From positions 38,251 to 102,250 of the forward strand of contig JAZNPL010000031.1 of the NCBI GenBank assembly GCA_045589615.1: DNA of 64,000 bases, in the 5' to 3' direction. A model generated the notes under the pieces. That model was not told where the DNA came from. It saw only the letters and a program-made list of their open reading frames with translations, and made no database searches. Both the position numbers and the translations under genes were made by a program. Source of the DNA: Christensenellaceae bacterium (GTDB taxonomy: Bacteria; Bacillota; Clostridia; Christensenellales; Borkfalkiaceae). The first letter of the stretch is position 1. Every line of letters starts with the position of its first letter. This document shows, piece by piece, positions 1-64,000 of this stretch.

Positions 1-604
1 GGGTATCTACTTCAAGGTATCCTACGCCGTCAAGATAATTTCTAATTTCGGAAAGTATTTTTGAACGCATTACGAAAGTACGCTTAACTTCGGGGTTAGC
101 GATTAAATCAACTTCTCTTTGACGATATCTAGTGTCTTCGTCCTTTAGTCCGTGGAATTTTTCGGGCAAAGGTAATAACGACTTGCTTAAAAGTTCTATT
201 TTTTGTGCGTGTACCGATACTTCGCCCGTACGGGTTGTGAATACAAAACCGGTAATGCCGATAATGTCGCCAATATCGTATTCCTTAAAAGCAAGATAAT
301 CGTCCCCTAAGTCGTTTATTGAAAGGTATGACTGAATAGTGCCTTGTCCGTCTAAAATAACGGCGAAAGACGCTTTACCCATAATACGCTTAGAGATAAG
401 TCTTCCCGCAATGCCTACTACTTGGTTTTCGTATTTATCGTAGTTGTTCTTTATGTCTTGGCTTAAAGCCGTTCTGTCGTATCTAACCTTTTCGTAAGGA
501 TTTTTGCCTGCAGATTGAAGTGCTTCAAGTTTGCTTCTTCTAATACGCAAAATTTCGCTTAGGTCAAGTTCTTCTTGAACTTGAACGTTCTTATTTTCTT
601 CCAT
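1..604 (-). CDS. lysS: lysine--tRNA ligase, N-terminal ~201 aa (gene runs off window start)
   Basis: Reverse translation from the ATG at 604-602 gives MEENKNVQVQEELDLSEILRIRRSKLEALQSAGKNPYEKV...GRLISKRIMGKASFAVILDG...FHGLKDEDTRYRQREVDLIANPEV. This is a typical LysRS OB-fold plus the start of the class II core. The frame is open to position 1. The greA-lysS order is classic. Confidence 0.9.
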   Translation of the reverse strand, partial: MEENKNVQVQEELDLSEILRIRRSKLEALQSAGKNPYEKVRYDRTALSQDIKNNYDKYENQVVGIAGRLISKRIMGKASFAVILDGQGTIQSYLSINDLGDDYLAFKEYDIGDIIGITGFVFTTRTGEVSVHAQKIELLSKSLLPLPEKFHGLKDEDTRYRQREVDLIANPEVKRTFVMRSKILSEIRNYLDGVGYLEVDT

Positions 605-615
605 TATTCTATTCC

Positions 616-1089
616 TTATTGTTTTACGCTTTTGATTTTGATTGAAACTATACCAGCAGGTACTTGAACCTTAATGCTGTCGTTTACCTTTCTGCCAAGA
701 AGTGCGTTTCCGATAGGCGATTCGTTAGAAATTCTGCCTTGTTCAACGTCTGCTTCGGTAGTACCAACGATTTCGTACACAAAAGTTTCACCAGTGTCTT
801 CATTAATAAATTCTACTTTATTGCCTAATGACACTGTGCCTTTCTTACCTAATGAATCTTTTATGATAACGGCGTACTTTAGTTTATTTTCAATTTCAAG
901 AATTTCGCCTTCTACCATTGCTTGTTCGTTTTTAGCAGCATCGTATTCAGCGTTTTCCGAAAGGTCGCCAAATTCTCTTGCCGTCTTAATTCTTTCGGTG
1001 ATTTCTGCACGCTTGGTTACTTTTAAATATTCTAAGCGTTTTTCAAGTTCCTCTTTACCTTCTTTTGTAAGAATTACTTCTTCTGCCAT
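616..1089 (-). CDS. greA: transcription elongation factor GreA
   Basis: 157 aa. It has an N-terminal coiled coil (LTKEGKEELEKRLEYLK) and a C-terminal domain (ISNESPIGNALLGRKVND). AGGAG RBS. Confidence 0.95.
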   Translation of the reverse strand: MAEEVILTKEGKEELEKRLEYLKVTKRAEITERIKTAREFGDLSENAEYDAAKNEQAMVEGEILEIENKLKYAVIIKDSLGKKGTVSLGNKVEFINEDTGETFVYEIVGTTEADVEQGRISNESPIGNALLGRKVNDSIKVQVPAGIVSIKIKSVKQ

Positions 1090-1146
1090 AATGTTTCTCC
1101 TTTATTTAGAAGTGGTTACACTCCCACTTATACTTTCTAACTTGAG

Positions 1147-1175
1147 ATTATAATATATTTAATATTATTTGTCAA
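1147..1175 (-). promoter_or_regulatory. sigma-70-type promoter for greA-lysS
   Basis: On the minus strand: TTGACA (1175-1170), a 17-nt spacer, then TATAAT (1152-1147). Confidence 0.6.
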
Positions 1176-1371
1176 CTTTATACTACTACTAACCCCCACT
1201 AATCCTTTCAAAAATGCTATCTTTTGATAAAAAATAAAATTTTTTGAAACTTTTTTTCATTTTGGTATTGACATATATCCAATTTGTGGTAAAATATTAT
1301 TGTAAATTGATTTTTCTCCTATCCACTCGGTGGAACATTTTCTTGAGTAATATATGAAATCGAAAAAGAAT

Positions 1372-1399
1372 AAGGTCGTCAAATTGACGACCTTTTTTC
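1372..1399. terminator. bidirectional intrinsic terminator hairpin
   Basis: AAGGTCGTC-AAATT-GACGACCTT with T-runs on both strands. It lies just downstream of the DUF1540 gene. Confidence 0.7.
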
Positions 1400-1427
1400 T
1401 TTGTTTTTTCTTAGGTTTTACCTTGTT

Positions 1428-1571
1428 TTAGTTTTGTTTTTCGTCGTAACTGTCGCAACAAGTGCATTGTTCTCCACAACCACAAGTTACCTTAATGCTG
1501 TCTAATTGACAGTTGCATCCGTCGTTATGACGGCACTTTTGCACGTCGCATTTAATACAATAATTTTTCAT
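1428..1571 (-). CDS. small Cys-rich DUF1540-like protein (47 aa), not in the supplied ORF track
   Basis: Reverse translation gives MKNYCIKCDVQKCRHNDGCNCQLDSIKVTCGCGEQCTCCDSYDEKQN. It has an AGGAG-like RBS (aaaggagtgaactATG). The Cys spacing resembles the spore-associated DUF1540 family. Confidence 0.6.
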   Translation of the reverse strand: MKNYCIKCDVQKCRHNDGCNCQLDSIKVTCGCGEQCTCCDSYDEKQN

Positions 1572-1632
1572 AGTTCACTCCTTTTTTTAAGTAGTATTTC
1601 CTTTAATGAAAAAACTATACTCTCCTTTTCTA

Positions 1633-1661
1633 TTGACAAAAAAGTCGTGTAGAGTTAAAAT
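1633..1661 (+). promoter_or_regulatory. sigma-70-type promoter for rplI
   Basis: TTGACA (1633-1638), a 17-nt spacer, then TAAAAT (1656-1661). Confidence 0.55.
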
Positions 1662-1691
1662 ATATAAAAAGAACATTTTTCGGAGACAGAT

Positions 1692-2132
1692 ATGAAAGTT
1701 ATACTCATTAAAGACGTAAAAGGGTCTGGTAAAGCAGGCGATATTATAGAAGCAAAGGACGGTTATGCACAAAACTTTTTGATTAAAAGGGGCTTGGCAA
1801 AACCTGCCGACACACAAGCACTAACCGAAAACCGTTTGCAAAAAGAAGCACAAGCATTTCACAAAGCAGAACAACTTAAAGCAAACAAAGAACTTCGTGA
1901 AAAATTAGACGGTAAAGAAGTTACTATTCAAGTAAAAAGTGGTGCTTCTGGCAAATTTTTCGGTAGCGTAACAAACAAGGAAATTGCCGATAAACTTGCC
2001 GAAATGGGCTTTGAAATCGACAAGAAAAAAATCATTATATCAACCAATATCAAAACTGCTGGAGCATACCCCGTAACGATAAAAATTTCGCCCGAAGAAA
2101 CGGCAAAAATCACCGCCAACATCATTAACTAA
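1692..2132 (+). CDS. rplI: 50S ribosomal protein L9
   Basis: [36 protein letters not shown] is the canonical L9 N-terminus. 146 aa. Confidence 0.95.
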
Positions 2133-2151
2133 AACTTAAAAACACGCTTGA

Positions 2152-3285
2152 TTAAAGCGTGTTTTTCTTTGTTTTCTTTTCAATTTCTTGTTTATAAATT
2201 TCATAGTATTCGTTAGCGGAAACGTTCCAATCGTTAAAGATGTCGCCCGTGTTTTGACTTACCTTTTCAAGCAGTTCTTTGTCAAACGCCAACGAATAAA
2301 TTTTATCAACGAAAGCGGTTATATCATCTTCGCAAATAAAACCCGTAACGCCGTCGGTGAGTGCTTCGCTTGCACCCGAATCTTTTACCACGACCGACGG
2401 AACGCCTAGCGAACCTGCTTCTAAAACGGTTAAGGCACAAGTATCGAACACCGACGGAAATATAAGCAAGTCGGACTTTTGGTATTCTTGTTTAAGTATT
2501 TCGGGGTTGGAAATTCTGCCCGTGAAAATTGCTTCCTTTTCAATACCTAACTTTTTAACTTGTCTTTTATATTTTTCTAAATCTTCCCCAGCACCTACTA
2601 GTTTTAGATTAACTTCTACCCCCTTTTCTTTTAGGCGTTTAGCAGTTTCTAGAATAAAGGGTACTCGCTTAAAGTCAACCATAAGCCCTACGAAAATTAG
2701 ATTGATTTTACCAAGCGACCTATCTTTAGGTTTAGGGGTTTCCTTTTTAAAGTTACAGCCGTTTCTAACTACCGTTACGGGACTAGTTAACCCGTAAGAT
2801 TTTAGTTCGGTTTTCATACAGTTGCCCACCGAACAAAGATGGTCGGCTTTTTTAGGGCGACGCATTACGAATTTTAGCAAAATTTCGGCAAAAAGCCCTA
2901 TTTTTAGTGCCTTTTTATAACAATATCTAAACTTAGTATGAACGGTATAAACTAGTGGAACGCCGTGTTTTTTTGCGTATTTATTGGCATACGAAACAGT
3001 CGTTCCAACCGTGTGGCAATGTATGACTTCGGGGGCAAAATCTTTAATTTCCTTTTTGGCAGTTTTGCTAAAAAAAGGCATAGCCCAAAAGTCGTTTTGA
3101 GAAAAGCCTATGCTTTTAAACCTTACCACTTTAAAGGGGTAAGTTCTCTCGTCAATTCTATGATATTCGGGGGCAACCACCATAACTTCATTAGACTTTG
3201 CTAATTCCATTGCGATATGGTAAACCGCCTTTTCCGTTCCGCCGATACCGGGGAAAAAACTGTCTGTAAATAACGCTATTTTCAT
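2152..3285 (-). CDS. glycosyltransferase family 4 (glycolipid-synthase-like)
   Basis: I start it at the internal ATG (MKIALFTDSFFPGIGGTEKAV), which is the GT4 N-terminus. The C-terminal half contains an E-x7-E-like motif (LEAGSLGVPSVV). The upstream 44 codons of the track ORF look like non-coding read-through. Confidence 0.8.
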   Translation of the reverse strand: MKIALFTDSFFPGIGGTEKAVYHIAMELAKSNEVMVVAPEYHRIDERTYPFKVVRFKSIGFSQNDFWAMPFFSKTAKKEIKDFAPEVIHCHTVGTTVSYANKYAKKHGVPLVYTVHTKFRYCYKKALKIGLFAEILLKFVMRRPKKADHLCSVGNCMKTELKSYGLTSPVTVVRNGCNFKKETPKPKDRSLGKINLIFVGLMVDFKRVPFILETAKRLKEKGVEVNLKLVGAGEDLEKYKRQVKKLGIEKEAIFTGRISNPEILKQEYQKSDLLIFPSVFDTCALTVLEAGSLGVPSVVVKDSGASEALTDGVTGFICEDDITAFVDKIYSLAFDKELLEKVSQNTGDIFNDWNVSANEYYEIYKQEIEKKTKKNTL

Positions 3286-3384
3286 ACTGAGATTATAACT
3301 AATAACTACCCACGTTGTCAAGTTATACCACTCTTTAAGGGCGATTAGTTGACAACACTGCTTTTTTTTAGTAAAATACCGTTT

Positions 3385-4686
3385 ATGAAGAAAAAGAAAG
3401 TTAGTTACGTTCAACAAAAGATTGATTTCGACAAAAAAACGGCTGAACCGTACATAACCGAAACGTTTGAGAGTGGTAGAGAAACCCCCGTTTTACCTAA
3501 AGAACCACACGAATACACGGGTAAACCTTTAGCAGACAAGCAAGTTAAACAGTTGACTATGAACAAACTGCTAGGCTTAGAAACGGACAGGACTATTGAC
3601 AAACGCCAAAGGCTTTACAAAAATCTTGTATCGATTGCCTTTATAGTTTTCGTATTGGCAGTTTTAGTAATTACCGCTTATGACGATTTTTTCTCTAATA
3701 AATCGGTAATATCTTTCGACCAACTTTTAAAAACTTTTAGCGTTACTTGGTTTTACTTGCCGTGTGCAATTTTTGCATTGTTTATGAATTACCTACTAAA
3801 AGGCACTAAACTTTCTATACTTTGTAAGGCACAAACTAAAAAATGGCACTTCAAAACTTGTATGGAAACGGGCGTTTTAGGGCATTACTACAACAGCGTT
3901 ACGCCCCTTGCCGTTGGTGGTCAACCGTTTGAAATTTATCACCTTAGTAAACACGGCGTTACGGGTGGAGTTGCCTACTCTTTGCCAATCGCAACCTACG
4001 TTCTTAACCAAATTGCTTTCGTAATTTTAGGAATACTTTCGCTAGTACTATATAATTATAATCTTTTAGATTACGATTCGCATTTTTACGGACATATTCC
4101 CGCGCTTATAACGACACTTGCTTTGATTGGATGTTCGCTTTGCTTGTTTATGCCACTTGCAGTAGTATTATTCTCTATTTTTCCAAAGGCTTCTGCCACG
4201 CTTGTAAGAATAGCAGTGAGTTTAGGCAATAAACTAAAACTTGTTAAAAACCCAACGTTGACCAACTACAAGACCATGCGTTCAGTTTGTAAAAATGCAA
4301 AGTCACTAAAGAATATTGCAAAGCACCCGTGGGCGTTTATATTCACTTTTATACTAAGTTTTGGCGAAACGCTTGCACACGCTTCAATAGCCTACTTTAC
4401 CTTGAAATTCTTTAACTTTAACTGGGCTGCCGCACATATTTACGAGTGGTTTCAAGTTGTTACCATTTGCATCATAATTTCGCTAGCGATAACCTTTATT
4501 CCAACCCCTGGAAATTCGGGTGCTGCAGACTTTTCGTTCTATACGCTGTTTAACACTCAACTAGAAGGTGGTCTTGCCTTCCCCGCTATGATGACTTGGC
4601 GTATTTTGAATTTCTATTCGTATATAATTATCGGGTTTATCTTCACTAGAATTAAAAAGCATACCGATGCTAAACCTAAAAAATAA
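3385..4686 (+). CDS. lysylphosphatidylglycerol-synthase-TM-region-like (flippase-like, UPF0104) membrane protein
   Basis: Polytopic membrane protein with PLAVGGQPFEIYHL and TPGNSGAADF motifs typical of the LPG_synthase_TM family. ATG at 3385. Divergent from the GT4 gene. Confidence 0.65.
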   Translation: MKKKKVSYVQQKIDFDKKTAEPYITETFESGRETPVLPKEPHEYTGKPLADKQVKQLTMNKLLGLETDRTIDKRQRLYKNLVSIAFIVFVLAVLVITAYDDFFSNKSVISFDQLLKTFSVTWFYLPCAIFALFMNYLLKGTKLSILCKAQTKKWHFKTCMETGVLGHYYNSVTPLAVGGQPFEIYHLSKHGVTGGVAYSLPIATYVLNQIAFVILGILSLVLYNYNLLDYDSHFYGHIPALITTLALIGCSLCLFMPLAVVLFSIFPKASATLVRIAVSLGNKLKLVKNPTLTNYKTMRSVCKNAKSLKNIAKHPWAFIFTFILSFGETLAHASIAYFTLKFFNFNWAAAHIYEWFQVVTICIIISLAITFIPTPGNSGAADFSFYTLFNTQLEGGLAFPAMMTWRILNFYSYIIIGFIFTRIKKHTDAKPKK

Positions 4687-4764
4687 CATAAAAACAAAAA
4701 ACCAAAGCACCGTAATCGAAACCGATTACGGTGCTTTTTTTATTTTTTTCCTGAATAGACAAGG

Positions 4765-5472
4765 TTATTTTTTATTTAATTTTCGTATTTCCCTTGTGTT
4801 TTTGTGAAGCCTATAATATAGATAACTTAGTCCCACGCCCATACCACAAATCAGTATTAGCCAATACACGCAACCAAACTGTGGAATTACACCCGGCACG
4901 TACCCAAAAAGCCCTGCTTCGCCGTGGTAATTCATAAAAAAGTAAGGAAAAGTATCTCCCCTACCAAAGTCCACTTCAAACGCCGACATTATTAGGGCAA
5001 ATAGAAAATAATAGGTTAGTGGAATAAGCACAAAAAGACAATGTTTGCCATTTTTAACCTTTTGTTCTTCACATAAAAAGTAATCTAAAATAGCAAGCAC
5101 GGGCGTTACGACGTGCGTTAGTATGCTTGAAAAAGTCCAAACGTTAAAGTCTGCAAAAGGTGCTAATAAGCAACAAAAAACCAAACAAGTAATGGTGATG
5201 CAAGCAGTAAAAACCAATTTTACAACGCAAAGCCCTTGATTTAAGTAATTTTTTCCTTTCGCTAAACCTATTACCGATAGAATTCCAAAAATCAAACAAA
5301 TAGTTCCTATCCAAACGTTAGACTGTTGAGTAAAATAAAACAGCCTTGTAACCCACGGGAAATACCCGTCTTCTACCGAATAGACGCAAGAAAGAATAAC
5401 CCCTAAAAAAGCCGAAACAGCCGTAAAAAAATTTAATGTAATAGAAATTTTCTTTCTTGAAATATTAAGCAT
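4765..5472 (-). CDS. multi-pass membrane protein (possibly Pr6Pr family)
   Basis: Six or seven hydrophobic segments. The YFTQQSNVW motif recalls the Pr6Pr family. The family assignment is tentative. Confidence 0.45.
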   Translation of the reverse strand: MLNISRKKISITLNFFTAVSAFLGVILSCVYSVEDGYFPWVTRLFYFTQQSNVWIGTICLIFGILSVIGLAKGKNYLNQGLCVVKLVFTACITITCLVFCCLLAPFADFNVWTFSSILTHVVTPVLAILDYFLCEEQKVKNGKHCLFVLIPLTYYFLFALIMSAFEVDFGRGDTFPYFFMNYHGEAGLFGYVPGVIPQFGCVYWLILICGMGVGLSYLYYRLHKNTREIRKLNKK

Positions 5473-5487
5473 AAAACCCCTTAAAAC

Positions 5488-6144
5488 CTATAAATGAAAT
5501 TTATCTTTTGGCAAAACCCTAGGCAAAATTGAAACCAAGCCAACGCAAAGCACTGCGTTAATAGCGGTTACCGCTAATTTTACGGGGAGAGTGAGCATAA
5601 GTTTATCAAAACTTATACTGTACATAACCGATAGCCCGAAAGTATTTACCACAAAAGAACTCAAAATAAAGCCTATTGCAAAAGATATAACAGTCTTAAC
5701 GTAATTATTGCCTTTAAAGCAAGTAAATATAACACCTGGGATAAAACCCCAAAGCCCCGTACCTATTCCGATAATTGGGTTATAAGCACCAAAGGGAGCA
5801 ATAATACCACCGATTAAATCGCCAATGAACGCCGAAGCGAACCCAAGCCCAGCACCTAGCGTATAGCCTGCGACAAAACCAATCGTCGAAACGAAAGATA
5901 TTTGCCAAACGTCACTAGCCTTAATGGTTAGAGAGTTTACCACGCAAGAAAGTGCTGAAAATATAGCGGTATATACTATTTTTTGAGTGGTTGAAAGCGA
6001 ATTTCGGTTTTGCTTTTTCTTAAAAGCGAACACGATAATAAGTGCTATTGCCACTACTAAAGCAAGGTAATAATACCAATTTTTAAGCACGTTTCCAAAA
6101 ATTTTGGAAAACTCAAACGGTTTTGTTGCAAGAAAATTGAACAT
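5488..6144 (-). CDS. folT: ECF-transporter S component, folate family
   Basis: 218-aa membrane protein with 5-6 TM segments, directly downstream of a THF riboswitch. Confidence 0.75.
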   Translation of the reverse strand: MFNFLATKPFEFSKIFGNVLKNWYYYLALVVAIALIIVFAFKKKQNRNSLSTTQKIVYTAIFSALSCVVNSLTIKASDVWQISFVSTIGFVAGYTLGAGLGFASAFIGDLIGGIIAPFGAYNPIIGIGTGLWGFIPGVIFTCFKGNNYVKTVISFAIGFILSSFVVNTFGLSVMYSISFDKLMLTLPVKLAVTAINAVLCVGLVSILPRVLPKDKFHL

Positions 6145-6202
6145 AAAAAAATCTCCTAAAGTAATTTTAGAGAGACCGATAAAATAACCCTAACGGGCGA
6201 TA

Positions 6203-6295
6203 ATAGCGGACGCGCAAAAAATACCGCAGACACTTGTCTTTCGTTTGCAAACGACATCCCATTTTGCAACACTTGACGCATTTTTGCTACTCTAT
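6203..6295 (-). promoter_or_regulatory. THF (tetrahydrofolate) riboswitch
   Basis: The minus strand reads ATAGAGTAGCAAAAATGCGTCAAGTGTTGCAAAATGGGATGTCGTTTGCAAACGAAAGACAAGTGTCTGCGGTATTTTTTGCGCGTCCGCTAT. This matches the conserved AGAGUAG..GCGU.AAGUGU..AUGGGAUGUCG..ACGAA..GCGG..CGUCCGCU blocks of THF-I. Confidence 0.85.
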
Positions 6296-6366
6296 GTTTT
6301 TATTTTAACATTAAATGGCTATCAAGTCAACTTTATGGTATATTTTTTTGTGCGTTTTGCCATAAT

Positions 6367-7059
6367 ATGCGTATGCTTACAGTTTTTATAAGAACACTTA
6401 TAATATTTATAACCTTAATGGTAGTAATGCGGTTTATGGGCAAGCGTCAGATTGGCGAAATGCAACCTTTTGAATTTATAATAACCCTAATAATAGCCGA
6501 TTTAGCGTGCATACCAATGGCAGACGTATCAATTCCACTTTTATACGGAGTGGTGGCAGTATTAGGTCTATTTTTACTGCATCAAATCATATCGGTATTA
6601 GAACTTTTTGGCGATTCCGTCAAAAAAGTCTTATCGGGCAAGCCGAGCGTAGTAATAAATAAACAAGGGGTTGACCTAAAAGAACTAAAACGCAACAATA
6701 TGGGCGTAGAAGACCTAATCGAATCAATGCGTTCTTGCGGGTATTTTTCACTTGACGACGTGGAGTACGCAATTTTTGAATCTAACGGAAAACTTTCGGC
6801 GTTAGAAAAAGCCCAAAAACCTTACGATTCGCCATCACTACCCTTGCTTTTAATAAGCGACGGCAAGATTAACCCAAAAAATCTAGAATTAATTAACACC
6901 GAACGCCAAACGGTTATAGACTATTTGCAAAACAAAAACTTTAACCTTAAAAACACCGAAGTATTAACGGTGGACGGAAACGGCAGAAGTTATTTTAAAT
7001 ATAAAAACAAAAAGTACGAAATTTTTGATTTTCCCTTAAAGGAGAACGTCAAATGGTAA
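6367..7059 (+). CDS. DUF421 (YetF-like) membrane protein
   Basis: RFMGKRQIGEMQPFEFIITLIIADLA is the DUF421 signature. Confidence 0.8.
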   Translation: MRMLTVFIRTLIIFITLMVVMRFMGKRQIGEMQPFEFIITLIIADLACIPMADVSIPLLYGVVAVLGLFLLHQIISVLELFGDSVKKVLSGKPSVVINKQGVDLKELKRNNMGVEDLIESMRSCGYFSLDDVEYAIFESNGKLSALEKAQKPYDSPSLPLLLISDGKINPKNLELINTERQTVIDYLQNKNFNLKNTEVLTVDGNGRSYFKYKNKKYEIFDFPLKENVKW

Positions 7060-7430
7060 AAACTTTAATTTCAATAGCCGTAGTATCTTGCCTTTTAATT
7101 GTCGGTTCTCTATATGAAATAAACCACGTAAACAAGCAATTTAACGATTTTAATCAAGTTTTGACCGTTCTATACGACAAAATTGAAGACCAAACTGCAA
7201 CGACTGACGACGTTTATGCCGTTCAAGATAATTGGCTAAACAAAAAGAAAATGCTTCACGTCTTTATCCCCCACACCGAAATAAAAGAAGTCGATTTATG
7301 GCTATCCGAAACGGTGAGATTAGTCCACGACAAACAGTGGACAGACGCAATTTCTAAAGTCGAAGTCTTAATAGAACTATCCGAACAAATCCCCAAAACC
7401 TTTTCCTTAAAAATAGAAAACGTTTTCTAG
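7053..7430 (+). CDS. DUF4363-like small protein
   Basis: 125 aa with an N-terminal TM segment. It overlaps the DUF421 stop. This pairing is recurrent in Clostridia. Confidence 0.6.
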   Translation: MVKTLISIAVVSCLLIVGSLYEINHVNKQFNDFNQVLTVLYDKIEDQTATTDDVYAVQDNWLNKKKMLHVFIPHTEIKEVDLWLSETVRLVHDKQWTDAISKVEVLIELSEQIPKTFSLKIENVF

Positions 7431-7471
7431 ATAAAAAAGCCCGTTAATAAAACGGACTTTTTTTATAGTTT

Positions 7472-7963
7472 TTATAATTCAATTTCGAATTTTTCTTCTT
7501 CCTTAAAATCAACTACGATACAGTCGTTGATATAAGTACATTCGGGAAGAATAACCATAACGGCGATTTCATCGGCTGACTTAGGCAATGGTGCTAAGTG
7601 CCATACGCAAGCGTTCATCTTTACTAAAGTGTTCTTTGGAACTAAGAAAGCCTTAGTTTCTTCGGGAACGGGTTTGCCTGCCGACGGTGGTGCTACGTGA
7701 AGTATCATATCGTCGTTAAGTGGTAAAAGCATTTCGCAACTTCTCGTGTGGTATTCTGCTTGTTTGATAATCATTTTTTCGGGTTTTTTAACAAGCAATG
7801 GCGAATACGCTACGTTAAGCCCTTGTGCAGAAACTATTTTATCGGGGAAAAATCTATGTATTTCGCCCTTTAACGCATATCCGTCGGGGTTAACCATATC
7901 GTAATATTGCCCAAAAGGTGCAAACGCTTCTTTCGTTAACGGTTGAACTTTAATTTTTCTCAT
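7472..7963 (-). CDS. ureidoglycolate-lyase (AllA)-family cupin protein
   Basis: 163 aa. The N-terminus (KVQPLTKEAFAPFGQY), an internal EYHTRSCEMLLPL and VWHLAP parallel AllA. Confidence 0.6.
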   Translation of the reverse strand: MRKIKVQPLTKEAFAPFGQYYDMVNPDGYALKGEIHRFFPDKIVSAQGLNVAYSPLLVKKPEKMIIKQAEYHTRSCEMLLPLNDDMILHVAPPSAGKPVPEETKAFLVPKNTLVKMNACVWHLAPLPKSADEIAVMVILPECTYINDCIVVDFKEEEKFEIEL

Positions 7964-7987
7964 AATTTTCTCCTTTATCCTTTATAT

Positions 7988-10156
7988 TTAACCTTTATAA
8001 TAATTAATCAAACAGCCCTTAGCGATAATGTCTTTTTCAGAATCGGTAAGTGGATCTATCGTCAACACGATTTCCCTTTTGCCGTTACCTAAAACGAACG
8101 CCTTAAACTCTGTTTCGCCTGCTAAAAGTTTACTTAAAACGTTAGGAACGTAGATATATTCGCCAACGTTAAAGTCGTTTTTCTTTGCTAAGAAAGGTAT
8201 CATACCCCAATTTATAAGGTTGCTTCTATAACGCTTAGTAGCATATTCTACGGCAACGTTAGCAACGCCACCCAAAACCCTTTGACAAGACGCTGCTTGT
8301 TCTCTCGCCGAGCCGTCGCCAGGTTTAATAGAACAAACTACGCTTCCGTAAGTGGTAACGCTTTCATCTAAACCTAAATCAGTGGGGAAACCGTCAGCCT
8401 TAACAGCCTTTGCCCTTGCAACGTAGTTGGGGTCTTTTCTAGACAACGCAAACTCTGCTAGTTTTAAAGGATTTGAACGGTATGAAGAAGTTTCGCCCGA
8501 CGGAATAAGTTCGTCGGTAGTCGTTACGGGGTCTTTAAGAACTGATACAACCTTAAGTAACAGATTGTCCTTTAATGCTTCCATTTTTGGCCAGTCTGCA
8601 ATGTTAGGTCCGTAAACTAGGTTTGCCTTGTCGTCGCCTTTGCCTACTGCGTTATGTACCCTTGCTTTATATATTTTATCGTCAAAACGATATTTTTTTA
8701 TCTTTTTGTTGTACGCTAAATCCATTGCCGAAGTAATTGCACCACCGTTTAGTGCCGTTGCTGCAATACTTCTAGCGTCCATAAGTGCAACTGCTGAAAG
8801 TTGTCCGTTTGCCGGCTTGCTTCCTTCACGGCTTTCAAAGTTTCTAGTGGTGTGTCTAATAGATAGACCGTTGTTTTGTGGAACGTCGCCAGCACCAAAA
8901 CAAGGACCGCAGAACGCCGTCTTAATTACTGCACCGTTTATCATTAGTTTGGAAATATATCCGTTGTCAACTAATCCCTTATATACCGGTTGGCTTGACG
9001 GATAAACGTCTAAAGTGAAATCACTATTATTAATTGGCATATCGCCTAAAATATCAGACGCTTCGGCTAAATTTTCGTACATACCACCAGCACAGCCTGC
9101 TATTACACCTTGTTCAACGTAAACTTTTCCGTCCCTTATCTTATCGGTCAATACGAATTTTCCTTTGCCTTCCGGTAAAAGTTTATTACCTGCTTCTTCG
9201 CACTCTTTTAAGAGTTCGTAAGGACGTGATAAGAATTCTCTAATAGTGTAAGCGTTAGACGGGTGGAAAGGTAGAGCAATCATAGGTTCAACCTTAGAAA
9301 GATTGATAACCACTGCCCTATCGTAGTACGCACCGTCAACGGCTTTTAATTCTTTATAACCGTCTGCCCTACCGTGTTGAACGTAGTAGGCTTTAGTCGT
9401 TTCATCAGTTTCCCAAACAGAAGAAAGACAAGTAGTTTCGGTCGTCATAACGTCAATGCCGTTTCTAAAATCCATAGAAAGATTTTTAATGCCACTACCG
9501 ATAAATTCTAATACTCTATTTTTGACGAAGCCCGTCTTAAAGGTTGCCTTAACTAACGCAAGAGCAACGTCGTGCGGGCCAACGCCTTTTCTAAGTTTCC
9601 CCTTTAATAAAACTGCAACCGTTTCGGGCGTGTCTATGTCGTAGGTTCTAGATAATAATTGTTTTACAAGTTCCGGCCCACCTTCGCCAACAGCCATACA
9701 ACCTAACGCACCGTATCTAGTATGAGAGTCCGAACCCAAAATCATACTGCCGGCAGTTGCACGCATTTCACGCATATATTGATGAATTACCGCAAGGTGT
9801 GGAGGCACGAACGCACCACCGTATTTTTTCGCTGCGGATAAACCGAAAACGTGGTCGTCTTCGTTAATCGTTCCACCTACTGCACAAAGTGAGTTGTGGC
9901 AGTTGGTTAAAGTGTAGGGCAAGGGGAATTTTTCTAGCCCCGAAGCCTTTGCAGTTTGAATTATGCCTACGTAGGTTATGTCGTGCGAAGTAATTTCGTC
10001 AAACTTTATCTTTAGTTTGTCAGAAGAATCTATAGTGTTGTGTGCTGAAAGTATTCTATAAGCAATAGTTCCCTTTCTTGCCACGTCGTCTTTAAAATTT
10101 GCTTTAACTAGTTTTCCGTCTTTATAATATACGCCGTACTTTTTAAGTTTTATCAT
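7988..10156 (-). CDS. aconitase-superfamily hydratase/dehydratase (substrate unknown)
   Basis: 722 aa. Contains the [14 protein letters not shown] and CGPCFGAGD motifs, consistent with the three Fe-S ligand regions of aconitase-family enzymes. Confidence 0.75.
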
Positions 10157-10276
10157 TAACGTCTCTCCATTGTTTTATTGGAATAATTATACAATATTAC
10201 TTAAATAATTGCAAGTGATTATAAAAATGCTTTTTCTCTTGATTAATATTTAATAAAGGTGTAAAATATATTTACT

Positions 10277-10708
10277 ATGAAATTTAAATTTAGACTAAAC
10301 GCAATATCTATCCTTTTGCTTGTTGCCGTTACATTGCTTTGTGGGTACGGAATAGCCTTAAACGTAATTGCACTTATTAACGCCATTGAAACGCTAAAAA
10401 TTATTCTTAACGTGGTTTTAGTGCTAGTTAACCTTGCATTGATTGTTACGGTTTTTGCCATTGCACTTTTTAGCAGTTATACGGTTAATAAAAAAGGAAT
10501 AGTTTTAAGGCTTGGTTTTTTTAAAGTATTATACAAAAAAGAAGAACTGCACTCGATAAAACTCTTTTCAAAGACACAAAAACTAGTTCTTTATTTAATA
10601 GACGCAAAATTTACTGTAATCGTGATAAACGCAAGCAAATATCAGGCGTTTACTAAGGCTGTTCAAAATGAATTTCCTTTTGTTTACGAAGAAGTTGTTA
10701 GTGAGTAA
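10277..10708 (+). CDS. small membrane protein, possible bacterial PH (YdbS-like) domain
   Basis: Two N-terminal TM segments followed by a soluble ~70-aa domain (YTVNKKGIVLRLGFFKVLYKKEELHSI). Confidence 0.4.
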   Translation: MKFKFRLNAISILLLVAVTLLCGYGIALNVIALINAIETLKIILNVVLVLVNLALIVTVFAIALFSSYTVNKKGIVLRLGFFKVLYKKEELHSIKLFSKTQKLVLYLIDAKFTVIVINASKYQAFTKAVQNEFPFVYEEVVSE

Positions 10709-10774
10709 AAAAATTTTTAAAAAAATCGTTGACAAATATTAGAAAAAAAAGTAAACTAAAAACGAACTCAATAT

Positions 10775-10930
10775 TATCCGGTAGGTAAGGCTACCATAGG
10801 GATACGGGCTGCTGCCGCAAACTAGTGGAGACACTACGAGATGGTTTCAACAGACTACGTCGAAAACAAGGCGTAATCCAATGCAGTTTCACTGCCCTAC
10901 GGTGCTAAAGCCAGCATGGTAACAGTACTT
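10775..10930 (+). promoter_or_regulatory. M-box (ykoK) Mg2+ riboswitch
   Basis: GGTAGGTAAGGCTACC..GGGATACGGGCTGCTGCCGCAAA..GGAGACACTACGAGATGGTTTCAACAGACTACGTCGA..AATGCAG..CTACGGTGCTAAAGCC aligns block by block with the B. subtilis mgtE leader. Confidence 0.9.
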
Positions 10931-10947
10931 TTGGTGTTTTTGCTAAT

Positions 10948-10982
10948 GACCTACCGTTTTTCGGTGGGTTTTATTTTTTTTA
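10948..10982 (+). terminator. M-box expression-platform terminator
   Basis: CCTACCG-TTTTT-CGGTGGG followed by TTTTATTTTTTTT, located 17 nt before the mgtE ATG. Confidence 0.75.
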
Positions 10983-10998
10983 ACGGGAGGTAAGTTTT

Positions 10999-12357
10999 AT
11001 GACTGAAGATAAGGAAATTTTATACGAACGATTACAAACGTATTTTAGCAGTCGAAGATTTGCCGACCTTAGAATATTGCTACTCGATATGGAGCCGTTT
11101 GACATTGCCGAATATCTAGAAGAAAACCTAGACGACAAAGAACAAATCAAGTTCTTTAGGCTTTTGCCAAAAGAACTAGCCAGCGACGTTTTCGTAGAGA
11201 CCGATAGCGATACTCAAGAACGACTAATAAAGTCTTTCACCGATAAAGAACTTAAAGCAGTCGTGGACGATATGTTCCTTGACGATACGGTTGACATTAT
11301 TGAAGAAATGCCCGCCAACGTGGTTAAGAGAATTCTTAAAAACTCCGACCCCGAAAATCGTAAACAAATCAACGAATTATTAGAATACCCAGACGATTCA
11401 GCAGGAAGCATTATGACGCCTGAATACATTTCACTGTCCGCTTCTATGACGGTTGAAAGGGCGTTCGATAAAATTAGACAAACGGGGCGTGATAAGGAAA
11501 GTATTTACACCTATTACGTTACCGACCGTAAAAAACATTTGATAGGCGTTGTTACTGCTAAAGACTTGCTTCTTGCCGACAAAAACGATATCGTTGAAGA
11601 ATTGATGGATTCTAACGTAGTTACCGCCAACACTTTAGACGATAAAGAACAAGTTGCTTTAATGCTTTCGCAATACGATATGTTAGCCCTACCCGTTATC
11701 GACAAGGAAGGTTGTCTTGTTGGTATCGTTACCGTTGACGACGCTGTGGACGTTATCCAAGAAGAAGCCACCGAAGATATTCAAAAGATGGCGGCTGTGT
11801 TGCCTAACGAAAAACCTTACCTAAAGCAATCGGTGTTTAGCATTTGGAAAGCGAGAGTGCCTTGGCTACTTTTACTTATGATTTCGGCAACCTTTACTAG
11901 TATGATTTTATCTACTTACCAAGCAAAACTTTCGGCAATAATGTACGCTTTCGTGCCAATGCTTATGGGTACTGCGGGTAACGCTGGTGGTCAATCTTCG
12001 GTTACCATTATTCGTGCCCTTGCCCTTGAAGAAGTGGATATAAAAGACATACTAAAAGTATTGTGGAAAGAACTTCGTTCTTCCTTAGTTCTAGGCGTTA
12101 CCGTTTCGGTTGCTTGCTTTGCTAAAATGATGCTCATTGATAGGCTTTATAACGATATAACTTGGCAGATAGCCTTAATCGTTTCTTTCGTTTTATTGCT
12201 TGCCATAGTAATTGCAAAAATCATTGGTTGCACGTTGCCACTTCTGGCAAAGAAAATCAAACTAGACCCTGCCGTAATGGCAAGCCCCTTTATAACGACG
12301 CTAGTCGATGCAATAACGCTTATAATTTACTGTGCGATTACGATAGCACTTCTATAA
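10999..12357 (+). CDS. mgtE: magnesium transporter MgtE
   Basis: 452 aa. It has an N domain, tandem CBS domains, and a C-terminal TM domain with GNAGGQS and PFITTLVD. Confidence 0.95.
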   Translation: MTEDKEILYERLQTYFSSRRFADLRILLLDMEPFDIAEYLEENLDDKEQIKFFRLLPKELASDVFVETDSDTQERLIKSFTDKELKAVVDDMFLDDTVDIIEEMPANVVKRILKNSDPENRKQINELLEYPDDSAGSIMTPEYISLSASMTVERAFDKIRQTGRDKESIYTYYVTDRKKHLIGVVTAKDLLLADKNDIVEELMDSNVVTANTLDDKEQVALMLSQYDMLALPVIDKEGCLVGIVTVDDAVDVIQEEATEDIQKMAAVLPNEKPYLKQSVFSIWKARVPWLLLLMISATFTSMILSTYQAKLSAIMYAFVPMLMGTAGNAGGQSSVTIIRALALEEVDIKDILKVLWKELRSSLVLGVTVSVACFAKMMLIDRLYNDITWQIALIVSFVLLLAIVIAKIIGCTLPLLAKKIKLDPAVMASPFITTLVDAITLIIYCAITIALL

Positions 12358-12372
12358 AACTTTTAAAAAGTT

Positions 12373-12401
12373 AAACGCTCTAGGTTTTCTAGAGCGTTTT
12401 T
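12373..12401. terminator. bidirectional terminator between mgtE and guaB
   Basis: AAACGCTCTAG-GTTTT-CTAGAGCGTTT with flanking A/T runs. Confidence 0.75.
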
Positions 12402-12420
12402 ATCTTTCGTTTTTCTTCTG

Positions 12421-13926
12421 CTATTTAACCGTGTTGGTTTTTTCCTTTTGAATAACGTCGTGTGCACCACCTTCTACGATACTTGTTGCAGAAACTAAGG
12501 ATAGCACTGCCTTTTGTTGTAGTTCGGGAATAGTTAACGCACCACAGTTGCACATTGTAGATTTAACTTTTGAAAGCGACATTGCAACGTTGTCTTTAAG
12601 GCTACCTGCGTAAGGAACGTAAGAATCGACACCTTCTTCAAACGATAATTTCTTATCACCACCAAGGTCGTATCTTTGCCAATTTCTTGCCCTTGCCGAG
12701 CCTTCGCCCCAATATTCTTTATAGTAAGTTCCACCGATGCTAACTTTAGCCGTGGGGCTTTCGTCAAATCTAGCAAAATATCTGCCTAGCATAACGAAGT
12801 CTGCACCCATAGCAAGTGCTAAAGTGATATGGTGGTCGTAAACGATACCGCCGTCCGAACAAACGGGGATATAAACGCCAGTTTCTTTAAAGTATTCGTC
12901 CCTTGCCTTGCAAACGTCGATAAGTGCCGTTGCTTGTCCTCTACCGATACCTTTGGTTTCTCTAGTAATACAAATAGAGCCACCGCCGATACCAACTTTA
13001 ATAAAGTCTGCACCACAATCAGCCAAAAATCTAAAGCCGTCTGCGTCAACTACGTTGCCTGCACCAACCTTAACTTTGTCGCCGTAATTTTTTCTTATCC
13101 AAGCAATGGTATTTTTTTGCCAAGCCGAAAAACCTTCAGAAGAGTCTATACATAAAACGTCAACGCCTGCTTCTAGTAATGCGGGAACACGTTCAGCGTA
13201 GTCTCTAGTATTGATACCTGCACCTACGATATATCTTTTTGAACTGTCTAGTAATTCGTTGGGGTTTTGTTTGTGGCTATCGTAGTCTTTTCTAAATACC
13301 ATATATAATAGTTTACCACTTTCCGAAACGATAGGAAGTGAGTTCAACTTATTATCCCAAATAATATCGTTTGCTTCTTTTAAGGTAGTACCTTCTTTAG
13401 CATAGATAAGTTTTTCAAACGGGGTCATAAAGGTAGAAACCTTTTCGTCGCCAGCCATTCTGCTAACACGATAATCTCTGCTAGTAACGATACCTAAAAG
13501 TTTACCGTTGCACGTTCCGTCGTCAGTTACTGCTATGGTAGAATGCCCCGTTTTTTCCTTTAGTGCAATAACGTCTTGTAAAGTTTGGTCGGGACGGATA
13601 TTAGAATCGCTTACAACAAAGCCTGCCTTATAACTTTTTGCTCTTTTTACCATTGCCGCTTCGTCAGCAATGCTTTGAGAACCGTAAATGAACGATACGC
13701 CACCTTCGGTTGCAAGTGCTACGGCTAGTTTGTCGCCCGATACCGATTGCATTATTGCAGATACCATTGGTATATTCATCATAATTTCACTAGTTTCGCC
13801 TTTCTTGAACTTTACTAGTGGGGTTTTTAAACTTACGTTTGCAGGAATGCAATCTTCAGATGAATATCCTGGTATTAATAAATATTCGTTAAAAGTATGT
13901 GATGGTTCATTAATAAATTTAGCCAT
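12421..13926 (-). CDS. guaB: IMP dehydrogenase
   Basis: I start it at [20 protein letters not shown] (ATG at 13926, GGAGAT RBS). It contains a CBS pair, the catalytic loop [12 protein letters not shown], and [21 protein letters not shown]. Confidence 0.9.
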
Positions 13927-13946
13927 AATTATCTCCTTTTTATCTA

Positions 13947-15023
13947 TTATACTTGTTTGTCGCAATAAACGCAACGGTAAATTTCTTTTTCTTTATCGAC
14001 AAGTCTTACCGCTTGGTCTAATTCTTGTTCGGTTTGAGTTATACAACGTGGGTTTTTGCATACGTGCTTATTAAAAATTACGTCGTCGCCTAGCCTACGT
14101 TCTATAAAGTTTTTATCTTTTAATAATTTTAGAATAAGTGCCATTCTAACGTACTTGCCGTTTGCCACTTGCTTAAAGTAACACGCACGCTTATCAGCGT
14201 CAACCTTTACGCTTATTTCGTTTACCCTTGGCAACGGGTGTAAAACTATCATATCCGATTTTGCACTTTGCATTTTTTCTTCCGTCAAAATATAACTGTC
14301 TTTTAGTCTTTCGTATTCCGATTTATCGGTAAATCTTTCTTGCTGAATTCTAGTCATATATAAAACGTCAAGTATATCTAAACTCTTTTCTAAATCACAA
14401 GTTTCCTTATAACGCATATTGCACTTATCAAGTACGTCTTGCTTAACGTAATCGGGAAGTCTTAATTCTTCGGGCGAAATCAATACTATATTAATGTTTT
14501 CATATCTTGACAACGCACCTATCAAAGAGTGTACTGTTCTTCCGTACTTTAAGTCGCCACAAAAACCAATGGTCAAGTTGTCAAGCGTGCCTTTTTCTCT
14601 ATAAATGGTCAATAAATCGGTTAGCGTTTGAGTGGGGTGACAATGTCCGCCGTCCCCTGCATTGATTACGGGAATACTTGCGTTTAAAGAAGCAACTAAC
14701 GGTGCACCTTCTTGGTAAGAACGCATTGCTATTATGTCAGCGTAACAAGAAATTACCTTAGAAGTGTCCGCAACGCTTTCGCCTTTACTTACCGAAGAAC
14801 TGCCGGGGTCCGAAAAGCCTATTACCGAGCCTCCTAGTTCTAGCATAGCCGATTCAAAAGAAATTCTAGTTCTAGTTGACGGTTCGTAAAATAAGGTCGC
14901 TAGTTTTTTGCCCTTGCATTTTTTAGAATACTTTTTGGGCTTTTTTATAATGTCTAACGCCGTATCTAATAAATCGTATATCTCTTTTTTCGTTAAGTCA
15001 ACTACGTCGATAACGTTTCTCAT
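13947..15023 (-). CDS. pyrB: aspartate carbamoyltransferase catalytic chain fused to a PyrI-type zinc domain
   Basis: STRTR, HPTQ and HPLPR motifs are present. A ~55-aa C-terminal extension, [14 protein letters not shown]...[10 protein letters not shown] (C-x4-C...C-x2-C), resembles the PyrI C-terminal domain. Confidence 0.85.
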
Positions 15024-15033
15024 TTGTTTCTCC

Positions 15034-15666
15034 TTAGCCTTTTATCCAACTTTCGTCAGACGGATTGTTTCTAAATGCAATGAGTTTTTTAACGTCTTCG
15101 GGTTTAATATATCCTTCGTCAGCTGCAACTTGAGCGATTACGTCGAAGTTTGTTAGCGATACGTTTTTAACGTTTGCTTGTTCTAAGCGTTCGATACCCT
15201 TTTTCATACCGTAGGTAAAAATACTTGCAACGCCTAAAACTTCTGCTCCTGCTTCTCTTAAAACTTGTACTACTTCTAAAACGCTTCCGCCAGTAGAGAT
15301 TAAGTCTTCAACAACTACTACCTTTTGACCTTTTTCAAGTTTGCCTTCTATTTGATTTTGTCTGCCGTGGTCTTTAGCACCCGAACGAACGTAACCCATA
15401 GGTAATCCCATAATGTGTCCTGTTATTGCTGCGTGTGCAATACCTGCAGTTGAAGTTCCCATCAATACTTCTACTTCTGGGTAATGAGTTTTAATAATTT
15501 CAGCAAGACCGTTTTCCACGTCGCATCTTACCTTTGGTGCAGTAAGCGTTAATCTATTGTCGCAATAAACCGGGCTTTTAATTCCACTTGCCCAGGTAAA
15601 CGGTTCTTCTGGACGGAAGAACACTGCTTTAATCGATAATAAGTCTTTTGCAATGAGTTTTTCCAT
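15034..15666 (-). CDS. pyrE: orotate phosphoribosyltransferase
   Basis: 210 aa with the PRPP-binding loop [13 protein letters not shown]. Confidence 0.9.
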
Positions 15667-15669
15667 AAT

Positions 15670-16317
15670 CTATATCTCCATCAATAATTTTTCTAATTCA
15701 CTAACGGTATCAACCGTATAATCGGGCAAGGCTTTTTTAAGTTCTAATGCCGAATTATACCCGTAAGTAACGGCAACCGTTTTTAGTCCGTTTGCCCTTC
15801 CACCTAAGACGTCGTAATAGGTGTCGCCCACCATAATAGAACTCATTTTTAAAGCGTTTGCACGCTTGATTGCTAGGGCTATAACTTCCTCCTTTTTGTT
15901 AAGGCTACCGTCTAATGTCGCCCCAACCGAAAGGTCAAAATATTTATAAATTTCAAATTTTTTAAGAATTTCTATTGCGTGAATTTCGGGCTTAGAAGTT
16001 GCAAGCACAATCTTTTTGCCTAACTTTTTAAGTTTATCAAGCATTTGTGGTACGCCGTCGTACACCTTATTGATAAACATACCCTTTTCAACAAAAAATT
16101 CTCTATAATACTCTACTAATAAATCTCCGTCGTTTTTGGAAATCCCGTAAATTTCGCACGCCTTGTCCGAAATAGGTGGGCCAAGAAATTTTCTTAGCAC
16201 GCTTTCGTCTTTTTCTTCTATGCCATACTTATCTAGTGCATATTTTAGCGAAGCAATAATTCCGTCCGCCGAATCGGTAAGCGTTCCGTCAAGGTCGAAA
16301 AATACCGTTTTTAGCAT
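15670..16317 (-). CDS. HAD-IA family phosphatase (phosphoglycolate-phosphatase-like)
   Basis: [11 protein letters not shown] (motif I), ATSK (motif II) and VGDTYYD (motif III). It overlaps the pyrF stop by 7 nt and ends 3 nt before pyrE. Confidence 0.8.
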
Positions 16318-17012
16318 TGCAAGAATTCTTTAACGCATCTTTCGTATGCTTCTACGGGGTCTTCAGCACCAGTGATAGGTCTGCCTACAACGATATAGTC
16401 AGAACCGATTTTTCTTGCTTCAGCAGGTGTCATAACACGTTTTTGGTCGCCCTTATCTCCGTCTGCAAAACGAACACCGGGGGTTACGGTAACAAATTCT
16501 TTACCACAAACGTCGTGAACTTTGCCTGCTTCTAATGGTGAACATACTACACCGTCAAGCCCCGAAATCTTAGCGTTATTTGCATAGTGCAATACTACTT
16601 CGTCAATAGGTTTATTGATTAGCAAGTCTTTTTCCATTGATTCTTGGTCGGTTGAAGTGAGTTGTGTTACTGCAATAAGTATTGGACGTGTTCCGTCTGG
16701 TCTTGTTAACCCTTCGATTGCCGATTTCATCATATTGCAAGTACCCGAAGCGTGAAGATTGGTCATATCCACGTCAAGCCTAGAAAGAACTGCCATACTC
16801 TTTTTAACAGTGTTTGGAATATCGTGAAGTTTAAGGTCTAAGAATATTTTATGACCACGCTTTTTGATTTCTCTTACGATTGCAGGACCTTCTGCATAGA
16901 AAAGTTCCATACCGATTTTTACGAAAGGCTTTCTGCCCGTAAATTTATCTAAAAATGCTAGCGTTTTTTCTGCACTGTCAAAATCACACGCTATAATTAC
17001 GTCTTTTGCCAT
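16311..17012 (-). CDS. pyrF: orotidine-5'-phosphate decarboxylase
   Basis: IIACDF...[12 protein letters not shown]...VVGRPI motifs. Confidence 0.9.
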
Positions 17013-17929
17013 TATAATGCTCCTTTAATAATTTCCTTTAAGGAATTAATCTTATATTTTTCCATTGCGATAGGAAGATTTTCAATAATGTCCTTGCAAG
17101 CGTAGGGGTTAACTAAGTTTTCAGCCCCAACTTCTACAGCCGTTGCACCTGCAAGCATCATTTCGATAACGTCTTCTGCCGTTCTAATTCCACCCATACC
17201 AACAACGGGAATATTAACTGATTTAGCCACTTGGTAAACGCACCTTACTGCTACAGGGAATACTGCAGGGCCCGATAGTCCACCCGTTACATTTGCAAGT
17301 AAAGGCTTGCGTTTAGCAAGATTTATTCTCATACCTAATAGCGTATTTATAAGCGAAACACCGTCTGCACCCGAATCTTCACACGCTTTAGCAATCGATA
17401 CGATATCCGTTACGTTTGGCGAAAGTTTAATGATAACCGGTTTTGTGGTAACCTTTTTCACTGCTTTTGTAACGCTTGAAACAGCCTTTACGTCCGTTCC
17501 AAAACTCATTCCACCACCGTGAACGTTAGGGCAAGAAACGTTTACTTCTAACCAACCAACTTGTTCTTCCTTGTCTAGTTTTTCACAAGTTTTAACGTAG
17601 TCGTCGATAGAAAAACCACTTACGTTAGCCATTACTTTTTTATTAAAAACCTTTTTGAGTTTAGGCAATTCTTCACTAATAACCTTTTCAACGCCGGGGT
17701 TTTGAAGCCCTACTGCGTTTAGCATACCAGAAGCCGTTTCGGCTATTCTTGGAGTGGGGTTACCAAACCTTGCGTCTAGCGTAGTTCCCTTAAAAGAGAA
17801 AGTGCCTAAAATATTAATGTCGTAAAGTTCGCTAAATTCGTAGCCGTAGCCGAACGTTCCACTAGCAGGAATAACGGGGTTATCTAGTTCTATGCCCAAA
17901 AGGTTTACTTTGGTATCTACTTTTCCCAT
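17012..17929 (-). CDS. pyrD: dihydroorotate dehydrogenase B, catalytic subunit
   Basis: Class 1B features: [30 protein letters not shown]. Confidence 0.9.
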
Positions 17930-18651
17930 ATTATTTCCTCCTTAACAAGAACGGGCCCATCTTTACAAATACGCTTGTTTCCGTAAAGCGTCTTGCACGA
18001 ACAACCCATACAAGCACCAAACCCACAGCCCATACGTTCTTCAAAACTGAATTGTCCACTTGTTTTTGACTTGTTGTAGATTGCCTTTAGCATTGGCTCT
18101 GGCCCACAAGTGTAAAAGTAAGAATAATCTACGTCCATAGCGTCGGTAACAAACCCTTTTATACCGTAACTTCCGTCAACGGTGGTTACGAAAACTTTAG
18201 CACCTAAAGAAATAAATTCCTTTTCGTAAAACACTTCATCAAAAGTGTTAAAGCCTAAAATAACCGTTACTTTTTTGCCGAGTGCTATTAGTTTTTTTGC
18301 TAAGTTATACATTGGTGGAACGCCCACGCCCCCACCGATTAGCAAGGGATTATCGCCCGAAAGGTCTAAATTATAGCCGTTGCCTAAGCCCACCAAAACG
18401 TCGAACTTATCGCCTACTTTTGCCTTGCTTAATTCTTCCGTGCCTTTTCCTACAACCTTGTAGATTACGGTAAATTCATTATCAGAATAGTCGCAAACGG
18501 AAATTGGACGGCGTAAATAATTACTGCCAATTACAAAGTTTACGAACTGACCTGACGCAGTAATGCTTTTGCAATCCCCTAAAAAGGTCGCTTTATATAC
18601 GTTTTTTGCCAACTGTTCGTTGGACGTCATTGTATAAATATCTTTTTTCAT
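17917..18651 (-). CDS. pyrK: dihydroorotate dehydrogenase B, electron-transfer (FAD/2Fe-2S) subunit
   Basis: 244 aa. RRPISV FAD motif and a C-terminal Cys cluster (CGFGACMGCSC). Confidence 0.85.
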   Translation of the reverse strand: MKKDIYTMTSNEQLAKNVYKATFLGDCKSITASGQFVNFVIGSNYLRRPISVCDYSDNEFTVIYKVVGKGTEELSKAKVGDKFDVLVGLGNGYNLDLSGDNPLLIGGGVGVPPMYNLAKKLIALGKKVTVILGFNTFDEVFYEKEFISLGAKVFVTTVDGSYGIKGFVTDAMDVDYSYFYTCGPEPMLKAIYNKSKTSGQFSFEERMGCGFGACMGCSCKTLYGNKRICKDGPVLVKEEIIWEK

Positions 18652-18658
18652 TTTTTAC

Positions 18659-21600
18659 CTATGCGTCAATAGTTGAAATAGTCAAAGTAGTTTCTTCTAA
18701 TACGTCAAGTAAAACCCTAACGGTATCAAGCGAAGTAAACATAGAAACGTTGCTTTCAATAGCGTACTTACGGATTTGGAAGCCGTCGCTTTCAGCACCA
18801 ATAGAACCAACGTCGCTAGTATTAATAACGTATGCGATATAGCCTTGACGAATAGCGTTTTTAATTTCGTCACTGCCTTCGCTAATCTTTTTAACAACGT
18901 GCGTTCTAATGCCGTTTTCCTTTAAGAACTTAGCCGTGCCTATCGTTGCTTCAATGTTGAAGCCTAAGTTATAGAATCTTCTAATAAGTGGCAATGCTTC
19001 GGCTTTATCCACGTCTGCAATGGTAGCAAATACAGTACCGTAGTTTTGTAGTTTCATACCCGATGCTTGAAGTGCTTTATAAAGAGCACGGTTTAAGGTG
19101 TCGTCATAGCCGATTGCTTCGCCCGTAGATTTCATTTCGGGTGAAAGGTATGCGTCAAGCCCCTTAATCTTATTGAAAGAAAATACAGGAACTTTTACGT
19201 AATAACGCTTCTTTTCTTCGGGATAAATGTTAAATATACCTTGTTCTTTAAGGGTTTTGCCCATTATTACTTCGGTTGCTATATCTGCAAGCGAATAGCC
19301 CGTCGCCTTAGATAAGAAAGGCACCGTTCTAGAAGAACGTGGGTTAACTTCAATGATATAAACCTTTTCGTCCTTATCTACTATGAACTGAATATTGTAT
19401 AAACCCCTAATGCCTATTCCTAAGCCTAGTTTTTTTGCGTATTGTAAAATAGTTCCTTTTACTTTGTCTGAAATAGAGAAAGTAGGATATACCGAAATGC
19501 TATCGCCCGAGTGAATACCCGTTCTTTCAACTAGTTCCATAACGCCTGGAACGAAAACGTCCTTTCCGTCGCAAATAGCATCTACTTCTACTTCCTTACC
19601 AATTACGTACTTGTCAACTAAAACGGGTTTGTCTTCGTCGATTTCCACCGCAGTTTTTAAGTAGTGGCGAAGTTGCGTTTCGTTAGCAACGATTTGCATT
19701 GCCCTACCGCCAAGCACGAAACTTGGACGAACTAGTACGGGATAACCAATGCGTTCTGCCGCCTTAACACCGTCTTCAATCTTAGTAACTGCACAACCTT
19801 CGGGTTGTGGAATATTTAAGTCTTCTAAAAGTTTTTCAAACAAGTCTCTATTTTCAGCCTTGTCGATAGCATCGCAGTCAGTACCAACGATTTTTATGCC
19901 CCTGTCGAATAAGGGTTTAGCAAGGTTGATTGCCGTTTGTCCGCCAAGCGAAGCAACTACGCCTTCTGCTTGTTCGTAGTCTAGTATTGCCATAACGTCT
20001 TCGGTGGTTAAAGGCTCGAAATACAACTTGTCCGCCGTCGTGTAGTCGGTTGAAACCGTTTCGGGGTTGTTGTTAATTATAATCGCTTCGTATCCAGAAC
20101 GCTTTATGGTTTGTACTGCGTGTACGGTAGAATAGTCAAACTCTACGCCTTGACCAATTCTAATAGGTCCTGCACCTAAAACTACTAATTTCTTTTTATC
20201 AGTTAATCTTGATTCGTTTTCTACTTTCTTAACTAGATTTTGATAGGTCGAATATAGGTAAGCAATGTAATAACCCGTGTGGAGCGTATCTACCATTTTG
20301 AATACGGGGGTAATGCCGTTCGCCTTTCTTAAGTTGTAGATTTCCCTTTCCTTGTTTTTCCAAAGTTTAGAAATATATTTATCCGAAAAACCTAAAACTT
20401 TTGCTTGTTTTAAGACTTCAAGGTCGTTTGCGTTTGCCTTTACAACCTTTTCCATATCGACGATTTCTTTAATCGTTTCTAGGAATAGTTCGGTAATTTG
20501 CGTATATTTGTGAAGTTTTTCAACTGTTTCGCCACGTCTTAAAAGTTCTGCAACTGAAAAGATAGTGTCTGCCCTATAATCTTTGAAGTATTCTACTAAT
20601 TGTTCGTTAGTAAAGTCGTCAAACTTAGCAATGTGGAAATGGTCTGCACCGATTTCTAATGAACGTACTGACTTTAACATACACTCTGCTAAAGTAGAGC
20701 CAATGCCCATAACTTCGCCCGTCGCTTTCATTTGAGTACCTAATAGATTAGATGCCGAAGTGAATTTATCAAACGGAAATCTTGGGAATTTTGCTACGAT
20801 ATAGTCTAAAGATGGTTCTATATCGGCTGTTCCACCAGCAACGGGGATATCTTTTAATTCCATACCGACTGCAATTTTTGCAGTAACCCTTGCGATAGGA
20901 TAGCCACTAGCCTTAGAAGCAAGTGCCGAAGAACGCGATACTCTTGGGTTTACTTCGATTAAATAATATTCGCTGGTTTCGGGGTTCAACGCAAACTGAA
21001 CGTTACAACCACCTTCGATTTTAAGTTCTCTAATAATTTTAATAGCACTGTCGTTAAGACGCTTATGGTCTTCTTTACTTAGCGAAAGGATAGGTGCTAC
21101 AACGATAGAGTCGCCCGTGTGTACGCCTACGGGGTCAACGTTTTCCATACCACAAATGGTAATTGCGTTGTCCTTAGAGTCTCTCATTACTTCAAACTCT
21201 ATTTCCTTGTATCCCTTAACGCTCTTTTCAACTAGTACTTGAGAAACGGGAGATAGTGCAAAGCCGTTTCTTGCAATTTCTATAAGTTCTTCTTCGTTAT
21301 AAGCAAAACCGCCACCCGTTCCACCTAACGTGAACGCTGGTCTTAATACTACGGGATAGCCTATCCTTTTCGCCGATTCGATTGCTTGGTCTAGATTGTA
21401 CGTTATTTCAGACGGAATTACAGGCTCGCCGATTTTTTCGCACATTTCCTTAAACATTTCTCTGTCTTCGGCACGTTCGATACTTGCACTGCTAGTACCC
21501 AAAAGTTGAACTCTGCACTCTTTTAGTACGCCTTTCTTTTCAAGTTGCATTGCAATGTTAAGCCCCGTTTGTCCACCAATGCCGGGAACGATTGCGTCGG

Positions 21601-21847
21601 GTCTTTCATATCTTAAAATTTTCGCCACGTATTCTAGCGTAAGTGGTTCCATATACACTTTGTCGGCGATTGAAGTGTCGGTCATTATGGTTGCAGGGTT
21701 AGAGTTTACTAAAACTACTTCGTAGCCTTCTTCCTTTAATGCTAAACACGCTTGCGTGCCTGCATAGTCAAACTCTGCCGCTTGTCCTATTACGATAGGG
21801 CCAGAACCAATGATAAGTATCTTTTTTAAGTCTTTTCTCTTTGCCAT
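18659..21847 (-). CDS. carB: carbamoyl-phosphate synthase large subunit
   Basis: 1062 aa. Duplicated ATP-grasp halves (IIGSGPIVIGQAAEFDY and VLGAGPIRIGQGVEFDY) and an MGS-like C-terminus. Confidence 0.95.
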   Translation of the reverse strand: MAKRKDLKKILIIGSGPIVIGQAAEFDYAGTQACLALKEEGYEVVLVNSNPATIMTDTSIADKVYMEPLTLEYVAKILRYERPDAIVPGIGGQTGLNIAMQLEKKGVLKECRVQLLGTSSASIERAEDREMFKEMCEKIGEPVIPSEITYNLDQAIESAKRIGYPVVLRPAFTLGGTGGGFAYNEEELIEIARNGFALSPVSQVLVEKSVKGYKEIEFEVMRDSKDNAITICGMENVDPVGVHTGDSIVVAPILSLSKEDHKRLNDSAIKIIRELKIEGGCNVQFALNPETSEYYLIEVNPRVSRSSALASKASGYPIARVTAKIAVGMELKDIPVAGGTADIEPSLDYIVAKFPRFPFDKFTSASNLLGTQMKATGEVMGIGSTLAECMLKSVRSLEIGADHFHIAKFDDFTNEQLVEYFKDYRADTIFSVAELLRRGETVEKLHKYTQITELFLETIKEIVDMEKVVKANANDLEVLKQAKVLGFSDKYISKLWKNKEREIYNLRKANGITPVFKMVDTLHTGYYIAYLYSTYQNLVKKVENESRLTDKKKLVVLGAGPIRIGQGVEFDYSTVHAVQTIKRSGYEAIIINNNPETVSTDYTTADKLYFEPLTTEDVMAILDYEQAEGVVASLGGQTAINLAKPLFDRGIKIVGTDCDAIDKAENRDLFEKLLEDLNIPQPEGCAVTKIEDGVKAAERIGYPVLVRPSFVLGGRAMQIVANETQLRHYLKTAVEIDEDKPVLVDKYVIGKEVEVDAICDGKDVFVPGVMELVERTGIHSGDSISVYPTFSISDKVKGTILQYAKKLGLGIGIRGLYNIQFIVDKDEKVYIIEVNPRSSRTVPFLSKATGYSLADIATEVIMGKTLKEQGIFNIYPEEKKRYYVKVPVFSFNKIKGLDAYLSPEMKSTGEAIGYDDTLNRALYKALQASGMKLQNYGTVFATIADVDKAEALPLIRRFYNLGFNIEATIGTAKFLKENGIRTHVVKKISEGSDEIKNAIRQGYIAYVINTSDVGSIGAESDGFQIRKYAIESNVSMFTSLDTVRVLLDVLEETTLTISTIDA

Positions 21848-21861
21848 TTTATCCTTCCTTT

Positions 21862-23064
21862 TTACATAGAGTAAACTGCTTTGTCGTTATATACCGTCAA
21901 ATAATTTCGTCCGAAAACCTTGTAGTTTTCAAAGGGCGTTGCTTTGCCCTTAGACAAAAATTCATTTGGATTTATTAAATATTCTTCCTCTAAATTCCAC
22001 ACCGAATAGCCGTTGTATTTAATATTAAATCGGTTTCGTGGATTGTTTGCAAGTAGGTCAATTAACTTTTCTAAACTTATTACCCCTTCCTTTACTAAAT
22101 AGGTATAACAAATAGGAAACGCCGTTTCAATGCCAACTATTCCAAACGCACTGCCAGATAATCCTTTAGATTTTTCTTCCATAGAGTGTGGTGCGTGGTC
22201 GGTTGCAATCATATCAATCGTGCCATCAATTACCCCTAAAATTAAGGCTTCTTTATCGCTTTTGTCCCTTAAGGGTGGATTCATCTTAAACTTGCCGTCT
22301 TCTTTCAAATTGGAGTCGTCTAAAACTAAATAGTGTGGGCCCGTTTCGCAAGTAACGTTTATTCCACTTTTCTTAGCGTCCCTAATAACTTCCACGCTTT
22401 CTTTCGTAGAAATATGACAAACGTGGTAAGCACAACCCGTTTCTTCAACGAGTTTTAAGTCTCTTTCAATCTGCTTGTATTCGCTTGCAGAACAAATGCC
22501 TTTATGCCCGTGTTCTTTAGCGTACTTTCCGTCGTGAATATATCCACCAAAAAGTAAAGAATTGTCTTCGCAATGTGCCGTAATGATTTTGCCTAATGAT
22601 TTAGCCTTAAGCATTGCTTCTTTCATAAGTTCTTTGCTTTGAACGCCCCTACCGTCGTCCGAAAAAGAAATCGATAGGTCTTTTAGGTTGTCCATATCGG
22701 AAAGCCTTTCGCCTTTCTGCCCAACAGTTATAGAAGCGTACGGATAAACGGCAATGCAAGCGTCTTTCTTGATAATATCAAGTTGAACGCCAATATTTTC
22801 CACCGAATCGGGAACGGGGTTAAGGTTAGGCATAGAACAAACTGCCGTATAGCCACCCCTAGCACAAGCGTTAGTGCCCGTTTTTATGGTTTCTTTATAA
22901 AAAAACCCCGGCTCTCTCAAATGAACGTGAACGTCACAGAAACCGGGAAAAATAACGAAATTATCAGTAGAAGAAGCAGAAGCGGGAACTTTTAAAGACA
23001 AATCGGCAAGCGATTTACCTAAATAATTTTTACCCGTTACTATCGTTGTTCTTTTGAAACCCAT
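21862..23064 (-). CDS. pyrC: dihydroorotase
   Basis: DVHVHLREPG metal motif, TDHAPH, 400 aa, GGAGAA RBS. Confidence 0.9.
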   Translation of the reverse strand: MGFKRTTIVTGKNYLGKSLADLSLKVPASASSTDNFVIFPGFCDVHVHLREPGFFYKETIKTGTNACARGGYTAVCSMPNLNPVPDSVENIGVQLDIIKKDACIAVYPYASITVGQKGERLSDMDNLKDLSISFSDDGRGVQSKELMKEAMLKAKSLGKIITAHCEDNSLLFGGYIHDGKYAKEHGHKGICSASEYKQIERDLKLVEETGCAYHVCHISTKESVEVIRDAKKSGINVTCETGPHYLVLDDSNLKEDGKFKMNPPLRDKSDKEALILGVIDGTIDMIATDHAPHSMEEKSKGLSGSAFGIVGIETAFPICYTYLVKEGVISLEKLIDLLANNPRNRFNIKYNGYSVWNLEEEYLINPNEFLSKGKATPFENYKVFGRNYLTVYNDKAVYSM

Positions 23065-23077
23065 ACTACTTCTCCAT

Positions 23078-23150
23078 AAAAAAAAGGCTTGCCCTAAGAC
23101 AAGACCATCGTTCTAACTACAACCTATAAAAACTATTAAACCTTGTCTAT
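23078..23150 (-). promoter_or_regulatory. pyr-operon leader with terminator/antiterminator alternative (candidate attenuator)
   Basis: The minus-strand RNA contains GGUCUUGUC-UUAG-GGCAAGCC followed by a run of U, about 13 nt before the pyrC ATG. An upstream AGACAAG (23148-23142) is complementary to CUUGUCU in the terminator's 5' arm. Confidence 0.55.
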
Positions 23151-23189
23151 TGAGCATCGATTTAAAAAGTCGTTTTGAAACTTTTATAT

Positions 23190-23218
23190 AGTATATCAAT
23201 TTGTAAACGTTTCGTCAA
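23190..23218 (-). promoter_or_regulatory. sigma-70-type promoter of the pyr operon
   Basis: Minus strand: TTGACG (23218-23213), a 17-nt spacer, then TATACT (23195-23190). Confidence 0.6.
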
Positions 23219-23254
23219 GTAAATGAATGCAATTTCCGTCTATAATCGACTATT

Positions 23255-23300
23255 TTTTTCTAAAGAAAAAGGTTGAAAAATTTCAATCTTTTTCAACCTT
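23255..23300 (-). terminator. intrinsic terminator after fhs (end of pur operon)
   Basis: AAGGTTGAAAAA-loop-TTTTTCAACCTT followed by TTTTTCTTT on the minus strand. Confidence 0.75.
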
Positions 23301-23308
23301 TATATTTT

Positions 23309-24982
23309 TTAGAATAACCCAGAAATTACACCGTTTTCATCAACGTCAATTTTTTCGGCTGCGGGAACTTTAGGAAGCCCGGGCATAGTCATAATATCGC
23401 CTGTTAAAACAACCAAGAACCCTGCGCCTGCTGAAACTTTGACCTTTCTAACCGTAACGGTAAAATCTTCGGGTGCACCAAGTTTTGTCATATCGTCTGA
23501 AAAACTGTACTGAGTCTTTGCTATACATACTGGAATTTTATCAAACCCTAACGCCGTTAGTTTTTTGATTTCTTTTTGTGCACTTGCCGTAAAGTTAACG
23601 TCTTTTCCACCGTAAACTCTAGTAACTACTGCTTTGATTTTGTCTTCAATAGAACAATCTAACTCATAAGAGAAAGAAAAATCGTTAGGTTTTTCGCAAA
23701 GTTTAACCACTTCTTCAGCAAGAGCCATACCGCCCTTTCCACCGTCTGCCCATACGGTTGACAACACGATGTTTACACCAAGCGTCTTGCACTCTTCAAT
23801 TACCATTTCGATTTCCTTGTCGGTATCGGTTGGGAATCTATTTACTGCAACCACGCAAGGTAGTTTATATACATTTACTATATTAGAAACGTGTCTTAAT
23901 AAGTTAGGAAGTCCTTTCTTTAGGGCTTCTAAATTTTCATTGCCAAGTTCGGTTTTTGCCATACCACCGTGCATTTTTAACGCTCTAATGGTAGCAACGA
24001 CTACTACTGCGTCGGGCTTTAAGCCTGCCATACGACACTTAATATCAAGGAATTTTTCAGCACCAAGGTCAGCACCGAAACCTGCTTCAGTAACACAGTA
24101 ATCGCCAAGTTTCATTGCCATTTTGGTTGCTATTACAGAGTTACAACCGTGTGCAATATTAGCAAACGGACCACCGTGAACGAACGCAGGCGTTCCTTCT
24201 AAGGTTTGAACTAGGTTTGGCTTTAACGCATCTTTAAGAAGTGCCGCCATAGCACCAACTGCCTTTAATTCGCCTGCCGTAACGGGCTTACCGTCGTAAG
24301 TGTATGCAACGACTATTCTAGAAAGTCTTTCCTTTAAGTCGGTAATAGAATTTGCTAAGCAAAATACTGCCATAATTTCAGAAGCAACGGTAATATCAAA
24401 CCCGTCTTCTCTAGGAACACCGTTAGAACTTCCACCAAGACCGTCTATAACGAAACGAAGTTGTCTATCGTTCATATCAACGCAACGTCTCCAAACGATA
24501 CGTCTTGGGTCGATATTGAGTTCGTTGCCTTGTTGAATATGGTTATCAAGCATTGCAGCAAGCAAGTTGTTTGCCGCCCCAATTGCGTGAAAGTCGCCCG
24601 TAAAGTGAAGATTTATATCTTCCATAGGCACTACTTGAGCGTATCCGCCACCAGCAGCACCACCCTTAACGCCAAACACTGGTCCTAAAGACGGTTCACG
24701 AAGCGCAACGACAACGTTTTTACCTATTTTTTTCAAGCCGTCCGATAGACCAATGGTGGTAGTGGTTTTACCTTCGCCAGCAGGGGTTGGGGTAATTGCC
24801 GTAACTAAGATAAGTTTACCGTTTTTACGGTCGCTTTCGTTTAGAAGTTTATAGTCAACCTTTGCCTTGTAGTTGCCGTATTGTTCTAAATATTTTTGGT
24901 CAACGCCACAATCCTTTGCTATTTCGGTAATGTGTTTCATTTTGCACGCTTGTGCAATTTCAATGTCAGACAAATATGCCAT
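23309..24982 (-). CDS. fhs: formate--tetrahydrofolate ligase
   Basis: 557 aa. P-loop [11 protein letters not shown] and a characteristic N-terminus (SDIEIAQ). It lies 10 nt downstream of purL. Confidence 0.95.
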
Positions 24983-24992
24983 TTTTTATCTC

Positions 24993-27900
24993 CTATTTGA
25001 AATATTTAACTGCCGATTCAAACAGTTTCATATCGTATTCGCCGGGCACGTTTTTATATAAGCCGTAACCCTTTCTTTCAGAGTGTCCCATCTTGCCGAA
25101 AACTCTACCGTCGGGAGATAAGATACCTTCGATTGCGTTTCGGCTTCCGTTGGGGTTAAAGTGAATATCCATAGTTGCTTTGTCGTCAAAGTCAACGTAT
25201 TGAGTCATAATTTGACCGTTTGAAGCAAGTTTTTCAATCAATTCGTCGCTAGCAATAAACTTGCCTTCGCCGTGAGAAATAGGAACGTTAAACACGTCGC
25301 CTACGTTAACTGCCGTAAGCCAAGGCGATTTATTAGAAGCAACCCTAACTCTAACAATTCTTGATTGGTGTCTTGCTATGTCGTTATAAGTAAGGGTAGG
25401 ACAATTAGCGTCGGTATCAATAATTTTTCCGTAAGGTACTAAGCCAAGTTTAATAAGTGCTTGGAACCCGTTACAAATACCACCCATAAGTCCGTCTCTA
25501 TCGTTTAGAAGCGAGTGAATTTCTTCCTTGATTGCTCCGTTTCTAAAGAACGCCGTAATAAATTTACCAGAACCGTCCGGTTCGTCACCACCAGAGAATC
25601 CACCGGGTATAAACACGATTTGACTTTCTCTACACTTTTTAGCAAATTCTTCAACCGAACGTGCTACGTCGTCATTTTTTAAGTTTTTAATAACGAATAT
25701 TTCGGCTTCTGCACCAGCGTCGGTAAAGGCTTTCGCAGTATCAAATTCACAGTTAGTTCCGGGGAATACTGGAATTAATACCTTGGGTTTTGCAACCTTA
25801 ACGCCACAAACTAATTGATTGCCCTTGTCAAATGAAAGAGTTGTAGCACTGCTTTCTTTATTAGTAATATTACAAGCAAAAATGCTTTCAAGTTTGTTTT
25901 CGTAAACGCCTAAAAGTTGGTCTAGGCAAAGTTTCTCACTTCCCTTAACTATCGTCTTTTCAGCAATAGTTTCACCTAAGGTGTATCCGATATTTTCGTC
26001 GCTATCAAGTTCTATAACGAACGCACCATAATTATAAGCAAATAGATCTTTTGTGTCGATATTTTCCTTGTACTTAAAGCCTAGTCCGTTACCGATAGCC
26101 ATTTTAAATACCGCTTCAGCAATACCACCGAAACCGATAGAATAAACTGCCAATGCTTTTTTAGTAGAAGCCAATTTATAAACGGTATTAAAGTTATCGA
26201 TAAGTGATTTAGTTACGGGCAAGCCGTTTTCATCATATTCGGGTTTTAATACTACTACTTTGCTTCCTGCTTTCTTAAATTCGGGGGTAACTACTTCGTC
26301 AACCTTGCCCGTCGTTACAGCAAACGAAACTAGGGTTGGTGGAACGTCTATGTTTTCAAAAGTACCACTCATAGAATCTTTACCACCGATTGCGGCACAC
26401 TTTAATTCTATTTGTGCTTTGTATGCACCAAGAAGTGCCGAAACGGGTTCGCCCCAACGGCTTGCGTCTTTGCCTAAACGCTTAAAGTATTCTTGGAAAG
26501 TTAAATATACGTCCTTAAATTCAGCACCCGTAGCAATTAGTTTACTAACGCTTTCAACTACTGCAAGGTACGCACCGTGGTAAGGGCTTTTTTCCATTAC
26601 GAAGGGATTGCCACTCCACGCCATAAACGAAACGGTATCGGTATGCTTTTTCTCTACCGAAACTAAGTTTACCATTGCTTGCGAGGGTGTTAATTGATTT
26701 TTACCACCGAAAGGCATTGTTACAGTACCGGCACCGATAGTAGAGTCAAAACGTTCGCTAAGTCCACGCTTAGAACATACGTTAAGGTCGCCCACTAAAT
26801 CTTTATAACCCTTAGAAAAATCAGTTACTTCTTCTTTAGAGTAATCGTTACACTTAACGGTCTTTGCGTTTATATGCTTTTCAGCACCGTTAGAATTTAA
26901 GAATTCTCTTGAAATATCTACGATTTTTTTACCGTTCCAAGTCATCGTAAGACGTGGATTATCGGTAACTGAAGCAACTATGGTTGCTTCTAAGTTTTCT
27001 TGTTCACAAAGTTTAATAAACTTTTCAACGTCTTTTTCTTCAACTACTACTGCCATTCTTTCTTGAGATTCGGAAATAGCAAGTTCAGTACCGTCTAAGC
27101 CGTCGTATTTTTTGGGAACTGCGTTAAGGTCAATTTCAAGCCCGTCGGCAAGTTCGCCTATTGCAACCGATACACCGCCTGCACCAAAGTCGTTACAGCG
27201 TTTAATTAGTATCGACGCTTCTTTATTTCTAAATAATCTTTGAAGTTTTCTTTCTTCTGGAGCGTTACCCTTTTGAACTTCTGCTCCACAACTAACTAGT
27301 GATTCTAGGGTGTGTGATTTACTTGAACCCGTAGCACCACCACAGCCGTCTCTACCCGTTCTGCCACCGATAAGAATAACTCTGTCTCCACCGATTGGGC
27401 GTTCTCTACGAACGTTTTCTTCGGGAGCACCTGCTATAACTGCACCGATTTCTAGACGTTTTGCAACGTATCCGTCGTGATAAATTTCATCAACTTGACC
27501 TGTCGCAAGACCAATTTGGTTACCGTAAGAAGAATAACCAGCAGCGGCCGTCGTTACGATTTTTCTTTGTGGAAGTTTGCCCTTTAAGGTTTGGTCAATA
27601 GGCTTTAAGGGGTCGCTTGCACCCGTTACACGCATTGCACCGTAAACGTAACTTCTACCAGAAAGTGGGTCTCTAATTGCACCACCGATACAAGTAGCAG
27701 CACCACCGAAAGGTTCAATTTCGGTAGGGTGATTGTGCGTTTCGTTCTTAAATAATAAGAGCCATTTTTCGGGCTTGCCGTCAACCATAACTTCTATCTT
27801 GACGGTACAAGCGTTTATTTCTTCCGATTCGTCAAGTTTGTCTAAATATCCTTGCTTTTTTAATACCTTGCCAGCAAGAGTGCCTATATCCATAAGGTTT

Positions 27901-28682
27901 ATAGGTTTAGTTCTATTTAAATCCTTTCTTGCCGATAAATATTCTTCAAAAGTCTTTTGTAAAAGTTTGTCTTCAAAAGAAATTTCATCAATCGTCGTTA
28001 AGAAAGTGGTATGCCTACAGTGGTCTGACCAATAGGTGTCAATCATACGAATTTCGGTTATCGTAGGATTTCTCTTTTCCTTAATAAAATAACTTTGACA
28101 GAATGCGATATCGTCTTCGTCCATAGCGAGCGAATACTCTTTAACGAAGTTTTTAAGCCCGTTTTTGTCAAGGTCGATAAACCCGTCTAAAACCTTAACT
28201 TCAGTAGGGATTTGATGCTGAATTTTTAAGGTTTGCTTTTCGCCTAAATCGGCTTCTCTACTTTCTACGGGGTTTATAACGAACTTTTTAATCGCTTCAA
28301 GTTCTTCCTTTGAAATTTCGCCGTAAACCATATATACCTTTGCAGTTGCAACGATAGGTCTGTTCTTTTGCGAAATCAACTGAATACATTGTGCTGCAGA
28401 GTCTGCCCTTTGGTCAAACTGACCGGGTAAATATTCTACTGCGAAAACTTGTGCTTGATCTTTTTCTAGCGAAGAAAAAGCATCGTCCATTTGTGGTTCG
28501 CTAAATACCGTCTTTACTGCGTAGTCGAATAATTCTTTTTCAATATCTTCTACGTCGTAACGGTTTATAACACGTACTTTTTCTACCTTGTTTATTCCTA
28601 AAAAATCTTTGATTTCCTTAGTTAGAGATTTGGCTTCGTTGTCAAACCCTACTTTCTTTTCAACAAATATTCTGTAAACCAT
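24993..28682 (-). CDS. purL: phosphoribosylformylglycinamidine synthase, single-chain large form
   Basis: 1229 aa. It has an N-terminal PurS-like domain, a duplicated AIRS-type synthetase core, and a C-terminal glutaminase domain with GGICNGFQ and GHSER. Confidence 0.95.
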   Translation of the reverse strand: MVYRIFVEKKVGFDNEAKSLTKEIKDFLGINKVEKVRVINRYDVEDIEKELFDYAVKTVFSEPQMDDAFSSLEKDQAQVFAVEYLPGQFDQRADSAAQCIQLISQKNRPIVATAKVYMVYGEISKEELEAIKKFVINPVESREADLGEKQTLKIQHQIPTEVKVLDGFIDLDKNGLKNFVKEYSLAMDEDDIAFCQSYFIKEKRNPTITEIRMIDTYWSDHCRHTTFLTTIDEISFEDKLLQKTFEEYLSARKDLNRTKPINLMDIGTLAGKVLKKQGYLDKLDESEEINACTVKIEVMVDGKPEKWLLLFKNETHNHPTEIEPFGGAATCIGGAIRDPLSGRSYVYGAMRVTGASDPLKPIDQTLKGKLPQRKIVTTAAAGYSSYGNQIGLATGQVDEIYHDGYVAKRLEIGAVIAGAPEENVRRERPIGGDRVILIGGRTGRDGCGGATGSSKSHTLESLVSCGAEVQKGNAPEERKLQRLFRNKEASILIKRCNDFGAGGVSVAIGELADGLEIDLNAVPKKYDGLDGTELAISESQERMAVVVEEKDVEKFIKLCEQENLEATIVASVTDNPRLTMTWNGKKIVDISREFLNSNGAEKHINAKTVKCNDYSKEEVTDFSKGYKDLVGDLNVCSKRGLSERFDSTIGAGTVTMPFGGKNQLTPSQAMVNLVSVEKKHTDTVSFMAWSGNPFVMEKSPYHGAYLAVVESVSKLIATGAEFKDVYLTFQEYFKRLGKDASRWGEPVSALLGAYKAQIELKCAAIGGKDSMSGTFENIDVPPTLVSFAVTTGKVDEVVTPEFKKAGSKVVVLKPEYDENGLPVTKSLIDNFNTVYKLASTKKALAVYSIGFGGIAEAVFKMAIGNGLGFKYKENIDTKDLFAYNYGAFVIELDSDENIGYTLGETIAEKTIVKGSEKLCLDQLLGVYENKLESIFACNITNKESSATTLSFDKGNQLVCGVKVAKPKVLIPVFPGTNCEFDTAKAFTDAGAEAEIFVIKNLKNDDVARSVEEFAKKCRESQIVFIPGGFSGGDEPDGSGKFITAFFRNGAIKEEIHSLLNDRDGLMGGICNGFQALIKLGLVPYGKIIDTDANCPTLTYNDIARHQSRIVRVRVASNKSPWLTAVNVGDVFNVPISHGEGKFIASDELIEKLASNGQIMTQYVDFDDKATMDIHFNPNGSRNAIEGILSPDGRVFGKMGHSERKGYGLYKNVPGEYDMKLFESAVKYFK

Positions 28683-29951
28683 TTAATTTCCCTTTTTTGC
28701 TAGTGCTTTTGCACCGATGTCTTTTCTATAATATTGATTGTTAAAGTTTACTTTTTCTACTAACCCGTAAGCGTTTTTAATTGCTTCGCCTAGGTCTTTA
28801 CCTATTGCAGTTACGCCTAAAACTCTACCACCGTTAGTTAAAAGTTTTCCGTTTTCAAGTTTTGCACCTGCTACGTAAACGTTCTTTTCTACACCGTCAG
28901 TAAAAGTTATTTCATAGCCCTTTTCGTACTTTTCGGGATAGCCTTTTGAAGCCATTATTACGCAACACGCAGAGCCATTATCAAACTCTACCTTAACGTC
29001 TTTTAGGTTTCCAAAAGTCGTCGCTTTCATAATTTCAAGTAGGTCTGACTTTAATAGTGGTAAAACTACTTGCGTTTCGGGGTCGCCAAAACGACAGTTG
29101 TATTCTATTACCTTTGGTCCTTTTTCAGTTAGCATTAAACCAAAATATAAACAGCCCTTAAAGGTTCTATTTTCAGCGTTCATTGCCTTTACGGTAGGCA
29201 TAAAAATTTTATCCATACACTCTTTAGCAATATCTTCGGTGTAATAGGGGTTGGGAGCAATAGTTCCCATACCACCTGTATTTAAGCCTTTATCGCCGTC
29301 AAGTGCACGCTTGTGGTCCATAGAAGATACCATTGGAACAAGCGTTTCGCCATCGGTAAATGCAAGCACCGAAACTTCTGGGCCTTGTAAAAATTCTTCG
29401 ATAACTATTTTATCGCCACTCTTGCCGAAAACCTTGTCGCTCATCATAGAACGAACGGCAGACTTTGCTTCTTCTAAAGTGGTTGCAATTATAACCCCCT
29501 TGCCTAGTGCAAGTCCGTCAGCCTTAATTACGGTTGGAATTGGTGCTGTATCTAAATATTCTAACGCCTTTTTCTCGTCGTCGAATATTTCATATTCAGC
29601 AGTAGGAATACCGTACTTTTTCATTAAGTTTTTAGAAAAAGCCTTGCTCCCTTCTATAATCGCTGCGTTTTTGTTAGGTCCAAAACAAGGAATACCCTTA
29701 TCCGTCAAAGCGTCAACAGTCCCCATAACCAACGGGTCGTCGGGTGCAACTACTGCGTAGTCGATTTTATTGTTAACTGCAAACTCTACTACCTTTTCTA
29801 AGTCGGTTGCACCGATATTAACGCATTCAGCGTCAGCCGAAATGCCACCGTTTCCAGGCAGTGCGTAAATCTTTTCTACGCCCTTGCTTTCCTTTAGTTT
29901 TTTGATGATAGCGTGTTCTCTACCGCCACCGCCAACTACCATTATTTTCAT
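28683..29951 (-). CDS. purD: phosphoribosylamine--glycine ligase
   Basis: MKIMVVGGGGREHAI N-terminus, ATP-grasp fold, 422 aa. Confidence 0.95.
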   Translation of the reverse strand: MKIMVVGGGGREHAIIKKLKESKGVEKIYALPGNGGISADAECVNIGATDLEKVVEFAVNNKIDYAVVAPDDPLVMGTVDALTDKGIPCFGPNKNAAIIEGSKAFSKNLMKKYGIPTAEYEIFDDEKKALEYLDTAPIPTVIKADGLALGKGVIIATTLEEAKSAVRSMMSDKVFGKSGDKIVIEEFLQGPEVSVLAFTDGETLVPMVSSMDHKRALDGDKGLNTGGMGTIAPNPYYTEDIAKECMDKIFMPTVKAMNAENRTFKGCLYFGLMLTEKGPKVIEYNCRFGDPETQVVLPLLKSDLLEIMKATTFGNLKDVKVEFDNGSACCVIMASKGYPEKYEKGYEITFTDGVEKNVYVAGAKLENGKLLTNGGRVLGVTAIGKDLGEAIKNAYGLVEKVNFNNQYYRKDIGAKALAKKGN

Positions 29952-29961
29952 TGTTTTCTCC

Positions 29962-31149
29962 TTAGTGGTGGAATAATCTCATACCGGTAAACGCCATAAC
30001 CATGCCGTATTTGTTTGCCGCTTCGATAACTAGGTCGTCTCTAACTGAGCCACCTGGTTCTGCTACGTAAGAAACGCCACTCTTTGCAGCCCTATCAATG
30101 TTGTCAAAGAAGGGGAAGAAAGCATCGCTTCCTAAGGTTACGCCCTTGATAGTTTTAAGGTATGCGTCCTTTTCTTCACGAGTAAAGGGTTCGGGGCGAA
30201 CTGCAAAGTATTTTTGCCATACGTCGTCGCCTAAAACTTCTTGACTGTCGGTGTCTGATAAATAGAGGTCGATTACGTTGTTCTTGTCAGGTCTTCCTAT
30301 GCCGTCTGCAAATTGTAAACCTAAAACTTTATCGTGTTGACGGAGATGCCATAAGTCTGCTTTTTGAGCAGCAAGACGTGTACAGTGAATTCTTGATTGT
30401 TGTCCTGCACCTACGCCGATTGCTTGTCCGTCTTTAGCAAAGCATACTGAGTTAGATTGAGTGTACTTTAAGGTAATTAAAGCAATAATCATATCGGTAA
30501 TAACTTCGTCAGATAAATCTTTATTTTTAGTAACGATGTTTTGTAAGAGTTCCTTATTGATTTTGAAGTTGTTTCTACCTTGTTCAAAAGTGATGCCGAA
30601 AACTTGTTTTCTTTCGGTTTCTTCGGGAACGAAGTTGGGGTCGATTTTAACTACGTTATAAGTACCCTTTCTCTTTTTGGTTAAAACTTCAAGTGCTTCT
30701 TTTGTGTAAGACGGAGCAATAACGCCGTCAGAAACTTCTCTTGAAATAATTTTTGCAGTGGTTAAATCGCACTCGTCAGAAAGAGCAACCCAATCACCGA
30801 ACGACGACATTCTGTCCGTTCCTCTTGCTCTAGCGTAAGCACAAGCAAGTGGAGACTCGTCTAAGCCTACAATATCGTCAACAAAGCAAGCCTTTTTTAA
30901 TTTTTCGGGAAGAATTTTTCCTACCGCAGCAGAAGTGGGAGAAACGTGCTTGAAACTTGCAGCGGCACACATACCCGTTGCTTCTTTGATTTCTTTTACT
31001 AATTGCCACGAGTTAAATGCGTCTAAAAAGTTAATGTAGCCGGGGCGACCACTTAAGATTTCGATAGGTAATTCGCTACCGTCTGCCATATAAATTCTAG
31101 ATGGTTTTTGGTTGGGGTTACAGCCGTACTTTAATTGAAATTCTTTCAT
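29962..31149 (-). CDS. purH: AICAR formyltransferase (stand-alone AICARFT domain; no MGS-like IMP cyclohydrolase domain)
   Basis: 395 aa. It begins LKYGCNPNQ, which corresponds to the LRYGENPHQ start of the PurH C-terminal domain, and ends FTGMRLFHH. Confidence 0.85.
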   Translation of the reverse strand: MKEFQLKYGCNPNQKPSRIYMADGSELPIEILSGRPGYINFLDAFNSWQLVKEIKEATGMCAAASFKHVSPTSAAVGKILPEKLKKACFVDDIVGLDESPLACAYARARGTDRMSSFGDWVALSDECDLTTAKIISREVSDGVIAPSYTKEALEVLTKKRKGTYNVVKIDPNFVPEETERKQVFGITFEQGRNNFKINKELLQNIVTKNKDLSDEVITDMIIALITLKYTQSNSVCFAKDGQAIGVGAGQQSRIHCTRLAAQKADLWHLRQHDKVLGLQFADGIGRPDKNNVIDLYLSDTDSQEVLGDDVWQKYFAVRPEPFTREEKDAYLKTIKGVTLGSDAFFPFFDNIDRAAKSGVSYVAEPGGSVRDDLVIEAANKYGMVMAFTGMRLFHH

Positions 31150-31161
31150 TTTTATTCTTCC

Positions 31162-31881
31162 TTATTTGTTTTTATTGATTAATCTGTTTTCTATTTTTCC
31201 ACTCTTTAAGTCGGTATATCTAACGTAGAGTGAAATCTTGTTTTCTTTGTCTAAATTTTCCCAAAGATTATTGGTAAATGCGTCGATATCGTCGTCGATT
31301 TTAACTCTTTCGGGTTCGCCTTGGAATGTGGGAATAGGATTTCCGTCGCATACGTAGGTATGAATAAAATGTCCTAAACCGTTAAGGGGCTTATAAGAGA
31401 AAGTGTATCTATTACAAGCACTGCCAATTTCGTCGGCAGATTTTAGAATACTCATTTCGTAAGTAAAATCGTTGTCCTTGAAATTGATAATACCACTAAT
31501 TCTTGGCGTAAGGTTAGGTGCATCGGGTTCAAACTCTCTTTGTTCTAAAGAAGCCTTAAAATCTAAACCCTTTTCTAAGCCTTTGTAAATGGTGTCCGTT
31601 TGATTGCCGTTGGTTACGATTAGACTATTTTTATAAGTACGAAGTGCAGCGTAGATTATTAGACTTGGGTCTTCTACCTTAGAAGCGTCAAAAGGCTCTG
31701 TAAAAACTTCGCCGTTCTTTTCGGTAAACACACGGTTTCTTGAATTGTTGCTTCTACCCATAATAAAATAAGCCGAAACAGCCTTGCTTCCGTCAGCAGT
31801 TTTGCCGATTACTATGCCACGACCTACGTAAGAATTGTCTTTTATAAGTTCGCCAATATCGTTAATTTTGTAAATATTCAT
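31162..31881 (-). CDS. purO: PurO-type (archaeal-type) IMP cyclohydrolase
   Basis: 239 aa. SYVGRGIVIGKTADGSKAVSAYFIMGRSNNSRNR and VTNGNQTDTI parallel the PurO family. Confidence 0.75.
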   Translation of the reverse strand: MNIYKINDIGELIKDNSYVGRGIVIGKTADGSKAVSAYFIMGRSNNSRNRVFTEKNGEVFTEPFDASKVEDPSLIIYAALRTYKNSLIVTNGNQTDTIYKGLEKGLDFKASLEQREFEPDAPNLTPRISGIINFKDNDFTYEMSILKSADEIGSACNRYTFSYKPLNGLGHFIHTYVCDGNPIPTFQGEPERVKIDDDIDAFTNNLWENLDKENKISLYVRYTDLKSGKIENRLINKNK

Positions 31882-31882
31882 T

Positions 31883-32494
31883 TTACTTACTCTCCCTAAT
31901 TAATTTAGAAATTTTTTGGCAAGAAGCGGGAAGTATTATCCACTCTGCTTGCTCCATTACTCTCTTTTGTAGAATTTCGGGCGTGTCGCCGTCTAAAATT
32001 TCCACTGCTTTTTGCATTATAATTTCGCCACCGTCTGGAATTTCGTTTACGAAATGCACGGTTGCACCCGTTACTTTTACGCCATAGATGAGTGCTTCTT
32101 CGTGAACTTTAAGTCCGTAAAACCCTTTTCCGCAAAAAGACGGAATTAGCGACGGGTGAACGTTAATTATTCTGTTTTTGTATCGGCTTGTAAAGTTTTC
32201 GCCTAAAATATTCAAAAACCCTGCAAGCACGATTAACTCTATATCAAATTCGTCTAAAACTTTTATGATTTCTTCTTCAAACTTTTCTTGACTGCCACAC
32301 GCCTTTTTATTAACGACCTTGCAAGGTATCCCTGCGTTTTTAGCCCTTTCTATTGCGTAGGCTTTAGCACTTGAAGAAATTACAACCGTAATTTTTCCGT
32401 CGGGAATTTGACCGTTTTTCTCACAATCGATTAACGCTTGAAGATTAGTGCCACCGCCCGATACAAAAACGGCTATCTTGGTTTTATCAGCCAT
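31883..32494 (-). CDS. purN: phosphoribosylglycinamide formyltransferase
   Basis: IAVFVSGGGTNLQAL, NVHPSLIP, 203 aa. Confidence 0.9.
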   Translation of the reverse strand: MADKTKIAVFVSGGGTNLQALIDCEKNGQIPDGKITVVISSSAKAYAIERAKNAGIPCKVVNKKACGSQEKFEEEIIKVLDEFDIELIVLAGFLNILGENFTSRYKNRIINVHPSLIPSFCGKGFYGLKVHEEALIYGVKVTGATVHFVNEIPDGGEIIMQKAVEILDGDTPEILQKRVMEQAEWIILPASCQKISKLIRESK

Positions 32495-33113
32495 TGTCTT
32501 TCTCCTTGAAAACGCTTTTTAGTAGTGGGAACAAAAGTCCACCCACCGTGTTTCCTAAAATTACCGTCCAAATGTATAGAAAAGAATTAAAATCTATAAC
32601 GCCTGCTATTGCAAAGTAGCCCATATTCGCTATGGAGTGTTCAAACCCACAAAGAATAAAAACGGGAATACAAAATACCACGCCTAGCATAGTGTTCTTT
32701 TCCTTATATAAGGCAACGGCAACGTACATTAAAATGCCACAAAAGATTGCTTTTATAAATGCTTCAAAAAAGGCTTGTTGAAGTTTAGAAGAAACTAAAG
32801 AAAAAGCAGTTTCTTTTACTTGTGGCAAGCAATAGCCTATCATTAGGCCAAAGATAAAGGTTGCTAAAACGTTTCCAAAAAGCCCCAAACTCAAGGTCGG
32901 AAATTCCTTTTTGAAATTTTTAATCGTCATAAACCCAATCTTGCCCGTGTAGAGCGAAAAGCCCTTATAACAAATGGTAATTAGTGCAACTGCAAACAGT
33001 AATGCACCGTAAATTTTGTTAACGTTTAGACAAGACAGATAAACGGTACAACCGATTATAATCATAATTCCGGCAAGAACGCCGTCAATAGTCTTACGTG
33101 TAAAATCTCTCAT
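32487..33113 (-). CDS. formate/nitrite transporter (FNT) family membrane protein, compact 208-aa form
   Basis: Six TM segments and the FNT signature CGFEHSIANM. It overlaps purN by 8 nt and starts 3 nt after purM. Confidence 0.75.
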   Translation of the reverse strand: MRDFTRKTIDGVLAGIMIIIGCTVYLSCLNVNKIYGALLFAVALITICYKGFSLYTGKIGFMTIKNFKKEFPTLSLGLFGNVLATFIFGLMIGYCLPQVKETAFSLVSSKLQQAFFEAFIKAIFCGILMYVAVALYKEKNTMLGVVFCIPVFILCGFEHSIANMGYFAIAGVIDFNSFLYIWTVILGNTVGGLLFPLLKSVFKEKDNG

Positions 33114-33115
33114 AA

Positions 33116-34156
33116 TTATTTAATGATAATTTTATCTTCGCTTTTTTGAATATATCCGATAATATAGGGGTTTTCGCCGTTTGCTTTAAGAATTTCCATT
33201 GCCTTATCAGCGTCTTCTTTAGCAACGATAACGCTCATACCAACGCCCATATTAAAGGTGTTGAACATATCTCTTTCGCAAATGTTGCCTTCCTTTTGGA
33301 TAAGTTTAAAGATAGGTAAAATTTTAACGGCACTCTTGTCAACTACTGCACCAAGCCCGTCGGGAATACTTCTTGGAATATTTTCGTAAAAACCACCACC
33401 CGTAATGTGAGAAACGCCTTTAACTTTTACTTGTTCAAATAGTGCAAGCATAGGCTTAACGTAAATTTTGGTGGGGGTTAATAATACTTCGCCTAAAGAT
33501 TTACCGCCTAATTCTTCTCTTGGCAATTTAATATCACAGTTTTCAATATCGAAAACCTTTCTAACTAGTGAAAAACCGTTAGAGTGAACGCCAGACGACG
33601 GCAATGCGATAATAATATCCCCTTCTTGCATAGATTTTTTATCGATAACTTTCGATTTATCTACGATACCTACTGAAAAACCTGCTAAATCGTATTCGTC
33701 GATAGGGTAAAAACCGGGCATTTCTGCCGTTTCGCCACCGATTAACGCACTGCCCGATTGAACGCAACCTTCGGCAATGCCTTCTACGATAGAAGCAATC
33801 TTTTCAGGAACGTTTTTACCGCAAGCGATATAATCTAAAAAGAATAAAGGCTTAGCACCACAACAAATAACGTCGTTAACGCACATTGCAACGCAGTCGA
33901 TACCAACCGTGTTGTGCTTGTCCATTAAAAACGCCATTTTAAGTTTAGTACCAACGCCGTCCGTACCAGATACGAGTACGGGGTTAGTATAACCCGTAAG
34001 GTCAAGCGAGAAAAGTCCACCAAAACCACCGATATCGTCGGCATTACCTTCGGTAACCGTTCTTGCTATGTGTTTTTTCATTAATTCAACTGCTTTGTAG
34101 CCGGCGGTAATATCAACGCCTGCTTCTTTATAACTTTCAGAAAAACTTTTTTTCAT
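33116..34156 (-). CDS. purM: phosphoribosylformylglycinamidine cyclo-ligase
   Basis: [17 protein letters not shown], 346 aa. Confidence 0.95.
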
Positions 34157-34175
34157 AATCTATCTCCAAAAAAAA

Positions 34176-35600
34176 CTATTCTTTGCCGTTCCAACAATAA
34201 GTGCATAACTTTTCGGGTTCTAAGCCGATTGCTTCTAGCATACCTTCAAGAGATTGAAACTCTAGCGAATCAAACCCGAATTTATCACAGATAGCCTTTC
34301 TCATTTTCTTGCCCCTTTCGGTTTTTGCATCGCTATATTCGTCAATGTGCTTTAGACCTTCTTCCCCTTCGAGTTCTACGATTGTTCGCCTTGTTATTAA
34401 CTCTAAATCGCTAGTCGCCCTTGAAAAGGCAAGATATTTACAACCAAACATTATAGGTGGGCAAGCCGAACACATATGTACTGCTTTTGCACCGTTTTCA
34501 TATAAAAATTCTACCGTTTCTTTTAGTTGCGTTCCTCTTACGATAGAATCGTCTAAGAAAAGCAATTTTTTGTTTTTTATAAGTTCGGTTACGGGAATTT
34601 GTTTCATTTTGGCAATCTTGTTTCTATCAACTTGATTGTTAGGCGTGAAACTTCTCGACCAAGTGGGCGTGTATTTTATATACGGTCTTGCAAATGGAAT
34701 TTTACTCTTATTAGCATAACCTATTGCGTGGGGAGTACCAGAGTCCGGAACACCACAAACGTAATCAACGTCGTGTTTTTCGCCACGCATCTCTTTATTT
34801 CTTGCAAGTATTTCACCGTTTCTATAACGCATAGTTTCTACCGTTATTCCTTCGTAACAAGAAGTAGGATAGCCGTAATACGTCCAAAGGAAAGAACACA
34901 TTTTCATTTCCTTTCCAGCAGGTCTTAAAATCTCTATATCGGTAGGCGTAATCTTAACCGTTTCGCCAGGCCCTAATTCCTTTACCGTTTTATAGCCTAG
35001 TTTTAGATAAGCGTACGATTCAAACGAAATACAATGTCCGTCTCTATTTTTGCCGATGAGTACGGGAAGCCTACCCAAACGGTCCCTTGCAACAATGATA
35101 GAACCGTCCCCCGTCAAAATAATAATCGAAGCCGTGCCTTTGATTAGCGATTGAGCAAACTCTATACCTTCTTCAAAGGTTGGTTTTTGGTTGATTAAAG
35201 AAGCAACTAGTTCGGTATTGTTTATAGTACCGCCAGAAGCAACGCCAAAATGTCCGCCGTTTTCAAAAATATATTTTTCAACAAGTTCATTTAGGTTGTT
35301 AATAACGCCCACGATCGCAACTGCGTAAACGCCGAGTTTCGACCTAATCAAAAGTGGTTGTGGGTCGCTATCGTTTATACAGCCGATAGCCGAACAACCT
35401 TTCATTTCGTCAAAAACGTGTTCGAACTTAGTTCTAAATGGAGCGTGTTCTAAATTATGAATTTTTCTCTGCAACCCCACTTCTTCATTAAAAACGGCAA
35501 TGCCACCACTTTTAGTACCTAAATGCGAGTGATAGTCAGTACCGAAAAACACGTCGGATAAACTACTTTTTTTGGATACGACACCGAAAAATGCACCCAT
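34176..35600 (-). CDS. purF: amidophosphoribosyltransferase-like protein lacking the N-terminal Cys nucleophile
   Basis: PRTase motif LLFLDDSIVRGTQ. Putative Fe-S Cys positions (MCSFLWTYY, CSACPP..GCKY, CTYCWNG). The N-terminus is MGAFFGVV, where canonical PurF has CG(I/V)FG. AGGAG RBS 8 nt upstream of the ATG. Confidence 0.8.
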   Translation of the reverse strand: MGAFFGVVSKKSSLSDVFFGTDYHSHLGTKSGGIAVFNEEVGLQRKIHNLEHAPFRTKFEHVFDEMKGCSAIGCINDSDPQPLLIRSKLGVYAVAIVGVINNLNELVEKYIFENGGHFGVASGGTINNTELVASLINQKPTFEEGIEFAQSLIKGTASIIILTGDGSIIVARDRLGRLPVLIGKNRDGHCISFESYAYLKLGYKTVKELGPGETVKITPTDIEILRPAGKEMKMCSFLWTYYGYPTSCYEGITVETMRYRNGEILARNKEMRGEKHDVDYVCGVPDSGTPHAIGYANKSKIPFARPYIKYTPTWSRSFTPNNQVDRNKIAKMKQIPVTELIKNKKLLFLDDSIVRGTQLKETVEFLYENGAKAVHMCSACPPIMFGCKYLAFSRATSDLELITRRTIVELEGEEGLKHIDEYSDAKTERGKKMRKAICDKFGFDSLEFQSLEGMLEAIGLEPEKLCTYCWNGKE

Positions 35601-35617
35601 AAAAACTCCTTTAAATT

Positions 35618-36304
35618 TTAAGCGAAAAATAATTTAGATAAGGTCATTGGGTCAACGTACTTGCCGTCTTTATAAACACGCATATTGCCAGAAGCAATTT
35701 CGTCGATTAAAATAACGTTGCCGTCTTTATCATAACCAAATTCGAATTTAATATCGTATAATACTAAGCCCTTTTCCTTAAGGTCGTCAGCAACGATTTT
35801 GGTAATTTTTTGAGTCATTTCCTTAACGTCGTCATATTGCTTAGCCGTCATAACGCCAAGGTCGATAAGACCGTCTTTAGTAACTAGTGGGTCACCCTTT
35901 TCGTCGTTTTTGAAAGTGGTTTCAACGTATGCGGGAAGGTCTGCTCCTTCTTCTATGTAGTCGCTATATCTTCTGTAAAAACTTCCTACTGCTTTATAAC
36001 GACAAATAACTTCTAAGCCTTTACCGAAAGGTTTAGCGGGAACTACTTCCATAGTAGTGTCTTCAAGGTTAGCAGAAATATAGTGAGTGTTAATACCTGC
36101 TTTATTAACCTTTTCAAAGAAATAGATAGACATACGAAGGTTTACGTCGCCAACGCCGTCAATAGTAAGACCAACCGAATTTTCACCGGGGTCAAAAACT
36201 CCGTCTTTTCCGGTGCAATCGTCTTTGAATTTCAAAAGATAATTGCCGTTAGCAAGAGCAAAAACGTTTTTGGTTTTTCCTGTGTAAACTAGTTTCTTTT
36301 CCAT
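35618..36304 (-). CDS. purC: SAICAR synthase
   Basis: 228 aa. YTGKTKNVF and [14 protein letters not shown] motifs. Confidence 0.9.
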
Positions 36305-36322
36305 AAATGTATCTCCTATAAA

Positions 36323-36814
36323 TTATTTACTTAATTGTTCTAAGATTGCTTTGTCCTTTTCAAGAACCTTTTTAGCGTCTGCAATTTTTTTCGCTTGCAA
36401 TTTTTCAGAAAGTTTTTCATCACTAACTGCAAGAATTTGAATAGCCAAAAGCCCTGCGTTAGCCCCACCGTTAATAGCAACGGTAGCAACCGGAACGCCA
36501 GACGGCATTTGAACGGTTGATAAAAGTGCGTCCATTCCGTCGTTATTGGATTTAGCGGGAATACCAATAACGGGAAGTGTTGTCCTTGCTGCAAGAGCCC
36601 CTGCAAGGTGTGCAGCCATACCAGCAACGCCGATAATAACACCGAAACCGTTTTCTTTTGCTTTTTGAGCGAACTCGCCCGCTTCATCAGGCGTGCGGTG
36701 AGCAGAATAAACGTGTGCTTCAAACGGAACGCCAAATTCTTTTAAAACGTCAACGGTTTTTTGAACGATAGGTAAATCACTATCGCTACCCATAATAATT
36801 GCAACTTTTTTCAT
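36323..36814 (-). CDS. purE: 5-(carboxyamino)imidazole ribonucleotide mutase / AIR carboxylase catalytic subunit
   Basis: IIMGSDSDLP, GVAGMAAHLAG, PVIGIP. 163 aa. Confidence 0.9.
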   Translation of the reverse strand: MKKVAIIMGSDSDLPIVQKTVDVLKEFGVPFEAHVYSAHRTPDEAGEFAQKAKENGFGVIIGVAGMAAHLAGALAARTTLPVIGIPAKSNNDGMDALLSTVQMPSGVPVATVAINGGANAGLLAIQILAVSDEKLSEKLQAKKIADAKKVLEKDKAILEQLSK

Positions 36815-36826
36815 AAAAACACCTCC

Positions 36827-36942
36827 AAAAAAACAAAAAAGGGCGCAAAATTTCCGCTTAAGAAATTTTCGCCCAGACGCACGGCTTAATATTAGTTTTT
36901 ATTGCACTATGGTACACCATACTTACTCGTCAGTAATAAAAA
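36827..36942 (-). promoter_or_regulatory. ZTP (pfl-motif) riboswitch with overlapping terminator
   Basis: The minus-strand RNA reads UUUUUAUU-ACUGACGAG-..AUGGUGUACCAU-AGUGC-AAUAAAAA, then a linker, then GCCGUGCGUCUGGGCG. GACG...CGUC covaries with the consensus GGCG...CGCC pseudoknot. The terminator GGGCGAAAAUUUC..GGAAAUUUUGCGCCC plus a U-run shares the GGGCG of the aptamer. Confidence 0.85.
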
Positions 36943-36966
36943 CTCCCTTTGTTTTTTAACGGTATA

Positions 36967-36996
36967 ATTTTATCACAAAAATAGTCTTAATGTCAA
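36967..36996 (-). promoter_or_regulatory. sigma-70-type promoter of the pur operon
   Basis: Minus strand: TTGACA (36996-36991), an 18-nt spacer, then TAAAAT (36972-36967). Confidence 0.55.
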
Positions 36997-37032
36997 CCGA
37001 TTTAATAAGACAAAAAACTACAAAAAATAAAA

Positions 37033-37056
37033 AGTGCATCCTAAAGGATGCACCAA
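37033..37056 (-). terminator. terminator after rpsR
   Basis: GTGCATCC-TTTA-GGATGCAC followed by a T-run on the minus strand. Confidence 0.75.
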
Positions 37057-37061
37057 GTTTT

Positions 37062-37352
37062 TTATTCGCCTTTGAAAGGTAACAAGTCAACGAGCCTAGC
37101 ACGTTTGATAGCCTTTGCCAAAACTCTTTGGTGTTTTGCACAAACGCCGGTCATACGTCTGGGAAGAATTTTACCGCCTTCGGTAATATACTTCTTCAAA
37201 GTATTGATATCTTTATAGTCGATTTCGTCAATTTTGCCTTGACAGAAAGCACATACTTTTTTGCGAGGAACTCTTTTAACGAACTTCTTAGCCTCTTTGG
37301 CAACAGGAGCCTTTGCTTCTGTTTCAACGGTTACGTTAGTATTTTCTTCCAT
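37062..37352 (-). CDS. rpsR: 30S ribosomal protein S18
   Basis: KKVCAFC..IDYKD...[15 protein letters not shown]. Confidence 0.95.
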
Positions 37353-37390
37353 TTTAATATCTCCTTAAATTATTAACGTGTAAAACGTTT

Positions 37391-37792
37391 TTAGAAAGGA
37401 AGTTGATTGTCGTCAATCGCTTCCAATTGTGGACGCTTGGTAGAAACGGTAGAAACTTCATCGTCAACTTGAGCACTCTTAGGAGTCAAAAACTCAACGT
37501 CGCTAGCAACGATGTCGGTAACGTTTCTCTTTATTCCGTCCTTATCTTCGTAAGAACGGGTTTGTAAACTGCCCACTACGGCAACTTTATTGCCTTTTTT
37601 CAAATATTTGCCACAGTTTTCAGCCCTGCCACGCCATACCGTTATATTGAAAAAATCAGTTTCACGGTTGCCGTCTGCACCTGCGTAATCTCTTGAAACG
37701 GCGATTGAAAATCTACATACTGCCGTTCCGTTAGGCGTTTCCGTTAATTCAGGGTCACGTGTCAAATTTCCTATTAGGAATACTTTATTCAT
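37391..37792 (-). CDS. ssb: single-stranded DNA-binding protein
   Basis: MNKVFLIGNLTRDPEL OB-fold N-terminus. The acidic tail ends DDNQLPF. Confidence 0.95.
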   Translation of the reverse strand: MNKVFLIGNLTRDPELTETPNGTAVCRFSIAVSRDYAGADGNRETDFFNITVWRGRAENCGKYLKKGNKVAVVGSLQTRSYEDKDGIKRNVTDIVASDVEFLTPKSAQVDDEVSTVSTKRPQLEAIDDNQLPF

Positions 37793-37806
37793 ATTCTTTC
37801 TCCTAC

Positions 37807-38088
37807 TTATCTTTTGGTTATCAATCTTCTGATAATACCGTCTGTTATACCAGCAATACGCTTGATTTCAACAACTAGCGTCTTTGCTGCTTCAAAAGTC
37901 ATCAAAACGTAGTAGCCTTCAGATTTGTAGTTGATAGGATATTGTAATTTCTTCATACCCCAACGGTCAGTCTTTTCAATAACACCACCGTTTTCAGTAA
38001 CCAAATCTTCGAACTTTTTGATGATTTCTTCACGCTTTGCTTCTTCTAAACCAGCGTCAAGAATATACAACATTTCGTATTTAGTCAT
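37807..38088 (-). CDS. rpsF: 30S ribosomal protein S6
   Basis: I start it at MTKYEMLYILD (ATG at 38088), preceded by GGGAGG. The track ORF begins 6 codons earlier. Confidence 0.9.
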   Translation of the reverse strand: MTKYEMLYILDAGLEEAKREEIIKKFEDLVTENGGVIEKTDRWGMKKLQYPINYKSEGYYVLMTFEAAKTLVVEIKRIAGITDGIIRRLITKR

Positions 38089-38295
38089 AATTTTTACCTC
38101 CCGCACTTATTCGGCTTGCCATAAAGCAAGCAAGGTTTTTTGCTTATTTTCGACGATTACGCTTATCATAAGCCATTAAATAATAACAAAATTTTATTAA
38201 GTTGTCAACTTTAAATGCAAGAGAACTTGAATTTTATCATAATTTGTATTATAATATATTCGCCTTAAGGCACTACACTACAAGCGAAGGTTTTT

Positions 38296-39171
38296 ATGTT
38301 AGATTTTATAGTCAACCCATCTGCCGGTGGAAAAGACGGTAAGAAAATTAAAAAAGCACTCCCGAAAATCGAAAAATATCTTTATGAAAAGGGTGTCGAT
38401 TACCTAATTCATATGACCAAAATGCCCAACCAAGCAACCGAAATGACTGCTTCGTTAATAAAAAACGGTGCAACCGACATAATCGTTGTCGGTGGGGACG
38501 GTACGCTTCACGAAGTCATAAACGGCTTTTCCGATTTCGATAGGGTTAATATGGGTATCATCCCTTGTGGCACGGGTAACGACTTCGCTTCTGCTATCGG
38601 CTTGCCATTAGACCCTGTTGAAGCATTAAAATTAATCGTTGATGGAACGCCTAAATATACCGACTTTATGCAAATGCCAACCGTTAGGGGGCTAAACGTT
38701 ATCGGTATGGGTATCGACGTTGACGTTTTGAAACGCTACGAAGCGTTGAAAAAGAAAACTAAGTTTAAATACACCACTTGCCTAGTAAAAACCTTGTTTG
38801 ATTTTGAATATTCTGATTTCGACTGCGTTATGAACGGCAACAAAACGCATTATCGTTCGTTTATCGCTTGCATTGCAAACGGAAATCGCTACGGTGGTGG
38901 TATTCCCATTTGCCCCGTCGCTGACCCAACTGACGGTAGTTTAGACTTCCTTGCAGTTAAGGAAATTAAACGCATTAAAATCATTGGTGCGTTCTTAAAA
39001 CTAAAGAAAGGCAAGATTTTAGAATTGCCACAATCGATACACGAAAAAATGACCGAAATCAAAATCGAACTACCAGTAGAACACTACACCGTCAACGTGG
39101 ACGGCGAACTTTACGAAGACATACCGTTTGAAGTAAAAGTAGTGTCCAACACCTTAAAAGTTTATAGATAA
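38296..39171 (+). CDS. diacylglycerol/lipid kinase family (YegS/DagK-like)
   Basis: NPSAGG, VVGGDGTLHEV and PCGTGNDFA motifs. Confidence 0.85.
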   Translation: MLDFIVNPSAGGKDGKKIKKALPKIEKYLYEKGVDYLIHMTKMPNQATEMTASLIKNGATDIIVVGGDGTLHEVINGFSDFDRVNMGIIPCGTGNDFASAIGLPLDPVEALKLIVDGTPKYTDFMQMPTVRGLNVIGMGIDVDVLKRYEALKKKTKFKYTTCLVKTLFDFEYSDFDCVMNGNKTHYRSFIACIANGNRYGGGIPICPVADPTDGSLDFLAVKEIKRIKIIGAFLKLKKGKILELPQSIHEKMTEIKIELPVEHYTVNVDGELYEDIPFEVKVVSNTLKVYR

Positions 39172-39189
39172 AAGGTAAAATTGATTATC

Positions 39190-39219
39190 AAACTCGCTTT
39201 TTTGTAAAGCGAGTTTTTG
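39190..39219 (+). terminator. terminator after the lipid kinase gene
   Basis: AAACTCGCTTT-loop-AAAGCGAGTTT followed by a T-run. Confidence 0.7.
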
Positions 39220-39233
39220 TTTTGCCTACAAAA

Positions 39234-39501
39234 AACTGCTTGATAAAATTTTTTATATGTGATATACTACTTACGTCACACGAACTAAATATGAAAGCAA
39301 GACTAAACTAGGGAATATTTTATTGTTTTAATGGAAATACTCTCGTTGAAATAATTTGTTAAAAATGCAAATTCCAACAACGGGAGTGCTTAGTCATTGC
39401 TTTTGTTCGTGTGACAACGACGGGATTTGCGTTTTATGTGCGGCAACTCTCGTTGTCGCATTTTTTTATTAAAGGAGAAACAGTATGAAGAAAAAAGTTA
39501 C
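39234..39501 (+). ncRNA. structured RNA module 1: promoter, ~190-nt folded RNA, terminator, 8-codon stub
   Basis: TTGATA (39240), 17 nt, TATACT (39263). P1 GTCACACGAAC/GTTCGTGTGAC (39275-85/39405-15). P2 39294-306/39390-403. P3 39339-48/39378-87. Terminator TGCGGCAAC-TCTC-GTTGTCGCA plus T7 (39439-67). Then AGGAG and ATGAAGAAAAAAGTTACAACTGCTTGA. Confidence 0.6.
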
Positions 39502-39769
39502 AACTGCTTGATAAAATTTTTTATATGTGATATACTACTTATGCGAAACAAACTAAATAGCAAAAATGAGCGACATTTTTTAATTTTAGGGGATTTTTAT
39601 ACCTTTTTTTGTGCATTCTATCTTTACGGATTTGATAAAACTGCAAATTCCACCGGATAGAATCGCAAGTTCGCTCTTGTGCTATTAACGGTTTGTTTCG
39701 CAACAACGGAGTTTGCGTTTTTGTGCGGCAACTCTCGTTGTCGCATTTTTTTATTAAAGGAGAAACAAC
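39502..39769 (+). ncRNA. structured RNA module 2 (leader of the 77-aa ORF)
   Basis: Its promoter block is identical to module 1 (39502-41). P1 TGCGAAACAAAC/GTTTGTTTCGCA (39542-53/39691-702). P3 ATTCTATC/GATAGAAT (39615-22/39656-63). The terminator (39724-52) and RBS are identical to those of module 1. Confidence 0.6.
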
Positions 39770-40003
39770 ATGAGGAAAAAAGTTACAAACGAAGACGTTG
39801 GTGTACTTTTCAAAAAAGTTGCCGACCAAGTAAAAAGCGAAATGGACTATGATTTTAGGGTTGCACAAAGTCAAATGTATCTTGCCGAAAACGATTTGAT
39901 TGAAACCTTAGACGAAAATCAAAAGAAATTATATCGTGATTATTTAGATAAAAGAGACGTGTTTTATGCAATAGCAAAAGAACTTTACGTAAGAAAATTT
40001 TAA
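39770..40003 (+). CDS. small helical hypothetical protein (77 aa)
   Basis: AGGAG RBS. MRKKVTNEDV...ETLDENQKKLYRDYLDKRDVFYAIAKELYVRKF. It resembles small Clostridial proteins of unknown function. No family is assigned with confidence. Confidence 0.55.
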   Translation: MRKKVTNEDVGVLFKKVADQVKSEMDYDFRVAQSQMYLAENDLIETLDENQKKLYRDYLDKRDVFYAIAKELYVRKF

Positions 40004-40010
40004 AACTTAA

Positions 40011-40039
40011 AAGAGCCAAGTTTGGCTCTTTTATTTTTG
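40011..40039 (+). terminator. terminator after the 77-aa ORF
   Basis: AAGAGCCAA-GT-TTGGCTCTT followed by TTATTTTT. Confidence 0.7.
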
Positions 40040-40066
40040 TTAAATTATAATTATTTAATCCACAAC

Positions 40067-40146
40067 TTGCCGTTAGGCAAATTTCACTGCGAAGCAATTT
40101 CACTTGCATAAAGCAAATTTCACAAATCCATAAGGATTTATTTCAC
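40067..40146 (+). repeat. array of four contiguous [variable hairpin + ATTTCAC] units
   Basis: TTGCC-GTTA-GGCAA ATTTCAC / TGC-GAA-GCA ATTTCAC / TTGC-ATAAA-GCAA ATTTCAC / AAATCC-ATAA-GGATTT ATTTCAC. There are no gaps between units. Confidence 0.8.
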
Positions 40147-40436
40147 TTTTTTGGAATAGCAACTATCTGACCGTAAAATAGGTATGGAATTTCGCCGTTT
40201 AGACTTTCAAACTCACTGTTTGATAAGCAAAATTTGTTTAGGACTTGTTCTAAGGTTTCAAACGGCTTTACTTGATAGCAATAGGTTGCGTTATCGCAGA
40301 TGAGAAGCAAGTCGCCCGCTTGAATTTCGCAATTTAGACGGTTTAGTTTTATTAGATATAACGGAGATACCTTAAAGGCGTTGGCAACGCTTAATATGGT
40401 ATCTTTTTTTTCTACTCTATAAATAATCTTTTTCAC
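40143..40436 (-). CDS. small protein with two LysM-like repeats
   Basis: YRVEKKDTILSVANAFKVSPLYLIKLN...AGDLLLI and YQVKPFETLEQVLNKF...GQIVAIP. GTG start with no clear RBS, so the start is uncertain. Confidence 0.5.
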   Translation of the reverse strand: MKKIIYRVEKKDTILSVANAFKVSPLYLIKLNRLNCEIQAGDLLLICDNATYCYQVKPFETLEQVLNKFCLSNSEFESLNGEIPYLFYGQIVAIPKK

Positions 40437-40490
40437 GAAAATATTATATTTACATTTTCTGTCGAATAGAATACTTTATAACTATTTTGA

Positions 40491-42026
40491 TTGGAGCAAG
40501 AGATTTTGAAAGGGTTTTTTAAGACCGTAGCAGTAATAACCGTCTTTTCGGTTTGCGAAAAATTTTTAGGGTTTTTATATAGAATTTTTTTATCTAGAAC
40601 AATAGGTTCTGAAGGCATTGGTATTTATCAAGTTGCACTATCAGTGTTTGCATTACTTTTAACGCTAATTTCTTCGGGAACGCCAATCACCGTTTCAAGA
40701 TTAATGACAAAATACAAAGCCGAAAAGGACAACGCACGGGTAGAAAAAGTAGTATCGGCTGGCATTTTCTTTACGCTTTTTCTTGCCCTACCAATTTGCT
40801 TGATTATATACCTATTTAGAAATAGTCTATCGCTAGTTTTTGCAGACCCACGCTGTACGCCCGTATTTTTAATAGTTTTACCGGGTCTAGTTTTCACTTC
40901 GGTTTACGGGGTTATCCGTGGCGTGTTTTGGGGAAATAAAGATTTTTTACCATACAGTATAATAGAACTTTTAGAAGAAATTTGTATGATTTTCGTTGGA
41001 AGCATACTGATTTTATTTTCTAAGTCGGCATACCAAGGAGCAATTTACGCAGGGGTGGCAGTCCTTGTATCGTACGTCTTTTCTTTTTCACTTGCAACAC
41101 TAGTATTTTTCATAAGAAAAAATCGGCTAGTAAACCCCAAGGGCGAACTACTTCCCTTAATCAAGTCTGCAACCCCAATAACTGCTATGCGAACGGTAAA
41201 TTCGCTTGCCGTTTCTTTGGTTTCAATAGTGTTGCCGTTAAGATTAATGCAAGCGGGCTACACCAACGCACAAGCCTTGTCGGCGTTCGGCTCGGCTTCT
41301 GGTCAAGCAATACCGATACTCTTTATTCCCACTACCTTAATCGGTTCGTTCACTTTGGTTTTAGTGCCTGAAATTGCCGAAAACTATTATAAAAACAACC
41401 ATAAAGCACTAAAATTAGATATAGAAAAGGCAATAAAGTTTACCGCCGTTCTATCTTGCGTTTTTATACCACTATTTATCGTTTGTGGCGAAGAAATAGG
41501 CATTTTAATTTTCAATAGCCACGAGTGTGGAAAATATTTAACGGCTTCTGCATTTTTAATGCTATTTATGGGACTTAGTAGCGTTACGACGAGTATTCTC
41601 AATTCAATCGGCTTAGAAAATAAAACGCTTTTCTACTTTATAATAAGTTCGGTCTTTATGCTACTTGCCGTGTGGTTTTTACCGAAATTTATCGGCGTTT
41701 ACGCACTGCTTGTAGGCTTTACTTTCGTGTACGGAATAACTACGGTATTTAATCTTATCCTAATAAATAAAACCTGCAAAATCAAGCCGAAATACCTAAA
41801 ATATCTATCGTCTTGTTGCCTACTTTGTTTACCCACTCTTTTGTTTGGACTATTACTAGAAAAACTACTTCTACCCGTCATTGGAAACAATTTTACATTT
41901 TTAGTGGTAGGCTCGCTTAGTGCATTATTTTCAGTAGCGTTATATTTTGGTTTTGGACTTATCGACTTTAAGTTTATTAAAGAAAAACTGCCAAAATTCC
42001 GCCTTAAAAAACAAAAAATAGCGTAA
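40491..42026 (+). CDS. MOP-superfamily polysaccharide/lipid II flippase (SpoVB/MurJ-like)
   Basis: 511 aa with about 14 TM segments. The N-terminus (FLGFLYRIFLSRTIGSEGIGIYQ) is typical of the SpoVB-type family. TTG start, uncertain. Confidence 0.7.
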   Translation: MEQEILKGFFKTVAVITVFSVCEKFLGFLYRIFLSRTIGSEGIGIYQVALSVFALLLTLISSGTPITVSRLMTKYKAEKDNARVEKVVSAGIFFTLFLALPICLIIYLFRNSLSLVFADPRCTPVFLIVLPGLVFTSVYGVIRGVFWGNKDFLPYSIIELLEEICMIFVGSILILFSKSAYQGAIYAGVAVLVSYVFSFSLATLVFFIRKNRLVNPKGELLPLIKSATPITAMRTVNSLAVSLVSIVLPLRLMQAGYTNAQALSAFGSASGQAIPILFIPTTLIGSFTLVLVPEIAENYYKNNHKALKLDIEKAIKFTAVLSCVFIPLFIVCGEEIGILIFNSHECGKYLTASAFLMLFMGLSSVTTSILNSIGLENKTLFYFIISSVFMLLAVWFLPKFIGVYALLVGFTFVYGITTVFNLILINKTCKIKPKYLKYLSSCCLLCLPTLLFGLLLEKLLLPVIGNNFTFLVVGSLSALFSVALYFGFGLIDFKFIKEKLPKFRLKKQKIA

Positions 42027-42047
42027 ATTTTTACGCTATTCTTTTTG

Positions 42048-43301
42048 TTATTTTTTGGCTTTTATGAACTTTTTTTCTAGTTTTAAATCTTTTAGGTATT
42101 CTACGTACGCCTTGCTGACCTTTTTATTGATTTCCTTTTCCCCGTCGTCTAAAGAATTAAGGTATTGTGCAGTTGGGAAACTCAAAATTTTATTGGCGAT
42201 TATCGACACGGCTTGTGGTTTTTTAAATCGCTTAGTACCGTCAACTAATCGTTGATATTTTTCCTTGTCTAAGGCTAATTTTTCTATTTCTTTAGCAAAG
42301 TTTTTACGTGTAACGACTATTGCACAGCCGTTTTCCACTAAGACGTTGCTATTTTGCTTTTCTTGATAGGGAAGTTTATCTATAATTAGCGACGGCAAGG
42401 AAGCGTTTACCGCTTCGGTAGTAGTTAGCCCACCACCCTTGCCAAACACTATGTCTGACGCAAGGAAATATTTATCAATAACGTCGGTAAAACCTATGTT
42501 AACGTAACGATGCTTAACGTTTAGTTTCGCTACGTCTTGGTCGATAGCCTTTATAGCCTTTTTGTCATTGCCGTTTATAAATATTACTTGAAGTTTTACG
42601 TCGATTTTTTCAAGTTTTTTAATAATTTCGGACTCTCTTAAAGGAAAGAAACTTGCTTTCATAACTACAACCGTAAAAAGTTCATTATCAAGCCCTAATT
42701 CTTGACGCAATTCTTGTTTTGACGCTGGCATAGAAAACTTTTCAGATACCGGTATTCCAGAAACTGCAAGTTGATTTTCGTTAAAGCCCTTTTCGATAAA
42801 GACTTTAATCATATTTTCGTCCGTTAAGAACATACAGTCGGTAGCGAACGCACAACATTCCCAATATGGTGAAACGTCATAGTCTAAGGTTAACGCAACG
42901 ATTTTTGCAGGTATATCGTACGCCATTTTAAGATTGTTTAACGCTATCGTGCAAAATACGTAGGTCGATAGTATAACGTCCGGCTGAAAGTCGTAAATTT
43001 CTTTTAGCATACCTGCAACAACGGCTTGGTTTTGCAAAAAACTCTTATCGATACGCTTTTTACTGTAATCGGTTTTGCCCTCCATTTCAAAAAAGAAATT
43101 GTAGGCGTTAGTAAAGGTTTCGCAAGCGAGAAAATAGCCCTTGCTAATAACCCACTGTTGAATTTTTGGCGCATACTTTTGGTATGCGTCGCTAATAACG
43201 ACTTCTGCCGTAGAGTCTAACTCTAAAATCTTTTCTTTTATTCTATTCGCCGACGAATTATGTCCGTTCCCCGCCGATGCAGTGAATATCAAAATTTTCA
43301 T
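42048..43301 (-). CDS. MGDG-synthase-family (GT28, UgtP-like) diacylglycerol glycosyltransferase
   Basis: MKILIFTASAGNGHNSSANRIKEKI N-terminal signature. 417 aa. Confidence 0.8.
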   Translation of the reverse strand: MKILIFTASAGNGHNSSANRIKEKILELDSTAEVVISDAYQKYAPKIQQWVISKGYFLACETFTNAYNFFFEMEGKTDYSKKRIDKSFLQNQAVVAGMLKEIYDFQPDVILSTYVFCTIALNNLKMAYDIPAKIVALTLDYDVSPYWECCAFATDCMFLTDENMIKVFIEKGFNENQLAVSGIPVSEKFSMPASKQELRQELGLDNELFTVVVMKASFFPLRESEIIKKLEKIDVKLQVIFINGNDKKAIKAIDQDVAKLNVKHRYVNIGFTDVIDKYFLASDIVFGKGGGLTTTEAVNASLPSLIIDKLPYQEKQNSNVLVENGCAIVVTRKNFAKEIEKLALDKEKYQRLVDGTKRFKKPQAVSIIANKILSFPTAQYLNSLDDGEKEINKKVSKAYVEYLKDLKLEKKFIKAKK

Positions 43302-43305
43302 TTGA

Positions 43306-44478
43306 CTAGTTTTTTAATTCCTTTACGAAATTTTTAATTCTCTCTATCGCTTCGACTAATTCTTTCATCGAATAGGCGTAAGAACACCTAATATGTTTTT
43401 CGCCAAACTTGCCGAAAGCCCCACCTGGAACTACGGCTACGTTTGCTTTTTCTAGCAATTTAGTTGCAAATTCTTCGCCCGTCATACCAAGTGATTCTAC
43501 CGACGGGAAAACGTAAAACGAACCAGTTGGCTCAAAACATTTTAGCCCCATTTCGTTGAACGATTTATATAGGTATTTTCTACGCCTATCATATTCTTGT
43601 CGCATTTCTTCAACTACTGCAAAATCGTCAAGCCTACCTTGTTCTAGTGCTTCTAAACTAGCGTACTGAGAAAATATCGGTGCACACATCGTTGCATACT
43701 GATGAATCTTTAACGCTCCCTTTATTATTTCGGTTGGGGCACACATATATCCTATTCTCCAACCTGTCATAGCAAACGCCTTAGAAAATCCGCTTATTAG
43801 CACTACTCTATCCTTTAATTCAGGGAAAGACGCAATAGAGCAATGTTTTTTTCCGTAAGTTAATTCGCCGTAAATTTCGTCGGCGATAATTAAAAGGTCG
43901 TGCTTTAAGATTACGGGTATAATTTCTCTAATATCCGCTTCACTCATCGTAGCACCCGTAGGGTTGTTGGGGTAAGAATAAATCAACGCTTTAGTCTTGC
44001 TCGTTATGGCATTTTCAAGATTTTCACGGGTTAATTTAAACTCGTCTTTTGCACTTGTCGATACGGGTTTTGCCACACCACCACAAAGTGTTACGCACGG
44101 CTCGTACGAAACGTAACTAGGGTCTGGGATTAAAACTTCGTCAAAATCGTCGATAGTTGCACGAAGCGTTATATCTATCGCTTCACTAGCCCCAATGGTA
44201 ACTATAAGATTTTCGGGCGAAAAATCAACCGAAAACCTATTTTTTAAATAGCCTGAAATTTCTTTCCTTAAGGCAGGCAAGCCTTTGTTCGACGTGTATT
44301 GAGTGTATCCCTTTCTAATGCAGTTTACACCTGCTTCTCTAATCTTCCAGGGCGTAACGAAATCGGGTTCGCCAACGCCTAGCGAAATAACGTCTTTTCT
44401 GCTTGCAACAATATCGAAGAATTTTCTTATGCCTGACGGCTTAATTTCTTTGGCTTTTTTACTTACAAAATCTCTCAC
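43306..44478 (-). CDS. class I/II PLP-dependent aminotransferase (AspC-like)
   Basis: SGFSKAFAMTGWRIGY Lys motif, NPTG. 390 aa. Confidence 0.85.
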   Translation of the reverse strand: MRDFVSKKAKEIKPSGIRKFFDIVASRKDVISLGVGEPDFVTPWKIREAGVNCIRKGYTQYTSNKGLPALRKEISGYLKNRFSVDFSPENLIVTIGASEAIDITLRATIDDFDEVLIPDPSYVSYEPCVTLCGGVAKPVSTSAKDEFKLTRENLENAITSKTKALIYSYPNNPTGATMSEADIREIIPVILKHDLLIIADEIYGELTYGKKHCSIASFPELKDRVVLISGFSKAFAMTGWRIGYMCAPTEIIKGALKIHQYATMCAPIFSQYASLEALEQGRLDDFAVVEEMRQEYDRRRKYLYKSFNEMGLKCFEPTGSFYVFPSVESLGMTGEEFATKLLEKANVAVVPGGAFGKFGEKHIRCSYAYSMKELVEAIERIKNFVKELKN

Positions 44479-44966
44479 GCTTGTACTTTTTGTCTCTCAT
44501 TTTCTTTAGAAGGTTTAGTAACTTGACCTTCAATCTTGTATTTTTTAAGGATAAAACTAGTTTGAACGCTAGTTATACCTTCGATTATGCTCAACTTTTC
44601 CGAAATAAACTTAGCAATATCCGCTAAAGAGTCCCCTTCAACGAAAACGGCTAGGTCAAAACTTCCACTCATAAGATAAAGGCTTTTTACTTCGCCAAAA
44701 GAATAAATTTCTTCAGCGTAACTGTCAAAACCCCTTAGTTTTTGTGGTGCAACCTTAACTTCTATAAAGGCTTGAACCTTGCGTTTTGCTAATTTTTCAG
44801 CATCTATAATAGTAGCGTACTTAACGATAACGCCATCTTTTTCCAACTCTTTAACGGCTAATTCTACGTCTTTTTGATCCGCACCCGCCATAAAAGCAAG
44901 TTGTGCATAGTCGTATCTTGCGTTTTCCATAAGCAAAGATAATATTTTTTCTTTTAATGCTTGCAT
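44475..44966 (-). CDS. Lrp/AsnC-family transcriptional regulator
   Basis: 163 aa with an N-terminal HTH and a C-terminal RAM-like domain. It overlaps the aminotransferase start by 4 nt. Confidence 0.75.
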   Translation of the reverse strand: MQALKEKILSLLMENARYDYAQLAFMAGADQKDVELAVKELEKDGVIVKYATIIDAEKLAKRKVQAFIEVKVAPQKLRGFDSYAEEIYSFGEVKSLYLMSGSFDLAVFVEGDSLADIAKFISEKLSIIEGITSVQTSFILKKYKIEGQVTKPSKENERQKVQA

Positions 44967-45076
44967 TATCTTCTCCTTAAAAGGTTTTTTAATATTGTAA
45001 AATTTTTATCTTCTTTTGTCAAGTGCTGGCTTGATTTTTACTTCTTTTTTATGTTACAATGGTTTTAAGGTTAATT

Positions 45077-45337
45077 ATGGTAAGAATTTGGGCGAAAATT
45101 ATTAAAAATAATAAGATAATAAAACAATGCGTTTACGAAAGAGAAGGTCAAACTGACTATTCTCTATTTTACGAATACCTACACGATATCTGTTTAGAAC
45201 TTGACGTTTCTACTCCCGTTTTAATTAAGACTCACTTATTTAACTATGCGAAATATAATAACGTTAAGTTTTTAAAAGAAGATTTTGTCGAAACGGTAGA
45301 TTTTGATAAACTTATCCTAGAAAACGCACTTTTATAG
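45077..45337 (+). CDS. conserved hypothetical protein (86 aa)
   Basis: I start it at MVRIWAKIIKNNKII. The TACAAT -10 at 45055-60 would put the earlier ATG upstream of the transcript start. It resembles a small Clostridial family beginning MRIWA. Confidence 0.5.
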   Translation: MVRIWAKIIKNNKIIKQCVYEREGQTDYSLFYEYLHDICLELDVSTPVLIKTHLFNYAKYNNVKFLKEDFVETVDFDKLILENALL

Positions 45338-45403
45338 ACTTCTCGTTCCCTTTGCGTATAAAATTTTGGGCATTGCCTATAATATACTCAGGAGGGGGAA
45401 ATT

Positions 45404-45619
45404 ATGAAAATAACGACTATTATTGCATTTTCTCTTGTAATTATCGGTGCGTTAGTATGGCTTTTAGTTGGTATATTCGACTTCAACGTAGTGGCGTACG
45501 TATTCGGTCAAGGTACCGGTGCGGTAGTTTCAAGAATAATTTATTCTCTAGTCGGAATTTCAGCGTTATGGCTGATTTTCTATTGGATTTGCTACAATCC
45601 GTTTAGAGCGTTAAATTAA
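45404..45619 (+). CDS. DUF378 membrane protein
   Basis: GGAGGGGG RBS. IIGALVWLLVGIFDFNVVAYVFG is the DUF378 signature. Confidence 0.8.
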   Translation: MKITTIIAFSLVIIGALVWLLVGIFDFNVVAYVFGQGTGAVVSRIIYSLVGISALWLIFYWICYNPFRALN

Positions 45620-45653
45620 TAAAAAGCAAAAACCCTAAAAAGAAAATCCCGAA

Positions 45654-46160
45654 TTATTTTTCGGGATTTTTGTTTTTAAATTTATTTATCTTAAAATAAA
45701 GTATCGTTCCTATGCCGTAAATCGAAAGGCTTTGGCTAATAATCAAAAACAGAACTTGCAAGGGGTATGCGTATTCTAAAATTCCGTATGCGAACTGCCA
45801 TATTACGGGCAGTAAAAATGCGTTTAACATTACGGGAAAAAGCCCACCGATAAAAATTTTTAACTTTGTATTTATTATGGTTTTTCCACTAATTACCGTC
45901 AAAATTCCCGCCATTAAGGTTATAAGGCTTCCAAAAATTACGTCTAGTGGTGCACACGCCCCTAAAAGGTTGGATAGCAAGCACCCCACGAATAACCCTA
46001 TCGCCGTTTCGGGAAATATTAAGGGCAAAACGCACAAGGCTTCTGAAATTCTAAACTGAATAGCCCCACCCATTATTGGCAAGGTTATTAGTGATAGCAC
46101 TACGTAAGCACAAGCAGTTAAGCCTGCCATCGTCAATTTTACGGTTGAATTTTTTTTCAT
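45654..46160 (-). CDS. queT: queuosine-precursor transporter QueT (ECF S component)
   Basis: I start it at ATG 46160 (MKKNSTVKLTMAGLTACAYVVLS...FRISEAL). A preQ1 riboswitch lies directly upstream. Confidence 0.8.
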   Translation of the reverse strand: MKKNSTVKLTMAGLTACAYVVLSLITLPIMGGAIQFRISEALCVLPLIFPETAIGLFVGCLLSNLLGACAPLDVIFGSLITLMAGILTVISGKTIINTKLKIFIGGLFPVMLNAFLLPVIWQFAYGILEYAYPLQVLFLIISQSLSIYGIGTILYFKINKFKNKNPEK

Positions 46161-46204
46161 TAAAAAACCCCTTTTCAACCGAAGAAAAGGGGTAAAATTC
46201 TCTT

Positions 46205-46247
46205 TTTCTCGGTTGTTTTATAGAAGTGTTGTCCGAAAACCTTCTTG
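46205..46247 (-). promoter_or_regulatory. preQ1-I riboswitch
   Basis: Minus strand: AGAAG-GUUUUCGGACAACA-CUUCU-AUAAAACAACCGAGA. The P1 stem, A-rich tail and CCGA:UCGG pseudoknot are as in preQ1-I. It is followed by the hairpin ACCCCUUUUC..GAAAAGGGGU, which contains the RBS. Confidence 0.8.
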
Positions 46248-46253
46248 TCTTAA

Positions 46254-46282
46254 ATTATATCGTTTAATAATTTAGTTGTCAA
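46254..46282 (-). promoter_or_regulatory. sigma-70-type promoter for preQ1::queT
   Basis: Minus strand: TTGACA, a 17-nt spacer, then TATAAT. Confidence 0.6.
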
Positions 46283-46294
46283 CTTTTTTAATTA

Positions 46295-46579
46295 TTAAAG
46301 TTCTTTTTGGATTTTGCAAAATTTGTCTTTTGCCGTTTTTAAGTCGCTTTCGTTTGCCGAACAAACCCTAGCATAGTCCGTTTCGGTAATGTTCATAAAG
46401 ACGTTCATTTGGTCTGCTACGCTTTGCGAATAAAGTGTTTTTAAGGTCGTTCTAAACCCTTTGCTCACTGCTTCGGTCGTTGCAAAAGCGTACAGTTTTA
46501 CTAGCGTTTTTTCGGTTATTAGTATGTCGAAAAGCGTATCTCTTTCGTTTAAGGTGGTATCTGCTTTATAGTCTGCCAT
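46295..46579 (-). CDS. spore coat protein F (CotF)-like
   Basis: 94 aa. LNERDTLFDILITEKTLVKLYAFATTEA resembles the Coat_F domain. Confidence 0.6.
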   Translation of the reverse strand: MADYKADTTLNERDTLFDILITEKTLVKLYAFATTEAVSKGFRTTLKTLYSQSVADQMNVFMNITETDYARVCSANESDLKTAKDKFCKIQKEL

Positions 46580-46588
46580 ATTCCCCCC

Positions 46589-46774
46589 TTAAAGTAACGC
46601 TAAAAGCGTTTCAAAACGATTTTTGTGGTTTTCATATAGTTTTTTTGACGTTTCCGCTAGTTTTACGTTGGTTAAAATTTTAGAGTAGATTTTCGCTTTT
46701 TTACAAGCGTTTTCTTCGTAGATTAGTAGGTCTTGAATTACTTCAAGTTCCTTTGTTGTTAGCATATTTGCCAT
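46589..46774 (-). CDS. small CotF-partner-like hypothetical protein
   Basis: 61 aa. LTTKELEVIQDLLIYEENACKK. It lies immediately upstream of the CotF-like gene. Confidence 0.45.
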   Translation of the reverse strand: MANMLTTKELEVIQDLLIYEENACKKAKIYSKILTNVKLAETSKKLYENHKNRFETLLALL

Positions 46775-46817
46775 ACTCTCTCTCCTTTTTTTGTTTTAGA
46801 GAAAGTATTGCCAAAAT

Positions 46818-47462
46818 TTAAAATTCTATACTTAGTATTTCCCTAAAGTCTTTAGCGTAAAAATCGCAAAGTTCTCTCATTTCCTTTTCGTACGCACTAG
46901 ACGACTCGTCGAACACGCCACAAACTTTCATACCCGCCGTCTTTGCCGTTTTATCAGCGTTATAATTATCGTCTAAAAATAACACTTCGTTTACCGAAAC
47001 GCCAAGTTTTTTTGCAACGGCAGTGTATATTTCGGGGTTAGATTTACTAGTATTAAAGTCGTCGCACGACCAAACGTTGTCAAAAAGGTCAAACATATCA
47101 AGCCTTTTTAGGCAAGCGTCTAAAGTTAGGTGTGGGCTTGCCGTCAATACGTTTAGGCTATGACCTTGTGCTTTTAGTTCTTTTAGGGTGTCAATGACGT
47201 TTTCTTTTGCGGGAATAGTATAGGCGTATTCGTGATAAAAGTATTCGTACATAGTCTTGCCTATTTCTTCAACCGATTTATTTAGGCCTAAACTTATAAA
47301 ATATTCCGCCGTCCCCTTTAAGCCTAATGGGGTAATAATCTTTACAATGTCGTCGCCGTATGATATATTGTTTTCGTCTAAAATTCTTAGCATTACTTTT
47401 TTAAAAGTAGGCATAGAATCAACTAGAGTTCCGTCAAAATCAAATAAATAGGTTTTTTTCAT
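46818..47462 (-). CDS. HAD-family hydrolase
   Basis: FDFDGTLVDS motif I and LDDN motif III. 214 aa. Confidence 0.8.
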   Translation of the reverse strand: MKKTYLFDFDGTLVDSMPTFKKVMLRILDENNISYGDDIVKIITPLGLKGTAEYFISLGLNKSVEEIGKTMYEYFYHEYAYTIPAKENVIDTLKELKAQGHSLNVLTASPHLTLDACLKRLDMFDLFDNVWSCDDFNTSKSNPEIYTAVAKKLGVSVNEVLFLDDNYNADKTAKTAGMKVCGVFDESSSAYEKEMRELCDFYAKDFREILSIEF

Positions 47463-47616
47463 TTTTTCTCCTGTTCGCTTTAGTATTATATTATAGTTTT
47501 AAAATGGTGTCAACGCTGGGTATAAGTAATTCTTATATTTTCCCCCTTTTTTTCTCTTGAAAAATTTTTAAAATGTATGTATAATAAATATGTAATTTAT
47601 TTCTAGGAGAAATTTT

Positions 47617-48804
47617 ATGGAACGTTTTTTTGGTACCGTATCTCGTGGTGTTAGAGCACCGATTATTAAAAGTGGCGACAATATCGTTAAGGTAGTAACC
47701 GACACAATTTTGAACGCTTCTAAGGCAGAAAATGTTGATTTAAGGGATAAAGACGTTATTGCTATGACCGAAGCAATCGTTGCAAGGGCTCAAGGCAACT
47801 ATGCGTCTATTGACGATATAGCGTTAGACGTTAAAAATAAATTCGGTGGCGAAACCGTGGGCATTATTTTCCCAATCTTAAGCCGTAACCGTTTTTCGGT
47901 TTGTCTTAAAGGTATTGCTAGGGGCTGTAAAAAGGTTGTTATTATGCTTTCTTATCCGTCTGACGAAGTTGGTAATCACTTAATCAGTTACGACGACCTT
48001 GACGCTAAGGGCGTTAACCCTTATACCGACGTTCTTTCTGAAAGCAAATATAGAGAATTGTTCGGGTTTGTTAAACACACTTTTACCGGCGTTGATTACG
48101 TTCAATATTATAGGGACTTAATTACTGCCGAAGGTGCTGAGTGCGAAATAGTTTTAGCAAACAACCCAAAGGCTATTCTTGATTACACCAAAAACGTTCT
48201 TTGTTGCGATATTCATACTAGGGCTAGAACAAAGCGTCTATTAAAAGACGGTGGGGCTGAAAAAGTGTTCGGCTTAGACGATATTTTAAGTGCACCCGTT
48301 AACGGCAGTGGCTATAACGAAAATTACGGACTACTCGGCTCTAACAAGGCAACCGAAGACAGTGTTAAACTTTTCCCAAGAGATTGTCAACCTATCGTTG
48401 ACGCTATTCAAGAAAATCTCTTTAAGGCAACAGGCAAAAAAGTTCAAGTTATGGTTTATGGCGACGGTGCGTTCAAAGACCCTGTTGGTAAGATTTGGGA
48501 ACTTGCAGACCCCGTTGTTTCCCCCGCTTATACTGACGGATTAAACGGTACGCCCAACGAACTAAAGTTAAAGTATCTTGCCGACAACGACTTTGCTGAC
48601 CTTAAGGGCGAAGAACTTAAAAATGCTATAAAGGAAAGAATTTCCGAAAAAGATTCTTCCGTTGTTGGACAAATGGGAACAACGCCAAGAAGATTGACCG
48701 ACCTAATCGGTTCATTGTGCGACTTAACTTCAGGCTCAGGCGACAAAGGAACTCCAATCATTTGGATATCGGGCTACTTTGACAACTACACCGACGAATA
48801 TTAA
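47617..48804 (+). CDS. F420-0:gamma-glutamyl ligase (CofE)-family protein, long form
   Basis: 395 aa. GVRAPIIKSGDNIV...DKDVIAMTEAIVARAQGN resembles the CofE/F420_ligase N-terminal core. The assignment is tentative. Confidence 0.5.
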   Translation: MERFFGTVSRGVRAPIIKSGDNIVKVVTDTILNASKAENVDLRDKDVIAMTEAIVARAQGNYASIDDIALDVKNKFGGETVGIIFPILSRNRFSVCLKGIARGCKKVVIMLSYPSDEVGNHLISYDDLDAKGVNPYTDVLSESKYRELFGFVKHTFTGVDYVQYYRDLITAEGAECEIVLANNPKAILDYTKNVLCCDIHTRARTKRLLKDGGAEKVFGLDDILSAPVNGSGYNENYGLLGSNKATEDSVKLFPRDCQPIVDAIQENLFKATGKKVQVMVYGDGAFKDPVGKIWELADPVVSPAYTDGLNGTPNELKLKYLADNDFADLKGEELKNAIKERISEKDSSVVGQMGTTPRRLTDLIGSLCDLTSGSGDKGTPIIWISGYFDNYTDEY

Positions 48805-48812
48805 GATAACTA

Positions 48813-48848
48813 AAAGATTGAAGAAAAATCTTCAATCTTTTATTTTTT
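48813..48848 (+). terminator. terminator after the CofE-like gene
   Basis: AAAGATTGAAG-loop-CTTCAATCTTT followed by a T-run. Confidence 0.7.
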
Positions 48849-48968
48849 AAAAGCAATAAAGACACTTAAAAGTGCCTTTACTGCTTTTCATGGTAGGTAT
48901 GGTAAATTTTAATCTTAAAAAGATTAAAACTTATCGGTTATTTAATAGGGAAATTTCCCCGTTTTTAC

Positions 48969-51110
48969 TTATTTTTTGTTATTATAAATAACTTCTACAC
49001 CGTCGTGAGTTGCAACGCCATAATAACAATAACGATGATTTGCAGGTCCACCAAAAAGTTGATCGAACACAATTAGTTCGTGATGTGCTTCGCCGTCATT
49101 ATGAACGTGATTGTCGTCAACAACGACATTGCCGTTAGCATCAGTTGGATGACCGTATCTTACGTTTGAGTAAGCGTCAACGCTTACGCCTGCTTGAACT
49201 CTTACGTAAGGATAGCCCGTGCCTGCAAATTCACAGTAGGTATAGTTTGCCCAATCACCGTAAATTACGGTAACGTTTTCACAAGTTACGTTTTCAGCAA
49301 CAACGTTTACTACTTCGTTTTGAACGTAACTATCAACTTGGCCAATCAACATTCCACAGTTACGATAACAATACCATTGATATGCAGATACAACGTCGTT
49401 TACAGCGTCAATGCGACAAGCAACGGTACAATCTTCAAAATGATAAGTTCCACTTGTTCCTGCTCCACCGATAATACCACCGCTTGCATTACCAAAATCG
49501 CCCCATTGTCCACCAATAATGGTAGATTCTTCTATAACGATACCTTTATAAACGTGATTACCTGAAGCCCAACCTACAACGCCACCTGCGTAATATTGAT
49601 AATCGTTACACTTAGTGTTGCTAACTGTAATGTTTTCAAAAGTACAATCTCCGTAAGCACAAGAAACAACCGTTCCACAAATAGCAGATTCGCCTGAAAT
49701 ACTAGCCTTATCCATCTTTAAATTTTTTATAGTAGCATTTCTAACTTTACCAAATAAGCCTAAGCCTAGGTCTCCGTACTCATATCCGTTATCGAGTGCC
49801 CAAGTGTTTTGATGTAAATTACTAATAATGTGTCCGTTACCGTCAAACGTGCCTTTAAATTCTAAGTTTTTTCTATATGAGCCGATTGGTTGGAAACAAA
49901 TATACTCACCGTTTTCGCCAATTACACCAAGGTCTAAATCGCTATCAAGTATAATGGTTTTACCTTCGAAAGTCTTTCCACTATCTACTAACTCAGCAAG
50001 TCCTGCGATTTGTTCTGCTGAATCAAGTGTAAATTCAGTGTCCGTATCGTTATACCAAGAAGTATCTATTGTTCCGTCCCACTTTGATGCGGGTTTAACT
50101 TCTACTTCAGAAAAATGACTAGTTGTATAAGTTATAACACCATTAGCACCTACGGTTGCCATTGTAATAAATGCACCGTCGTGGTAAATTGAAACCGTTT
50201 CGTCTTTTGCAAATACGTTTTGTGCGGGAAGTGTTACGGTAACTTCTTCATTTACGCCAAGATTTTCTAAATCTATAACCTTTCCGTCTTGGTCAACAAG
50301 TTTAATTGCCTTAAAATATACGCTGTTGTTTGCCGAGTTGTTTTCGTCTTTTGTTTCAATTGGTTCGGTATGAGCCAAAGAAATACTTGTTACGTTTTCG
50401 GGAAGAGCATTGATGAGTGTTGCAGGAATATTTGCTGACACTGCATTTTCGCCCTTAGTTTCTAAAACAACTTCTTCATTGGAAGTCTTATCAATAGTTA
50501 CGTAAGTCGATAAATTAGGAAATTGAGAGTCCTTATCAAATTCATTGCCCGTTCCGTCGTATTCTGAAGCAAGTTGAGTTGCTACAAGTTCAACGCCCAA
50601 TAAAATTTGCAAATTGCGATATGCGTTATCGTTATCGGTTGAATTCCAAACAATTTTAAGTTCATACACAACGTCATCATTTGCAACGAGTTCGCCTTCC
50701 AATTCTCCGTCAAATGCCAAAGGTGTTCCATTAGCCGTCAAAGTAAGAACGTCTAAAAGAGAGTTTTGACTGTCGTTAAGGGTTTTTGCAAGAGCCTTAA
50801 CGCTAAATTTATATTTCAATGCAAGACTTCCTGCGTTTTTAATCGTAAAAGTTTCAGTAGTACTTGCACTTGGCTCCCATAAAATGTCGCCACCGTTTTG
50901 GTTTACGAAAAGTTTAGTGTTTTCCTTAACTTCTTCGTCGGCAACTGCAGTGTTAGTATGATAAAGTTCTACGTCAACGTTGCCTGATTTTATAATGTTA
51001 TTAGTATTTACTATTGAGTCTGTAAACCAAGCGTAAGTCGTACCTAAAAGCATTGAAAAGCAAAGTATAATTGCTATTAGGCTTGCAACTAAGGATTTTC
51101 TTTTTTTCAT
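48969..51110 (-). CDS. TasA/camelysin-like, SipW-dependent secreted protein with a C-terminal GLUG/beta-helix-like domain (713 aa)
   Basis: Signal region LLGTTYAWFTDSIVNTNNIIKSGNVDV (GTxAxFxD type). C-terminal repeats FKGTFDGNGHIISNL, GLGLFG and AGGVVG. Confidence 0.75.
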   Translation of the reverse strand: MKKRKSLVASLIAIILCFSMLLGTTYAWFTDSIVNTNNIIKSGNVDVELYHTNTAVADEEVKENTKLFVNQNGGDILWEPSASTTETFTIKNAGSLALKYKFSVKALAKTLNDSQNSLLDVLTLTANGTPLAFDGELEGELVANDDVVYELKIVWNSTDNDNAYRNLQILLGVELVATQLASEYDGTGNEFDKDSQFPNLSTYVTIDKTSNEEVVLETKGENAVSANIPATLINALPENVTSISLAHTEPIETKDENNSANNSVYFKAIKLVDQDGKVIDLENLGVNEEVTVTLPAQNVFAKDETVSIYHDGAFITMATVGANGVITYTTSHFSEVEVKPASKWDGTIDTSWYNDTDTEFTLDSAEQIAGLAELVDSGKTFEGKTIILDSDLDLGVIGENGEYICFQPIGSYRKNLEFKGTFDGNGHIISNLHQNTWALDNGYEYGDLGLGLFGKVRNATIKNLKMDKASISGESAICGTVVSCAYGDCTFENITVSNTKCNDYQYYAGGVVGWASGNHVYKGIVIEESTIIGGQWGDFGNASGGIIGGAGTSGTYHFEDCTVACRIDAVNDVVSAYQWYCYRNCGMLIGQVDSYVQNEVVNVVAENVTCENVTVIYGDWANYTYCEFAGTGYPYVRVQAGVSVDAYSNVRYGHPTDANGNVVVDDNHVHNDGEAHHELIVFDQLFGGPANHRYCYYGVATHDGVEVIYNNKK
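50958..51098. repeat. 141-nt near-identical tract shared with 52647-52787
   Basis: The 5' coding ends of the two tasA-like genes differ at about six positions with no indels. The rest of the genes is much more diverged. Confidence 0.85.
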
Positions 51111-51146
51111 AGTCAGTCTCCTTATAGATTAATATTGCTTTTAACT

Positions 51147-52805
51147 TTATTGATAGATTACTTCAGCTTGAGATTCGTCAATTACGTACCCTTCAGAGAA
51201 AGTACAACCAATAAATACAGTTTTAGCGTAAGGACGGCAGAAAGCATATCCACTACCTTCGCCAAAAGAACAATTGTCAAAATTAACTTCGCCTAAAGTT
51301 TTAGCGTAACTAGTCCAACCATTGAAAGTACAGTTAATGGCTTCAAGACCTTGATTTGTGCCTTGATCACAACTGATCGTATAAACAGTGCCGTCGATTT
51401 TTACGTTTTCAAGAACAACTTTTTCACTATGAGTGCTGTTGTGGTTAATAAAAACACCACGGAAAGAACCCGTAACGGTTATATTTTTAATAATTCCACC
51501 CGTTGTATTGATACCACTATCCCAAGTTCCGTTTGCGTTATTAACTTTTAAAGTTTTATTGTTACCGTCAATCGTTTGTCCGTTAAGTACGTTGATACCT
51601 GTTTTACCATATCCGTTAGTTTTGGTTGCAGAAATAGTAATGTCATTAGTCAAAATAACGTTATTTCCTGCTTCTAATGCCGTAATAAGTTCATCTGCAG
51701 TTGAAACCTTATAGAATAAATCGTTGTCAACAAGTTTTGCTATTTCTTTTACTTCAACCTTGCAGAAATGACCTACTTCATAAGAAATAACTCCGTCCAC
51801 GCCAACGCTTACTTCGTTTGCAACTTCTTCACCTTCGTGATAAATTGCAACCTTGCTTCCTTCAGCAATCGTACTTTGTGCGGGGAGAGTTACGGTTACT
51901 TTTTCAGTTAAGTTAAGTGCTTCTAAATCAACAACGTTGCCGTTTTTATCAACAACTTCGATTGATTCAAAAACGATTTTATCGTTTTCAACGATTGGGT
52001 CGGTATGTACTAAAGAAATACTATCAATACCATTATTTTTAAGTTCTTCTACGAGTTCAGAAGAAAGTTTTGCTGAAACTGCGTTTTCGCCTTTAGTTTC
52101 TAAAACAACTTCTTCGCCACTTGTCAATTCGTCAAACTTAACGTTTGAAGAAACGTTTGGAAATTGAGCGTTATCGTCAAAAGTATTGCCCGTGCCATCG
52201 AATTCTGAAGCAACTTGAGTCGCTACAAGTTCAATGCCTAATAGTAATTTTAAGTTTTCAAAGGGCTTGTTTTCTATAACGTCGCCGTTTTCGTCAAGAG
52301 TTTTTTGATTCCAATAAATAGAAACGGTATATTCGTCAAAATCTGCTGAAGCCAAGTTTGCTTCTACGTCAATACCATTACCAAAAATTGCCGTTTGGTT
52401 AACGTTTTCACCACCCGTAACGGTTAAAGTTAGAATATCAGCAAGCGATTGAGCGTTAGCGTTGGTCGTTTTTGATACTGCTTTAATTCTAAAAGCATAC
52501 TTTAATGCAAGGCTTCCTGCGTTTTCAATTTTAAAAGTTTCGGTTGCTTTTGCACCCGGTTCCCATAAAATGTCGCCACCGTTAGCATTTACGAAAAGTT
52601 TTGTGGTTCCGTCAACTTCGCTATAATCTGTATCACTATTAGATTTATGATAAAGTTCAACGTCAACGTTGCCTGATTTTATAATGTTATTAGTATTTAC
52701 TATTGAGTCGGTAAACCAAGCGTAAGTCGTGCCCAAAAGCATTGAAAAACAAATTATAATTGCTATTAGGCTTGCAACTAAGGATTTAGTCTTTCTTAAT
52801 TTCAT
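51147..52805 (-). CDS. TasA/camelysin-like, SipW-dependent secreted protein with a C-terminal beta-helix-like domain (552 aa)
   Basis: The signal and N-terminal ~330-aa module match those of the 713-aa paralog. The C-terminal domain differs (GQTIDGNNKTLKV...). The ATG overlaps the sipW stop (ATGA). Confidence 0.75.
   Translation of the reverse strand: MKLRKTKSLVASLIAIIICFSMLLGTTYAWFTDSIVNTNNIIKSGNVDVELYHKSNSDTDYSEVDGTTKLFVNANGGDILWEPGAKATETFKIENAGSLALKYAFRIKAVSKTTNANAQSLADILTLTVTGGENVNQTAIFGNGIDVEANLASADFDEYTVSIYWNQKTLDENGDVIENKPFENLKLLLGIELVATQVASEFDGTGNTFDDNAQFPNVSSNVKFDELTSGEEVVLETKGENAVSAKLSSELVEELKNNGIDSISLVHTDPIVENDKIVFESIEVVDKNGNVVDLEALNLTEKVTVTLPAQSTIAEGSKVAIYHEGEEVANEVSVGVDGVISYEVGHFCKVEVKEIAKLVDNDLFYKVSTADELITALEAGNNVILTNDITISATKTNGYGKTGINVLNGQTIDGNNKTLKVNNANGTWDSGINTTGGIIKNITVTGSFRGVFINHNSTHSEKVVLENVKIDGTVYTISCDQGTNQGLEAINCTFNGWTSYAKTLGEVNFDNCSFGEGSGYAFCRPYAKTVFIGCTFSEGYVIDESQAEVIYQ
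52647..52787. repeat. 141-nt near-identical tract shared with 50958-51098
   Basis: See the partner entry at 50958-51098. Confidence 0.85.
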
Positions 52806-53566
52806 TTTTTTCTTTCTCCTATTGATTTTTCTTGATTTTCTATATCGTTATCGGCTATTATTTCTTGATTTTTCTCACTTTTAGAAACAATACCGTTTTT
52901 TTCTTCCAATAAATTATTTTGTTCTACGCTATTCTTAACGCCACCTTGACTTTTAAACTCTTCAAAGGCTTCTTTTTTTCCTAAATATTTACCGACGTTG
53001 ATACTAAAATAAATAATTAGTAAAACTGACGGAGTCAAAATACTCAAATAATACCCCGCAGGCGTTTTTAAATATGAAAACAATTTGCCTATTTTAGGTA
53101 TTTTTCCATTATAAACACCAATAATCATATTAGGACTTACTACCGCACTGTCGTCAACGCCCGTATTAATTCCATAAGTGGTGTATCCTAATAGATTTCC
53201 CGATTTTGAATAATTAACTTTTCTAATTTTATGAGTCAAGGTTTGCCCGTAACTTTCAGGACTTAACGAGATATACGATATAACATCCCCTTCTTTGAAA
53301 CTATAAACGTCGGCATTAGTCTTTATTAAAATCAAGTCGCCCGAATTAAAATAAATACTTTCGTCTTGACTTAATTTAGACTTGCTCATTGAATCACTTG
53401 CTACTATCAAAATCTTAGTGCCAAAAATTTCTTTTCCGTTCTTTTCACTAGAAAAGGACGAAAAAAATGACAAAACCGCCGTAACCACCGCTACGCCAAA
53501 AGTTAGCCACGCAAAAATGTCCAAAATTGTTTCAAATATTTTCTTCGTTTTTCCCGTTCTCACCAC
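52802..53566 (-). CDS. sipW: SipW-type (archaeal/ER-type) signal peptidase I
   Basis: N-terminal TM segment, Ser motif VASDSMSK, His motif LTHKIRKV, and a second C-terminal TM segment. GTG start; an alternative GTG lies 3 nt downstream. AGGAGG RBS. Confidence 0.75.
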   Translation of the reverse strand: MVRTGKTKKIFETILDIFAWLTFGVAVVTAVLSFFSSFSSEKNGKEIFGTKILIVASDSMSKSKLSQDESIYFNSGDLILIKTNADVYSFKEGDVISYISLSPESYGQTLTHKIRKVNYSKSGNLLGYTTYGINTGVDDSAVVSPNMIIGVYNGKIPKIGKLFSYLKTPAGYYLSILTPSVLLIIYFSINVGKYLGKKEAFEEFKSQGGVKNSVEQNNLLEEKNGIVSKSEKNQEIIADNDIENQEKSIGERKK

Positions 53567-53669
53567 AAGCCTCCTTTTTAACTAAAAAAATATTTGCCTT
53601 TTATGCAAAATTAAAACGGTTTTTCAGTTACAAGTTTTGTCGTTGAGTCTAGATTGTATTTGAGTCTAA

Positions 53670-53698
53670 ATTATATGTGCAATGCACATATTTGTCAA
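53670..53698 (-). promoter_or_regulatory. sipW-operon promoter with embedded palindromic operator
   Basis: Minus strand: TTGACA (53698-93), a 17-nt spacer, then TATAAT (53675-70). The palindrome ATATGTGC-AAT-GCACATAT (53673-53691) fills the spacer and the -10. Confidence 0.65.
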
Positions 53699-53798
53699 AT
53701 AAAATTAAGGCGTTTTTTAAAATTTTTTTAATTTTTTAAAAAATATTTCCTTTCAAAACGCCTATTTTTGAATAAAAAACTTTTATTTTTTAATATTA

Positions 53799-53815
53799 TA
53801 TGTGTTATACACATA
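53799..53815. promoter_or_regulatory. second operator-like palindrome upstream of the XRE gene
   Basis: TATGTGT-TAT-ACACATA has the same half-site (TATGTGY) as the sipW-promoter palindrome. Confidence 0.55.
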
Positions 53816-53853
53816 ATTATAAAACTATTTTTCACTTGTGATAAACTATACAT

Positions 53854-54060
53854 ATGTTATTTGGGGAAAATTTTAGAAAAATGAGACAAGAATCGGGTTT
53901 GTCTCAAAAGGAAGTTGCGGAAAAACTTGGCATTTATCAATCAAACGTAAGCGATTGGGAAAACGACGTTTCTCGACCTGAATATGAAAGACTAATCCAA
54001 CTAACAACGCTTTACGGTTGTACTATTGCCGAGCTTTTAGGCGTTGAAGAAAACTGTTAA
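53854..54060 (+). CDS. XRE-family helix-turn-helix transcriptional regulator (68 aa)
   Basis: FGENFRKMRQESGLSQKEVAEKLGIYQSNVSDWEN is a Cro/CI-type HTH. There is no obvious SD, so the mRNA may be leaderless. Confidence 0.8.
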   Translation: MLFGENFRKMRQESGLSQKEVAEKLGIYQSNVSDWENDVSRPEYERLIQLTTLYGCTIAELLGVEENC

Positions 54061-54109
54061 CGCATAGTTTTCTATACTTAATATATAATGTATAAATTTA
54101 AAACAAAAA

Positions 54110-54153
54110 AGCACACTTTTCTTCGATTTGCGAAGTATAGTGTGCTATTTTTT
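54110..54153 (+). terminator. terminator after the XRE gene
   Basis: AGCACAC...CTTCG-ATTTG-CGAAG...GTGTGCT, followed by a T-run. Confidence 0.65.
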
Positions 54154-54155
54154 GA

Positions 54156-54338
54156 CTAAATTTACCTAATGATTCTTTTAGACAAAGGGGAAAACCCACC
54201 GAAATATATCCAAAATTTGGCTACAAAGACTATTCGTCCTTTTACAAAGCCTACGTCAAAGAATTTTCTATAAGCCCCAAAACCCCCACAAAAAAAATAA
54301 ACCACTACGGCAGTAAAGTGAAAAGCACCGAGTCCTAA
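54156..54338 (+). pseudogene. possible remnant of the C-terminus of an AraC-family regulator
   Basis: A startless open frame reads ...EIYPKFGYKDYSSFYKAYVKEFSISPKT.... This resembles the second HTH of AraC/XylS proteins (GF.d.sYFsr.FKk..G.sP). An in-frame stop lies immediately upstream. Confidence 0.35.
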
Positions 54339-54340
54339 AC

Positions 54341-54706
54341 TCAGTGCTTTTGATTTATTTTATTTTCTATTGTAATACAAGAAGAAGTTATAAGCCTACG
54401 AATTCTTCCACAAAGATTTCTGTTGTTTTTATATGTTTCTTCGGTTATATTTTCTGCCAAAAACAAAAGTTTTAACCAACTTTCAGTCTCTACACACTCT
54501 TTTCTTGCTATCTTAAATTTAGATAACATATCTGCTAAACTTTGTGGATATTGTGCTTCGGAAACGTTTGCAAACACGCTTGATGAAGATTTTCTAATTT
54601 GAAACAAGGTGTTTGAAACCCCTTTTATATTTGACAATGATTTGCAAAGAGTTTCAATTTCAATCGCCAATTTTTCTGAATATTTTAAAATTAAATTTTC
54701 TTTCAT
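54341..54706 (-). CDS. four-helix-bundle protein (23S rRNA IVS protein / Avd-like family)
   Basis: 121 aa. QIRKSSSSVFANVSEAQ and KFKIARKECVETESWL match the TIGR02436/PF05635-type pattern (Q..RS..SI.aNIaEg ... A.gS..E). Confidence 0.75.
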   Translation of the reverse strand: MKENLILKYSEKLAIEIETLCKSLSNIKGVSNTLFQIRKSSSSVFANVSEAQYPQSLADMLSKFKIARKECVETESWLKLLFLAENITEETYKNNRNLCGRIRRLITSSCITIENKINQKH

Positions 54707-54725
54707 AAACCTATTTAATAATAAT

Positions 54726-54875
54726 CACGGTTTACCGTGAAATGGAATCAGCACAATGTGCTGTATGAAATCAAGACGTTAGTCTTGTATGTAAACAACA
54801 CGAAGACAAAAATTTTTCTCAACTAATATGATTACATACGCCTTTTAGGCGATTACATACCAACACTTCGTGTTG
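54726..54875 (-). repeat. second array of short variable hairpins separated by ATTTCAY-like spacers
   Basis: The minus strand reads TTTACATA[CAAGAC-TAAC-GTCTTG]ATTTCATA[CAGCAC-ATT-GTGCTG]ATTCC-ATTTCAC-GG-TAAA-CCGTG. Upstream of this are [CAACAC-GAA-GTGTTG] and [GCCTAAAAGGC] flanked by GTATGTAATC twice. Confidence 0.7.
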
Positions 54876-54909
54876 TATAAAAACGCTATATCGTTGGATA
54901 TAGCGTTTT

Positions 54910-55019
54910 TGGTGCCGCTGGCCGGGGATTCCCCTATTAGGGGAAATGTCTTGCTTCGCTTCCCTTGACCAACTATCAAGACAAAAGGGTTGCCGTCCCC
55001 TGCTAAGGGATTGAACCGG
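54910..55019 (-). pseudogene. tRNA-Leu 3' fragment interrupted by an 85-nt insert
   Basis: 54910-54925 (TGGTGCCGCTGGCCGG) is identical to 55087-55102. 55011-55019 (TTGAACCGG) is identical to 55105-55113. In the intact tRNA these two pieces are 2 nt apart; here they are 85 nt apart. Confidence 0.55.
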
Positions 55020-55046
55020 AGGTTCAAGTCTCGTTACGGTAGTAAC

Positions 55047-55081
55047 GTAAAAAGAGGAAATAGCGTTTGCTATCTCCTCTT
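55047..55081 (-). terminator. terminator after tRNA-Leu
   Basis: GAGGAGATAGC-AAAC-GCTATTTCCTC followed by TTTTT on the minus strand. Confidence 0.7.
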
Positions 55082-55086
55082 TTTAA

Positions 55087-55173
55087 TGGTGCCGCTGGCC
55101 GGACTTGAACCGGCACGGTATCGCTACCACTGGATTTTGAGTCCAGCGCGTCTGCCAATTTCACCACAGCGGC
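55087..55173 (-). tRNA. tRNA-Leu (anticodon CAA), class II with long variable arm, CCA encoded
   Basis: The reverse complement is GCCGCTGTGGTGAAATTGGCAGACGCGCTGGACTCAAAATCCAGTGGTAGCGATACCGTGCCGGTTCAAGTCCGGCCAGCGGCACCA. It forms a cloverleaf with anticodon loop CUCAAAA. Confidence 0.9.
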
Positions 55174-55289
55174 GTTCTTTTTTATATTCACTTGCATTTT
55201 TTTCGTATATTTGGTAAAATTACTTATATACTTGCTATACGATAATATCACAATTTTTTATTTATTGCAAGCGTTGAAAAGGGTTTTTT

Positions 55290-57842
55290 ATGGAAAAGTT
55301 AATTCTTATTGACGGAAACAGTTTAATAAACCGTGCGTTTTACGCTATGCCGTTGCTTTCTACTAAAGACGGCGTTTATACCAATGCCGTTTACGGCTTT
55401 TTAAATATGTTCTTTAAAATGCTTTCCGAAGAAAAGCCCGACTACGTTGGGGTTGCTTTCGATTTAAAAGCACCTACCTTTAGGCACAAAATGTACGGAG
55501 AATATAAAGGCACTAGAAAACCTATGCCCTTTGAACTTCGTCCACAAATTCCCTTACTAAAAGAACTTCTTGCCCTTATGGGTGTAAAAACCTTTGAACT
55601 TGAGGGGTATGAAGCAGACGACATTATCGGTACGATTGCCAAAAACACTGATATCCCTACCCTTATTTACACGGGCGACAAGGACTCTTTTCAACTTGTT
55701 GACGAACAAACGGAAGTGCATTTTACTCGCCGTGGTATTACCGACGTTGAAATTTATAACAACGCTAACTTTACCGAAAAAATGGGTATAAACCCCTTAC
55801 AAATAATCGACCTTAAAGGGCTTATGGGCGATTCTTCAGACAATATTCCCGGCGTTCCCGGTGTTGGCGAAAAGACTGCCCTTACCCTAATTCAAACGTA
55901 CGGCTCGGTAGAAAACCTTTATGAACACACCGAAGAACTAAAGGGCAAACTAAAAGAGAAAATCGAAAACGGCAAGGAGTTTGCATTTCTATCTAAAACG
56001 CTTGCCACCATTAACGTAAACTCGCCTATTCCTTTTAGGACCGAAGAAATGAGAGTTAGTTTACCCTTAAAAAGCCAAGTAAAAGAACGCTTTATCAACC
56101 TTGAATTTAAATCTTTATACTCTAAGACCGAACTTTTTGACGAAAAAACCGAATCTATAGCAACGCCAGAAGAAAAAGCGACGCTTATAATTAAAGATTC
56201 TCTTAAAGGTGCAAGTAGTTTAGTTAAAAAAGGCAGTGCGATTTGCATATTCAACGACACCTTTAATATATCGGACGGCAAGGAAGAATATTCTTTTAAG
56301 ATTAACAAGACCTTGCTTGACGACGGATTTAATTTATCGGATATTTTAAGTGAATTTAAATCTATTTTCACGGGCGAAACGCCAATACTTGTTTTTGACA
56401 AAAAGGAATTAAAGCATTTGCTTTTTTCTACCCTAAATATAACCTTAACCTGTCCTTGCGACGACCTATCGCTAGTAAAATATCTAGCCGATTACTCTGG
56501 TGGGGCTGTAAAACTTTCAGACGTTATAACTGAGTACGGAAAAGACGAAAAACTTCCCGCAACGGCAATCTATCAAGTTTACCAATCTCTTTACCAAAAA
56601 CTTTGCGTTGAAGAAATGGAAGACCTATACAAAAAGGTAGAACTTCCACTATCCGACGTATTGTTTAGTATGGAGCAATCGGGATTTAAGATTGACGCAA
56701 ACGCCCTTAACCTTGCGGGCAAGAAGTACGCTGAAACGTTAGCCGAATTAGAGCGTCAAATACGAGAACTTGCAAACGATTTAACCTTAAACGTAAACTC
56801 TCCAAAGCAACTTGGCGAACTGCTTTTTGAAAAGTTAAAAGTTGGCAAGGGTAAAAAGACCAAGACGGGATATTCTACTAGTGCTGACGAACTAGAAAAA
56901 CTAGAGTCGTCGCACCCTATAATTCCCTTAATTTTAAAACACAGAAAACTTCAAAAACTAACTTCAACCTACGTTGAGGGCTTTAAGCCGTTAATCGAAA
57001 AGGAAACGGGGCTTATACACACTTCGTTCAATCAAACGGTAACTTCAACGGGTAGGCTTTCTAGCAAAGAACCCAACCTACAAAACATACCGGTTAGAGA
57101 CGAGGAAGGCAAAGAACTTAGAAAATTCTTCGTGCCGAGAGATGAAGAACATATCTTGATTGGTGCGGATTATTCTCAAATAGAACTAAGGCTTCTTGCC
57201 GCCTTTTCGGGTTGCCCTGCGTTAGTAAAAGCCTTTAAGGACGGAAAGGATATTCACTCTGAAACTGCATCGAAAGTGTTCAAGACGCCTATCGAAAAGG
57301 TAACAAAGCAAATGCGAAGTGCTTCAAAAGCAGTAAACTTTGGTATCATTTACGGCATAAGCGAATACGGATTAGCCAAAAACCTTAAAATTTCGCCAGC
57401 AGAGGCAAGAGAATATATAAATTCGTACTTTTTAGAATACCCCGAAGTAAAACAATATATGACTGACAACGTAGAATTTGCTAAAAAGACGGGTTACGCC
57501 ATAACTTATTTAAAGCGTAGGCGTTATATCCGTGAAATAAACGCATCCAACTTTGCATTGCGTTCGTTTGGGGAAAGGGCTGCAATGAATATGCCCTTGC
57601 AAGGCAGTAGTGCGGACATTATAAAACTAGCAATGCTTGGGGTTTATAACCGTTTAAAAGATGAAAACCTACAATCAAAACTGATTTTGCAAGTTCATGA
57701 CGAATTAATAATAGACGCACTTATAAGTGAAAAAGAACGAGTAGAAAAAATACTAAAGGAAGAAATGGAAAACGCCGTATCGCTATCAGTTCCCTTAACT
57801 GTTGAAACGGGCTCTGGAAAAACTTGGTACGACGCTAAATAG
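55290..57842 (+). CDS. polA: DNA polymerase I
   Basis: 850 aa. 5'-nuclease domain (LILIDGNSLINRAFYA), and family A polymerase motifs DYSQIELR and QVHDEL. Confidence 0.95.
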   Translation: MEKLILIDGNSLINRAFYAMPLLSTKDGVYTNAVYGFLNMFFKMLSEEKPDYVGVAFDLKAPTFRHKMYGEYKGTRKPMPFELRPQIPLLKELLALMGVKTFELEGYEADDIIGTIAKNTDIPTLIYTGDKDSFQLVDEQTEVHFTRRGITDVEIYNNANFTEKMGINPLQIIDLKGLMGDSSDNIPGVPGVGEKTALTLIQTYGSVENLYEHTEELKGKLKEKIENGKEFAFLSKTLATINVNSPIPFRTEEMRVSLPLKSQVKERFINLEFKSLYSKTELFDEKTESIATPEEKATLIIKDSLKGASSLVKKGSAICIFNDTFNISDGKEEYSFKINKTLLDDGFNLSDILSEFKSIFTGETPILVFDKKELKHLLFSTLNITLTCPCDDLSLVKYLADYSGGAVKLSDVITEYGKDEKLPATAIYQVYQSLYQKLCVEEMEDLYKKVELPLSDVLFSMEQSGFKIDANALNLAGKKYAETLAELERQIRELANDLTLNVNSPKQLGELLFEKLKVGKGKKTKTGYSTSADELEKLESSHPIIPLILKHRKLQKLTSTYVEGFKPLIEKETGLIHTSFNQTVTSTGRLSSKEPNLQNIPVRDEEGKELRKFFVPRDEEHILIGADYSQIELRLLAAFSGCPALVKAFKDGKDIHSETASKVFKTPIEKVTKQMRSASKAVNFGIIYGISEYGLAKNLKISPAEAREYINSYFLEYPEVKQYMTDNVEFAKKTGYAITYLKRRRYIREINASNFALRSFGERAAMNMPLQGSSADIIKLAMLGVYNRLKDENLQSKLILQVHDELIIDALISEKERVEKILKEEMENAVSLSVPLTVETGSGKTWYDAK

Positions 57843-57845
57843 ATT

Positions 57846-58436
57846 ATGAAAAACCAAAAAATCATAGCCGTAACGGGTGGAATAGGCAGTGGAAAATCGA
57901 GCGTGCTTGAAATCTTGAAAGGTTTAGGCTATCCCGTATTTTCTTGCGACGAAATACTAAACGAAGTATATTCTTCACGCACGGTAAAAAAACAACTAAA
58001 AAAACTTTTTCCATCGGCAATAAAGGGGATATTTTGTCTAAAAATAGACAGAAAAGCCTTGTCGAACTTAGTATTTTCTTCGCTTGAAAACCGTAAAAAA
58101 CTAGAGAGCATCACCCACCCCGAAATTTTGCGTTTAGCAAAGGAAAAAATCTTAAAAGTTGGTGCTTTTCTATCCTTTTTAGAAGTTCCACTACTATTTG
58201 AAGGCTATTATCAAGACGGTTTTGACGGCGTAATTGTGGTAAAACGAAATATCGACGATAGAATAAATTCAGTTATGTCCCGTTCTAACCTATCTAGAGA
58301 ACAAGTTTTATCAAGAATTTCAGCACAAGTTGATTACGACTTACTAGACTTATCTAAATATATCGTTATACAAAATGACGGGGATTTAAGTTCGCTAAAA
58401 GAAAAAACGCTTCAAGCGATTGAAACGTTTTTATAA
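57846..58436 (+). CDS. coaE: dephospho-CoA kinase
   Basis: P-loop GGIGSGKS. 196 aa. The polA-coaE order is conserved. Confidence 0.9.
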   Translation: MKNQKIIAVTGGIGSGKSSVLEILKGLGYPVFSCDEILNEVYSSRTVKKQLKKLFPSAIKGIFCLKIDRKALSNLVFSSLENRKKLESITHPEILRLAKEKILKVGAFLSFLEVPLLFEGYYQDGFDGVIVVKRNIDDRINSVMSRSNLSREQVLSRISAQVDYDLLDLSKYIVIQNDGDLSSLKEKTLQAIETFL

Positions 58437-58439
58437 GTT

Positions 58440-59840
58440 TTATTTTATTAGTTCAAAATAATAATAGGTTTGGTCTTGGCTTGCCATACTAAACCCTACT
58501 TTTTTCAAAAGGTTCATTGACGGCGTGTTATTAAGATAGCACTTGGCTTTGACCTTTTTTGCTTTTAAAGTGTCAAAAGCATAATCGATTAAAAATTTTA
58601 CGCCACGGTAGGCGTAGCCTTTATTTTGAAATTCTTTTCTAACCCTAAAGCCTATCTCTACACCACCGTAGAAATCAAAATTATGATAAACTAGTTCGCC
58701 AATCATCTTGCCGTTAAGCCTTAAAGCAAGCGAAAACTCTTCCCTTTTATCCTTAAGTGATTTTTGAAACTCAAAAAAATACTCGGGTGTGGGTTTTGCC
58801 GTTCCTAAGTCTTGTCTAAAATCATAACCCCACATTGAATTTAATTGTTCGTCAAGATAGATTTTAGCATAAATTTTTTTGTCTTTTGCCAAAATTTCGC
58901 CAACTGATAATTCGTTGTCGATTTTTTGGTTGGGCATTAAAAATTCGTCCGATAATTTTTTTACTTTGACGAAGTTTTTTTGCTTAATCTCTATAGGTCT
59001 ATACTGAAGTTTAGAAACTCTAAGTCCGTTATCACCACAGTCTTCTTCTCGGTTTAAATATTTTACTTCGCTAGTCCAAAACGCCTTAACAAATTCCGAA
59101 GCGATAAAGGGATAAACACCTTCGTATTCTTTTAGCCCCTTTTCCACGTGAACTATAAGGGTGTCTTTAACCCTTTCGCCAATCGAAAAGCCAACCACTT
59201 GCCCGTCCACGTAAACGACTATCCCCGATTGTCCAAGGGTTTTTGCGTTTATTATAAATTCTTTAATCTTTTTGCGTTCACTTTCGGCAGACCATAGCGA
59301 AAAATCTTGCCCTTTATCGAACTTTTCAAGCATACTAAACACGCTTTGATTGTCCGACTCTTCTAAAACTTTTACCGTATAATTAGGGTAGGTCTTTTTA
59401 AATTTATTGACGTGATTTCTCTGTCCACCGAATTTCTTGCCCGAAAAAGTCTTAAACTTTTCAGCGTCGTAAATATAATCGTTCCAATCTCTATCGTTAT
59501 ATACTTCTATATAAGGATAAAGGGAAGAAAGGTGTGCCACGGTTAAATTATCTATACAGCAAAAATTTAAGGGCGTTCCCCTTTCAATACAGTATTTTTC
59601 TAGTTCATTTAGCCCTGAAGTTTGTCCGTTTAGAGAGATAGGAAAATAGAAAAAGTCCTTGTAATCTTTGGTGGTTTCTTTTAGGTATAAAACGTCTTTA
59701 TAGATAGCGTAATCGACTTTATAATCGTCCCGCCACATATACCTAACGCCAACCGATAAATCACAAAAGGAAATTTCGCTTTTTTCAAAGTAATCTTTAA
59801 GCATTAACGCCTTGTCGTCTAATGGTAAAAAGTCTAGCAT
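58440..59840 (-). CDS. DUF2156 (LPG-synthase C-terminal-like) domain fused to a GNAT acetyltransferase domain
   Basis: I start it at MLDFLPLDD (ATG at 59840). FSGKKFGGQRNHVNKF is DUF2156-like. The C-terminal part (RKEFQNKGYAYRGV...NTPSMNLLKKVGF) is GNAT-like. Confidence 0.65.
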   Translation of the reverse strand: MLDFLPLDDKALMLKDYFEKSEISFCDLSVGVRYMWRDDYKVDYAIYKDVLYLKETTKDYKDFFYFPISLNGQTSGLNELEKYCIERGTPLNFCCIDNLTVAHLSSLYPYIEVYNDRDWNDYIYDAEKFKTFSGKKFGGQRNHVNKFKKTYPNYTVKVLEESDNQSVFSMLEKFDKGQDFSLWSAESERKKIKEFIINAKTLGQSGIVVYVDGQVVGFSIGERVKDTLIVHVEKGLKEYEGVYPFIASEFVKAFWTSEVKYLNREEDCGDNGLRVSKLQYRPIEIKQKNFVKVKKLSDEFLMPNQKIDNELSVGEILAKDKKIYAKIYLDEQLNSMWGYDFRQDLGTAKPTPEYFFEFQKSLKDKREEFSLALRLNGKMIGELVYHNFDFYGGVEIGFRVRKEFQNKGYAYRGVKFLIDYAFDTLKAKKVKAKCYLNNTPSMNLLKKVGFSMASQDQTYYYFELIK

Positions 59841-59859
59841 AATTTTGTAAACCTTAATC

Positions 59860-59891
59860 AGTAAAATCAGGCGATGCAAACGCATCGCCTG
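59860..59891 (-). terminator. hairpin after the SPFH gene
   Basis: CAGGCGATGC-GTTT-GCATCGCCTG followed by ATTTTAC, a weak U-tract. Confidence 0.55.
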
Positions 59892-59898
59892 AACTTAA

Positions 59899-60780
59899 TT
59901 ATTTTTTCTTAGGAGTTTCTTCTTCAACAACACCCTTTAAACTTGCCAAAAGCCCGGTAACGTTTTGTATTTCGCTAGGAACAATAATTTTTGTAGCATT
60001 TCCGTCAGCCATAACCTTTAACGCATCGTAACCTTTAAGGGTTAGGTATGCTGCGTTGGGGTTTGCTTCGTTAATCATTTTGATTGCAGTTGCAGTACCT
60101 TCTGCTTCGGCAATAGCCGCCGCCTTTTTCGCTTCTGCACGAAGTATCATTGCTTCCTTTTCACCTTCGGCTACCAAAATATTACTTCTCTTTTCGCCTT
60201 CGGCTTTAAGAATGCTTTCACGACGTTCACGTTCTGCACGCATTTGCTTTTCCATCGCTTGTTGAATATCTTTTGGTGGAAGAATATTTTTAAGTTCCAC
60301 ACGGTTAATCTTAATTCCCCAAGGGTCGGTTGCTTCGTCTAGGATAATACGCATTTTGCTGTTTACCGTATCTCTAGAAGTAAGCGTTCCGTCAAGTTCA
60401 AGTTCACCTACAAGGTTACGCAAAGTTGTTGCCGTTAGGTTTTCAATAGCACGAATAGGGTCTTCTACACCGTACGTGAAAAGTTTAGCGTCCGTTACTT
60501 GATAATATACTACCGTGTCGATTTGCATGGTAACATTATCCTTTGTAATAACGGGTTGTGGTGCAAAGTCTGCTACCCTTTCTTTTAACGAAATAGGTCC
60601 GCCAACTACTTTATCAATAAATGGAAAGATAAAGTGCACGCCCGTGGTGTATAACTTGTGAAATTTACCTAGTCTTTCTACAACGATAGCCGTCGATTGA
60701 CGTACGATTTTAATCGACGAAATTACTATTATAAAAAGTACTACTGCTAAAACTATTAATACTGTGATAATTGGTGGCAT
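59899..60780 (-). CDS. SPFH/band-7 (stomatin-like) protein
   Basis: N-terminal TM segment, PHB domain, and a C-terminal coiled coil (QQAMEKQMRAERERRE). Confidence 0.9.
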   Translation of the reverse strand: MPPIITVLIVLAVVLFIIVISSIKIVRQSTAIVVERLGKFHKLYTTGVHFIFPFIDKVVGGPISLKERVADFAPQPVITKDNVTMQIDTVVYYQVTDAKLFTYGVEDPIRAIENLTATTLRNLVGELELDGTLTSRDTVNSKMRIILDEATDPWGIKINRVELKNILPPKDIQQAMEKQMRAERERRESILKAEGEKRSNILVAEGEKEAMILRAEAKKAAAIAEAEGTATAIKMINEANPNAAYLTLKGYDALKVMADGNATKIIVPSEIQNVTGLLASLKGVVEEETPKKK

Positions 60781-61208
60781 TATTTTACCTCCTCTACTAT
60801 ATATTTATTGCCTTTAAGCCCAATAATTCTTACAACCGTCTTTTCGGCTATTTCGTCCGTTTCTTTTTCGGTAACGGCACTCCAAACGACGTCGTTTACA
60901 CGAATAGAACCCGGTTGATTAAAGCCGATAGCAGTTAAAAGTATGTATTCCTTGCCAATAACAGAATCTGCGTTGAGATTGGCGGTTTTTACGTTGAGTT
61001 TTTTCATTACCATTTTTCTAAAACACAACAAGCAAACAACCGAAACCACAATGAATACGGGAATTTGAATATACGGCGACACGCCGTCAAATAGCGATAA
61101 TATTAGAGCAACTAATCCACCACCTGCAAACCAAATGGTTACCATATCGGCAGTGATAAATTCTAATATAAGCGCAACAACGGTAATTCCTAACCATGTG
61201 TAAAGCAT
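60780..61208 (-). CDS. NfeD-family membrane protein
   Basis: 142 aa with three TM segments and a C-terminal OB-like domain. It overlaps the SPFH start by 1 nt. This is a classic NfeD-SPFH pair. Confidence 0.85.
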   Translation of the reverse strand: MLYTWLGITVVALILEFITADMVTIWFAGGGLVALILSLFDGVSPYIQIPVFIVVSVVCLLCFRKMVMKKLNVKTANLNADSVIGKEYILLTAIGFNQPGSIRVNDVVWSAVTEKETDEIAEKTVVRIIGLKGNKYIVEEVK

Positions 61209-61221
61209 AACTTATCTCCTT

Positions 61222-62124
61222 TTAGTCTCTTTGTTTTAGGTATTCTATCATTTCACTGAGTCTATCTAAATCGTCTCTAGTGTAATAATCGATATATATT
61301 CTACCTTTTTTGTCGTTACCAATAGCGTTAACTTTAGTGCCTAAAACCCTTTGCATATCGCTAATTAGTTCTTTTAATTCTAACGACAACTCCATTTTTT
61401 GTTTCTTTTTAGCCTTTTCTTCGGGAGTCATAAAGTAATCTTTTACTTTCTTTTCGATATCCCTAACCGAAAGCCCTTCTTTTACAGCAGAATTTGCTAT
61501 CTTGATTTGGTCGATTTGAGGCACTGAAATCATTGCCCTAGCATGCCCTGCCGAAAGTGCACCGCTTGCTACCATTTTCATTACTTCTGGTGAAAGCGAT
61601 AAAAGTCTTAAGGTGTTTGCAATGGCTGGTCTTGACTTGCCAATTCTATCGGCTAAGTCTTCTTGAGTTAGACCGTAATCGTTCATAAGTGATTTCATAG
61701 CCGTTGCCGCTTCTATCGGGTTTAAGTCTTCCCTTTGTAGGTTTTCAATAAGTGAAATCTCTTTGATTTGACGTTCGTTATATTGTTTAACAATAACGGG
61801 AACTTTTGAAAGACCTGCAATCTTGCTCGCCCTAAATCTTCTTTCGCCGGCGATAATCATATATCTATCGCCACTCTTGTTAACGATAATCGGCATAATT
61901 ACGCCGTGCTTTGAAATAGAATCTGCAAGTTCTTTTAACGCCGTTTCGTCAAACACTTTTCTTGGTTGATTGGGGTTAGCAAAAATAGAACTAACGTCTA
62001 TTTCCGTTACGCCTTCGCCCTTTTCAACTGGTGTTTCTTCAAACAACAAACTCTTTCCGTAATCTTCTTCCGTTTCAGAAAAAAGTGCGGATAAACCTTT
62101 TCCTAATCCTCTATTGGGTTTCAT
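61222..62124 (-). CDS. parB: ParB/Spo0J chromosome-partitioning protein
   Basis: ParB box IIAGERRFRA, HTH region LTQEDLADRIGKSRPAIANTLRLL. 300 aa. Confidence 0.9.
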   Translation of the reverse strand: MKPNRGLGKGLSALFSETEEDYGKSLLFEETPVEKGEGVTEIDVSSIFANPNQPRKVFDETALKELADSISKHGVIMPIIVNKSGDRYMIIAGERRFRASKIAGLSKVPVIVKQYNERQIKEISLIENLQREDLNPIEAATAMKSLMNDYGLTQEDLADRIGKSRPAIANTLRLLSLSPEVMKMVASGALSAGHARAMISVPQIDQIKIANSAVKEGLSVRDIEKKVKDYFMTPEEKAKKKQKMELSLELKELISDMQRVLGTKVNAIGNDKKGRIYIDYYTRDDLDRLSEMIEYLKQRD

Positions 62125-62144
62125 ATACTTTTTCGCTCCGTAAA

Positions 62145-62921
62145 TTATTTCTTAGTTTTGGGCTGAGCCGAAATAAATTCTTCGGCTAAGGCTGAATACG
62201 CCCTTGCACCAGTACACTTGGTGTCGTGCATCAAAATAGGTACGCCGTGGCTAGGTGCTTCTGCTAGCCTAATGTTTCTAGGAATAACCGTTTTATAAAC
62301 TCTTTTTCCAAAAAACTTGCGAATTTCTTCTGAAATTTGTCTAGAAATTATCGCCCTATTATCACTCATTGTCAATACTACCCCTTCAATCTTTAGGTCG
62401 GGGTTTAAGTGCTTTATTACAAGTTTTATGGTGTTCATAAGTTGGCTCAAACCTTCTAATGCGTAGTATTCACTTTGAATAGGAATAATAACCGTATCTG
62501 CCGAAGCCAATGCGTTAATGGTCAAAAGCCCTAACGACGGTGGACAGTCTATCATAATAAAATCGTAGGTCTTTTTTGCCCTTTCTAGCACTTTTCTTAA
62601 AACCTTTTCACGTTCTTTAACGTAAACTAGTTCTACTTCTGCTCCTGCTAAGTCTATGCTAGACGGCAATATATCAAGGTTATCTACACACGTCTTGATT
62701 ACCGAATCTTCTATCGGTGTTTCGTCTATCATTACGTTGTACACAGAGTTTTTAACTTCACTCTTTGAAAATCCTAACCCGCTCGTCGCGTTACCTTGTG
62801 GGTCTAGGTCGATAAGTAACGTCTTGTATCCCATCGTTGCGAGATACGCAGACATGTTTACACAGGTTGTCGTTTTGCCAACCCCACCTTTTTGATTTGA
62901 AAAAGCAACTGTTTTTCCCAT
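62145..62921 (-). CDS. parA: ParA/Soj ATPase
   Basis: Deviant Walker A NQKGGVGKTT. 258 aa. Confidence 0.9.
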   Translation of the reverse strand: MGKTVAFSNQKGGVGKTTTCVNMSAYLATMGYKTLLIDLDPQGNATSGLGFSKSEVKNSVYNVMIDETPIEDSVIKTCVDNLDILPSSIDLAGAEVELVYVKEREKVLRKVLERAKKTYDFIMIDCPPSLGLLTINALASADTVIIPIQSEYYALEGLSQLMNTIKLVIKHLNPDLKIEGVVLTMSDNRAIISRQISEEIRKFFGKRVYKTVIPRNIRLAEAPSHGVPILMHDTKCTGARAYSALAEEFISAQPKTKK

Positions 62922-63066
62922 AACCGTTCCTCTCGTTGTTTATTTTTCGCCCGCATATAACGGCGTGCTTTTTTTCTTGTCTTTTGTTTTTGTTTTTTTA
63001 CTGTATTTTATTGTTTTTTACTATTTATTGTATAAAAGGTTAATTATATAAAGGTTTATTAAAAAA

Positions 63067-64000
63067 TTAATCTTTATTTTCTTCCCCGTCGGTTTTGTTT
63101 TCTTCAGTTTCTTTTGTTTCGGCTTGTTTTTCACCTTTTTCTTCAACCGTTTCGGGTTTTTCCTTAATAATAACGTTTTCGGCACTGCGATTAAATGGAT
63201 TTTCTTGCAACTTCTTTTCGTTTTCATCCATAAATTCCATAATCTCTGTTACCGATTTACCTTTCATAAGCATTTCAACTTCTTCACTAAAAATGGTTTC
63301 TCTTTCAATCAATAGCCTTGCCATATTTTCAAGAAGTTTCTTGTTTTCAGAAAGTAATTTTCTAGCCTTTTCAAGCCCTTCGTTTACGATACGGCTAACT
63401 TCTTCGTCGATAATCGAAGCAGTCTTTTCACTATAATTAACGTGTGAAGCCATATCTCTACCGATAAATATTTCTCTATCAGAGCCGTATGATATTGGGC
63501 CAACCTTATCACTCATACCCCACTCGGTAACCATAAGTCTAGCACGTTTACTTACTGCTTGAATATCCCCAGAAGCACCTGCCGAAATATCCTGAATTAT
63601 AAGTTCTTCGGCAACTCTACCACCAAGCGTCATAACTATATCGTCTAAAAGTTTTGCTTTTGTGATATGATTATCGTCGCTATCAGGTCTAGTCATAGTG
63701 TAGCCTGCCGCTTGACCACGTGGAATAATAGAAACTTCGTGAACAGGGTCGCAGTTTGGTAAAAGTTTTGCCAAAATTGCGTGTCCTGCTTCGTGGTAAG
63801 CAGTAATACGTTTATCAACGTCGGTAACAATTCTACTCTTCTTTTGTGGACCTATCAATACTTTGTTGATACCTTCGTAAAGGTCAGTATTAGTAATGCA
63901 CTTTCTATTAGCACGGGCAGCCAAAATTGCCGCCTCGTTCAATAGATTTTCTAAGTCAGCACCCGAAAAACCACTAGTCATTCTCGCAACCGTCTTAAAT
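63067..64000 (-). CDS. ftsH: ATP-dependent zinc metalloprotease FtsH, C-terminal part (5' end beyond window)
   Basis: The frame is open to position 64000 (..FKTVARMTSGFSGADLENL). HEAGHA zinc motif. Acidic and Lys-rich tail. Confidence 0.9.
   Translation of the reverse strand, partial: FKTVARMTSGFSGADLENLLNEAAILAARANRKCITNTDLYEGINKVLIGPQKKSRIVTDVDKRITAYHEAGHAILAKLLPNCDPVHEVSIIPRGQAAGYTMTRPDSDDNHITKAKLLDDIVMTLGGRVAEELIIQDISAGASGDIQAVSKRARLMVTEWGMSDKVGPISYGSDREIFIGRDMASHVNYSEKTASIIDEEVSRIVNEGLEKARKLLSENKKLLENMARLLIERETIFSEEVEMLMKGKSVTEIMEFMDENEKKLQENPFNRSAENVIIKEKPETVEEKGEKQAETKETEENKTDGEENKD

Follow-up and report, generated by a model that had tools for sequence, protein, structure and literature searches.

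The step of purine synthesis that is both committed and under feedback regulation is carried out by PurF, which textbooks describe as obligately glutamine-dependent. The B. subtilis-type enzyme (4Fe-4S; 1AO0/1GPH; TIGR01134) is the main reference for the gene analysed here, a purF paralog without the N-terminal Cys; the two have in common a two-domain fold, the PRPP loop, the Lys and Arg residues of the flexible loop, four Fe-S cysteines and a gene position between purC and purM. Variants of E. coli PurF from the Zalkin laboratory that carry a point mutation at Cys1 or an N-terminal deletion (cited in PMC3261824) have lost activity with glutamine and still use ammonia for the synthesis of phosphoribosylamine (PRA), providing a chemical precedent; these variants were made in the laboratory from a glutamine enzyme, whereas the Cys-less PurF is natural and ancient, appears to be under selection and has a remodelled, conserved N-terminal domain. 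In Crenarchaeota, a protein called PurF' has Ala or Val in place of the N-terminal Cys, is encoded near canonical purF and other purine genes, and has been put forward, as a hypothesis only, as an ammonia-dependent enzyme (Brown et al. 2011, Biology Direct 6:63, PMC3261824). It resembles our protein in being a PurF-like two-domain protein without N-terminal Cys encoded amid purine genes, but it always occurs with canonical PurF, whereas the family described below is often alone in the purF slot. We found in the literature beyond that 2011 archaeal survey no enzymatic or genetic study of any Cys-less family member, or of an ammonia-dependent PurF; papers on the Fibro-purF riboswitch and on the C. 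phytofermentans proteome had no bearing on the question. The same logic of a glutamine-independent isozyme where ammonia is plentiful applies to AsnA versus AsnB, to NH3-dependent NadE and to CarB without CarA; these usually have no glutaminase domain at all, whereas the Cys-less PurF keeps one in a predictedly inactivated form.

Gene and operon context

The Cys-less gene belongs to a pur operon on the minus strand of the 64-kb window, the whole stretch of DNA that was analysed (Table 1). The operon is headed by a ZMP/ZTP riboswitch, in agreement with the preliminary description, and runs in the order purE, purC, Cys-less purF, purM, an FNT-like transporter gene, purN, and genes for a PurO-like IMP cyclohydrolase, AICAR formyltransferase, purD, a fused FGAM synthase and fhs, so that the gene fills the purF slot between purC and purM. 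The operon had been thought to encode the whole pathway; this is not so, as NCBIfam scans found neither purB nor purK in it. The companion claim that this is the only purF stands for the window alone, where tblastn revealed no second purF homolog; 6 of 80 related species have an adjoining canonical purF and CAG-217 a distant one, and a canonical copy may lie elsewhere in the present genome too. The sole glutaminase domain of the operon is that of the fused FGAM synthase, with its Cys intact.

The ATG start proposed earlier is well supported by the AGGAG sequence; the purC stop codon (35620-35618) lies 17 nt 5' of it. In the in-frame stretch upstream of the ATG there is no Cys and no ATG, GTG or TTG before a stop 11 codons up, leaving no alternative Cys-bearing start. 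A sequencing error does not account for the missing Cys either: the N-termini of 74 full-length orthologs from other genomes read MGG(F/Y)F in 73 cases and LGGFFGI in one, with Cys at position 2 in none (0/74). The MGAFFG-type N-terminus recurs in hundreds of independent assemblies, and all close homologs are 473-475 aa in length.

Table 1. Features of the Cys-less purF paralog and its operon in the window
Feature	Position	Strand	Basis
Cys-less purF paralog gene	34176..35600	minus	ORF; 474 aa plus stop; N-terminus MGAFFGVVSKK
Ribosome-binding site AGGAG	35606..35610	minus	Read from sequence
Gly2 codon GGT, at position of Cys1 nucleophile	35595..35597	minus	Alignment to PurF
N-terminal Ntn-type domain, glutaminase site predicted dead (~residues 1-230)	34911..35600	minus	MAFFT residue map
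PRTase domain and C-terminal helices, catalytic residues intact (~residues 231-474)	34179..34910	minus	Family conservation, alignment
PRPP-binding loop DDSIVRGTQ (residues 350-358)	34527..34553	minus	Alignment
Four putative 4Fe-4S ligand codons, span	34194..34898	minus	Aligned with PurF of B. subtilis and A. thaliana
Cys235 codon (MCSF)	34896-34898	minus	Putative 4Fe-4S ligand
Cys387 codon (FGCKY)	34440-34442	minus	Putative 4Fe-4S ligand
Cys466 codon (CTYCW)	34203-34205	minus	Putative 4Fe-4S ligand
Cys469 codon (CTYCW)	34194-34196	minus	Putative 4Fe-4S ligand
pur operon	23309..36814	minus	NCBIfam scans; gene order shared with 80 related loci
ZMP/ZTP riboswitch heading the operon	36864..36947	minus	Rfam RF01750, 52.8 bits (gathering score 39)

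The glutaminase site is lost from a conserved domain

MAFFT alignment to E. coli and B. subtilis PurF confirmed the loss of glutaminase residues that had been read by eye. The Cys-less protein has no propeptide and carries Gly2 for Cys1, Leu27 for Arg26, Val97 for Asn101 and Asn128 for Asp127, while Gly102 of the oxyanion hole stays as Gly98; the glutamine loop Arg73-Tyr74-x-Thr76 is gone altogether through an eight-residue deletion (gap at E. coli 73-80). Across Cys-less representatives of the family, position 2 is G, S, T, A, D or K and never Cys, and the N-terminal domain bears the family hallmark FFGTDYHSHLGT. A further clade combines the loop deletion with a Cys. Because these residues and the glutamine loop are missing and the TIGR01134 match (166 bits) falls below the 350-bit equivalog cutoff, the protein is predicted to be incapable of glutamine hydrolysis by the Ntn mechanism, and glutamine-dependent PRA synthesis is predicted to be absent.

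The N-terminal domain is nearly as conserved as the PRTase domain, with a mean pairwise identity among the 74 orthologs of 65.6% versus 73.2%; domain-wise identity served as the measure of constraint rather than dN/dS, synonymous sites being saturated at such divergence. Invariant N-domain residues in this set are D22, H24, S25, H26, L27, G28, H48, P54-F55-R56-T57 and F59. These two observations argue that the Cys-less PurF is under strong purifying selection and is not a decaying copy.

The PRTase half and the predicted fold are retained

The PRTase half is intact, as had been supposed. Ser287, Lys309, Arg316 and Asp350-Asp351-Ser352-x-x-Arg355-Gly356-Thr357 are all present in the MAFFT alignment, in which E. 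coli Lys326, Arg332 and Asp366/367 are the counterparts of the catalytic residues, and a set of 21 diverse family members shows no variation at K309, R316, S317, R326, K333, D351, S352, R355 or Q358; G356 and T357 of the loop are family-wide invariants as well. The PRPP loop ends in GTQ, a family signature that replaces the GTT of canonical PurF, and the channel residue Ile335 is altered. Four cysteines, C235, C387, C466 and C469, align with Cys236, 382, 437 and 440 of B. subtilis PurF; C235, C387 and C469 are invariant in the family and C466 is conserved in at least 90%. The earlier assignment of putative 4Fe-4S ligands therefore stands for the MCSF, FGCKY and CTYCW cysteines, and those of 'CSACPP', also named there, are not ligands.

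Identity to characterised PurF is about 28%, the top PDB sequence match being B. subtilis PurF 1AO0 (E 2e-36). The AF2 model (pLDDT 90.6, pTM 0.90) nevertheless predicts a full two-domain PurF fold: Foldseek aligned it over both domains with the B. subtilis (1AO0, TM 0.83/0.86), Arabidopsis and E. coli enzymes (TM 0.83-0.86), and its top 17 matches were all PurF (TM 0.80-0.86).

Cys-less and canonical genes alternate in the purF slot

The pattern [DE]DS[IL]VRGTQ matched at least 600 stretches in species-representative genomes. The family is large, diverse, ancient and uncharacterised and spans Clostridia, Bacteroidota and archaea. The hallmarks of this family, GTDYHSHLGT (residues 20-29), the glutamine-loop deletion and DDSIVRGTQ, are all present in our protein. 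The preliminary description had mentioned MG(G/A)FFG relatives in other anaerobes, which was correct but understated for a huge family extending over two domains of life. Automatic annotation assigns the name of canonical PurF and its EC number 2.4.2.14 to Cys-less proteins. Archaeal members adjoin PolD, which Crenarchaeota lack; crenarchaeal PurF' is known from Crenarchaeota only, whereas the present family occurs in Clostridia, Bacteroidota and PolD-bearing archaea.

The order purE-purC-[Cys-less gene]-purM was found in the window and in all 80 related loci. In 74 of these loci no canonical purF lies within 10 kb, and in the other six a canonical, Cys-bearing purF stands in tandem with the Cys-less gene. 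Of 18 loci in a Christensenellales-like lineage, 13 have the two genes together, four have the canonical gene only and one is cut by a contig end; a sister genome, with a Cys-less protein 89.7% identical, has the Cys-less gene only. In other Oscillospirales canonical purF alone occupies the same purC-purM slot, the canonical PurF hits examined lying in such canonical-only operons and not at separate loci. In Muribaculaceae purL directly precedes the Cys-less homolog, and distant family members stand alone beside unrelated genes. CAG-217 Clostridia, followed up as a lead from the AcrIIA22 paper, were rejected as a Cys-less case: their purF is canonical and lies ~60 kb from the pur operon, which lacks a purF slot.

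The presence of both genes in 6/80 and 13/18 loci indicates that the Cys-less protein is an old paralog often found beside the canonical enzyme, and not simply a degenerate purF. Either paralog has been lost in different relatives, and this reciprocal loss within one slot suggests that the two carry out the same pathway step and are interchangeable for PRA synthesis.

Discussion

We conclude that the gene probably encodes a glutaminase-dead amidophosphoribosyltransferase paralog making 5-phosphoribosylamine from PRPP and free ammonia, a reading to which we assign a probability of roughly 0.6. Ammonia use is predicted because the glutaminase residues are lost, the PRTase residues are invariant, the fold is kept, the gene sits in the purF slot and the two paralogs alternate there; the free-ammonia mechanism suggested at the outset thus remains the best supported. 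NH3 from solution would attack PRPP at the PRTase site, and the conserved N-domain would be kept for structural reasons (buried N-terminus, domain interface and Fe-S site) and may also provide a site where ammonia enters or binds. Such an enzyme would suit the ammonia-rich, anoxic gut and rumen and would spare the ATP cost of glutamine synthesis; genomes with both genes would then hold a glutamine isozyme for low ammonia and a second isozyme for high ammonia. The Zalkin laboratory reportedly judged that E. coli PurF with a mutated Cys1 had too little activity with ammonia to sustain growth, so a dedicated enzyme would need better ammonia handling.

Some observations weigh against ammonia-dependent synthesis. 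The conservation of a 'dead' N-domain, with D22, H24, H26, H48 and PFRTKF, hints at a role beyond scaffolding; the frequent tandem layout with canonical purF is also compatible with a hetero-oligomer; and, as CAG-217 illustrates, a canonical copy can sit at a distance from the pur operon, so that the Cys-less gene may not be a genome's sole purF. A bolder proposal, less likely than not, is that the family forms a stand-alone class of ammonia-dependent PRA synthases whose glutaminase pocket (Asp22, His24, His26, His48 and PFRTKF) has been rebuilt for ammonium capture or entry, and which would be the sole first purine enzyme in numerous Clostridia of the gut and rumen, the present host among them, in Bacteroidota and in some archaea.

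Among the alternatives, we consider it unlikely, albeit worth weighing, that the protein is a non-catalytic, regulatory pseudoenzyme subunit forming mixed oligomers with an adjoining or distant canonical PurF and tuning its activity or feedback inhibition. Canonical PurF is oligomeric (PDB entries), the N-domain is strongly conserved around a dead active site, the two genes stand in tandem in some relatives and crenarchaeal PurF and PurF' are likewise neighbours (PMC3261824). Against this, PRTase catalytic and PRPP-binding residues that are invariant at 30-60% identity are unexpected for a pure regulator, a canonical partner gene is missing from the window and from the surroundings of 74 of the 80 loci, and operons with only the canonical or only the Cys-less gene exist within the same lineage.

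Little credence is given to an active PRA synthase that receives its ammonia from a separate glutaminase or nitrogen-donor protein docked on the remodelled N-domain. Purine synthesis commonly employs split amidotransferases (PurL/PurQ/PurS), which offer a precedent, and the family-specific invariant D22, H24, H26, H48 and P54-F59 in place of the glutamine site could be taken as a docking surface; yet the window and the 80 loci hold no conserved unassigned companion gene, all operon genes being accounted for, the operon's one glutaminase domain is that of the fused FGAM synthase, and distant family members stand by themselves beside unrelated genes.

The chance is also slim that the protein catalyses another kind of PRPP-dependent transfer, in which the nucleophile is not ammonia, or some other purine-related reaction, while a canonical purF elsewhere makes PRA. 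The low identity to characterised PurF, the sub-cutoff TIGR01134 score, the invariant GTQ and the changed channel residue would fit such a divergence, but the gene is tightly and exclusively linked to purine genes exactly at the purF position, where it replaces canonical purF, and purine synthesis has no gap calling for a new PRTase. Finally, although a single G-to-T change would convert GGT (Gly2) to TGT (Cys), an artefact or decaying pseudogene (wrong start, sequencing error at codon 2, or relic) is refuted by the lack of an upstream start, the absence of Cys2 from all 74 full-length orthologs, the loss of four more glutaminase features including the eight-residue deletion, and full-length, conserved ORFs with signs of strong purifying selection and a confident structure prediction.

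If ammonia-dependent PRA synthesis by a natural isozyme is correct, metabolic models of many gut and rumen anaerobes misassign the nitrogen donor of this step and its ATP cost, and the old observation that many of these organisms require ammonia would gain a molecular component. The reciprocal loss of the two paralogs would offer a clean natural experiment on the loss of glutaminase function by amidotransferases, and the conserved 'dead' Ntn domain would make a tractable example of how a domain is repurposed. There would be consequences for PurF as an antibacterial target as well, since inhibitors of the glutamine site would miss Cys-less enzymes. Should the stand-alone class also prove real, the committed purine step would be independent of glutamine and coupled directly to environmental ammonia across much of the gut microbiota.

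A PurF-like protein with a degenerate glutaminase half

The window protein, encoded between purC and purM, scored 166 bits against the purF equivalog model TIGR01134 (NCBIfam; cutoff 350), and its closest solved structures were B. subtilis PurF (E 2e-36) followed by the Arabidopsis and E. coli enzymes. An alignment was made that comprised this protein, the E. coli and B. subtilis enzymes, eight other PurF proteins with the Cys (six of them clearly canonical) and 17 diverse relatives. It revealed that the E. coli nucleophile Cys1 is replaced by Gly2 (G/S/T/A/D across the family) and Arg26 by Leu27 (mostly Leu, also M, R or T); the glutamine loop Arg73-Tyr74-x-Thr76 is missing through an 8-residue deletion common to the whole family, and Asn101 and Asp127 correspond to Val97 and Asn128 at positions that vary across the family. 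Gly102 is retained as Gly98, and in all relatives except two (A, S). The preliminary description had read the loss of the nucleophile and other glutaminase residues by eye, which the alignment confirmed while adding the loop deletion; judged by these residues, the glutaminase half is dead. Its reading of an intact phosphoribosyltransferase (PRTase) half with retained Fe-S ligands also held: Ser287, Lys309 and Arg316 (E. coli Lys326 and Arg332) and Asp350-Asp351-Ser352-x-x-Arg355-Gly356-Thr357 are invariant, and all four ligand cysteines are present (C235, C387, C466, C469), which fits an anaerobe. An AlphaFold2 model based on a 21-sequence alignment (pLDDT 90.6, pTM 0.90) superposed on B. subtilis PurF across both domains (TM 0.83/0.86), and the next 16 structure matches were PurF in every case. 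The window protein therefore agrees with canonical PurF in fold, PRTase site, Fe-S ligands and context but departs from it in nucleophile, glutamine site and family score, and is outside the glutamine amidotransferase equivalog.

Gene and operon setting

The start proposed earlier from an AGGAG and the nearby end of purC is well founded, the purC stop codon lying 17 nt 5' of the ATG. A Cys-bearing alternative start was ruled out: the frame extended upstream reaches a stop 11 codons 5' of Met1, with no Cys or other start codon between. The operon runs purE, purC, Cys-less purF, purM, a short FNT-like (formate/nitrite-transporter-like) gene, purN, PurO-like IMP cyclohydrolase, AICAR formyltransferase, purD, fused FGAM synthase and formate-THF ligase. 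The description of a ZTP-headed purine operon was correct, but 'whole pathway' slightly overstated it, as purB and purK are absent from the operon and from the rest of the 64-kb window. The FNT-like gene, also found in 9 of 80 related loci, suggests together with the operon-terminal fhs that formate import for 10-formyl-THF is controlled by ZTP. The FGAM synthase retains its glutaminase Cys (GGICNGFQ). Elsewhere in the window (GC 38%), the aspartate carbamoyltransferase gene suggests a PyrB-PyrI protein in fused or truncated form.

Features of the window (coordinates in nucleotides)
Feature	Coordinates	Strand	Description
Cys-less purF	34176-35600	minus	single ORF, 474 aa, N-terminus MGAFFGVVSKK
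AGGAG	35610-35606	minus	5' of the Cys-less purF ATG
ZMP/ZTP riboswitch	36864-36947		heads the minus-strand pur operon
FNT-like gene	32487-33113	minus	between purM and purN; 208 aa; TIGR00790 61 bits (cutoff 232)
pyrC-carB	18659-23064	minus	pyrimidine operon; carB after pyrC with a 14-nt gap
Aspartate carbamoyltransferase gene	13947-15023	minus	C-terminal match (residues 322-357) to zinc domain of regulatory chain PyrI
Large ORF	48969-51110	minus	713 aa; no Pfam match at E<=1e-5
Adjacent large ORF	51147-52805	minus	552 aa; no Pfam match at E<=1e-5
Gut-1 RNA	40076-40148		
THF riboswitch	6202-6296		upstream of ECF S-component gene
M-box	10770-10926		upstream of mgtE

Extent and conservation of the Cys-less family

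In a word-indexed search with the window protein, the best 120 of 8000 scored candidates were 70-91% identical and, in all but one case, 473-475 aa long; all eight close homologues retrieved began MG(A/G)(F/Y)FG. When 1.84 billion cluster representatives were searched exhaustively, 7088 matched at E<=1e-3, 525 of them at E<=1e-30. Cys occupies the nucleophile position in only two of 58 longer representatives (430-700 aa, from the top 150); of the others that are N-terminally complete, nearly all begin M-(G/S/T/A/K/D)-G-(F/L/I)-x-G, and in most LQHRGQ is replaced by the family hallmark, (F/Y)xGTDYHSHLGT or a similar sequence. The PRPP loop signature is GTQ, compared with GTT in canonical PurF. 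Members occur in Oscillospirales and Christensenellales, in Muribaculaceae (Bacteroidota), where the gene lies directly 3' of purL, and in a bacterium with multihaem cytochromes, and homologues come from gut and rumen metagenomes, which together with the Gut-1 RNA suggests that the window stems from gut Clostridia. Archaeal members are flanked by PolD DP2 and a TctA gene; in two such loci (L096 4882-6297 and L190 8001-9386) TctA is on the opposite strand and no purine genes are near. The expectation of similar MG(G/A)FFG homologues in other anaerobes was thus borne out in Clostridia and Bacteroidota, and Cys-less PurF is a large, old family and no local accident.

Among 74 full-length orthologs of related species, mean pairwise identity was 65.6% for the N-domain versus 73.2% for the PRTase domain, with D22, H24, S25, H26, L27, G28, H48, P54, F55, R56, T57 and F59 invariant; by this measure, the 'dead' N-domain is under strong constraint. 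Two Cys-bearing relatives, P0248 and P0267 (loci L191 and L192), keep Cys1 and LQHRGQ yet have in common with the Cys-less family the glutamine-loop deletion, a Ser in place of Asn101 and the GTQ signature, and may represent an evolutionary intermediate; the P0248 gene adjoins a GMP synthase subunit-B-like gene.

Cys-less PurF' was described in Crenarchaeota by Brown et al. 2011; Ala or Val takes the place of its nucleophile, and canonical PurF is always nearby; ammonia dependence was proposed as a possibility and no test was made (PMC3261824). Full-text literature searches yielded no subsequent biochemical or genetic work on Cys-less PurF, in agreement with the preliminary description, and no description of the bacterial family, whose members are named simply 'amidophosphoribosyltransferase' in databases.

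The purF slot in related genomes

A scan of species-representative genomes gave 80 loci, all from Clostridia; none exceeded 72% identity to the window protein, and the source species is accordingly absent from the set. The Cys-less gene was present in all 80, and in 72 it was flanked, in the order expected, by purE/purC or purM; the other eight were cut or had one flank missing. In six (L018, L052, L063, L069, L072 and L075) a canonical gene lies directly before or after it, whose product aligns with B. subtilis PurF from residue 1 onwards at 47-50% identity and has a B. subtilis-like propeptide and ...EECGVFG...LQHRGQ. Accordingly, the claim of an only purF stands for the 64-kb window, where tblastn with the window protein and B. 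subtilis PurF detected no second copy, but not for the family.

A JGI metagenome scan queried with L052's canonical PurF yielded 18 close relatives (77-85% identity), all encoded within the pur operon: the Cys-less gene was just upstream in 13, the canonical gene stood alone in four, and one was cut by a contig end. Other Oscillospirales likewise have canonical purF alone in the purC-purM slot. Furthermore, the Cys-less proteins of L052 (both genes) and L067 (Christensenella MAG, Cys-less only) are 89.7% identical, and those of L069 (both genes) and L078 (Lawsonibacter isolate, Cys-less only) 86%. One lineage shows three slot states: both genes, canonical alone and Cys-less alone. Such reciprocal loss of either paralog from one operon position is a classic signature of two genes able to do the same job.

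The pur operon of CAG-217 Clostridia (purE-purM) has no purF slot; the canonical purF lies ~60 kb off (supplementary GenBank files, PMC8545432), closing a gene cluster that also includes a PII-like regulator gene and split glutamate-synthase-like (split GOGAT) genes (GATase, Glu_synthase, GXGXG; contig ~27500-34638, PMC8545432); this glutamine-dependent enzyme sits in a nitrogen-assimilation, not a purine, context. Operon variants in relatives include a methyltransferase gene between purN and IMP cyclohydrolase in a canonical-purF species (L086, L087, L090 and L091, ~13.1-13.9 kb) and, on one contig (L103 5461-6750), a purN-IMP cyclohydrolase fusion of 429 aa.

Proposed function

Cys-less PurF would be a working phosphoribosylamine (PRA) synthase that gave up glutamine, with ammonia from solution as the simplest nitrogen donor; we assign ammonia-dependent PRA synthesis a probability of roughly 0.6. 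Arguments for a working synthase are that the PRTase site is intact, that the gene is constantly linked to purine genes and that Cys1-mutant E. coli PurF can still use ammonia (as summarised in PMC3261824). Most likely, its chemistry resembles the half-reaction that PurF carries out with ammonia. The strictly fixed, never extended N-terminus of Cys-less proteins is understandable: residue 1 is buried in Ntn folds and, without Cys, no autoprocessing would take off a leader.

The conservation of the N-domain with its family-specific Asp/His/Arg residues and the tandem pairs common in some lineages go beyond the ammonia model. Candidate explanations are that ammonia enters through the domain, that it has an allosteric or oligomeric role, or that Cys-less and canonical PurF form hetero-oligomers. 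That Cys-less PurF acts as a regulatory partner, or is served by a glutaminase partner protein, ranks well below ammonia-dependent synthesis, as does catalysis of a different reaction.

In the neighbouring pyrimidine operon (pyrC, carB, pyrK, pyrD, pyrF, HAD hydrolase, pyrE, pyrB) and the rest of the 64-kb window there is no carA, the gene for the glutaminase subunit of carbamoyl-phosphate synthase, an absence that possibly points, for a second time, to nucleotide synthesis from ammonia. Ammonia is present at millimolar levels in the gut and rumen, where many of the anaerobes favour or need it; this habitat fits ammonia as the donor for Cys-less PurF.

Follow-up and report, generated by a model that had tools for sequence, protein, structure and literature searches.

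The window analysed here, a 64,000-nucleotide stretch of DNA from a Christensenellaceae bacterium, carries two genuine copies of a widespread structured leader RNA that is absent from Rfam. The copies are promoter-to-terminator modules lying head to tail at 39234-39501 (unit 1) and 39502-39786 (unit 2). They belong to a large uncatalogued family whose members stand upstream of very diverse genes, and are not an oddity of this locus. With confidence only slightly better than even, we read the units as a new family of cis-acting transcription attenuators of uncultured gut and rumen Clostridia with an unknown effector. Attenuation itself is inferred; there are no transcript or termination data.

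Two tandem units with shared flanks and diverged cores

Each unit starts with the same 40-nt block (AACTGCTTGATAAAATTTTTTATATGTGATATACTACTTA, at 39234 and 39502; 100% identity), which holds the good promoter proposed for it, TTGATA-17-TATACT with a TG extension (consensus score 10/12; Table 1). The 3′ blocks are 91-94% identical and contain a terminator-like hairpin and a T-run, then AGGAG and ATGA(A/G)GAAAAAAGTTACAA. All sequence features listed in the original prediction were found where it had placed them. Its unit length of 268 nt holds for the spacing of the 5′ blocks but not for unit 2, which measures 285 nt by the same landmarks because the 3′ blocks are 285 nt apart. Between the flanks, global alignment of the two rods gives 59.6% identity, a level also seen between unrelated family members. 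The array is absent from the Tandem Repeats Finder output because the cores are too diverged. Since the cores have diverged like those of unrelated members while the flanks are identical, the array is not a simple recent duplication.

The units join where GTTACAA is followed directly by CTGCTTGATA, and a short ACAA microhomology is present at the junction. What follows each unit is as originally described: an 8-codon stub after unit 1, which runs into the unit 2 promoter, and a 77-aa ORF after unit 2, with the RBS and ORF start 17 nt past the T-run. No third copy exists in the window: a 16-bit match at 21891-22036 carries none of the motifs, and a linker-like 14-mer at 55976 was rejected as an extra copy because it sits in apparent coding sequence. 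Other matches to the linker and apical motifs in the window are at chance level and within coding sequence, with no further target-like site.

Table 1. Features of the two units and the 77-aa gene (window positions)
Feature	Positions	Strand	Basis
Unit 1 promoter: TTGATA 39240-39245, 17-nt spacer with TG extension, TATACT 39263-39268	39240-39268	+	consensus scan, 10/12
Unit 1 leader RNA, ~194 nt, without an ORF of its own	39275-39468	+	5′ end inferred from promoter, 3′ end from T-run
Unit 1 rod: P1 39275-39285/39405-39415; P2 39293-39306/39390-39404; P2a side hairpin 39308-39334; P3 39338-39348/39378-39388	39275-39415	+	MFE structure
Unit 1 apical element AATTTG-TTAAAAATG-CAAATTCC, conserved hairpin	39352-39375	+	nearly invariant block of alignment A3
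Unit 1 linker, with putative antiterminator 5′ strand ACAACGA..GGGA; GGGATTTGCGTTTT 39422-39435 complements the apical element	39416-39437	+	
Unit 1 intrinsic terminator: stem-loop 39438-39461, then T-run	39438-39468	+	terminator scan; family compensatory pairs
Duplicated RBS AGGAG 39473-39477 and stub ORF (MKKKVTTA, stop) 39485-39511	39473-39511	+	read from sequence; direct-repeat family D1
Unit 2 promoter: TTGATA-17-TATACT with TG extension	39508-39536	+	consensus scan
Unit 2 leader RNA, ~211 nt, 5′ leader of the 77-aa gene (predicted ends)	39543-39753	+	
Unit 2 rod: P1 39542-39554/39690-39702; extension helix 39556-39562/39680-39686; P2 39568-39573/39671-39676; P2a 39588-39605; P3 39608-39623/39655-39669	39542-39702	+	MFE structure
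Unit 2 apical element GGATTTG-ATAAAACTG-CAAATTCC	39628-39651	+	MFE structure, alignment A3
Unit 2 linker, with putative antiterminator 5′ strand ACAACGGAG; GGAGTTTGCGTTTTT 39708-39722 complements the apical element	39703-39722	+	
Unit 2 intrinsic terminator: stem-loop 39723-39746, then T-run	39723-39753	+	terminator scan; family compensatory pairs
RBS AAGGAG 39757-39762 and 77-aa ORF 39770-40003	39757-40003	+	read from sequence
Terminator-like hairpin closing the 77-aa gene	40008-40033	+	terminator scan

Both units fold far more stably than shuffled sequence (unit 1: -68.5 kcal/mol, z = -8.3; unit 2: -71.8 kcal/mol, z = -7.6; MFE, with 0/200 shuffles folding as well in either case). As had been claimed, the diverged cores draw the same helices: both give a nested P1, P2, side hairpin, P3 and apical hairpin. 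The extension helix of unit 2, located between P1 and the P2 originally proposed, had been missed. The terminator scan found four terminator-like sites in the region, where 0.8 were expected.

The 77-aa protein is predicted to be a two-helix hairpin (model pLDDT 87). It belongs to no Pfam, NCBIfam or PHROG family, and its model has no fold match in the PDB. Its homologues form only 12 clusters, all from metagenome or MAG assemblies, and the leader lies upstream of the 77-aa gene at every fetched locus with a long enough contig. At the window locus, a Gut-1 RNA is present on the opposite strand 70 nt past the 77-aa ORF, and its GUGAAAU repeats partly complement AUUCCAC 3′ of the apical stem. 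No other locus with the 77-aa gene has Gut-1, and a functional link between leader and Gut-1 was dismissed as a coincidence of this locus.

A leader RNA family of gut and rumen Clostridia

A comparison with Rfam was the check on novelty named in the original prediction. Rfam 15 scans covered the whole window at gathering threshold, 39100-40100 at E <= 10 and a canonical family member (L024). No Rfam 15 family reached the gathering threshold in 39234-39790; the matches that did so elsewhere in the window were M-box, THF, ZTP, Gut-1 and one tRNA. In the E <= 10 scan of 39100-40100, only noise fell on the element (at best 19.6 bits to a plant miRNA model), without coverage of its body. The terminator of the upstream gene, and not the element, gives a PyrR match below threshold (24 bits, cut-off 54). 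The earlier impression that the modules match no known riboswitch or leader class was thus borne out at gathering thresholds for T-box, c-di-GMP-I/II, PyrR, ykkC, glycine, SAM, purine, ZTP, THF, M-box, preQ1 and 6S. L024 likewise had no Rfam match, and a gathering-threshold scan of loci L001-L017 placed no Rfam family on their leaders. In the full-text literature we found no named motif that matches the leader; it could still be among the unnamed candidates of large screens such as PMC8040213.

From 72 members, including both window units, we built the covariance model R1. It matches unit 2 with 159.6 bits (E = 2.4e-30) and unit 1 with 123.9 bits (E = 3.7e-23), each over model positions 1-210. 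These matches are partly by construction because both units are in the seed alignment; alignment A3 shows how they agree with the other 70 sequences. Among 120 pattern-selected loci of species-representative genomes, at least 84 are R1-positive. The carriers of the genome loci are all MAGs of gut or rumen Clostridia, and four MAGs have at least two leader copies per genome. R1 also finds 14 copies on IMG/VR contigs, yet the element is far commoner in genomes and was therefore not considered phage specific.

The family has a fixed order: a sigma-70 type promoter, a rod of ~50 nt per strand that displays the apical hairpin, a linker, a terminator, and an RBS with a start codon 17-35 nt on. All 72 homologues (72/72) show the rod architecture of the window units in single-sequence folding. 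In 48/67 members, the -10 hexamer stops exactly 6 nt short of the first G of P1; the TG extension is present in 50/72. Membership can be defined by a promoter ~6 nt before P1, the apex, the linker, and a terminator with an RBS and ORF within ~35 nt; both units qualify, unit 1 with a stub ORF only. The apical hairpin and the linker GGAGUUUGCGUUUUU are nearly invariant across the family. The stems of the rod are hypervariable in sequence and well paired, with less sequence variation in P1 than in P2 and P3. The rod also bears the small side hairpin P2a with a U-run behind it, and unpaired nucleotides are conserved after P1 (J1/2, AAUA) and within P2a. The position of the branch varies, with 17-47 nt per strand in P1+P2 and 9-45 in P3.

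That the helices are kept through sequence change, as had been inferred from the two units, is visible within the window and is supported by many compensatory pairs in P1 and the terminator among the 72 homologues. Whole rods fold at -47.1 kcal/mol with their own arms and at -23.2 kcal/mol with arms taken from different members; for the variable part of the rod, the values are -28.1 +/- 4.9 and -14.5 +/- 3.9 kcal/mol. The 12-nt P3 arms are merely 30% identical between members. Rods contain 296 G.U pairs versus 8 A.C single mismatches, an asymmetry in the predicted pairs that shows selection on the plus-strand RNA and not merely on a DNA palindrome.

The candidate set includes 54 unique ORFs with an RBS no more than 60 nt from the T-run, most of them 17-35 nt away. 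LRR_5/BspA domains occur in 9/49 downstream genes. A lipobox is found in ~21/54 downstream proteins, and another signal peptide or a membrane segment in ~13 more. Other downstream genes encode a subtilase, a lectin, dockerins, an Ltp lipoprotein and MazE/AbrB-like proteins; no metabolic theme was found among them. On several IMG/VR contigs, the leader is followed by a lipoprotein gene and then by the gene for the terminase small subunit. Eleven of the 84 candidate matches, some at contig ends, have no RBS-bearing ORF within 300 nt, and in others the first such ORF is more than 60 nt away.

Closely related strains document turnover of the rods. L001 and L003 have flanking genes that are 97-98% identical, promoter blocks that are 100% identical and unrelated rods (65.7%); L012 and L014 have ORFs that are 100% identical and, again, unrelated rods (60.3%). 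These pairs fit the cassette-like architecture suggested by the identical flanks of the window units. Near-identical strains also differ in the number and type of units, with leader types A, B and C.

The terminator, its alternative and the apical element

The original prediction had noticed that a segment 3′ of P1 could pair with the terminator. This antiterminator alternative covaries family-wide: 94% of cells are paired over its nine pairs, compared with 31-64% when the strands are slid, 24 changes are double sided, and 0/500 shuffles reach the score. In unit 2, the 5′ strand ACAACGGAG would pair with CTCTCGTTGT. The two states are nearly isoenergetic in the family (terminator -16.3 kcal/mol, antiterminator -18.0 kcal/mol; ddG -1.7 +/- 1.7), and the MFE structure of the 3′ domain of unit 2 is the antiterminator (-17.0 vs -14.3 kcal/mol for the terminator state). 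As far as sequence alone can tell, the leader is what an intrinsic-terminator attenuator is expected to be, in that the alternative pairing is exclusive of the terminator and kept by covariation.

A point missing from the earlier description is that the apical element is complementary to the linker over 15 nt. The apical segment AAAACUGCAAAUUCC, which involves the loop and the 3′ strand of the apical hairpin, is the complement of the linker GGAGUUUGCGUUUUU. Unit 1 has the variant GGGAUUUGCGUUUU of this linker, and pairing with the apex is kept. Across the family, 98.8% of cells are paired over the 15 pairs of this helix, compared with 27-60% when slid. Its common one-sided variants all stay paired (8 members change U.G to U-A, 5 change G-C to G.U and 9 change U-A to U.G), and the only double-sided change is a single C-G double change in L075. 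The predicted duplex has -17.6 kcal/mol in the family versus -4.0 for the apical hairpin, a value that 0/2000 shuffled linkers reach. For unit 1, the apical hairpin has -3.3 kcal/mol and the duplex with its own linker -17.9 kcal/mol; the apex of unit 1 with the linker of unit 2 gives -20.9 kcal/mol. Because both partners are nearly invariant, shuffling the columns leaves pairing at the level of the real alignment (98.7% vs 98.8%). Support for the putative helix thus rests on complementarity and the type of substitution, not on covariation.

Because it is complementary to the linker, the apical element could block the antiterminator. An RNA segment complementary to the antiterminator-forming strand is the element that a pT181-like logic calls for, and the leader contains one; that the pairing forms and that it affects termination are inferences. 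There are two other possibilities for the complementarity: it could be historical, or it could reflect two similar sites for one protein (GAAUUUG and GGAGUUUG).

Two further candidate features were rejected. A pseudoknot in which the P2a loop (GAUAGU) would pair with the linker (ACUAUC) shows no covariation by eye in A3, and the U/A variation of the linker is accounted for by its terminator partner. A leaderless mini-ORF (AUG CCA AAC UAA) was not retained, the predicted start being the G of P1 and unit 1 lacking the AUG.

A model for attenuation and its competitors

In the attenuation model that we prefer, transcription would start at the first base of P1, and the nascent RNA would fold into a very stable rod of ~50 nt per strand that presents the apical hairpin at its tip. 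Pairing of the linker with the terminator's loop and 3′ arm would then give the antiterminator and allow read-through into the RBS and ORF 17-35 nt on. Alternatively, an apical element would act as anti-antiterminator: its loop and 3′ strand would capture the linker over ~15 bp, the terminator would be free to form, and a leader RNA of ~195-210 nt would be released. The leader probably decides the transcription of surface-protein and accessory genes through this terminator/antiterminator switch. Because the intact rod holds its own apex ~50 bp from its own linker, capture would take place between molecules, or between the units of one read-through transcript. Intramolecular capture with the rod intact looks sterically implausible. 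A fold-back at the three-way junction, an intramolecular pseudoknot from the apex to the base of P1, was also considered; it predicts a positive correlation between the length of P1+P2 and that of P3, and the observed correlation is -0.47, although the branch-point parse is noisy.

The captor may be the apical element of terminated sibling leaders, with possible help from a protein such as an RNA chaperone. In another version, a protein that binds the apical hairpin would set the outcome. The effector is probably macromolecular, its identity being an inference. Action between molecules would call for high local RNA concentrations and is without direct support. At the locus studied here, unit 2 would control the 77-aa gene. 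Unit 1 would be an ORF-less paralogue of a different core type that has persisted, whether retained or merely left over, as units were gained and lost by recombination between identical flanks; it would contribute a second promoter and additional leader RNA. A more speculative version, in which we place little confidence, is a self-recognizing network made of RNA only: terminated leaders, including that of unit 1, would capture sibling linkers via the apex, block the antiterminator and force termination, possibly as antiparallel rod-rod dimers held by two kissing duplexes of ~15 bp. Such a dimer geometry would explain why rod length stays near 50 nt per strand despite the wandering side branch. 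If true, the network would amount to genome-wide, dosage-dependent cross-repression of surface-protein, lipoprotein and prophage accessory genes in gut Clostridia.

The balanced terminator and antiterminator behind a structured 5′ domain could also serve a metabolite or second-messenger riboswitch. The junction (J1/2 AAUA, P2a and the U-run) would then be the ligand pocket, binding would alter the availability of P1 or the linker, and the apical-linker match would be incidental or structural. The nucleotides conserved in J1/2 and P2a are unexplained and could form such a pocket. The likeness extends to known attenuators of Firmicutes such as the c-di-GMP-I/II leaders, with which the family shares a promoter-proximal structured leader, a terminator just before the RBS, an exclusive antiterminator and many copies before adhesin-like genes; control of adhesin-like surface proteins is also known from the clostridial c-di-GMP riboswitches. 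However, the invariant positions are mostly in the apical hairpin and linker and not in the junction core, the P2a branch position varies too widely for a fixed three-dimensional pocket, and long, well-paired, hypervariable stems are atypical for aptamers. There is no known ligand, no metabolic clue in the downstream genes and no match to an Rfam riboswitch model. As an account of the conservation pattern, a metabolite riboswitch does not fit best, and we regard it as unlikely, though possible. The units might also be stand-alone sibling sRNA genes, like the tandem LhrC1-4 and PrrF1/2 genes, that act in trans via the apical loop, the adjacent ORFs being secondary. Head-to-tail units with their own terminators and conserved key motifs on differing stems are indeed found in tandem sRNAs and tandem riboswitches, and in the sRNAs each unit also has its own promoter. 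An apical loop on a long stable stem recalls antisense RNAs, unit 1 has no ORF of its own behind it, and the 11 matches mentioned above lack an RBS-bearing ORF within 300 nt. We nonetheless consider this improbable: a co-oriented RBS and start codon 17-35 nt past the T-run in most members is unexpected for a free-standing sRNA, a conserved antiterminator competing with the terminator has no role in a pure sRNA, and no other target-like site was found in the window. Unlike tandem sRNAs, unit 1 bears the stub of a downstream ORF, the flanks are identical around cores that diverge like unrelated members, and the number and type of units vary between near-identical strains.

Two explanations at the DNA level fare worse. 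The P1 arms could be the inverted repeats of a recombinase, such that flipping the interior gains or loses termination, as in phase variation of the cwpV/flgB type. The cwpV-type leader switches of C. difficile are invertible and driven by RecV; there, too, an inverted-repeat-flanked segment lies between a promoter and a surface-protein ORF, and orientation would decide termination. The greater conservation of P1 relative to P2 and P3 agrees with this, and in one IMG/VR locus (L138, to which L154 from metagenomes is identical) the whole rod interior is reverse-complemented between intact P1 arms, linker and terminator, so that the flipped apical element and the linker have the same sense and are unable to pair. 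This flipped configuration was found only at that locus in a search of IMG/VR and 241 million metagenome records, and all other instances (84 genome loci, the remaining viral-contig matches and the loci with the 77-aa gene) are forward. No single locus was seen in both orientations at appreciable frequency, as an invertible switch would require; the inverted repeats belong to an RNA rod in which the excess of G.U over A.C points to selection on the RNA hairpin; and, with a different context at every locus, there is no recombinase gene that is regularly a neighbour. Inversion as the general mode of action is therefore very improbable. Least credible of all is that the element, as a palindromic repeat of selfish or neutral character or as the product of a simple recent tandem duplication, does no more than supply a promoter and a terminator. 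Identical flanks with an ACAA microhomology junction would fit duplication or recombination, and quasi-palindrome correction of the DNA could keep stems paired without selection on RNA. Yet members do not have a rod sequence in common, unlike copies of a mobile repeat, and the G.U pairs, the covarying antiterminator and the fixed spacing of promoter and RBS indicate a selected RNA function.

The preferred attenuation reading has partial precedents. In three-layer attenuators such as the PyrR-controlled pyr leaders and the T-box, a conserved antiterminator is likewise balanced with a terminator, and an upstream element is able to sequester its strand; the long stem with a conserved distal end also resembles stem I of the T-box. 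The new leader differs in having no T-box match, specifier loop or T-box sequence, in downstream genes unrelated to pyrimidines or amino acids, and in a putative anti-antiterminator partner at the far tip of a ~50-bp rod. In pT181, pIP501 and pAMbeta1, a loop of a regulatory RNA kisses a leader segment, so that the preemptor is prevented and a terminator forms upstream of the ORF; as here, the regulatory loop is shown on a long stable stem. By contrast, the complement in the new leaders is encoded in the same sense within sibling leaders and not by a countertranscript, the genes concerned are chromosomal or prophage accessory genes and not replication genes, and the interaction is inferred.

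The putative switch offers parts that can be mutated, the covarying antiterminator and the 15-nt complementarity of two invariant blocks, which makes the mechanism testable. With R1, thousands of MAGs could be annotated for promoters, transcription starts and attenuators, and the rod swaps behind identical genes, together with the tandem arrays, give a view of how regulatory RNA cassettes turn over. If confirmed, the family would be a large new class of structured leaders, with at least 84 loci, in Clostridia whose gene regulation is almost unstudied. The genes that it would control, including those for BspA-type leucine-rich-repeat proteins, lipoproteins and proteases, mediate contact with host, phage and neighbours.

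Two tandem leader units in the window

Reading positions 38700-40500 and aligning the two units (unit 1 and unit 2, which are head-to-tail promoter-to-terminator modules) confirmed the predicted layout: each has the identical 5' block with its promoter, a near-identical 3' block (91-94% identity) and a terminator. The promoter within the 40-nt block is TTGATA-17-TATACT with a TG extension and scores 10/12 in a consensus scan. Four terminator-like sites lie in the region versus 0.8 expected, and AGGAG followed by ATGA(A/G)GAAAAAAGTTACAA is found downstream of both terminators. The predicted unit length of 268 nt holds for the spacing of the 5' blocks but not for that of the 3' blocks, which is 285 nt; unit 2 is therefore the longer one, by 17 nt. 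The stub ORF and the 77-aa ORF are both present where they had been placed. A further ORF, with a TTG start, begins at the end of unit 1 and extends into the unit 2 core. That it matches the real 77-aa gene in length is a coincidence; it overlaps terminator, promoter and rod (the long paired body of the leader) and is almost certainly spurious.

Features of the two units, of other RNAs in the window and of the leader family
Feature	Position or length	Strand	Remarks
5' block AACTGCTTGATAAAATTTTTTATATGTGATATACTACTTA, 40 nt	39234 and 39502	+	Identical in both units
Terminator-like hairpins	39438-39461 and 39723-39746	+	Each followed by a T-run; terminator scan
Stub ORF MKKKVTTA*	39485-39511	+	After unit 1; runs into second promoter
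77-aa ORF	39770-40003	+	After unit 2
TTG ORF, 77 aa	39427-39660	+	Almost certainly spurious
Unit 1 P3 5' strand ACTCTCGTTG	39339-39348		Same sequence at 39446-39455 and 39731-39740
Gut-1 RNA (RF01706)	40076-40148	-	62.5 bits, gathering threshold 50
LysM-domain gene	40143-40436	-	
M-box riboswitch	10770-10926	+	Rfam gathering threshold
THF riboswitch	6202-6296	-	Rfam gathering threshold
ZMP/ZTP riboswitch	36864-36947	-	Rfam gathering threshold
tRNA	55090-55173	-	Rfam gathering threshold
P1	12-15 bp		Usually GCCAAACnAAyU/ArUUnGUUUGGC
After P1			Short conserved AAUA stretch, then P2
P2a side hairpin			GGGrUA..UAyCC, then U-run, then P3
Apical hairpin			GAAUUUG-AUAAAA(A)UG-CAAAUUC, past P3
Long family member	L134 6052-6341	-	290 nt
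Inverted-interior member	L138 3653-3857; L154 850-1060	-; +	Covariance model matches both strands, 107 and 84 bits

The original prediction held that the cores have diverged while keeping the same helices, and this was borne out. Core identity is 59.6% in a global alignment, which equals the background between unrelated family members, and the minimum free energy (MFE) folds of unit 1 (-68.5 kcal/mol; z-score -8.3) and unit 2 (-71.8 kcal/mol; z-score -7.6) form the same nested rod, with 0/200 shuffles folding as well.

The absence of a known RNA class also stood. At gathering thresholds, an Rfam cmscan covering the whole window placed nothing on the element, and at E <= 10 both the element region and a canonical family member gave only noise. 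No description of the family was found in Rfam 15 or the searchable literature; unnamed candidates of large screens cannot be excluded. Elsewhere in the window the scan returned M-box, THF riboswitch, ZTP riboswitch, Gut-1 RNA and tRNA matches. The M-box, THF, ZTP and tRNA elements are ordinary, and their detection shows that the scan worked; on the - strand, the ZTP element closely precedes genes resembling purE and purC (AIRC and SAICAR_synt domains). The Gut-1 RNA is located 70 nt past the 77-aa ORF on the opposite strand and abuts the stop of the LysM-domain gene. Its single-stranded GUGAAAU repeats are 6/7 complementary to the AUUCCAC that follows the leader apical stem, and no Gut-1 RNA was found at other loci of the 77-aa gene.

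Distribution and anatomy of the leader family

Homologues of the 77-aa protein form only 12 clusters, and all of these come from metagenome or MAG assemblies. Contigs encoding homologues show at least three distinct gene neighbourhoods (DegV/TrmO, DAGK/LysM and Glug), and the same leader lies upstream wherever the contig extends far enough. An apical-motif scan of one genome per species matched at least 120 stretches. A covariance model built from 72 distinct sequences confirms 84 of the 120 listed genome stretches (at least 84 loci) and 14/16 IMG/VR stretches; within the window it matches units 1 and 2 only. Collecting homologues recovered a large leader family. The true genome matches, among those listed, are all MAGs of gut or rumen Clostridia, with no cultured isolates, under the record titles Oscillospiraceae, Acutalibacteraceae, Christensenellaceae, Faecousia, Ruminococcus, Subdoligranulum, Lachnospiraceae and Candidatus Scatosoma; at least four MAGs among the matches listed have two leader loci each. 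Four stretches from MAG CAKQPE01 (L041, L106, L116 and L129) were rejected as apical-pattern false positives without a match to the leader model. They are another repeat, present in several copies in one Hadza gut MAG (...TTTTTGAAAAAAATCGAGTAAAACTTTTGATAAAATGCAATTTCATTGCATTTT). One family member, L134, exceeds the usual length of ~210 nt and seems to contain extra sequence inserted into its 3' rod half.

Every member folded singly follows the same plan. In 48/67 members the distance from the end of the -10 hexamer to the first G of P1 is exactly 6 nt; the extended TG is present in 50/72 and the -35 hexamer in 51. Given this fixed distance, the transcription start predicted from the promoter position is at P1. 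P1 and the terminator carry many compensatory pairs; one P1 pair is AU in 25, UA in 25, CG in 18 and GC in 2 members. The sequences of P2 and P3 are essentially random between members (12-nt P3 arms are 30% identical), and the variable part folds at -28.1 +/- 4.9 kcal/mol with its own arms versus -14.5 +/- 3.9 kcal/mol with arms from different members. Rods contain 296 G.U pairs versus 8 A.C single mismatches, so it is the + strand RNA that is under selection and not a DNA palindrome. Total rod length is ~50 nt per strand (sd 5.3), and the position of the P2a branch wanders.

The predicted terminator/antiterminator switch and a possible apical-linker step

P1 is followed by an invariant GAC(U/A)AUCGGAGUUUGCGUUUUUUGUGCG and then by the terminator, usually with a CUUCGG loop. 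The antiterminator suggested for the window proved real family-wide: CUAUCGGAG pairs with CUUCGGUAG in 94% of cells versus 31-64% when slid, with 24 double-sided changes and a score that 0/500 shuffles reach. Constrained folding of 3' domains gave -16.3 kcal/mol for the terminator and -18.0 kcal/mol for the antiterminator (ddG -1.7 +/- 1.7), so the switch is balanced. The 3' domain of unit 2 prefers the antiterminator (-17.0 versus -14.3 for the terminator), and the MFE of the unit 1 3' domain retains the terminator. In the candidate set, 54 unique ORFs with a ribosome-binding site lie within 60 nt of the T-run, most of them starting 17-35 nt away; this proximity identifies the RNA as a cis-acting leader. 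Our confidence that the leader is a cis attenuator is high, with regulated termination itself being inferred. In unit 1, the P3 5' strand has the same sequence as the loop plus 3' arm of each terminator. As judged from the sequence, the P3 3' strand CAACGGGAGT could therefore serve as a second antiterminator by pairing with either of them, an option apparently confined to this lineage.

The two most conserved blocks of the leader are complementary to each other: apical 5'-AAAAAUGCAAAUUCC-3' and 5'-GGAGUUUGCGUUUUU-3' in the linker (the segment between P1 and the terminator). Over 15 positions of the 72-sequence alignment 98.8% of cells pair, versus 27-60% when slid. The common one-sided variants all retain the pair (U.G to U-A in 8, G-C to G.U in 5 and U-A to U.G in 9 members), and in one locus, L075, both strands of the apical element have changed together with the linker. 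The duplex is worth -17.6 kcal/mol versus -4.0 kcal/mol for the apical hairpin; 0/2000 shuffled linkers reach the duplex value. The pairing is kept in both window units (-17.9 and -17.7), and the unit 1 apex with the unit 2 linker gives -20.9. Since both blocks are nearly invariant, this evidence is complementarity and not covariation. The linker contains the GGAG half of the antiterminator, so its capture by the apex would act as an anti-antiterminator, blocking the antiterminator and favouring termination.

There are several possibilities for how such a step might operate. In the intact rod ~50 bp separate the apex from the linker of the same leader, and a fold-back geometry found no support (length correlation -0.47). 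We therefore favour either contact between separate molecules or units, or a protein that would set the outcome at the apical hairpin. The apical-linker step, inferred from complementarity only, is held with moderate to low confidence, and its intermolecular form, also inferred, with lower confidence still.

Proposed unit turnover and downstream genes

By sequence identity the rods form types, with unit 1 weakly allied to L010 and L100 (66%) and unit 2 allied to L002 and L003 (73%); a third type comprises L001, L014, L115 and L051 (73-81%), against a background of 57-64%. Near-identical strains differ in rod type. L001 and L003 share 97.3% identity in DegV genes, 98.3% in the ORFs and 100% in the promoter block, with rods 65.7% identical; for L012 and L014 the ORFs are 100% and the rods 60.3% identical. 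The window arrangement is kept in four related contigs, with both units in L005, L006 and L008; in L007 the contig start truncates a further unit, whose 3' end precedes unit 2. In L014 the 3' end of a further unit lies directly upstream of the promoter, and the unit 1 junction is at an ACAA microhomology. Explained most simply, the 77-aa gene is preceded by a long-standing array of leader paralogues, in which identical flanks would drive loss, gain and homogenisation of units. Unit 1 would be one such unit with an ORF stub, adding a promoter and an ORF-less leader RNA. Separately, a ~200-nt insertion just after a 78-aa ORF (L010, 1054-1260; same position in L012, L014 and L015, absent in L011) has terminal inverted repeats TGTCATACTGACCGAGCG...CGCTCAGTATGACA and internal TGCAAAATGCAGA repeats, and looks like a small mobile element.

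In L138, and in identical sequence in L154, intact P1 arms enclose a rod interior that is entirely reverse-complemented: the apical sequence is GGAATTTGCATTTTTAACAAATTC, and the U-run and P2a show up on the 3' side as an A-run plus hairpin. A search of the IMG/VR and metagenome collection for the flipped configuration found nothing beyond these two. With a single flipped sequence in these collections, the inversion is regarded as a rare chance event at a long inverted repeat and not as a regular phase switch, a view that read-level data could change.

Among the 54 tightly coupled ORFs, ~21 have a lipobox and ~13 more another signal peptide or a membrane segment. Pfam searches on 49 of them found LRR_5 (BspA-type) in 9 and LRR_8 in 6, and in one or two ORFs each subtilase, C-type lectin, dockerin, Flg_new, VWA, Ltp lipoprotein, trypsin-like protease, MazE/AbrB and zinc-ribbon proteins. 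Several IMG/VR contigs carry the leader, a lipoprotein gene and then a terminase small subunit gene. The leader precedes a lipoprotein gene in L140, L145 and L150 and a zinc-ribbon membrane protein gene in L139; in all four the next ORF starts MPKRSEKRD..., the L140 copy matching a terminase small subunit (phrog_1889, E = 1.7e-55). This layout is that of a prophage accessory gene. The coupled ORFs have no metabolic theme. This and the variable position of the branch favour a macromolecular effector over a metabolite aptamer; the unidentified effector is probably no metabolite. The observation in the window is real and its original interpretation is supported. The units are best described as members of a new, widespread family of cis-acting transcription-attenuator leaders with a three-layer switch.

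Follow-up and report, generated by a model that had tools for sequence, protein, structure and literature searches.

A hairpin array beside a LysM gene in Christensenellaceae belongs to the Gut-1 family, whose arrays recur next to PF05635 genes

What is the run of 80 nucleotides that lies between two convergent genes of this Christensenellaceae contig, and what might it do? Within the window, by which we mean the whole 64-kb stretch of DNA that was analysed, positions 40067-40146 (+ strand) divide with zero leftover bases, as the original prediction had claimed, into the hairpins TTGCC-GTTA-GGCAA, TGC-GAA-GCA, TTGC-ATAAA-GCAA and AAATCC-ATAA-GGATTT, each followed by ATTTCAC. The four heptamers, which start at 40081, 40097, 40117 and 40140, are identical, and the four hairpins are all different. 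The 11-mer formed by the heptamer and its preceding stem arm, said to occur three times in the array, was found exactly twice as GCAAATTTCAC (at 40077 and 40113), the middle unit reading GCAATTTCAC. The frequency of the motif gave a divided answer: across the window ATTTCAC shows no overall enrichment (17 observed versus 11.2 expected), whereas four of these 17 copies fall within 66 nt, with a perfect palindrome between each neighbouring pair. Folded as RNA, a 148-nt stretch comprising the array and the adjoining terminator gave z = -5.9, while the DNA fold of the array alone gave z ~ -3 on either strand.

The identity of the array was settled by an Rfam covariance model. When applied to the whole window, the model of RF01706 (Gut-1 RNA) matched the minus strand from 40148 to 40076 over model positions 1-77 of 77, scoring 62.5 bits (E=5e-10; gathering threshold 50). 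Gut-1 is recognised by at least three variable hairpins on GUGAAAU linkers, and the window array has four heptamers and four hairpins. The array belongs to Gut-1 in the minus-strand reading, as GUGAAAU plus hairpin units with a GUUGUGG tail, and the motif, present in Rfam since 2010, is not new. Gut-1 was published without organism, gene context or function and was graded a certain RNA from covariation (Weinberg et al. 2010, Genome Biol 11:R31). Rfam lists it under the class Gene; sRNA.

In the minus-strand sense, the element opens with heptamer 1 (GTGAAAT, 40140-40146, aligned to model positions 3-9), within which the LysM gene stops at TGA (40143-40145), an overlap that had been correctly noted at the outset. 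Then come hairpin 1 (AAATCC-TTAT-GGATTT, 40124-40139), whose stem is identical in the second copy of L122 and in L124 (L numbers denote loci), heptamer 2 (GTGAAAT, 40117-40123), hairpin 2 (TTGC-TTTAT-GCAA, 40104-40116), heptamer 3 (GTGAAAT, 40097-40103), hairpin 3 (TGC-TTC-GCA, 40088-40096) and heptamer 4 (GTGAAAT, 40081-40087). Heptamers 2, 3 and 4 and hairpin 2 were placed by both the parse and the Rfam model. Hairpin 3 has the shortest stem of the array, only 3 bp, and on the + strand reads TGCGAAGCA, which includes the DNA mini-hairpin GCGAAGC. At hairpin 4 (TTGCC-TAAC-GGCAA, 40067-40080) the Rfam model ends at the 5' arm, and a terminal hairpin is present here family-wide. Directly after it lies the conserved tail GTTGTGG (40060-40066; family consensus GTKRRGG, also in the Rfam seed flanks), followed by an AT-rich tail, ATTAAATAATTATAATTTAAC (40039-40059, minus strand), that is 100% identical in L124/L125 and contains a single inverted heptamer in degenerate form (GTTAAAT, + strand, 40039-40045). 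From comparison with two-armed elements, this heptamer is read as the putative remnant of a second, inverted arm. The window copy thus shares with Rfam Gut-1 the GUGAAAU linkers between sequence-variable hairpins and the tail and terminal hairpin of the seed flanks, and it may likewise come from a gut-associated, uncultivated bacterium: the closest relatives of the window are metagenome contigs, and Gut-1 family members are mostly gut Clostridia MAGs. It differs from the model in that the fourth hairpin and GUUGUGG tail extend past the model end, and from the family in that it begins within a stop codon instead of behind a terminator and is without the inverted second arm.

The LysM-domain gene (97 aa, 40143-40436, minus strand) provides the transcriptional setting. 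Because the array runs from within the LysM stop codon to a point short of a terminator shared by the two convergent genes, it is assigned to the predicted LysM 3' UTR on the minus strand. This intrinsic terminator, a hairpin with T/A tracts at 40008-40038, acts on both strands, for the 77-aa gene (+) and more weakly for the LysM transcript (-). The terminator scan flagged 40008-40033 plus a T tract, which agrees with the earlier placement of the 77-aa gene terminator just before the array, and the L121 orthologue has the same terminator hairpin immediately after the LysM stop.

Relatives of the window copy, collected via homologues of the window LysM protein, gave a mixed picture of its conservation. 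In L124/L125 the array and tail were identical over 123/123 nt, while the LysM coding sequence was only 70.7% identical; similarly, the array was 100% identical in genomes with 86% identical flanks. By contrast, it was shortened to two units in L122/L123 and was absent from L121. A second copy, 92% identical, was found in L122 at a rearrangement junction. An A6 run at the 5' junction (40147-40152, minus strand) pairs with an A5 run (40034-40038) as a direct repeat, bordering the ~110 nt that are missing from L121. These comparisons suggest that the array in the window is a solo copy that has partly decayed: a single degenerate heptamer is left of its second arm, and no PF05635 gene lies next to it. 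The neighbouring genes can probably do without it, and it probably has no connection with the leader modules of the 77-aa gene.

Several known classes of repeat or structured element were considered and set aside. As originally argued, the array is neither CRISPR, since its 7-nt repeat falls far short of the ~23-50 nt of CRISPR repeats, its spacers of 9-16 nt are palindromes, unlike CRISPR spacers, and cas genes are absent nearby, nor an intrinsic terminator, the scan having flagged 40008-40033 only and 0/4 array units. An integron attC site, one imperfect hairpin between RYYYAAC and GTTRRRY core sites, is a poor match to several perfect small hairpins in which CAAC and GTTGTGG are only loosely core-site-like, with no integrase among the neighbours. 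Likewise, a ToxI-like type III toxin-antitoxin RNA, which has near-identical tandem repeats of ~36 nt ahead of a terminator and a toxin gene, was rejected because the array units vary both in sequence and in length (16-23 nt) and there is no conserved downstream toxin gene. PADLOC gave no match on the neighbours tested, including the PF05635 proteins and the 77-aa protein. Phage origin was also dismissed: among 120 pattern matches in viral contigs, only ~5 were true hairpin arrays. An exact-sequence scan of metagenome contigs with the terminal unit of the window array returned 0 matches.

The family at large was sampled through ~75 genomic loci and 61 protein-anchored (PF05635) loci, the latter from a single subfamily (65-99% identity) and therefore not independent. 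As a rule, a Gut-1 array forms the left half of an inverted element with two arms, (GTGAAAT-hairpin)n then (hairpin-ATTTCAC)n, that fills the gap from an intrinsic terminator, very often of a tRNA/rRNA operon, to the -35 box of a gene for a PF05635 protein, an Avd-like four-helix bundle. A further 27 arrays in related loci scored 54-89 bits and had the same orientation relative to their neighbours. With respect to the upstream gene, 49 arrays were co-oriented and 15 opposed, and the tRNA cases were co-oriented in 16/16. In four loci, the window among them, the TGA of the first heptamer is also the stop codon of the upstream ORF, and the array of L044 sits inside an operon; these arrays would therefore be transcribed in the GUGAAAU sense. 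One-armed arrays are followed by their own terminator, L012 having two tandem copies. Gut-1 is now known from the gut lineages Oscillospiraceae, Acutalibacteraceae, Ruminococcus, Christensenellaceae and Akkermansia, and the tRNA/rRNA terminator context, the PF05635 genes and the two-armed layout are additions to the published description.

The pairing of variable hairpins with a constant spacer, first noticed in the window, proved to be real and the defining trait of the whole family. Family-wide, 193 of 219 hairpin sequences were distinct, with 97-98% of stem pairs Watson-Crick, and the heptamer was retained across Clostridia, Akkermansia and Bacteroidaceae. Where heptamer variants occurred (ATGAAAT, GTGAAGT, GTGATAT), the inverted arm was altered to match. 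These patterns indicate that the heptamer is constrained in sequence and the hairpins in shape only. Stem mismatches in 1488 pairs comprised 16 G.T versus 20 A.C, with no G.U excess on either strand; when tested by arm, the first arm showed no bias (G.U 7 versus A.C 9) and the second a weak bias only, with G.U 32 versus A.C 16 in the read-through direction (two samples pooled). On the ATTTCAC strand, the loops were GAA/GCA/GTA and GNNA closed by C:G, a pattern that follows the rule for highly stable DNA mini-hairpins (PMC13037366, PMC3201870), and the GTGAWAT strand had GCTTCGC 22 times and GCGAAGC 0 times. Heptamers were spaced 16-27 bp apart without helical phasing, which makes them ill-suited to cooperative binding of a protein to duplex DNA. 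RNAfold predicts a ladder fold in which heptamers of both arms pair in one RNA, and this was rejected because all rungs share one sequence and offer no independent covariation; in the ATGAAAT/ATTTCAT subgroup, nested arm-arm pairing retains a conserved A.C mismatch whichever sense is read.

The recurrent neighbour was PF05635. In the motif-anchored sample, a PF05635 gene lay 40-54 nt downstream of the array in 8/79 units, other genes being downstream in 71/79, and in the protein-anchored sample arrays lay ≤320 nt upstream of the gene in at least 55/61 loci, the outermost heptamer abutting the -35 box. Array density near PF05635 genes was ~4.7 per kb versus 0.14 per kb elsewhere in the same loci, and in Akkermansia (L006) hairpin repeats were present on both sides of the gene. 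The closest solved structure to the PF05635 protein is 2RLD, with five chains, and a passage in PMC10053308 describes the PF05635 representative 2GSC as five four-helix bundles. A literature search for PF05635 function returned a DGR review only. Among relatives of this widespread family, which has solved structures, the Avd accessory protein of diversity-generating retroelements alone has been characterised. The synteny ties an orphan RNA family and an orphan protein family into one testable pair.

Taken together, these data make a multivalent binding site, one of the roles originally proposed, the best reading of the array. We put at about 0.5 the probability that Gut-1 is a multivalent platform that shows its heptamers to an oligomeric binder, with PF05635 as the best candidate and the window copy as a solo remnant. 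The element would display about five identical heptamers spaced by rigid hairpins, and an oligomeric protein, most plausibly the PF05635 protein encoded next door, would bind the displayed heptamers, either on RNA (a read-through or 3' UTR transcript) or on DNA. Against the platform, the synteny with PF05635 could reflect a shared insertion preference or common descent instead of interaction; the arrays at PF05635 loci lie upstream of the gene's own promoter, where an RNA role needs read-through of a strong terminator; and transcription would read the second arm in the sense opposite to the first. More tentatively, and at clearly less than even odds, Gut-1-type arrays and pentameric PF05635 (23S-rRNA-IVS/Avd-like) proteins may form one previously unrecognised module, in which the protein would bind to the arrays that flank its own gene, the ~five heptamers per arm would serve five subunits, the whole would settle behind tRNA/rRNA operon terminators, and solo arrays would be orphaned platforms or footprints. 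PF05635 proteins have long been known inside 23S rRNA intervening sequences, a residence that a module behind tRNA/rRNA terminators would echo.

There are precedents for parts of such an arrangement. In a REPtron, a cognate gene is flanked by its own REP repeats, and this is the logic of the model proposed for PF05635 and its flanking Gut-1 arrays. RsmZ/CsrB sponges, which bind CsrA, and the TRAP-binding trp leader are multi-site protein-binding RNAs that, like Gut-1 if the RNA reading is right, offer an oligomeric protein a repeated short motif on or between hairpins; Gut-1 differs in having GUGAAAU and not GGA or GAG/UAG, in falling outside those families and in having a binder that is only a candidate. 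The omega repressor of inc18 plasmids recognises operator arrays of WATCACW heptads upstream of promoters. These resemble Gut-1 in being 7-bp sites, direct and inverted, directly upstream of a promoter, and the Gut-1 variant ATATCAC contains ATCAC. Unlike the contiguous omega heptads, however, Gut-1 heptamers are separated by palindromes of 9-20 nt and are unphased, and no ribbon-helix-helix protein is involved.

A possible though doubtful alternative is that Gut-1 is a selfish or recombinogenic palindromic repeat of REP/BIME or MITE style, whose hairpins would form in single-stranded DNA and whose heptamer would be recognised by a nuclease or transposase acting in trans, the window copy being an insertion without host function. 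The presence/absence polymorphism between the window and L121, with its precise borders and the A5-6 direct repeat at both junctions, fits an empty site, although deletion between the A runs gives the same picture. Whole-unit gain and loss (4 versus 2 versus 0 units, and the copies in L009/L012), the second copy at the L122 rearrangement junction, the survival of an identical array between diverged flanks, the stems without G.U excess on either strand and the mini-hairpin loops of the ATTTCAC strand (GCTTCGC versus GCGAAGC) all favour this account, as do the inverted repeats GAAATAAATCC/GGATTTATTTC that bound the canonical arms and of which the window retains only AATCC/GGATT. MITEs occur in a genome as numerous scattered copies that are nearly identical; copy number is ambivalent here, with two copies on one 5.3-kb L122 contig versus one canonical copy in the 64-kb window. 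The REP/BIME repeats of Enterobacteria are small palindromes outside genes, with a brief conserved sequence carrying a GTAG motif in front of each, and are associated with RAYT transposases. They share with Gut-1 the alternating orientation, sites after genes or between convergent genes, co-transcription and variable copy number, but their palindromes are sequence-conserved within a genome and they reach high copy; the class was rejected here because the heptamer GTGAWAT is not of GTAG type and the four palindromes of one array all differ, as do most family-wide. No RAYT (Y1) transposase was found beside the arrays, the recurrent families in 565 clustered neighbour ORFs being PF05635 and ABC ATPases only. 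Modular repeats and MITEs such as pneumococcal BOX (boxA-boxB(n)-boxC), Correia and RUP elements resemble Gut-1 in being ~100-170 bp long with inverted ends, variable internal modules, positions near gene ends and strain presence/absence differences. In Gut-1, however, the modules are 16-23 nt and differ in sequence within an array, there is a fixed tie to one neighbour gene family, and canonical copies show no clear target-site duplication. The strong orientation bias and the fixed position beside PF05635 promoters also argue against a selfish repeat.

Somewhat less probable still is a regulatory RNA, either free-standing or derived from a 3' UTR, that would work in trans, perhaps as a sponge that titrates some RNA-binding protein distinct from PF05635. 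The covariation-based grading of Gut-1 as a certain RNA, the co-orientation of arrays with the upstream gene or tRNA, the evidence for GUGAAAU-sense transcription from the four stop codons and the L044 operon, the one-armed arrays with their own terminator (including the L012 tandem pair) and the fold z-score speak for it. The element would be an sRNA gene if a promoter preceded the second arm, but none was found consistently across the family, and most copies lie directly behind a strong terminator; the stems are not enriched in G.U, close relatives have lost the window copy or carry a truncated one, and the mirrored second arm keeps the heptamer-loop polarity on the other strand, for which a single transcript does not account. 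It is unlikely that the element is a two-way back-up terminator or insulator, one of whose arms RNA polymerase would encounter from either side and in which GC-rich hairpins of the far arm followed by AUUUCAC would be weak terminators shielding the PF05635 promoter from tRNA/rRNA read-through and antisense transcription. Its location between terminator and promoter, the symmetric arms and, in the read-through direction, the greater length, trailing AUUU and pooled G.U bias of the second-arm hairpins are as such a function would have it; yet the units fail the standard terminator scan, a strong terminator is already present upstream, conservation of the heptamer across phyla is left unexplained, and one-armed copies inside operons (L044) would do harm. 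Very improbable, and largely refuted by synteny, is a + strand RNA, either the 77-aa gene 3' UTR, as first suggested, or a short antisense transcript starting from a promoter-like site (40022-40051, TTGGCT-18-TATAAT, 10/12 matches) that points into the array, sharing GCAAATTYCAC with two leader modules. One leader 11-mer does differ by one base from that of the array, but its GCAA is the non-conserved, variable stem arm, and outside the array one-mismatch matches numbered 5 versus 2.2 expected; the proposed recognition element common to leaders and array is not supported. Moreover, the array lies past the 77-aa gene terminator, starts in the LysM stop and fits the Gut-1 model on the opposite strand; the leaders are on the strand opposite to the family sense and gave no Rfam match in a permissive scan of 39150-40250; and the 77-aa gene and leaders are missing from every relative carrying the array. 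We therefore suggest that the window array be annotated as Gut-1, minus strand, in the LysM 3' UTR, with no tie to the 77-aa gene or leaders.

The platform reading also bears on a second locus of the window. A generic search of the 64 kb for constant-spacer hairpin arrays, with a minimum stem of 4 bp that left the main array unchained owing to its one 3-bp stem, found no others except in the 54.7-54.9 kb region; the window thus has one canonical array. The exception is a variant two-armed array (TATGTAAT ... TTACATAC / TTTCATAC / ATTTCAC spacers; 54725-54879, minus strand), which runs from a terminator to a PF05635 gene, downstream of a tRNA-Leu. This PF05635/TIGR02436 four-helix-bundle (Avd-like) gene (54341-54706, minus strand) represents the candidate partner family and is not adjacent to the main array; its product has 34% identity to the studied subfamily, and the spacer motif differs. 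The original prediction had named the Avd-like protein for binding tests, a suggestion to which the PF05635-array synteny lends unexpected support.

Searching the window with the Rfam models identified the array as a member of the Gut-1 RNA family (RF01706), with a full-model match on the minus strand at 40148-40076 (62.5 bits, E=5e-10; the gathering score is 50 bits). In the RF01706 sense, each unit consists of GUGAAAU and then a hairpin, and the array is this known motif read on the opposite strand. On the plus strand, 40067-40146 was divided without a leftover base into four units, TTGCC-GTTA-GGCAA, TGC-GAA-GCA, TTGC-ATAAA-GCAA and AAATCC-ATAA-GGATTT, each followed by an exact ATTTCAC, the last of which contains the TGA stop of the LysM ORF (40143-40436, minus strand; Pfam LysM). 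The gap-free four-hairpin parse of the original prediction was borne out, with corrections of detail: the second stem has only 3 bp, and GCAAATTTCAC, said to occur three times in the array, occurs twice. ATTTCAC is not enriched overall in the window (17 observed versus 11.2 expected); the signal lies in the clustering of heptamers combined with palindromes, not in window-wide frequency.

The Gut-1 motif dates from Weinberg et al. 2010 (PMC2864571), who had 43 members, all from human-gut metagenomes, and graded it a certain RNA that is not cis-regulatory, with no organism or function given. The array is a member of this known family, and what makes the finding of interest is the context established here for the whole family rather than the array itself. 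Outside the Rfam model, the RF01706 seed flanks hold one more terminal hairpin, with GUUGCGG or GUUUGA behind it; some members also have an inverted second array (AUAUCAC plus hairpins) ~30 nt further on. On the minus strand, the window carries an extra terminal hairpin (40067-40080) and a GTTGTGG tail (40060-40066), past which a degenerate inverted heptamer, GTTAAAT (40039-40045), occupies the second-arm place of two-armed elements. The terminator of the 77-aa gene, placed by the original prediction at 40011-40039, lies at 40008-40033 plus a T tract (plus strand). A promoter-like TTGGCT-18-TATAAT (40022-40051, plus strand; 10/12 matches) lies in this terminator/tail region, directed into the array; its TATAAT falls within the tail, which shows 100% conservation in the relatives L124 and L122, and a short antisense array transcript could start from this predicted site.

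Conservation among relatives, which the original prediction had proposed as a check, proved mixed across five contigs retrieved via LysM homologues. Window 40146-40024, which spans the array, its tail and the 5' half of the stem of the shared terminator, was identical over 123/123 nt in L124 and L125, in alignments of 86% and 81% identity, respectively, with the LysM coding sequence at 70.7%. By contrast, L122 and L123 (~93-94% over the aligned region) kept only the last two units, and L121 (flanks 92-93%) lacked the array: it reads CCTAAAAAA joined directly to TAAAAGAGCC, where the window reads CCAAAAAA, then GTGAAAT through to TTTAACAAAAA, then TAAAAGAGCC. An A run stands at both junctions in L121 and the window alike, both LysM proteins end in PKK, and L121 may represent either an empty site or a deletion. 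A second array copy in L122, behind a MurJ-like gene, matches the window array at 92% identity and begins with the canonical CAACGAAAT; the array proper shows three differences, all in loops, plus two bases turning the first GTGAAAT into CAACGAAAT. This copy sits at a rearrangement junction with its breakpoint within a terminator loop. Rearrangement breakpoints inside intrinsic-terminator loops were also seen at window 40018-40023 and 42000-42040 relative to L122 and L124, for example directly after AAAAGAGCC and, behind the MurJ-like gene, directly after ATAGCGTAAA. We interpret the copy in the window as a solo element, partly decayed and dispensable for its neighbours.

The proposed recognition element shared by the array and the two leader modules of the 77-aa gene was not supported. 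The common 11-mer includes the stem arm that varies across the Gut-1 family, its one-mismatch matches outside the array number 5 versus 2.2 expected, and the leaders match no Rfam family and do not accompany the array in relatives. Both the leaders and the 77-aa gene are absent from all five recovered contigs, where a Fic/Bro-N gene or DUF3990/HTH genes take their place; the 77-aa ORF gave no Pfam, NCBIfam or PADLOC match. In the window (39236-39770), a promoter (TTGATA-17-TATACT, 39240 and 39508) plus its ~240-nt leader is tandemly duplicated, and the leaders end in identical terminators (39438-39461 and 39723-39746) ahead of the ORF.

A pattern scan for the family, with one genome per species, returned at least 120 loci. 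Among the matches listed, ~75 are true hairpin arrays, and the carriers are nearly all gut Clostridia MAGs (Oscillospiraceae, Acutalibacteraceae, Ruminococcus, Christensenellaceae), with a few Akkermansia and one Bacteroidaceae; matches in viral contigs were almost all chance. Distinct hairpin sequences made up 193/219, stem positions were 97-98% Watson-Crick, and the heptamer was GTGAAAT or GTGATAT throughout the sample, so that the heptamer is constrained by sequence and the hairpins by shape only. The arrays are of two kinds, very often facing one another in a two-armed architecture. The first arm, the part modelled by Rfam (27 further matches, 54-89 bits), starts with a T run, CAAC and GAAAT, continues with short hairpins and ends in GTKRRGG, past which lies a stretch complementary to both GAAAT and the first hairpin's 5' arm. 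The second arm follows directly, inverted and with longer hairpins. At one locus (L118, 4297-5183), two near-identical two-armed elements, each with a preceding terminator, flank a small leucine-rich-repeat gene behind tRNA-Ala, with a tRNA 3' fragment after the second copy, in a gene-cassette-like arrangement. An Akkermansia MAG locus (L006) has repeat regions at 1997-3306 and 5770-7132, including three tandem 439-nt repeats with one Gut-1 match in each.

Of the first arms, 49 pointed the same way as the closest feature upstream and 15 the opposite way. A tRNA gene lay 30-140 nt ahead in 16/79 units, always co-oriented (16/16), and the array was usually separated from the gene ahead of it by a strong intrinsic terminator. 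One unit (L111, 2046-2853) ends an rRNA operon that runs 23S, tRNA-Lys, tRNA-Glu, 5S, tRNA-Asn, Gut-1, an arrangement reminiscent of PF05635 genes residing in 23S rRNA intervening sequences. In the window and at three other loci (L018 3422-3500, L044 3061-3106, L061 6730-6805), the first heptamer supplies the TGA stop of the upstream ORF, and the L044 array lies between two same-strand ABC-transporter ATPase genes 81 nt apart; at these loci, at least, transcription of the first arm must therefore run in the GUGAAAU sense.

An all-against-all comparison of 565 neighbouring ORFs yielded one specific recurrent family of ~115 aa, PF05635 (23S_rRNA_IVP)/TIGR02436 'four helix bundle protein', which includes the DGR protein Avd (PMC10053308). 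In the motif-anchored sample, the gene lay 40-54 nt past the second arm, on the strand of first-arm sense, in 8/79 units. When 80 metagenome loci were retrieved by the PF05635 protein alone, at least 55 of the 61 with enough upstream sequence had arrays within 320 nt upstream, although these loci come from one subfamily (65-99% identity) and are not independent events; most of the remaining six share this layout but have variant heptamers. The loci held ~4.7 arrays/kb upstream versus 0.14/kb elsewhere. Their layout is fixed and runs from a tRNA or gene through terminator, first arm, second arm, last ATTTCAC, promoter and ribosome-binding site to the ATG, the last ATTTCAC abutting the -35 box (TTGAAA, TTCACA or TTGGCA), which is followed by 17 nt and TATAAT. 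The heptamer variants ATGAAAT, GTGAAGT and GTGATAT have the matching complement in the second arm. In L006, the PF05635 gene (6162-6518) is enclosed by at least five tandem 197-nt repeats of hairpins and GATATAAC spacers. Gut-1 arrays are syntenic with PF05635, in a terminator-to-promoter position.

The PF05635 gene found in the window itself (54341-54706, minus strand) is preceded by tRNA-Leu, a terminator (54880-54909) and a variant two-armed hairpin array (54725-54879, minus strand; spacers TATGTAAT, then TTACATAC, TTTCATAC or ATTTCAC), the layout of Gut-1 elements elsewhere. The last 16 nt of the tRNA-Leu (TGGTGCCGCTGGCCGG, plus strand) are duplicated (54910-54925 and 55087-55102), the duplicate lying ~160 nt past the real tRNA, immediately ahead of the terminator-array-PF05635 block. 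Duplications of tRNA 3' ends are the kind of trace that integrating elements leave; no integrase gene was found near this one in the window.

Evidence on whether Gut-1 arrays act as RNA or as DNA is mixed. The orientation bias of first arms, the stop codons in heptamers together with the L044 operon, one-armed copies with their own terminator behind, and a fold z-score of -5.9 for the window array region favour RNA. Action as DNA, or on both strands, is favoured by stems without G.U excess (16 G.T versus 20 A.C in 1488 pairs of the first sample; 7 versus 21 in 1044 pairs of the second), although second-arm counts lean to G.U in the read-through sense. Heptamer-loop polarity is equal in both arms despite their opposite strands, which a single transcript does not explain. 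Loops on the ATTTCAC strand are GAA, GCA, GTA and GNNA closed by C:G, and the GTGAWAT strand has 22 occurrences of GCTTCGC and 0 of GCGAAGC; such loops follow the rule established for DNA mini-hairpins of extraordinary stability (PMC13037366, PMC3201870). The arrays of PF05635 loci also lie upstream of the promoter. A ladder fold pairing the heptamers of the two arms was predicted, but is unlikely as a selected feature because one conserved sequence fills all rungs and the mixed-heptamer subgroup retains an A.C mismatch in either sense.

We propose that the element may be a multivalent platform, each arm of which offers ~five heptamers to an oligomeric binder, for which the adjacent, pentameric PF05635 protein would be the most plausible candidate. 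The closest solved structure to this protein, 2RLD, has five chains, and the family representative 2GSC was described as five four-helix bundles (PMC10053308). That PF05635 is the specific partner of the platform is tentative, with a probability of about 0.3. The elements could instead be selfish palindromic repeats of the REP/MITE kind, which we consider unlikely; a trans-acting sRNA, as annotated by Rfam, seems a more doubtful explanation, and a two-way insulator an improbable one.

Three riboswitch aptamers above Rfam thresholds were also present in the window: M-box (10770-10926, plus strand), THF (6202-6296, minus strand) and ZMP/ZTP (36864-36947, minus strand). Between related Gut-1 loci (L257 versus L263, L261 versus L262, and the L118 copies at 4262-4296 and 4977-5011), the long terminator hairpins ahead of the element differ only in that the loop is inverted (TACC/GGTA, AAAA/TTTT, TTAC/GTAA), which makes these differences small flip-flop inversions in perfect palindromes.
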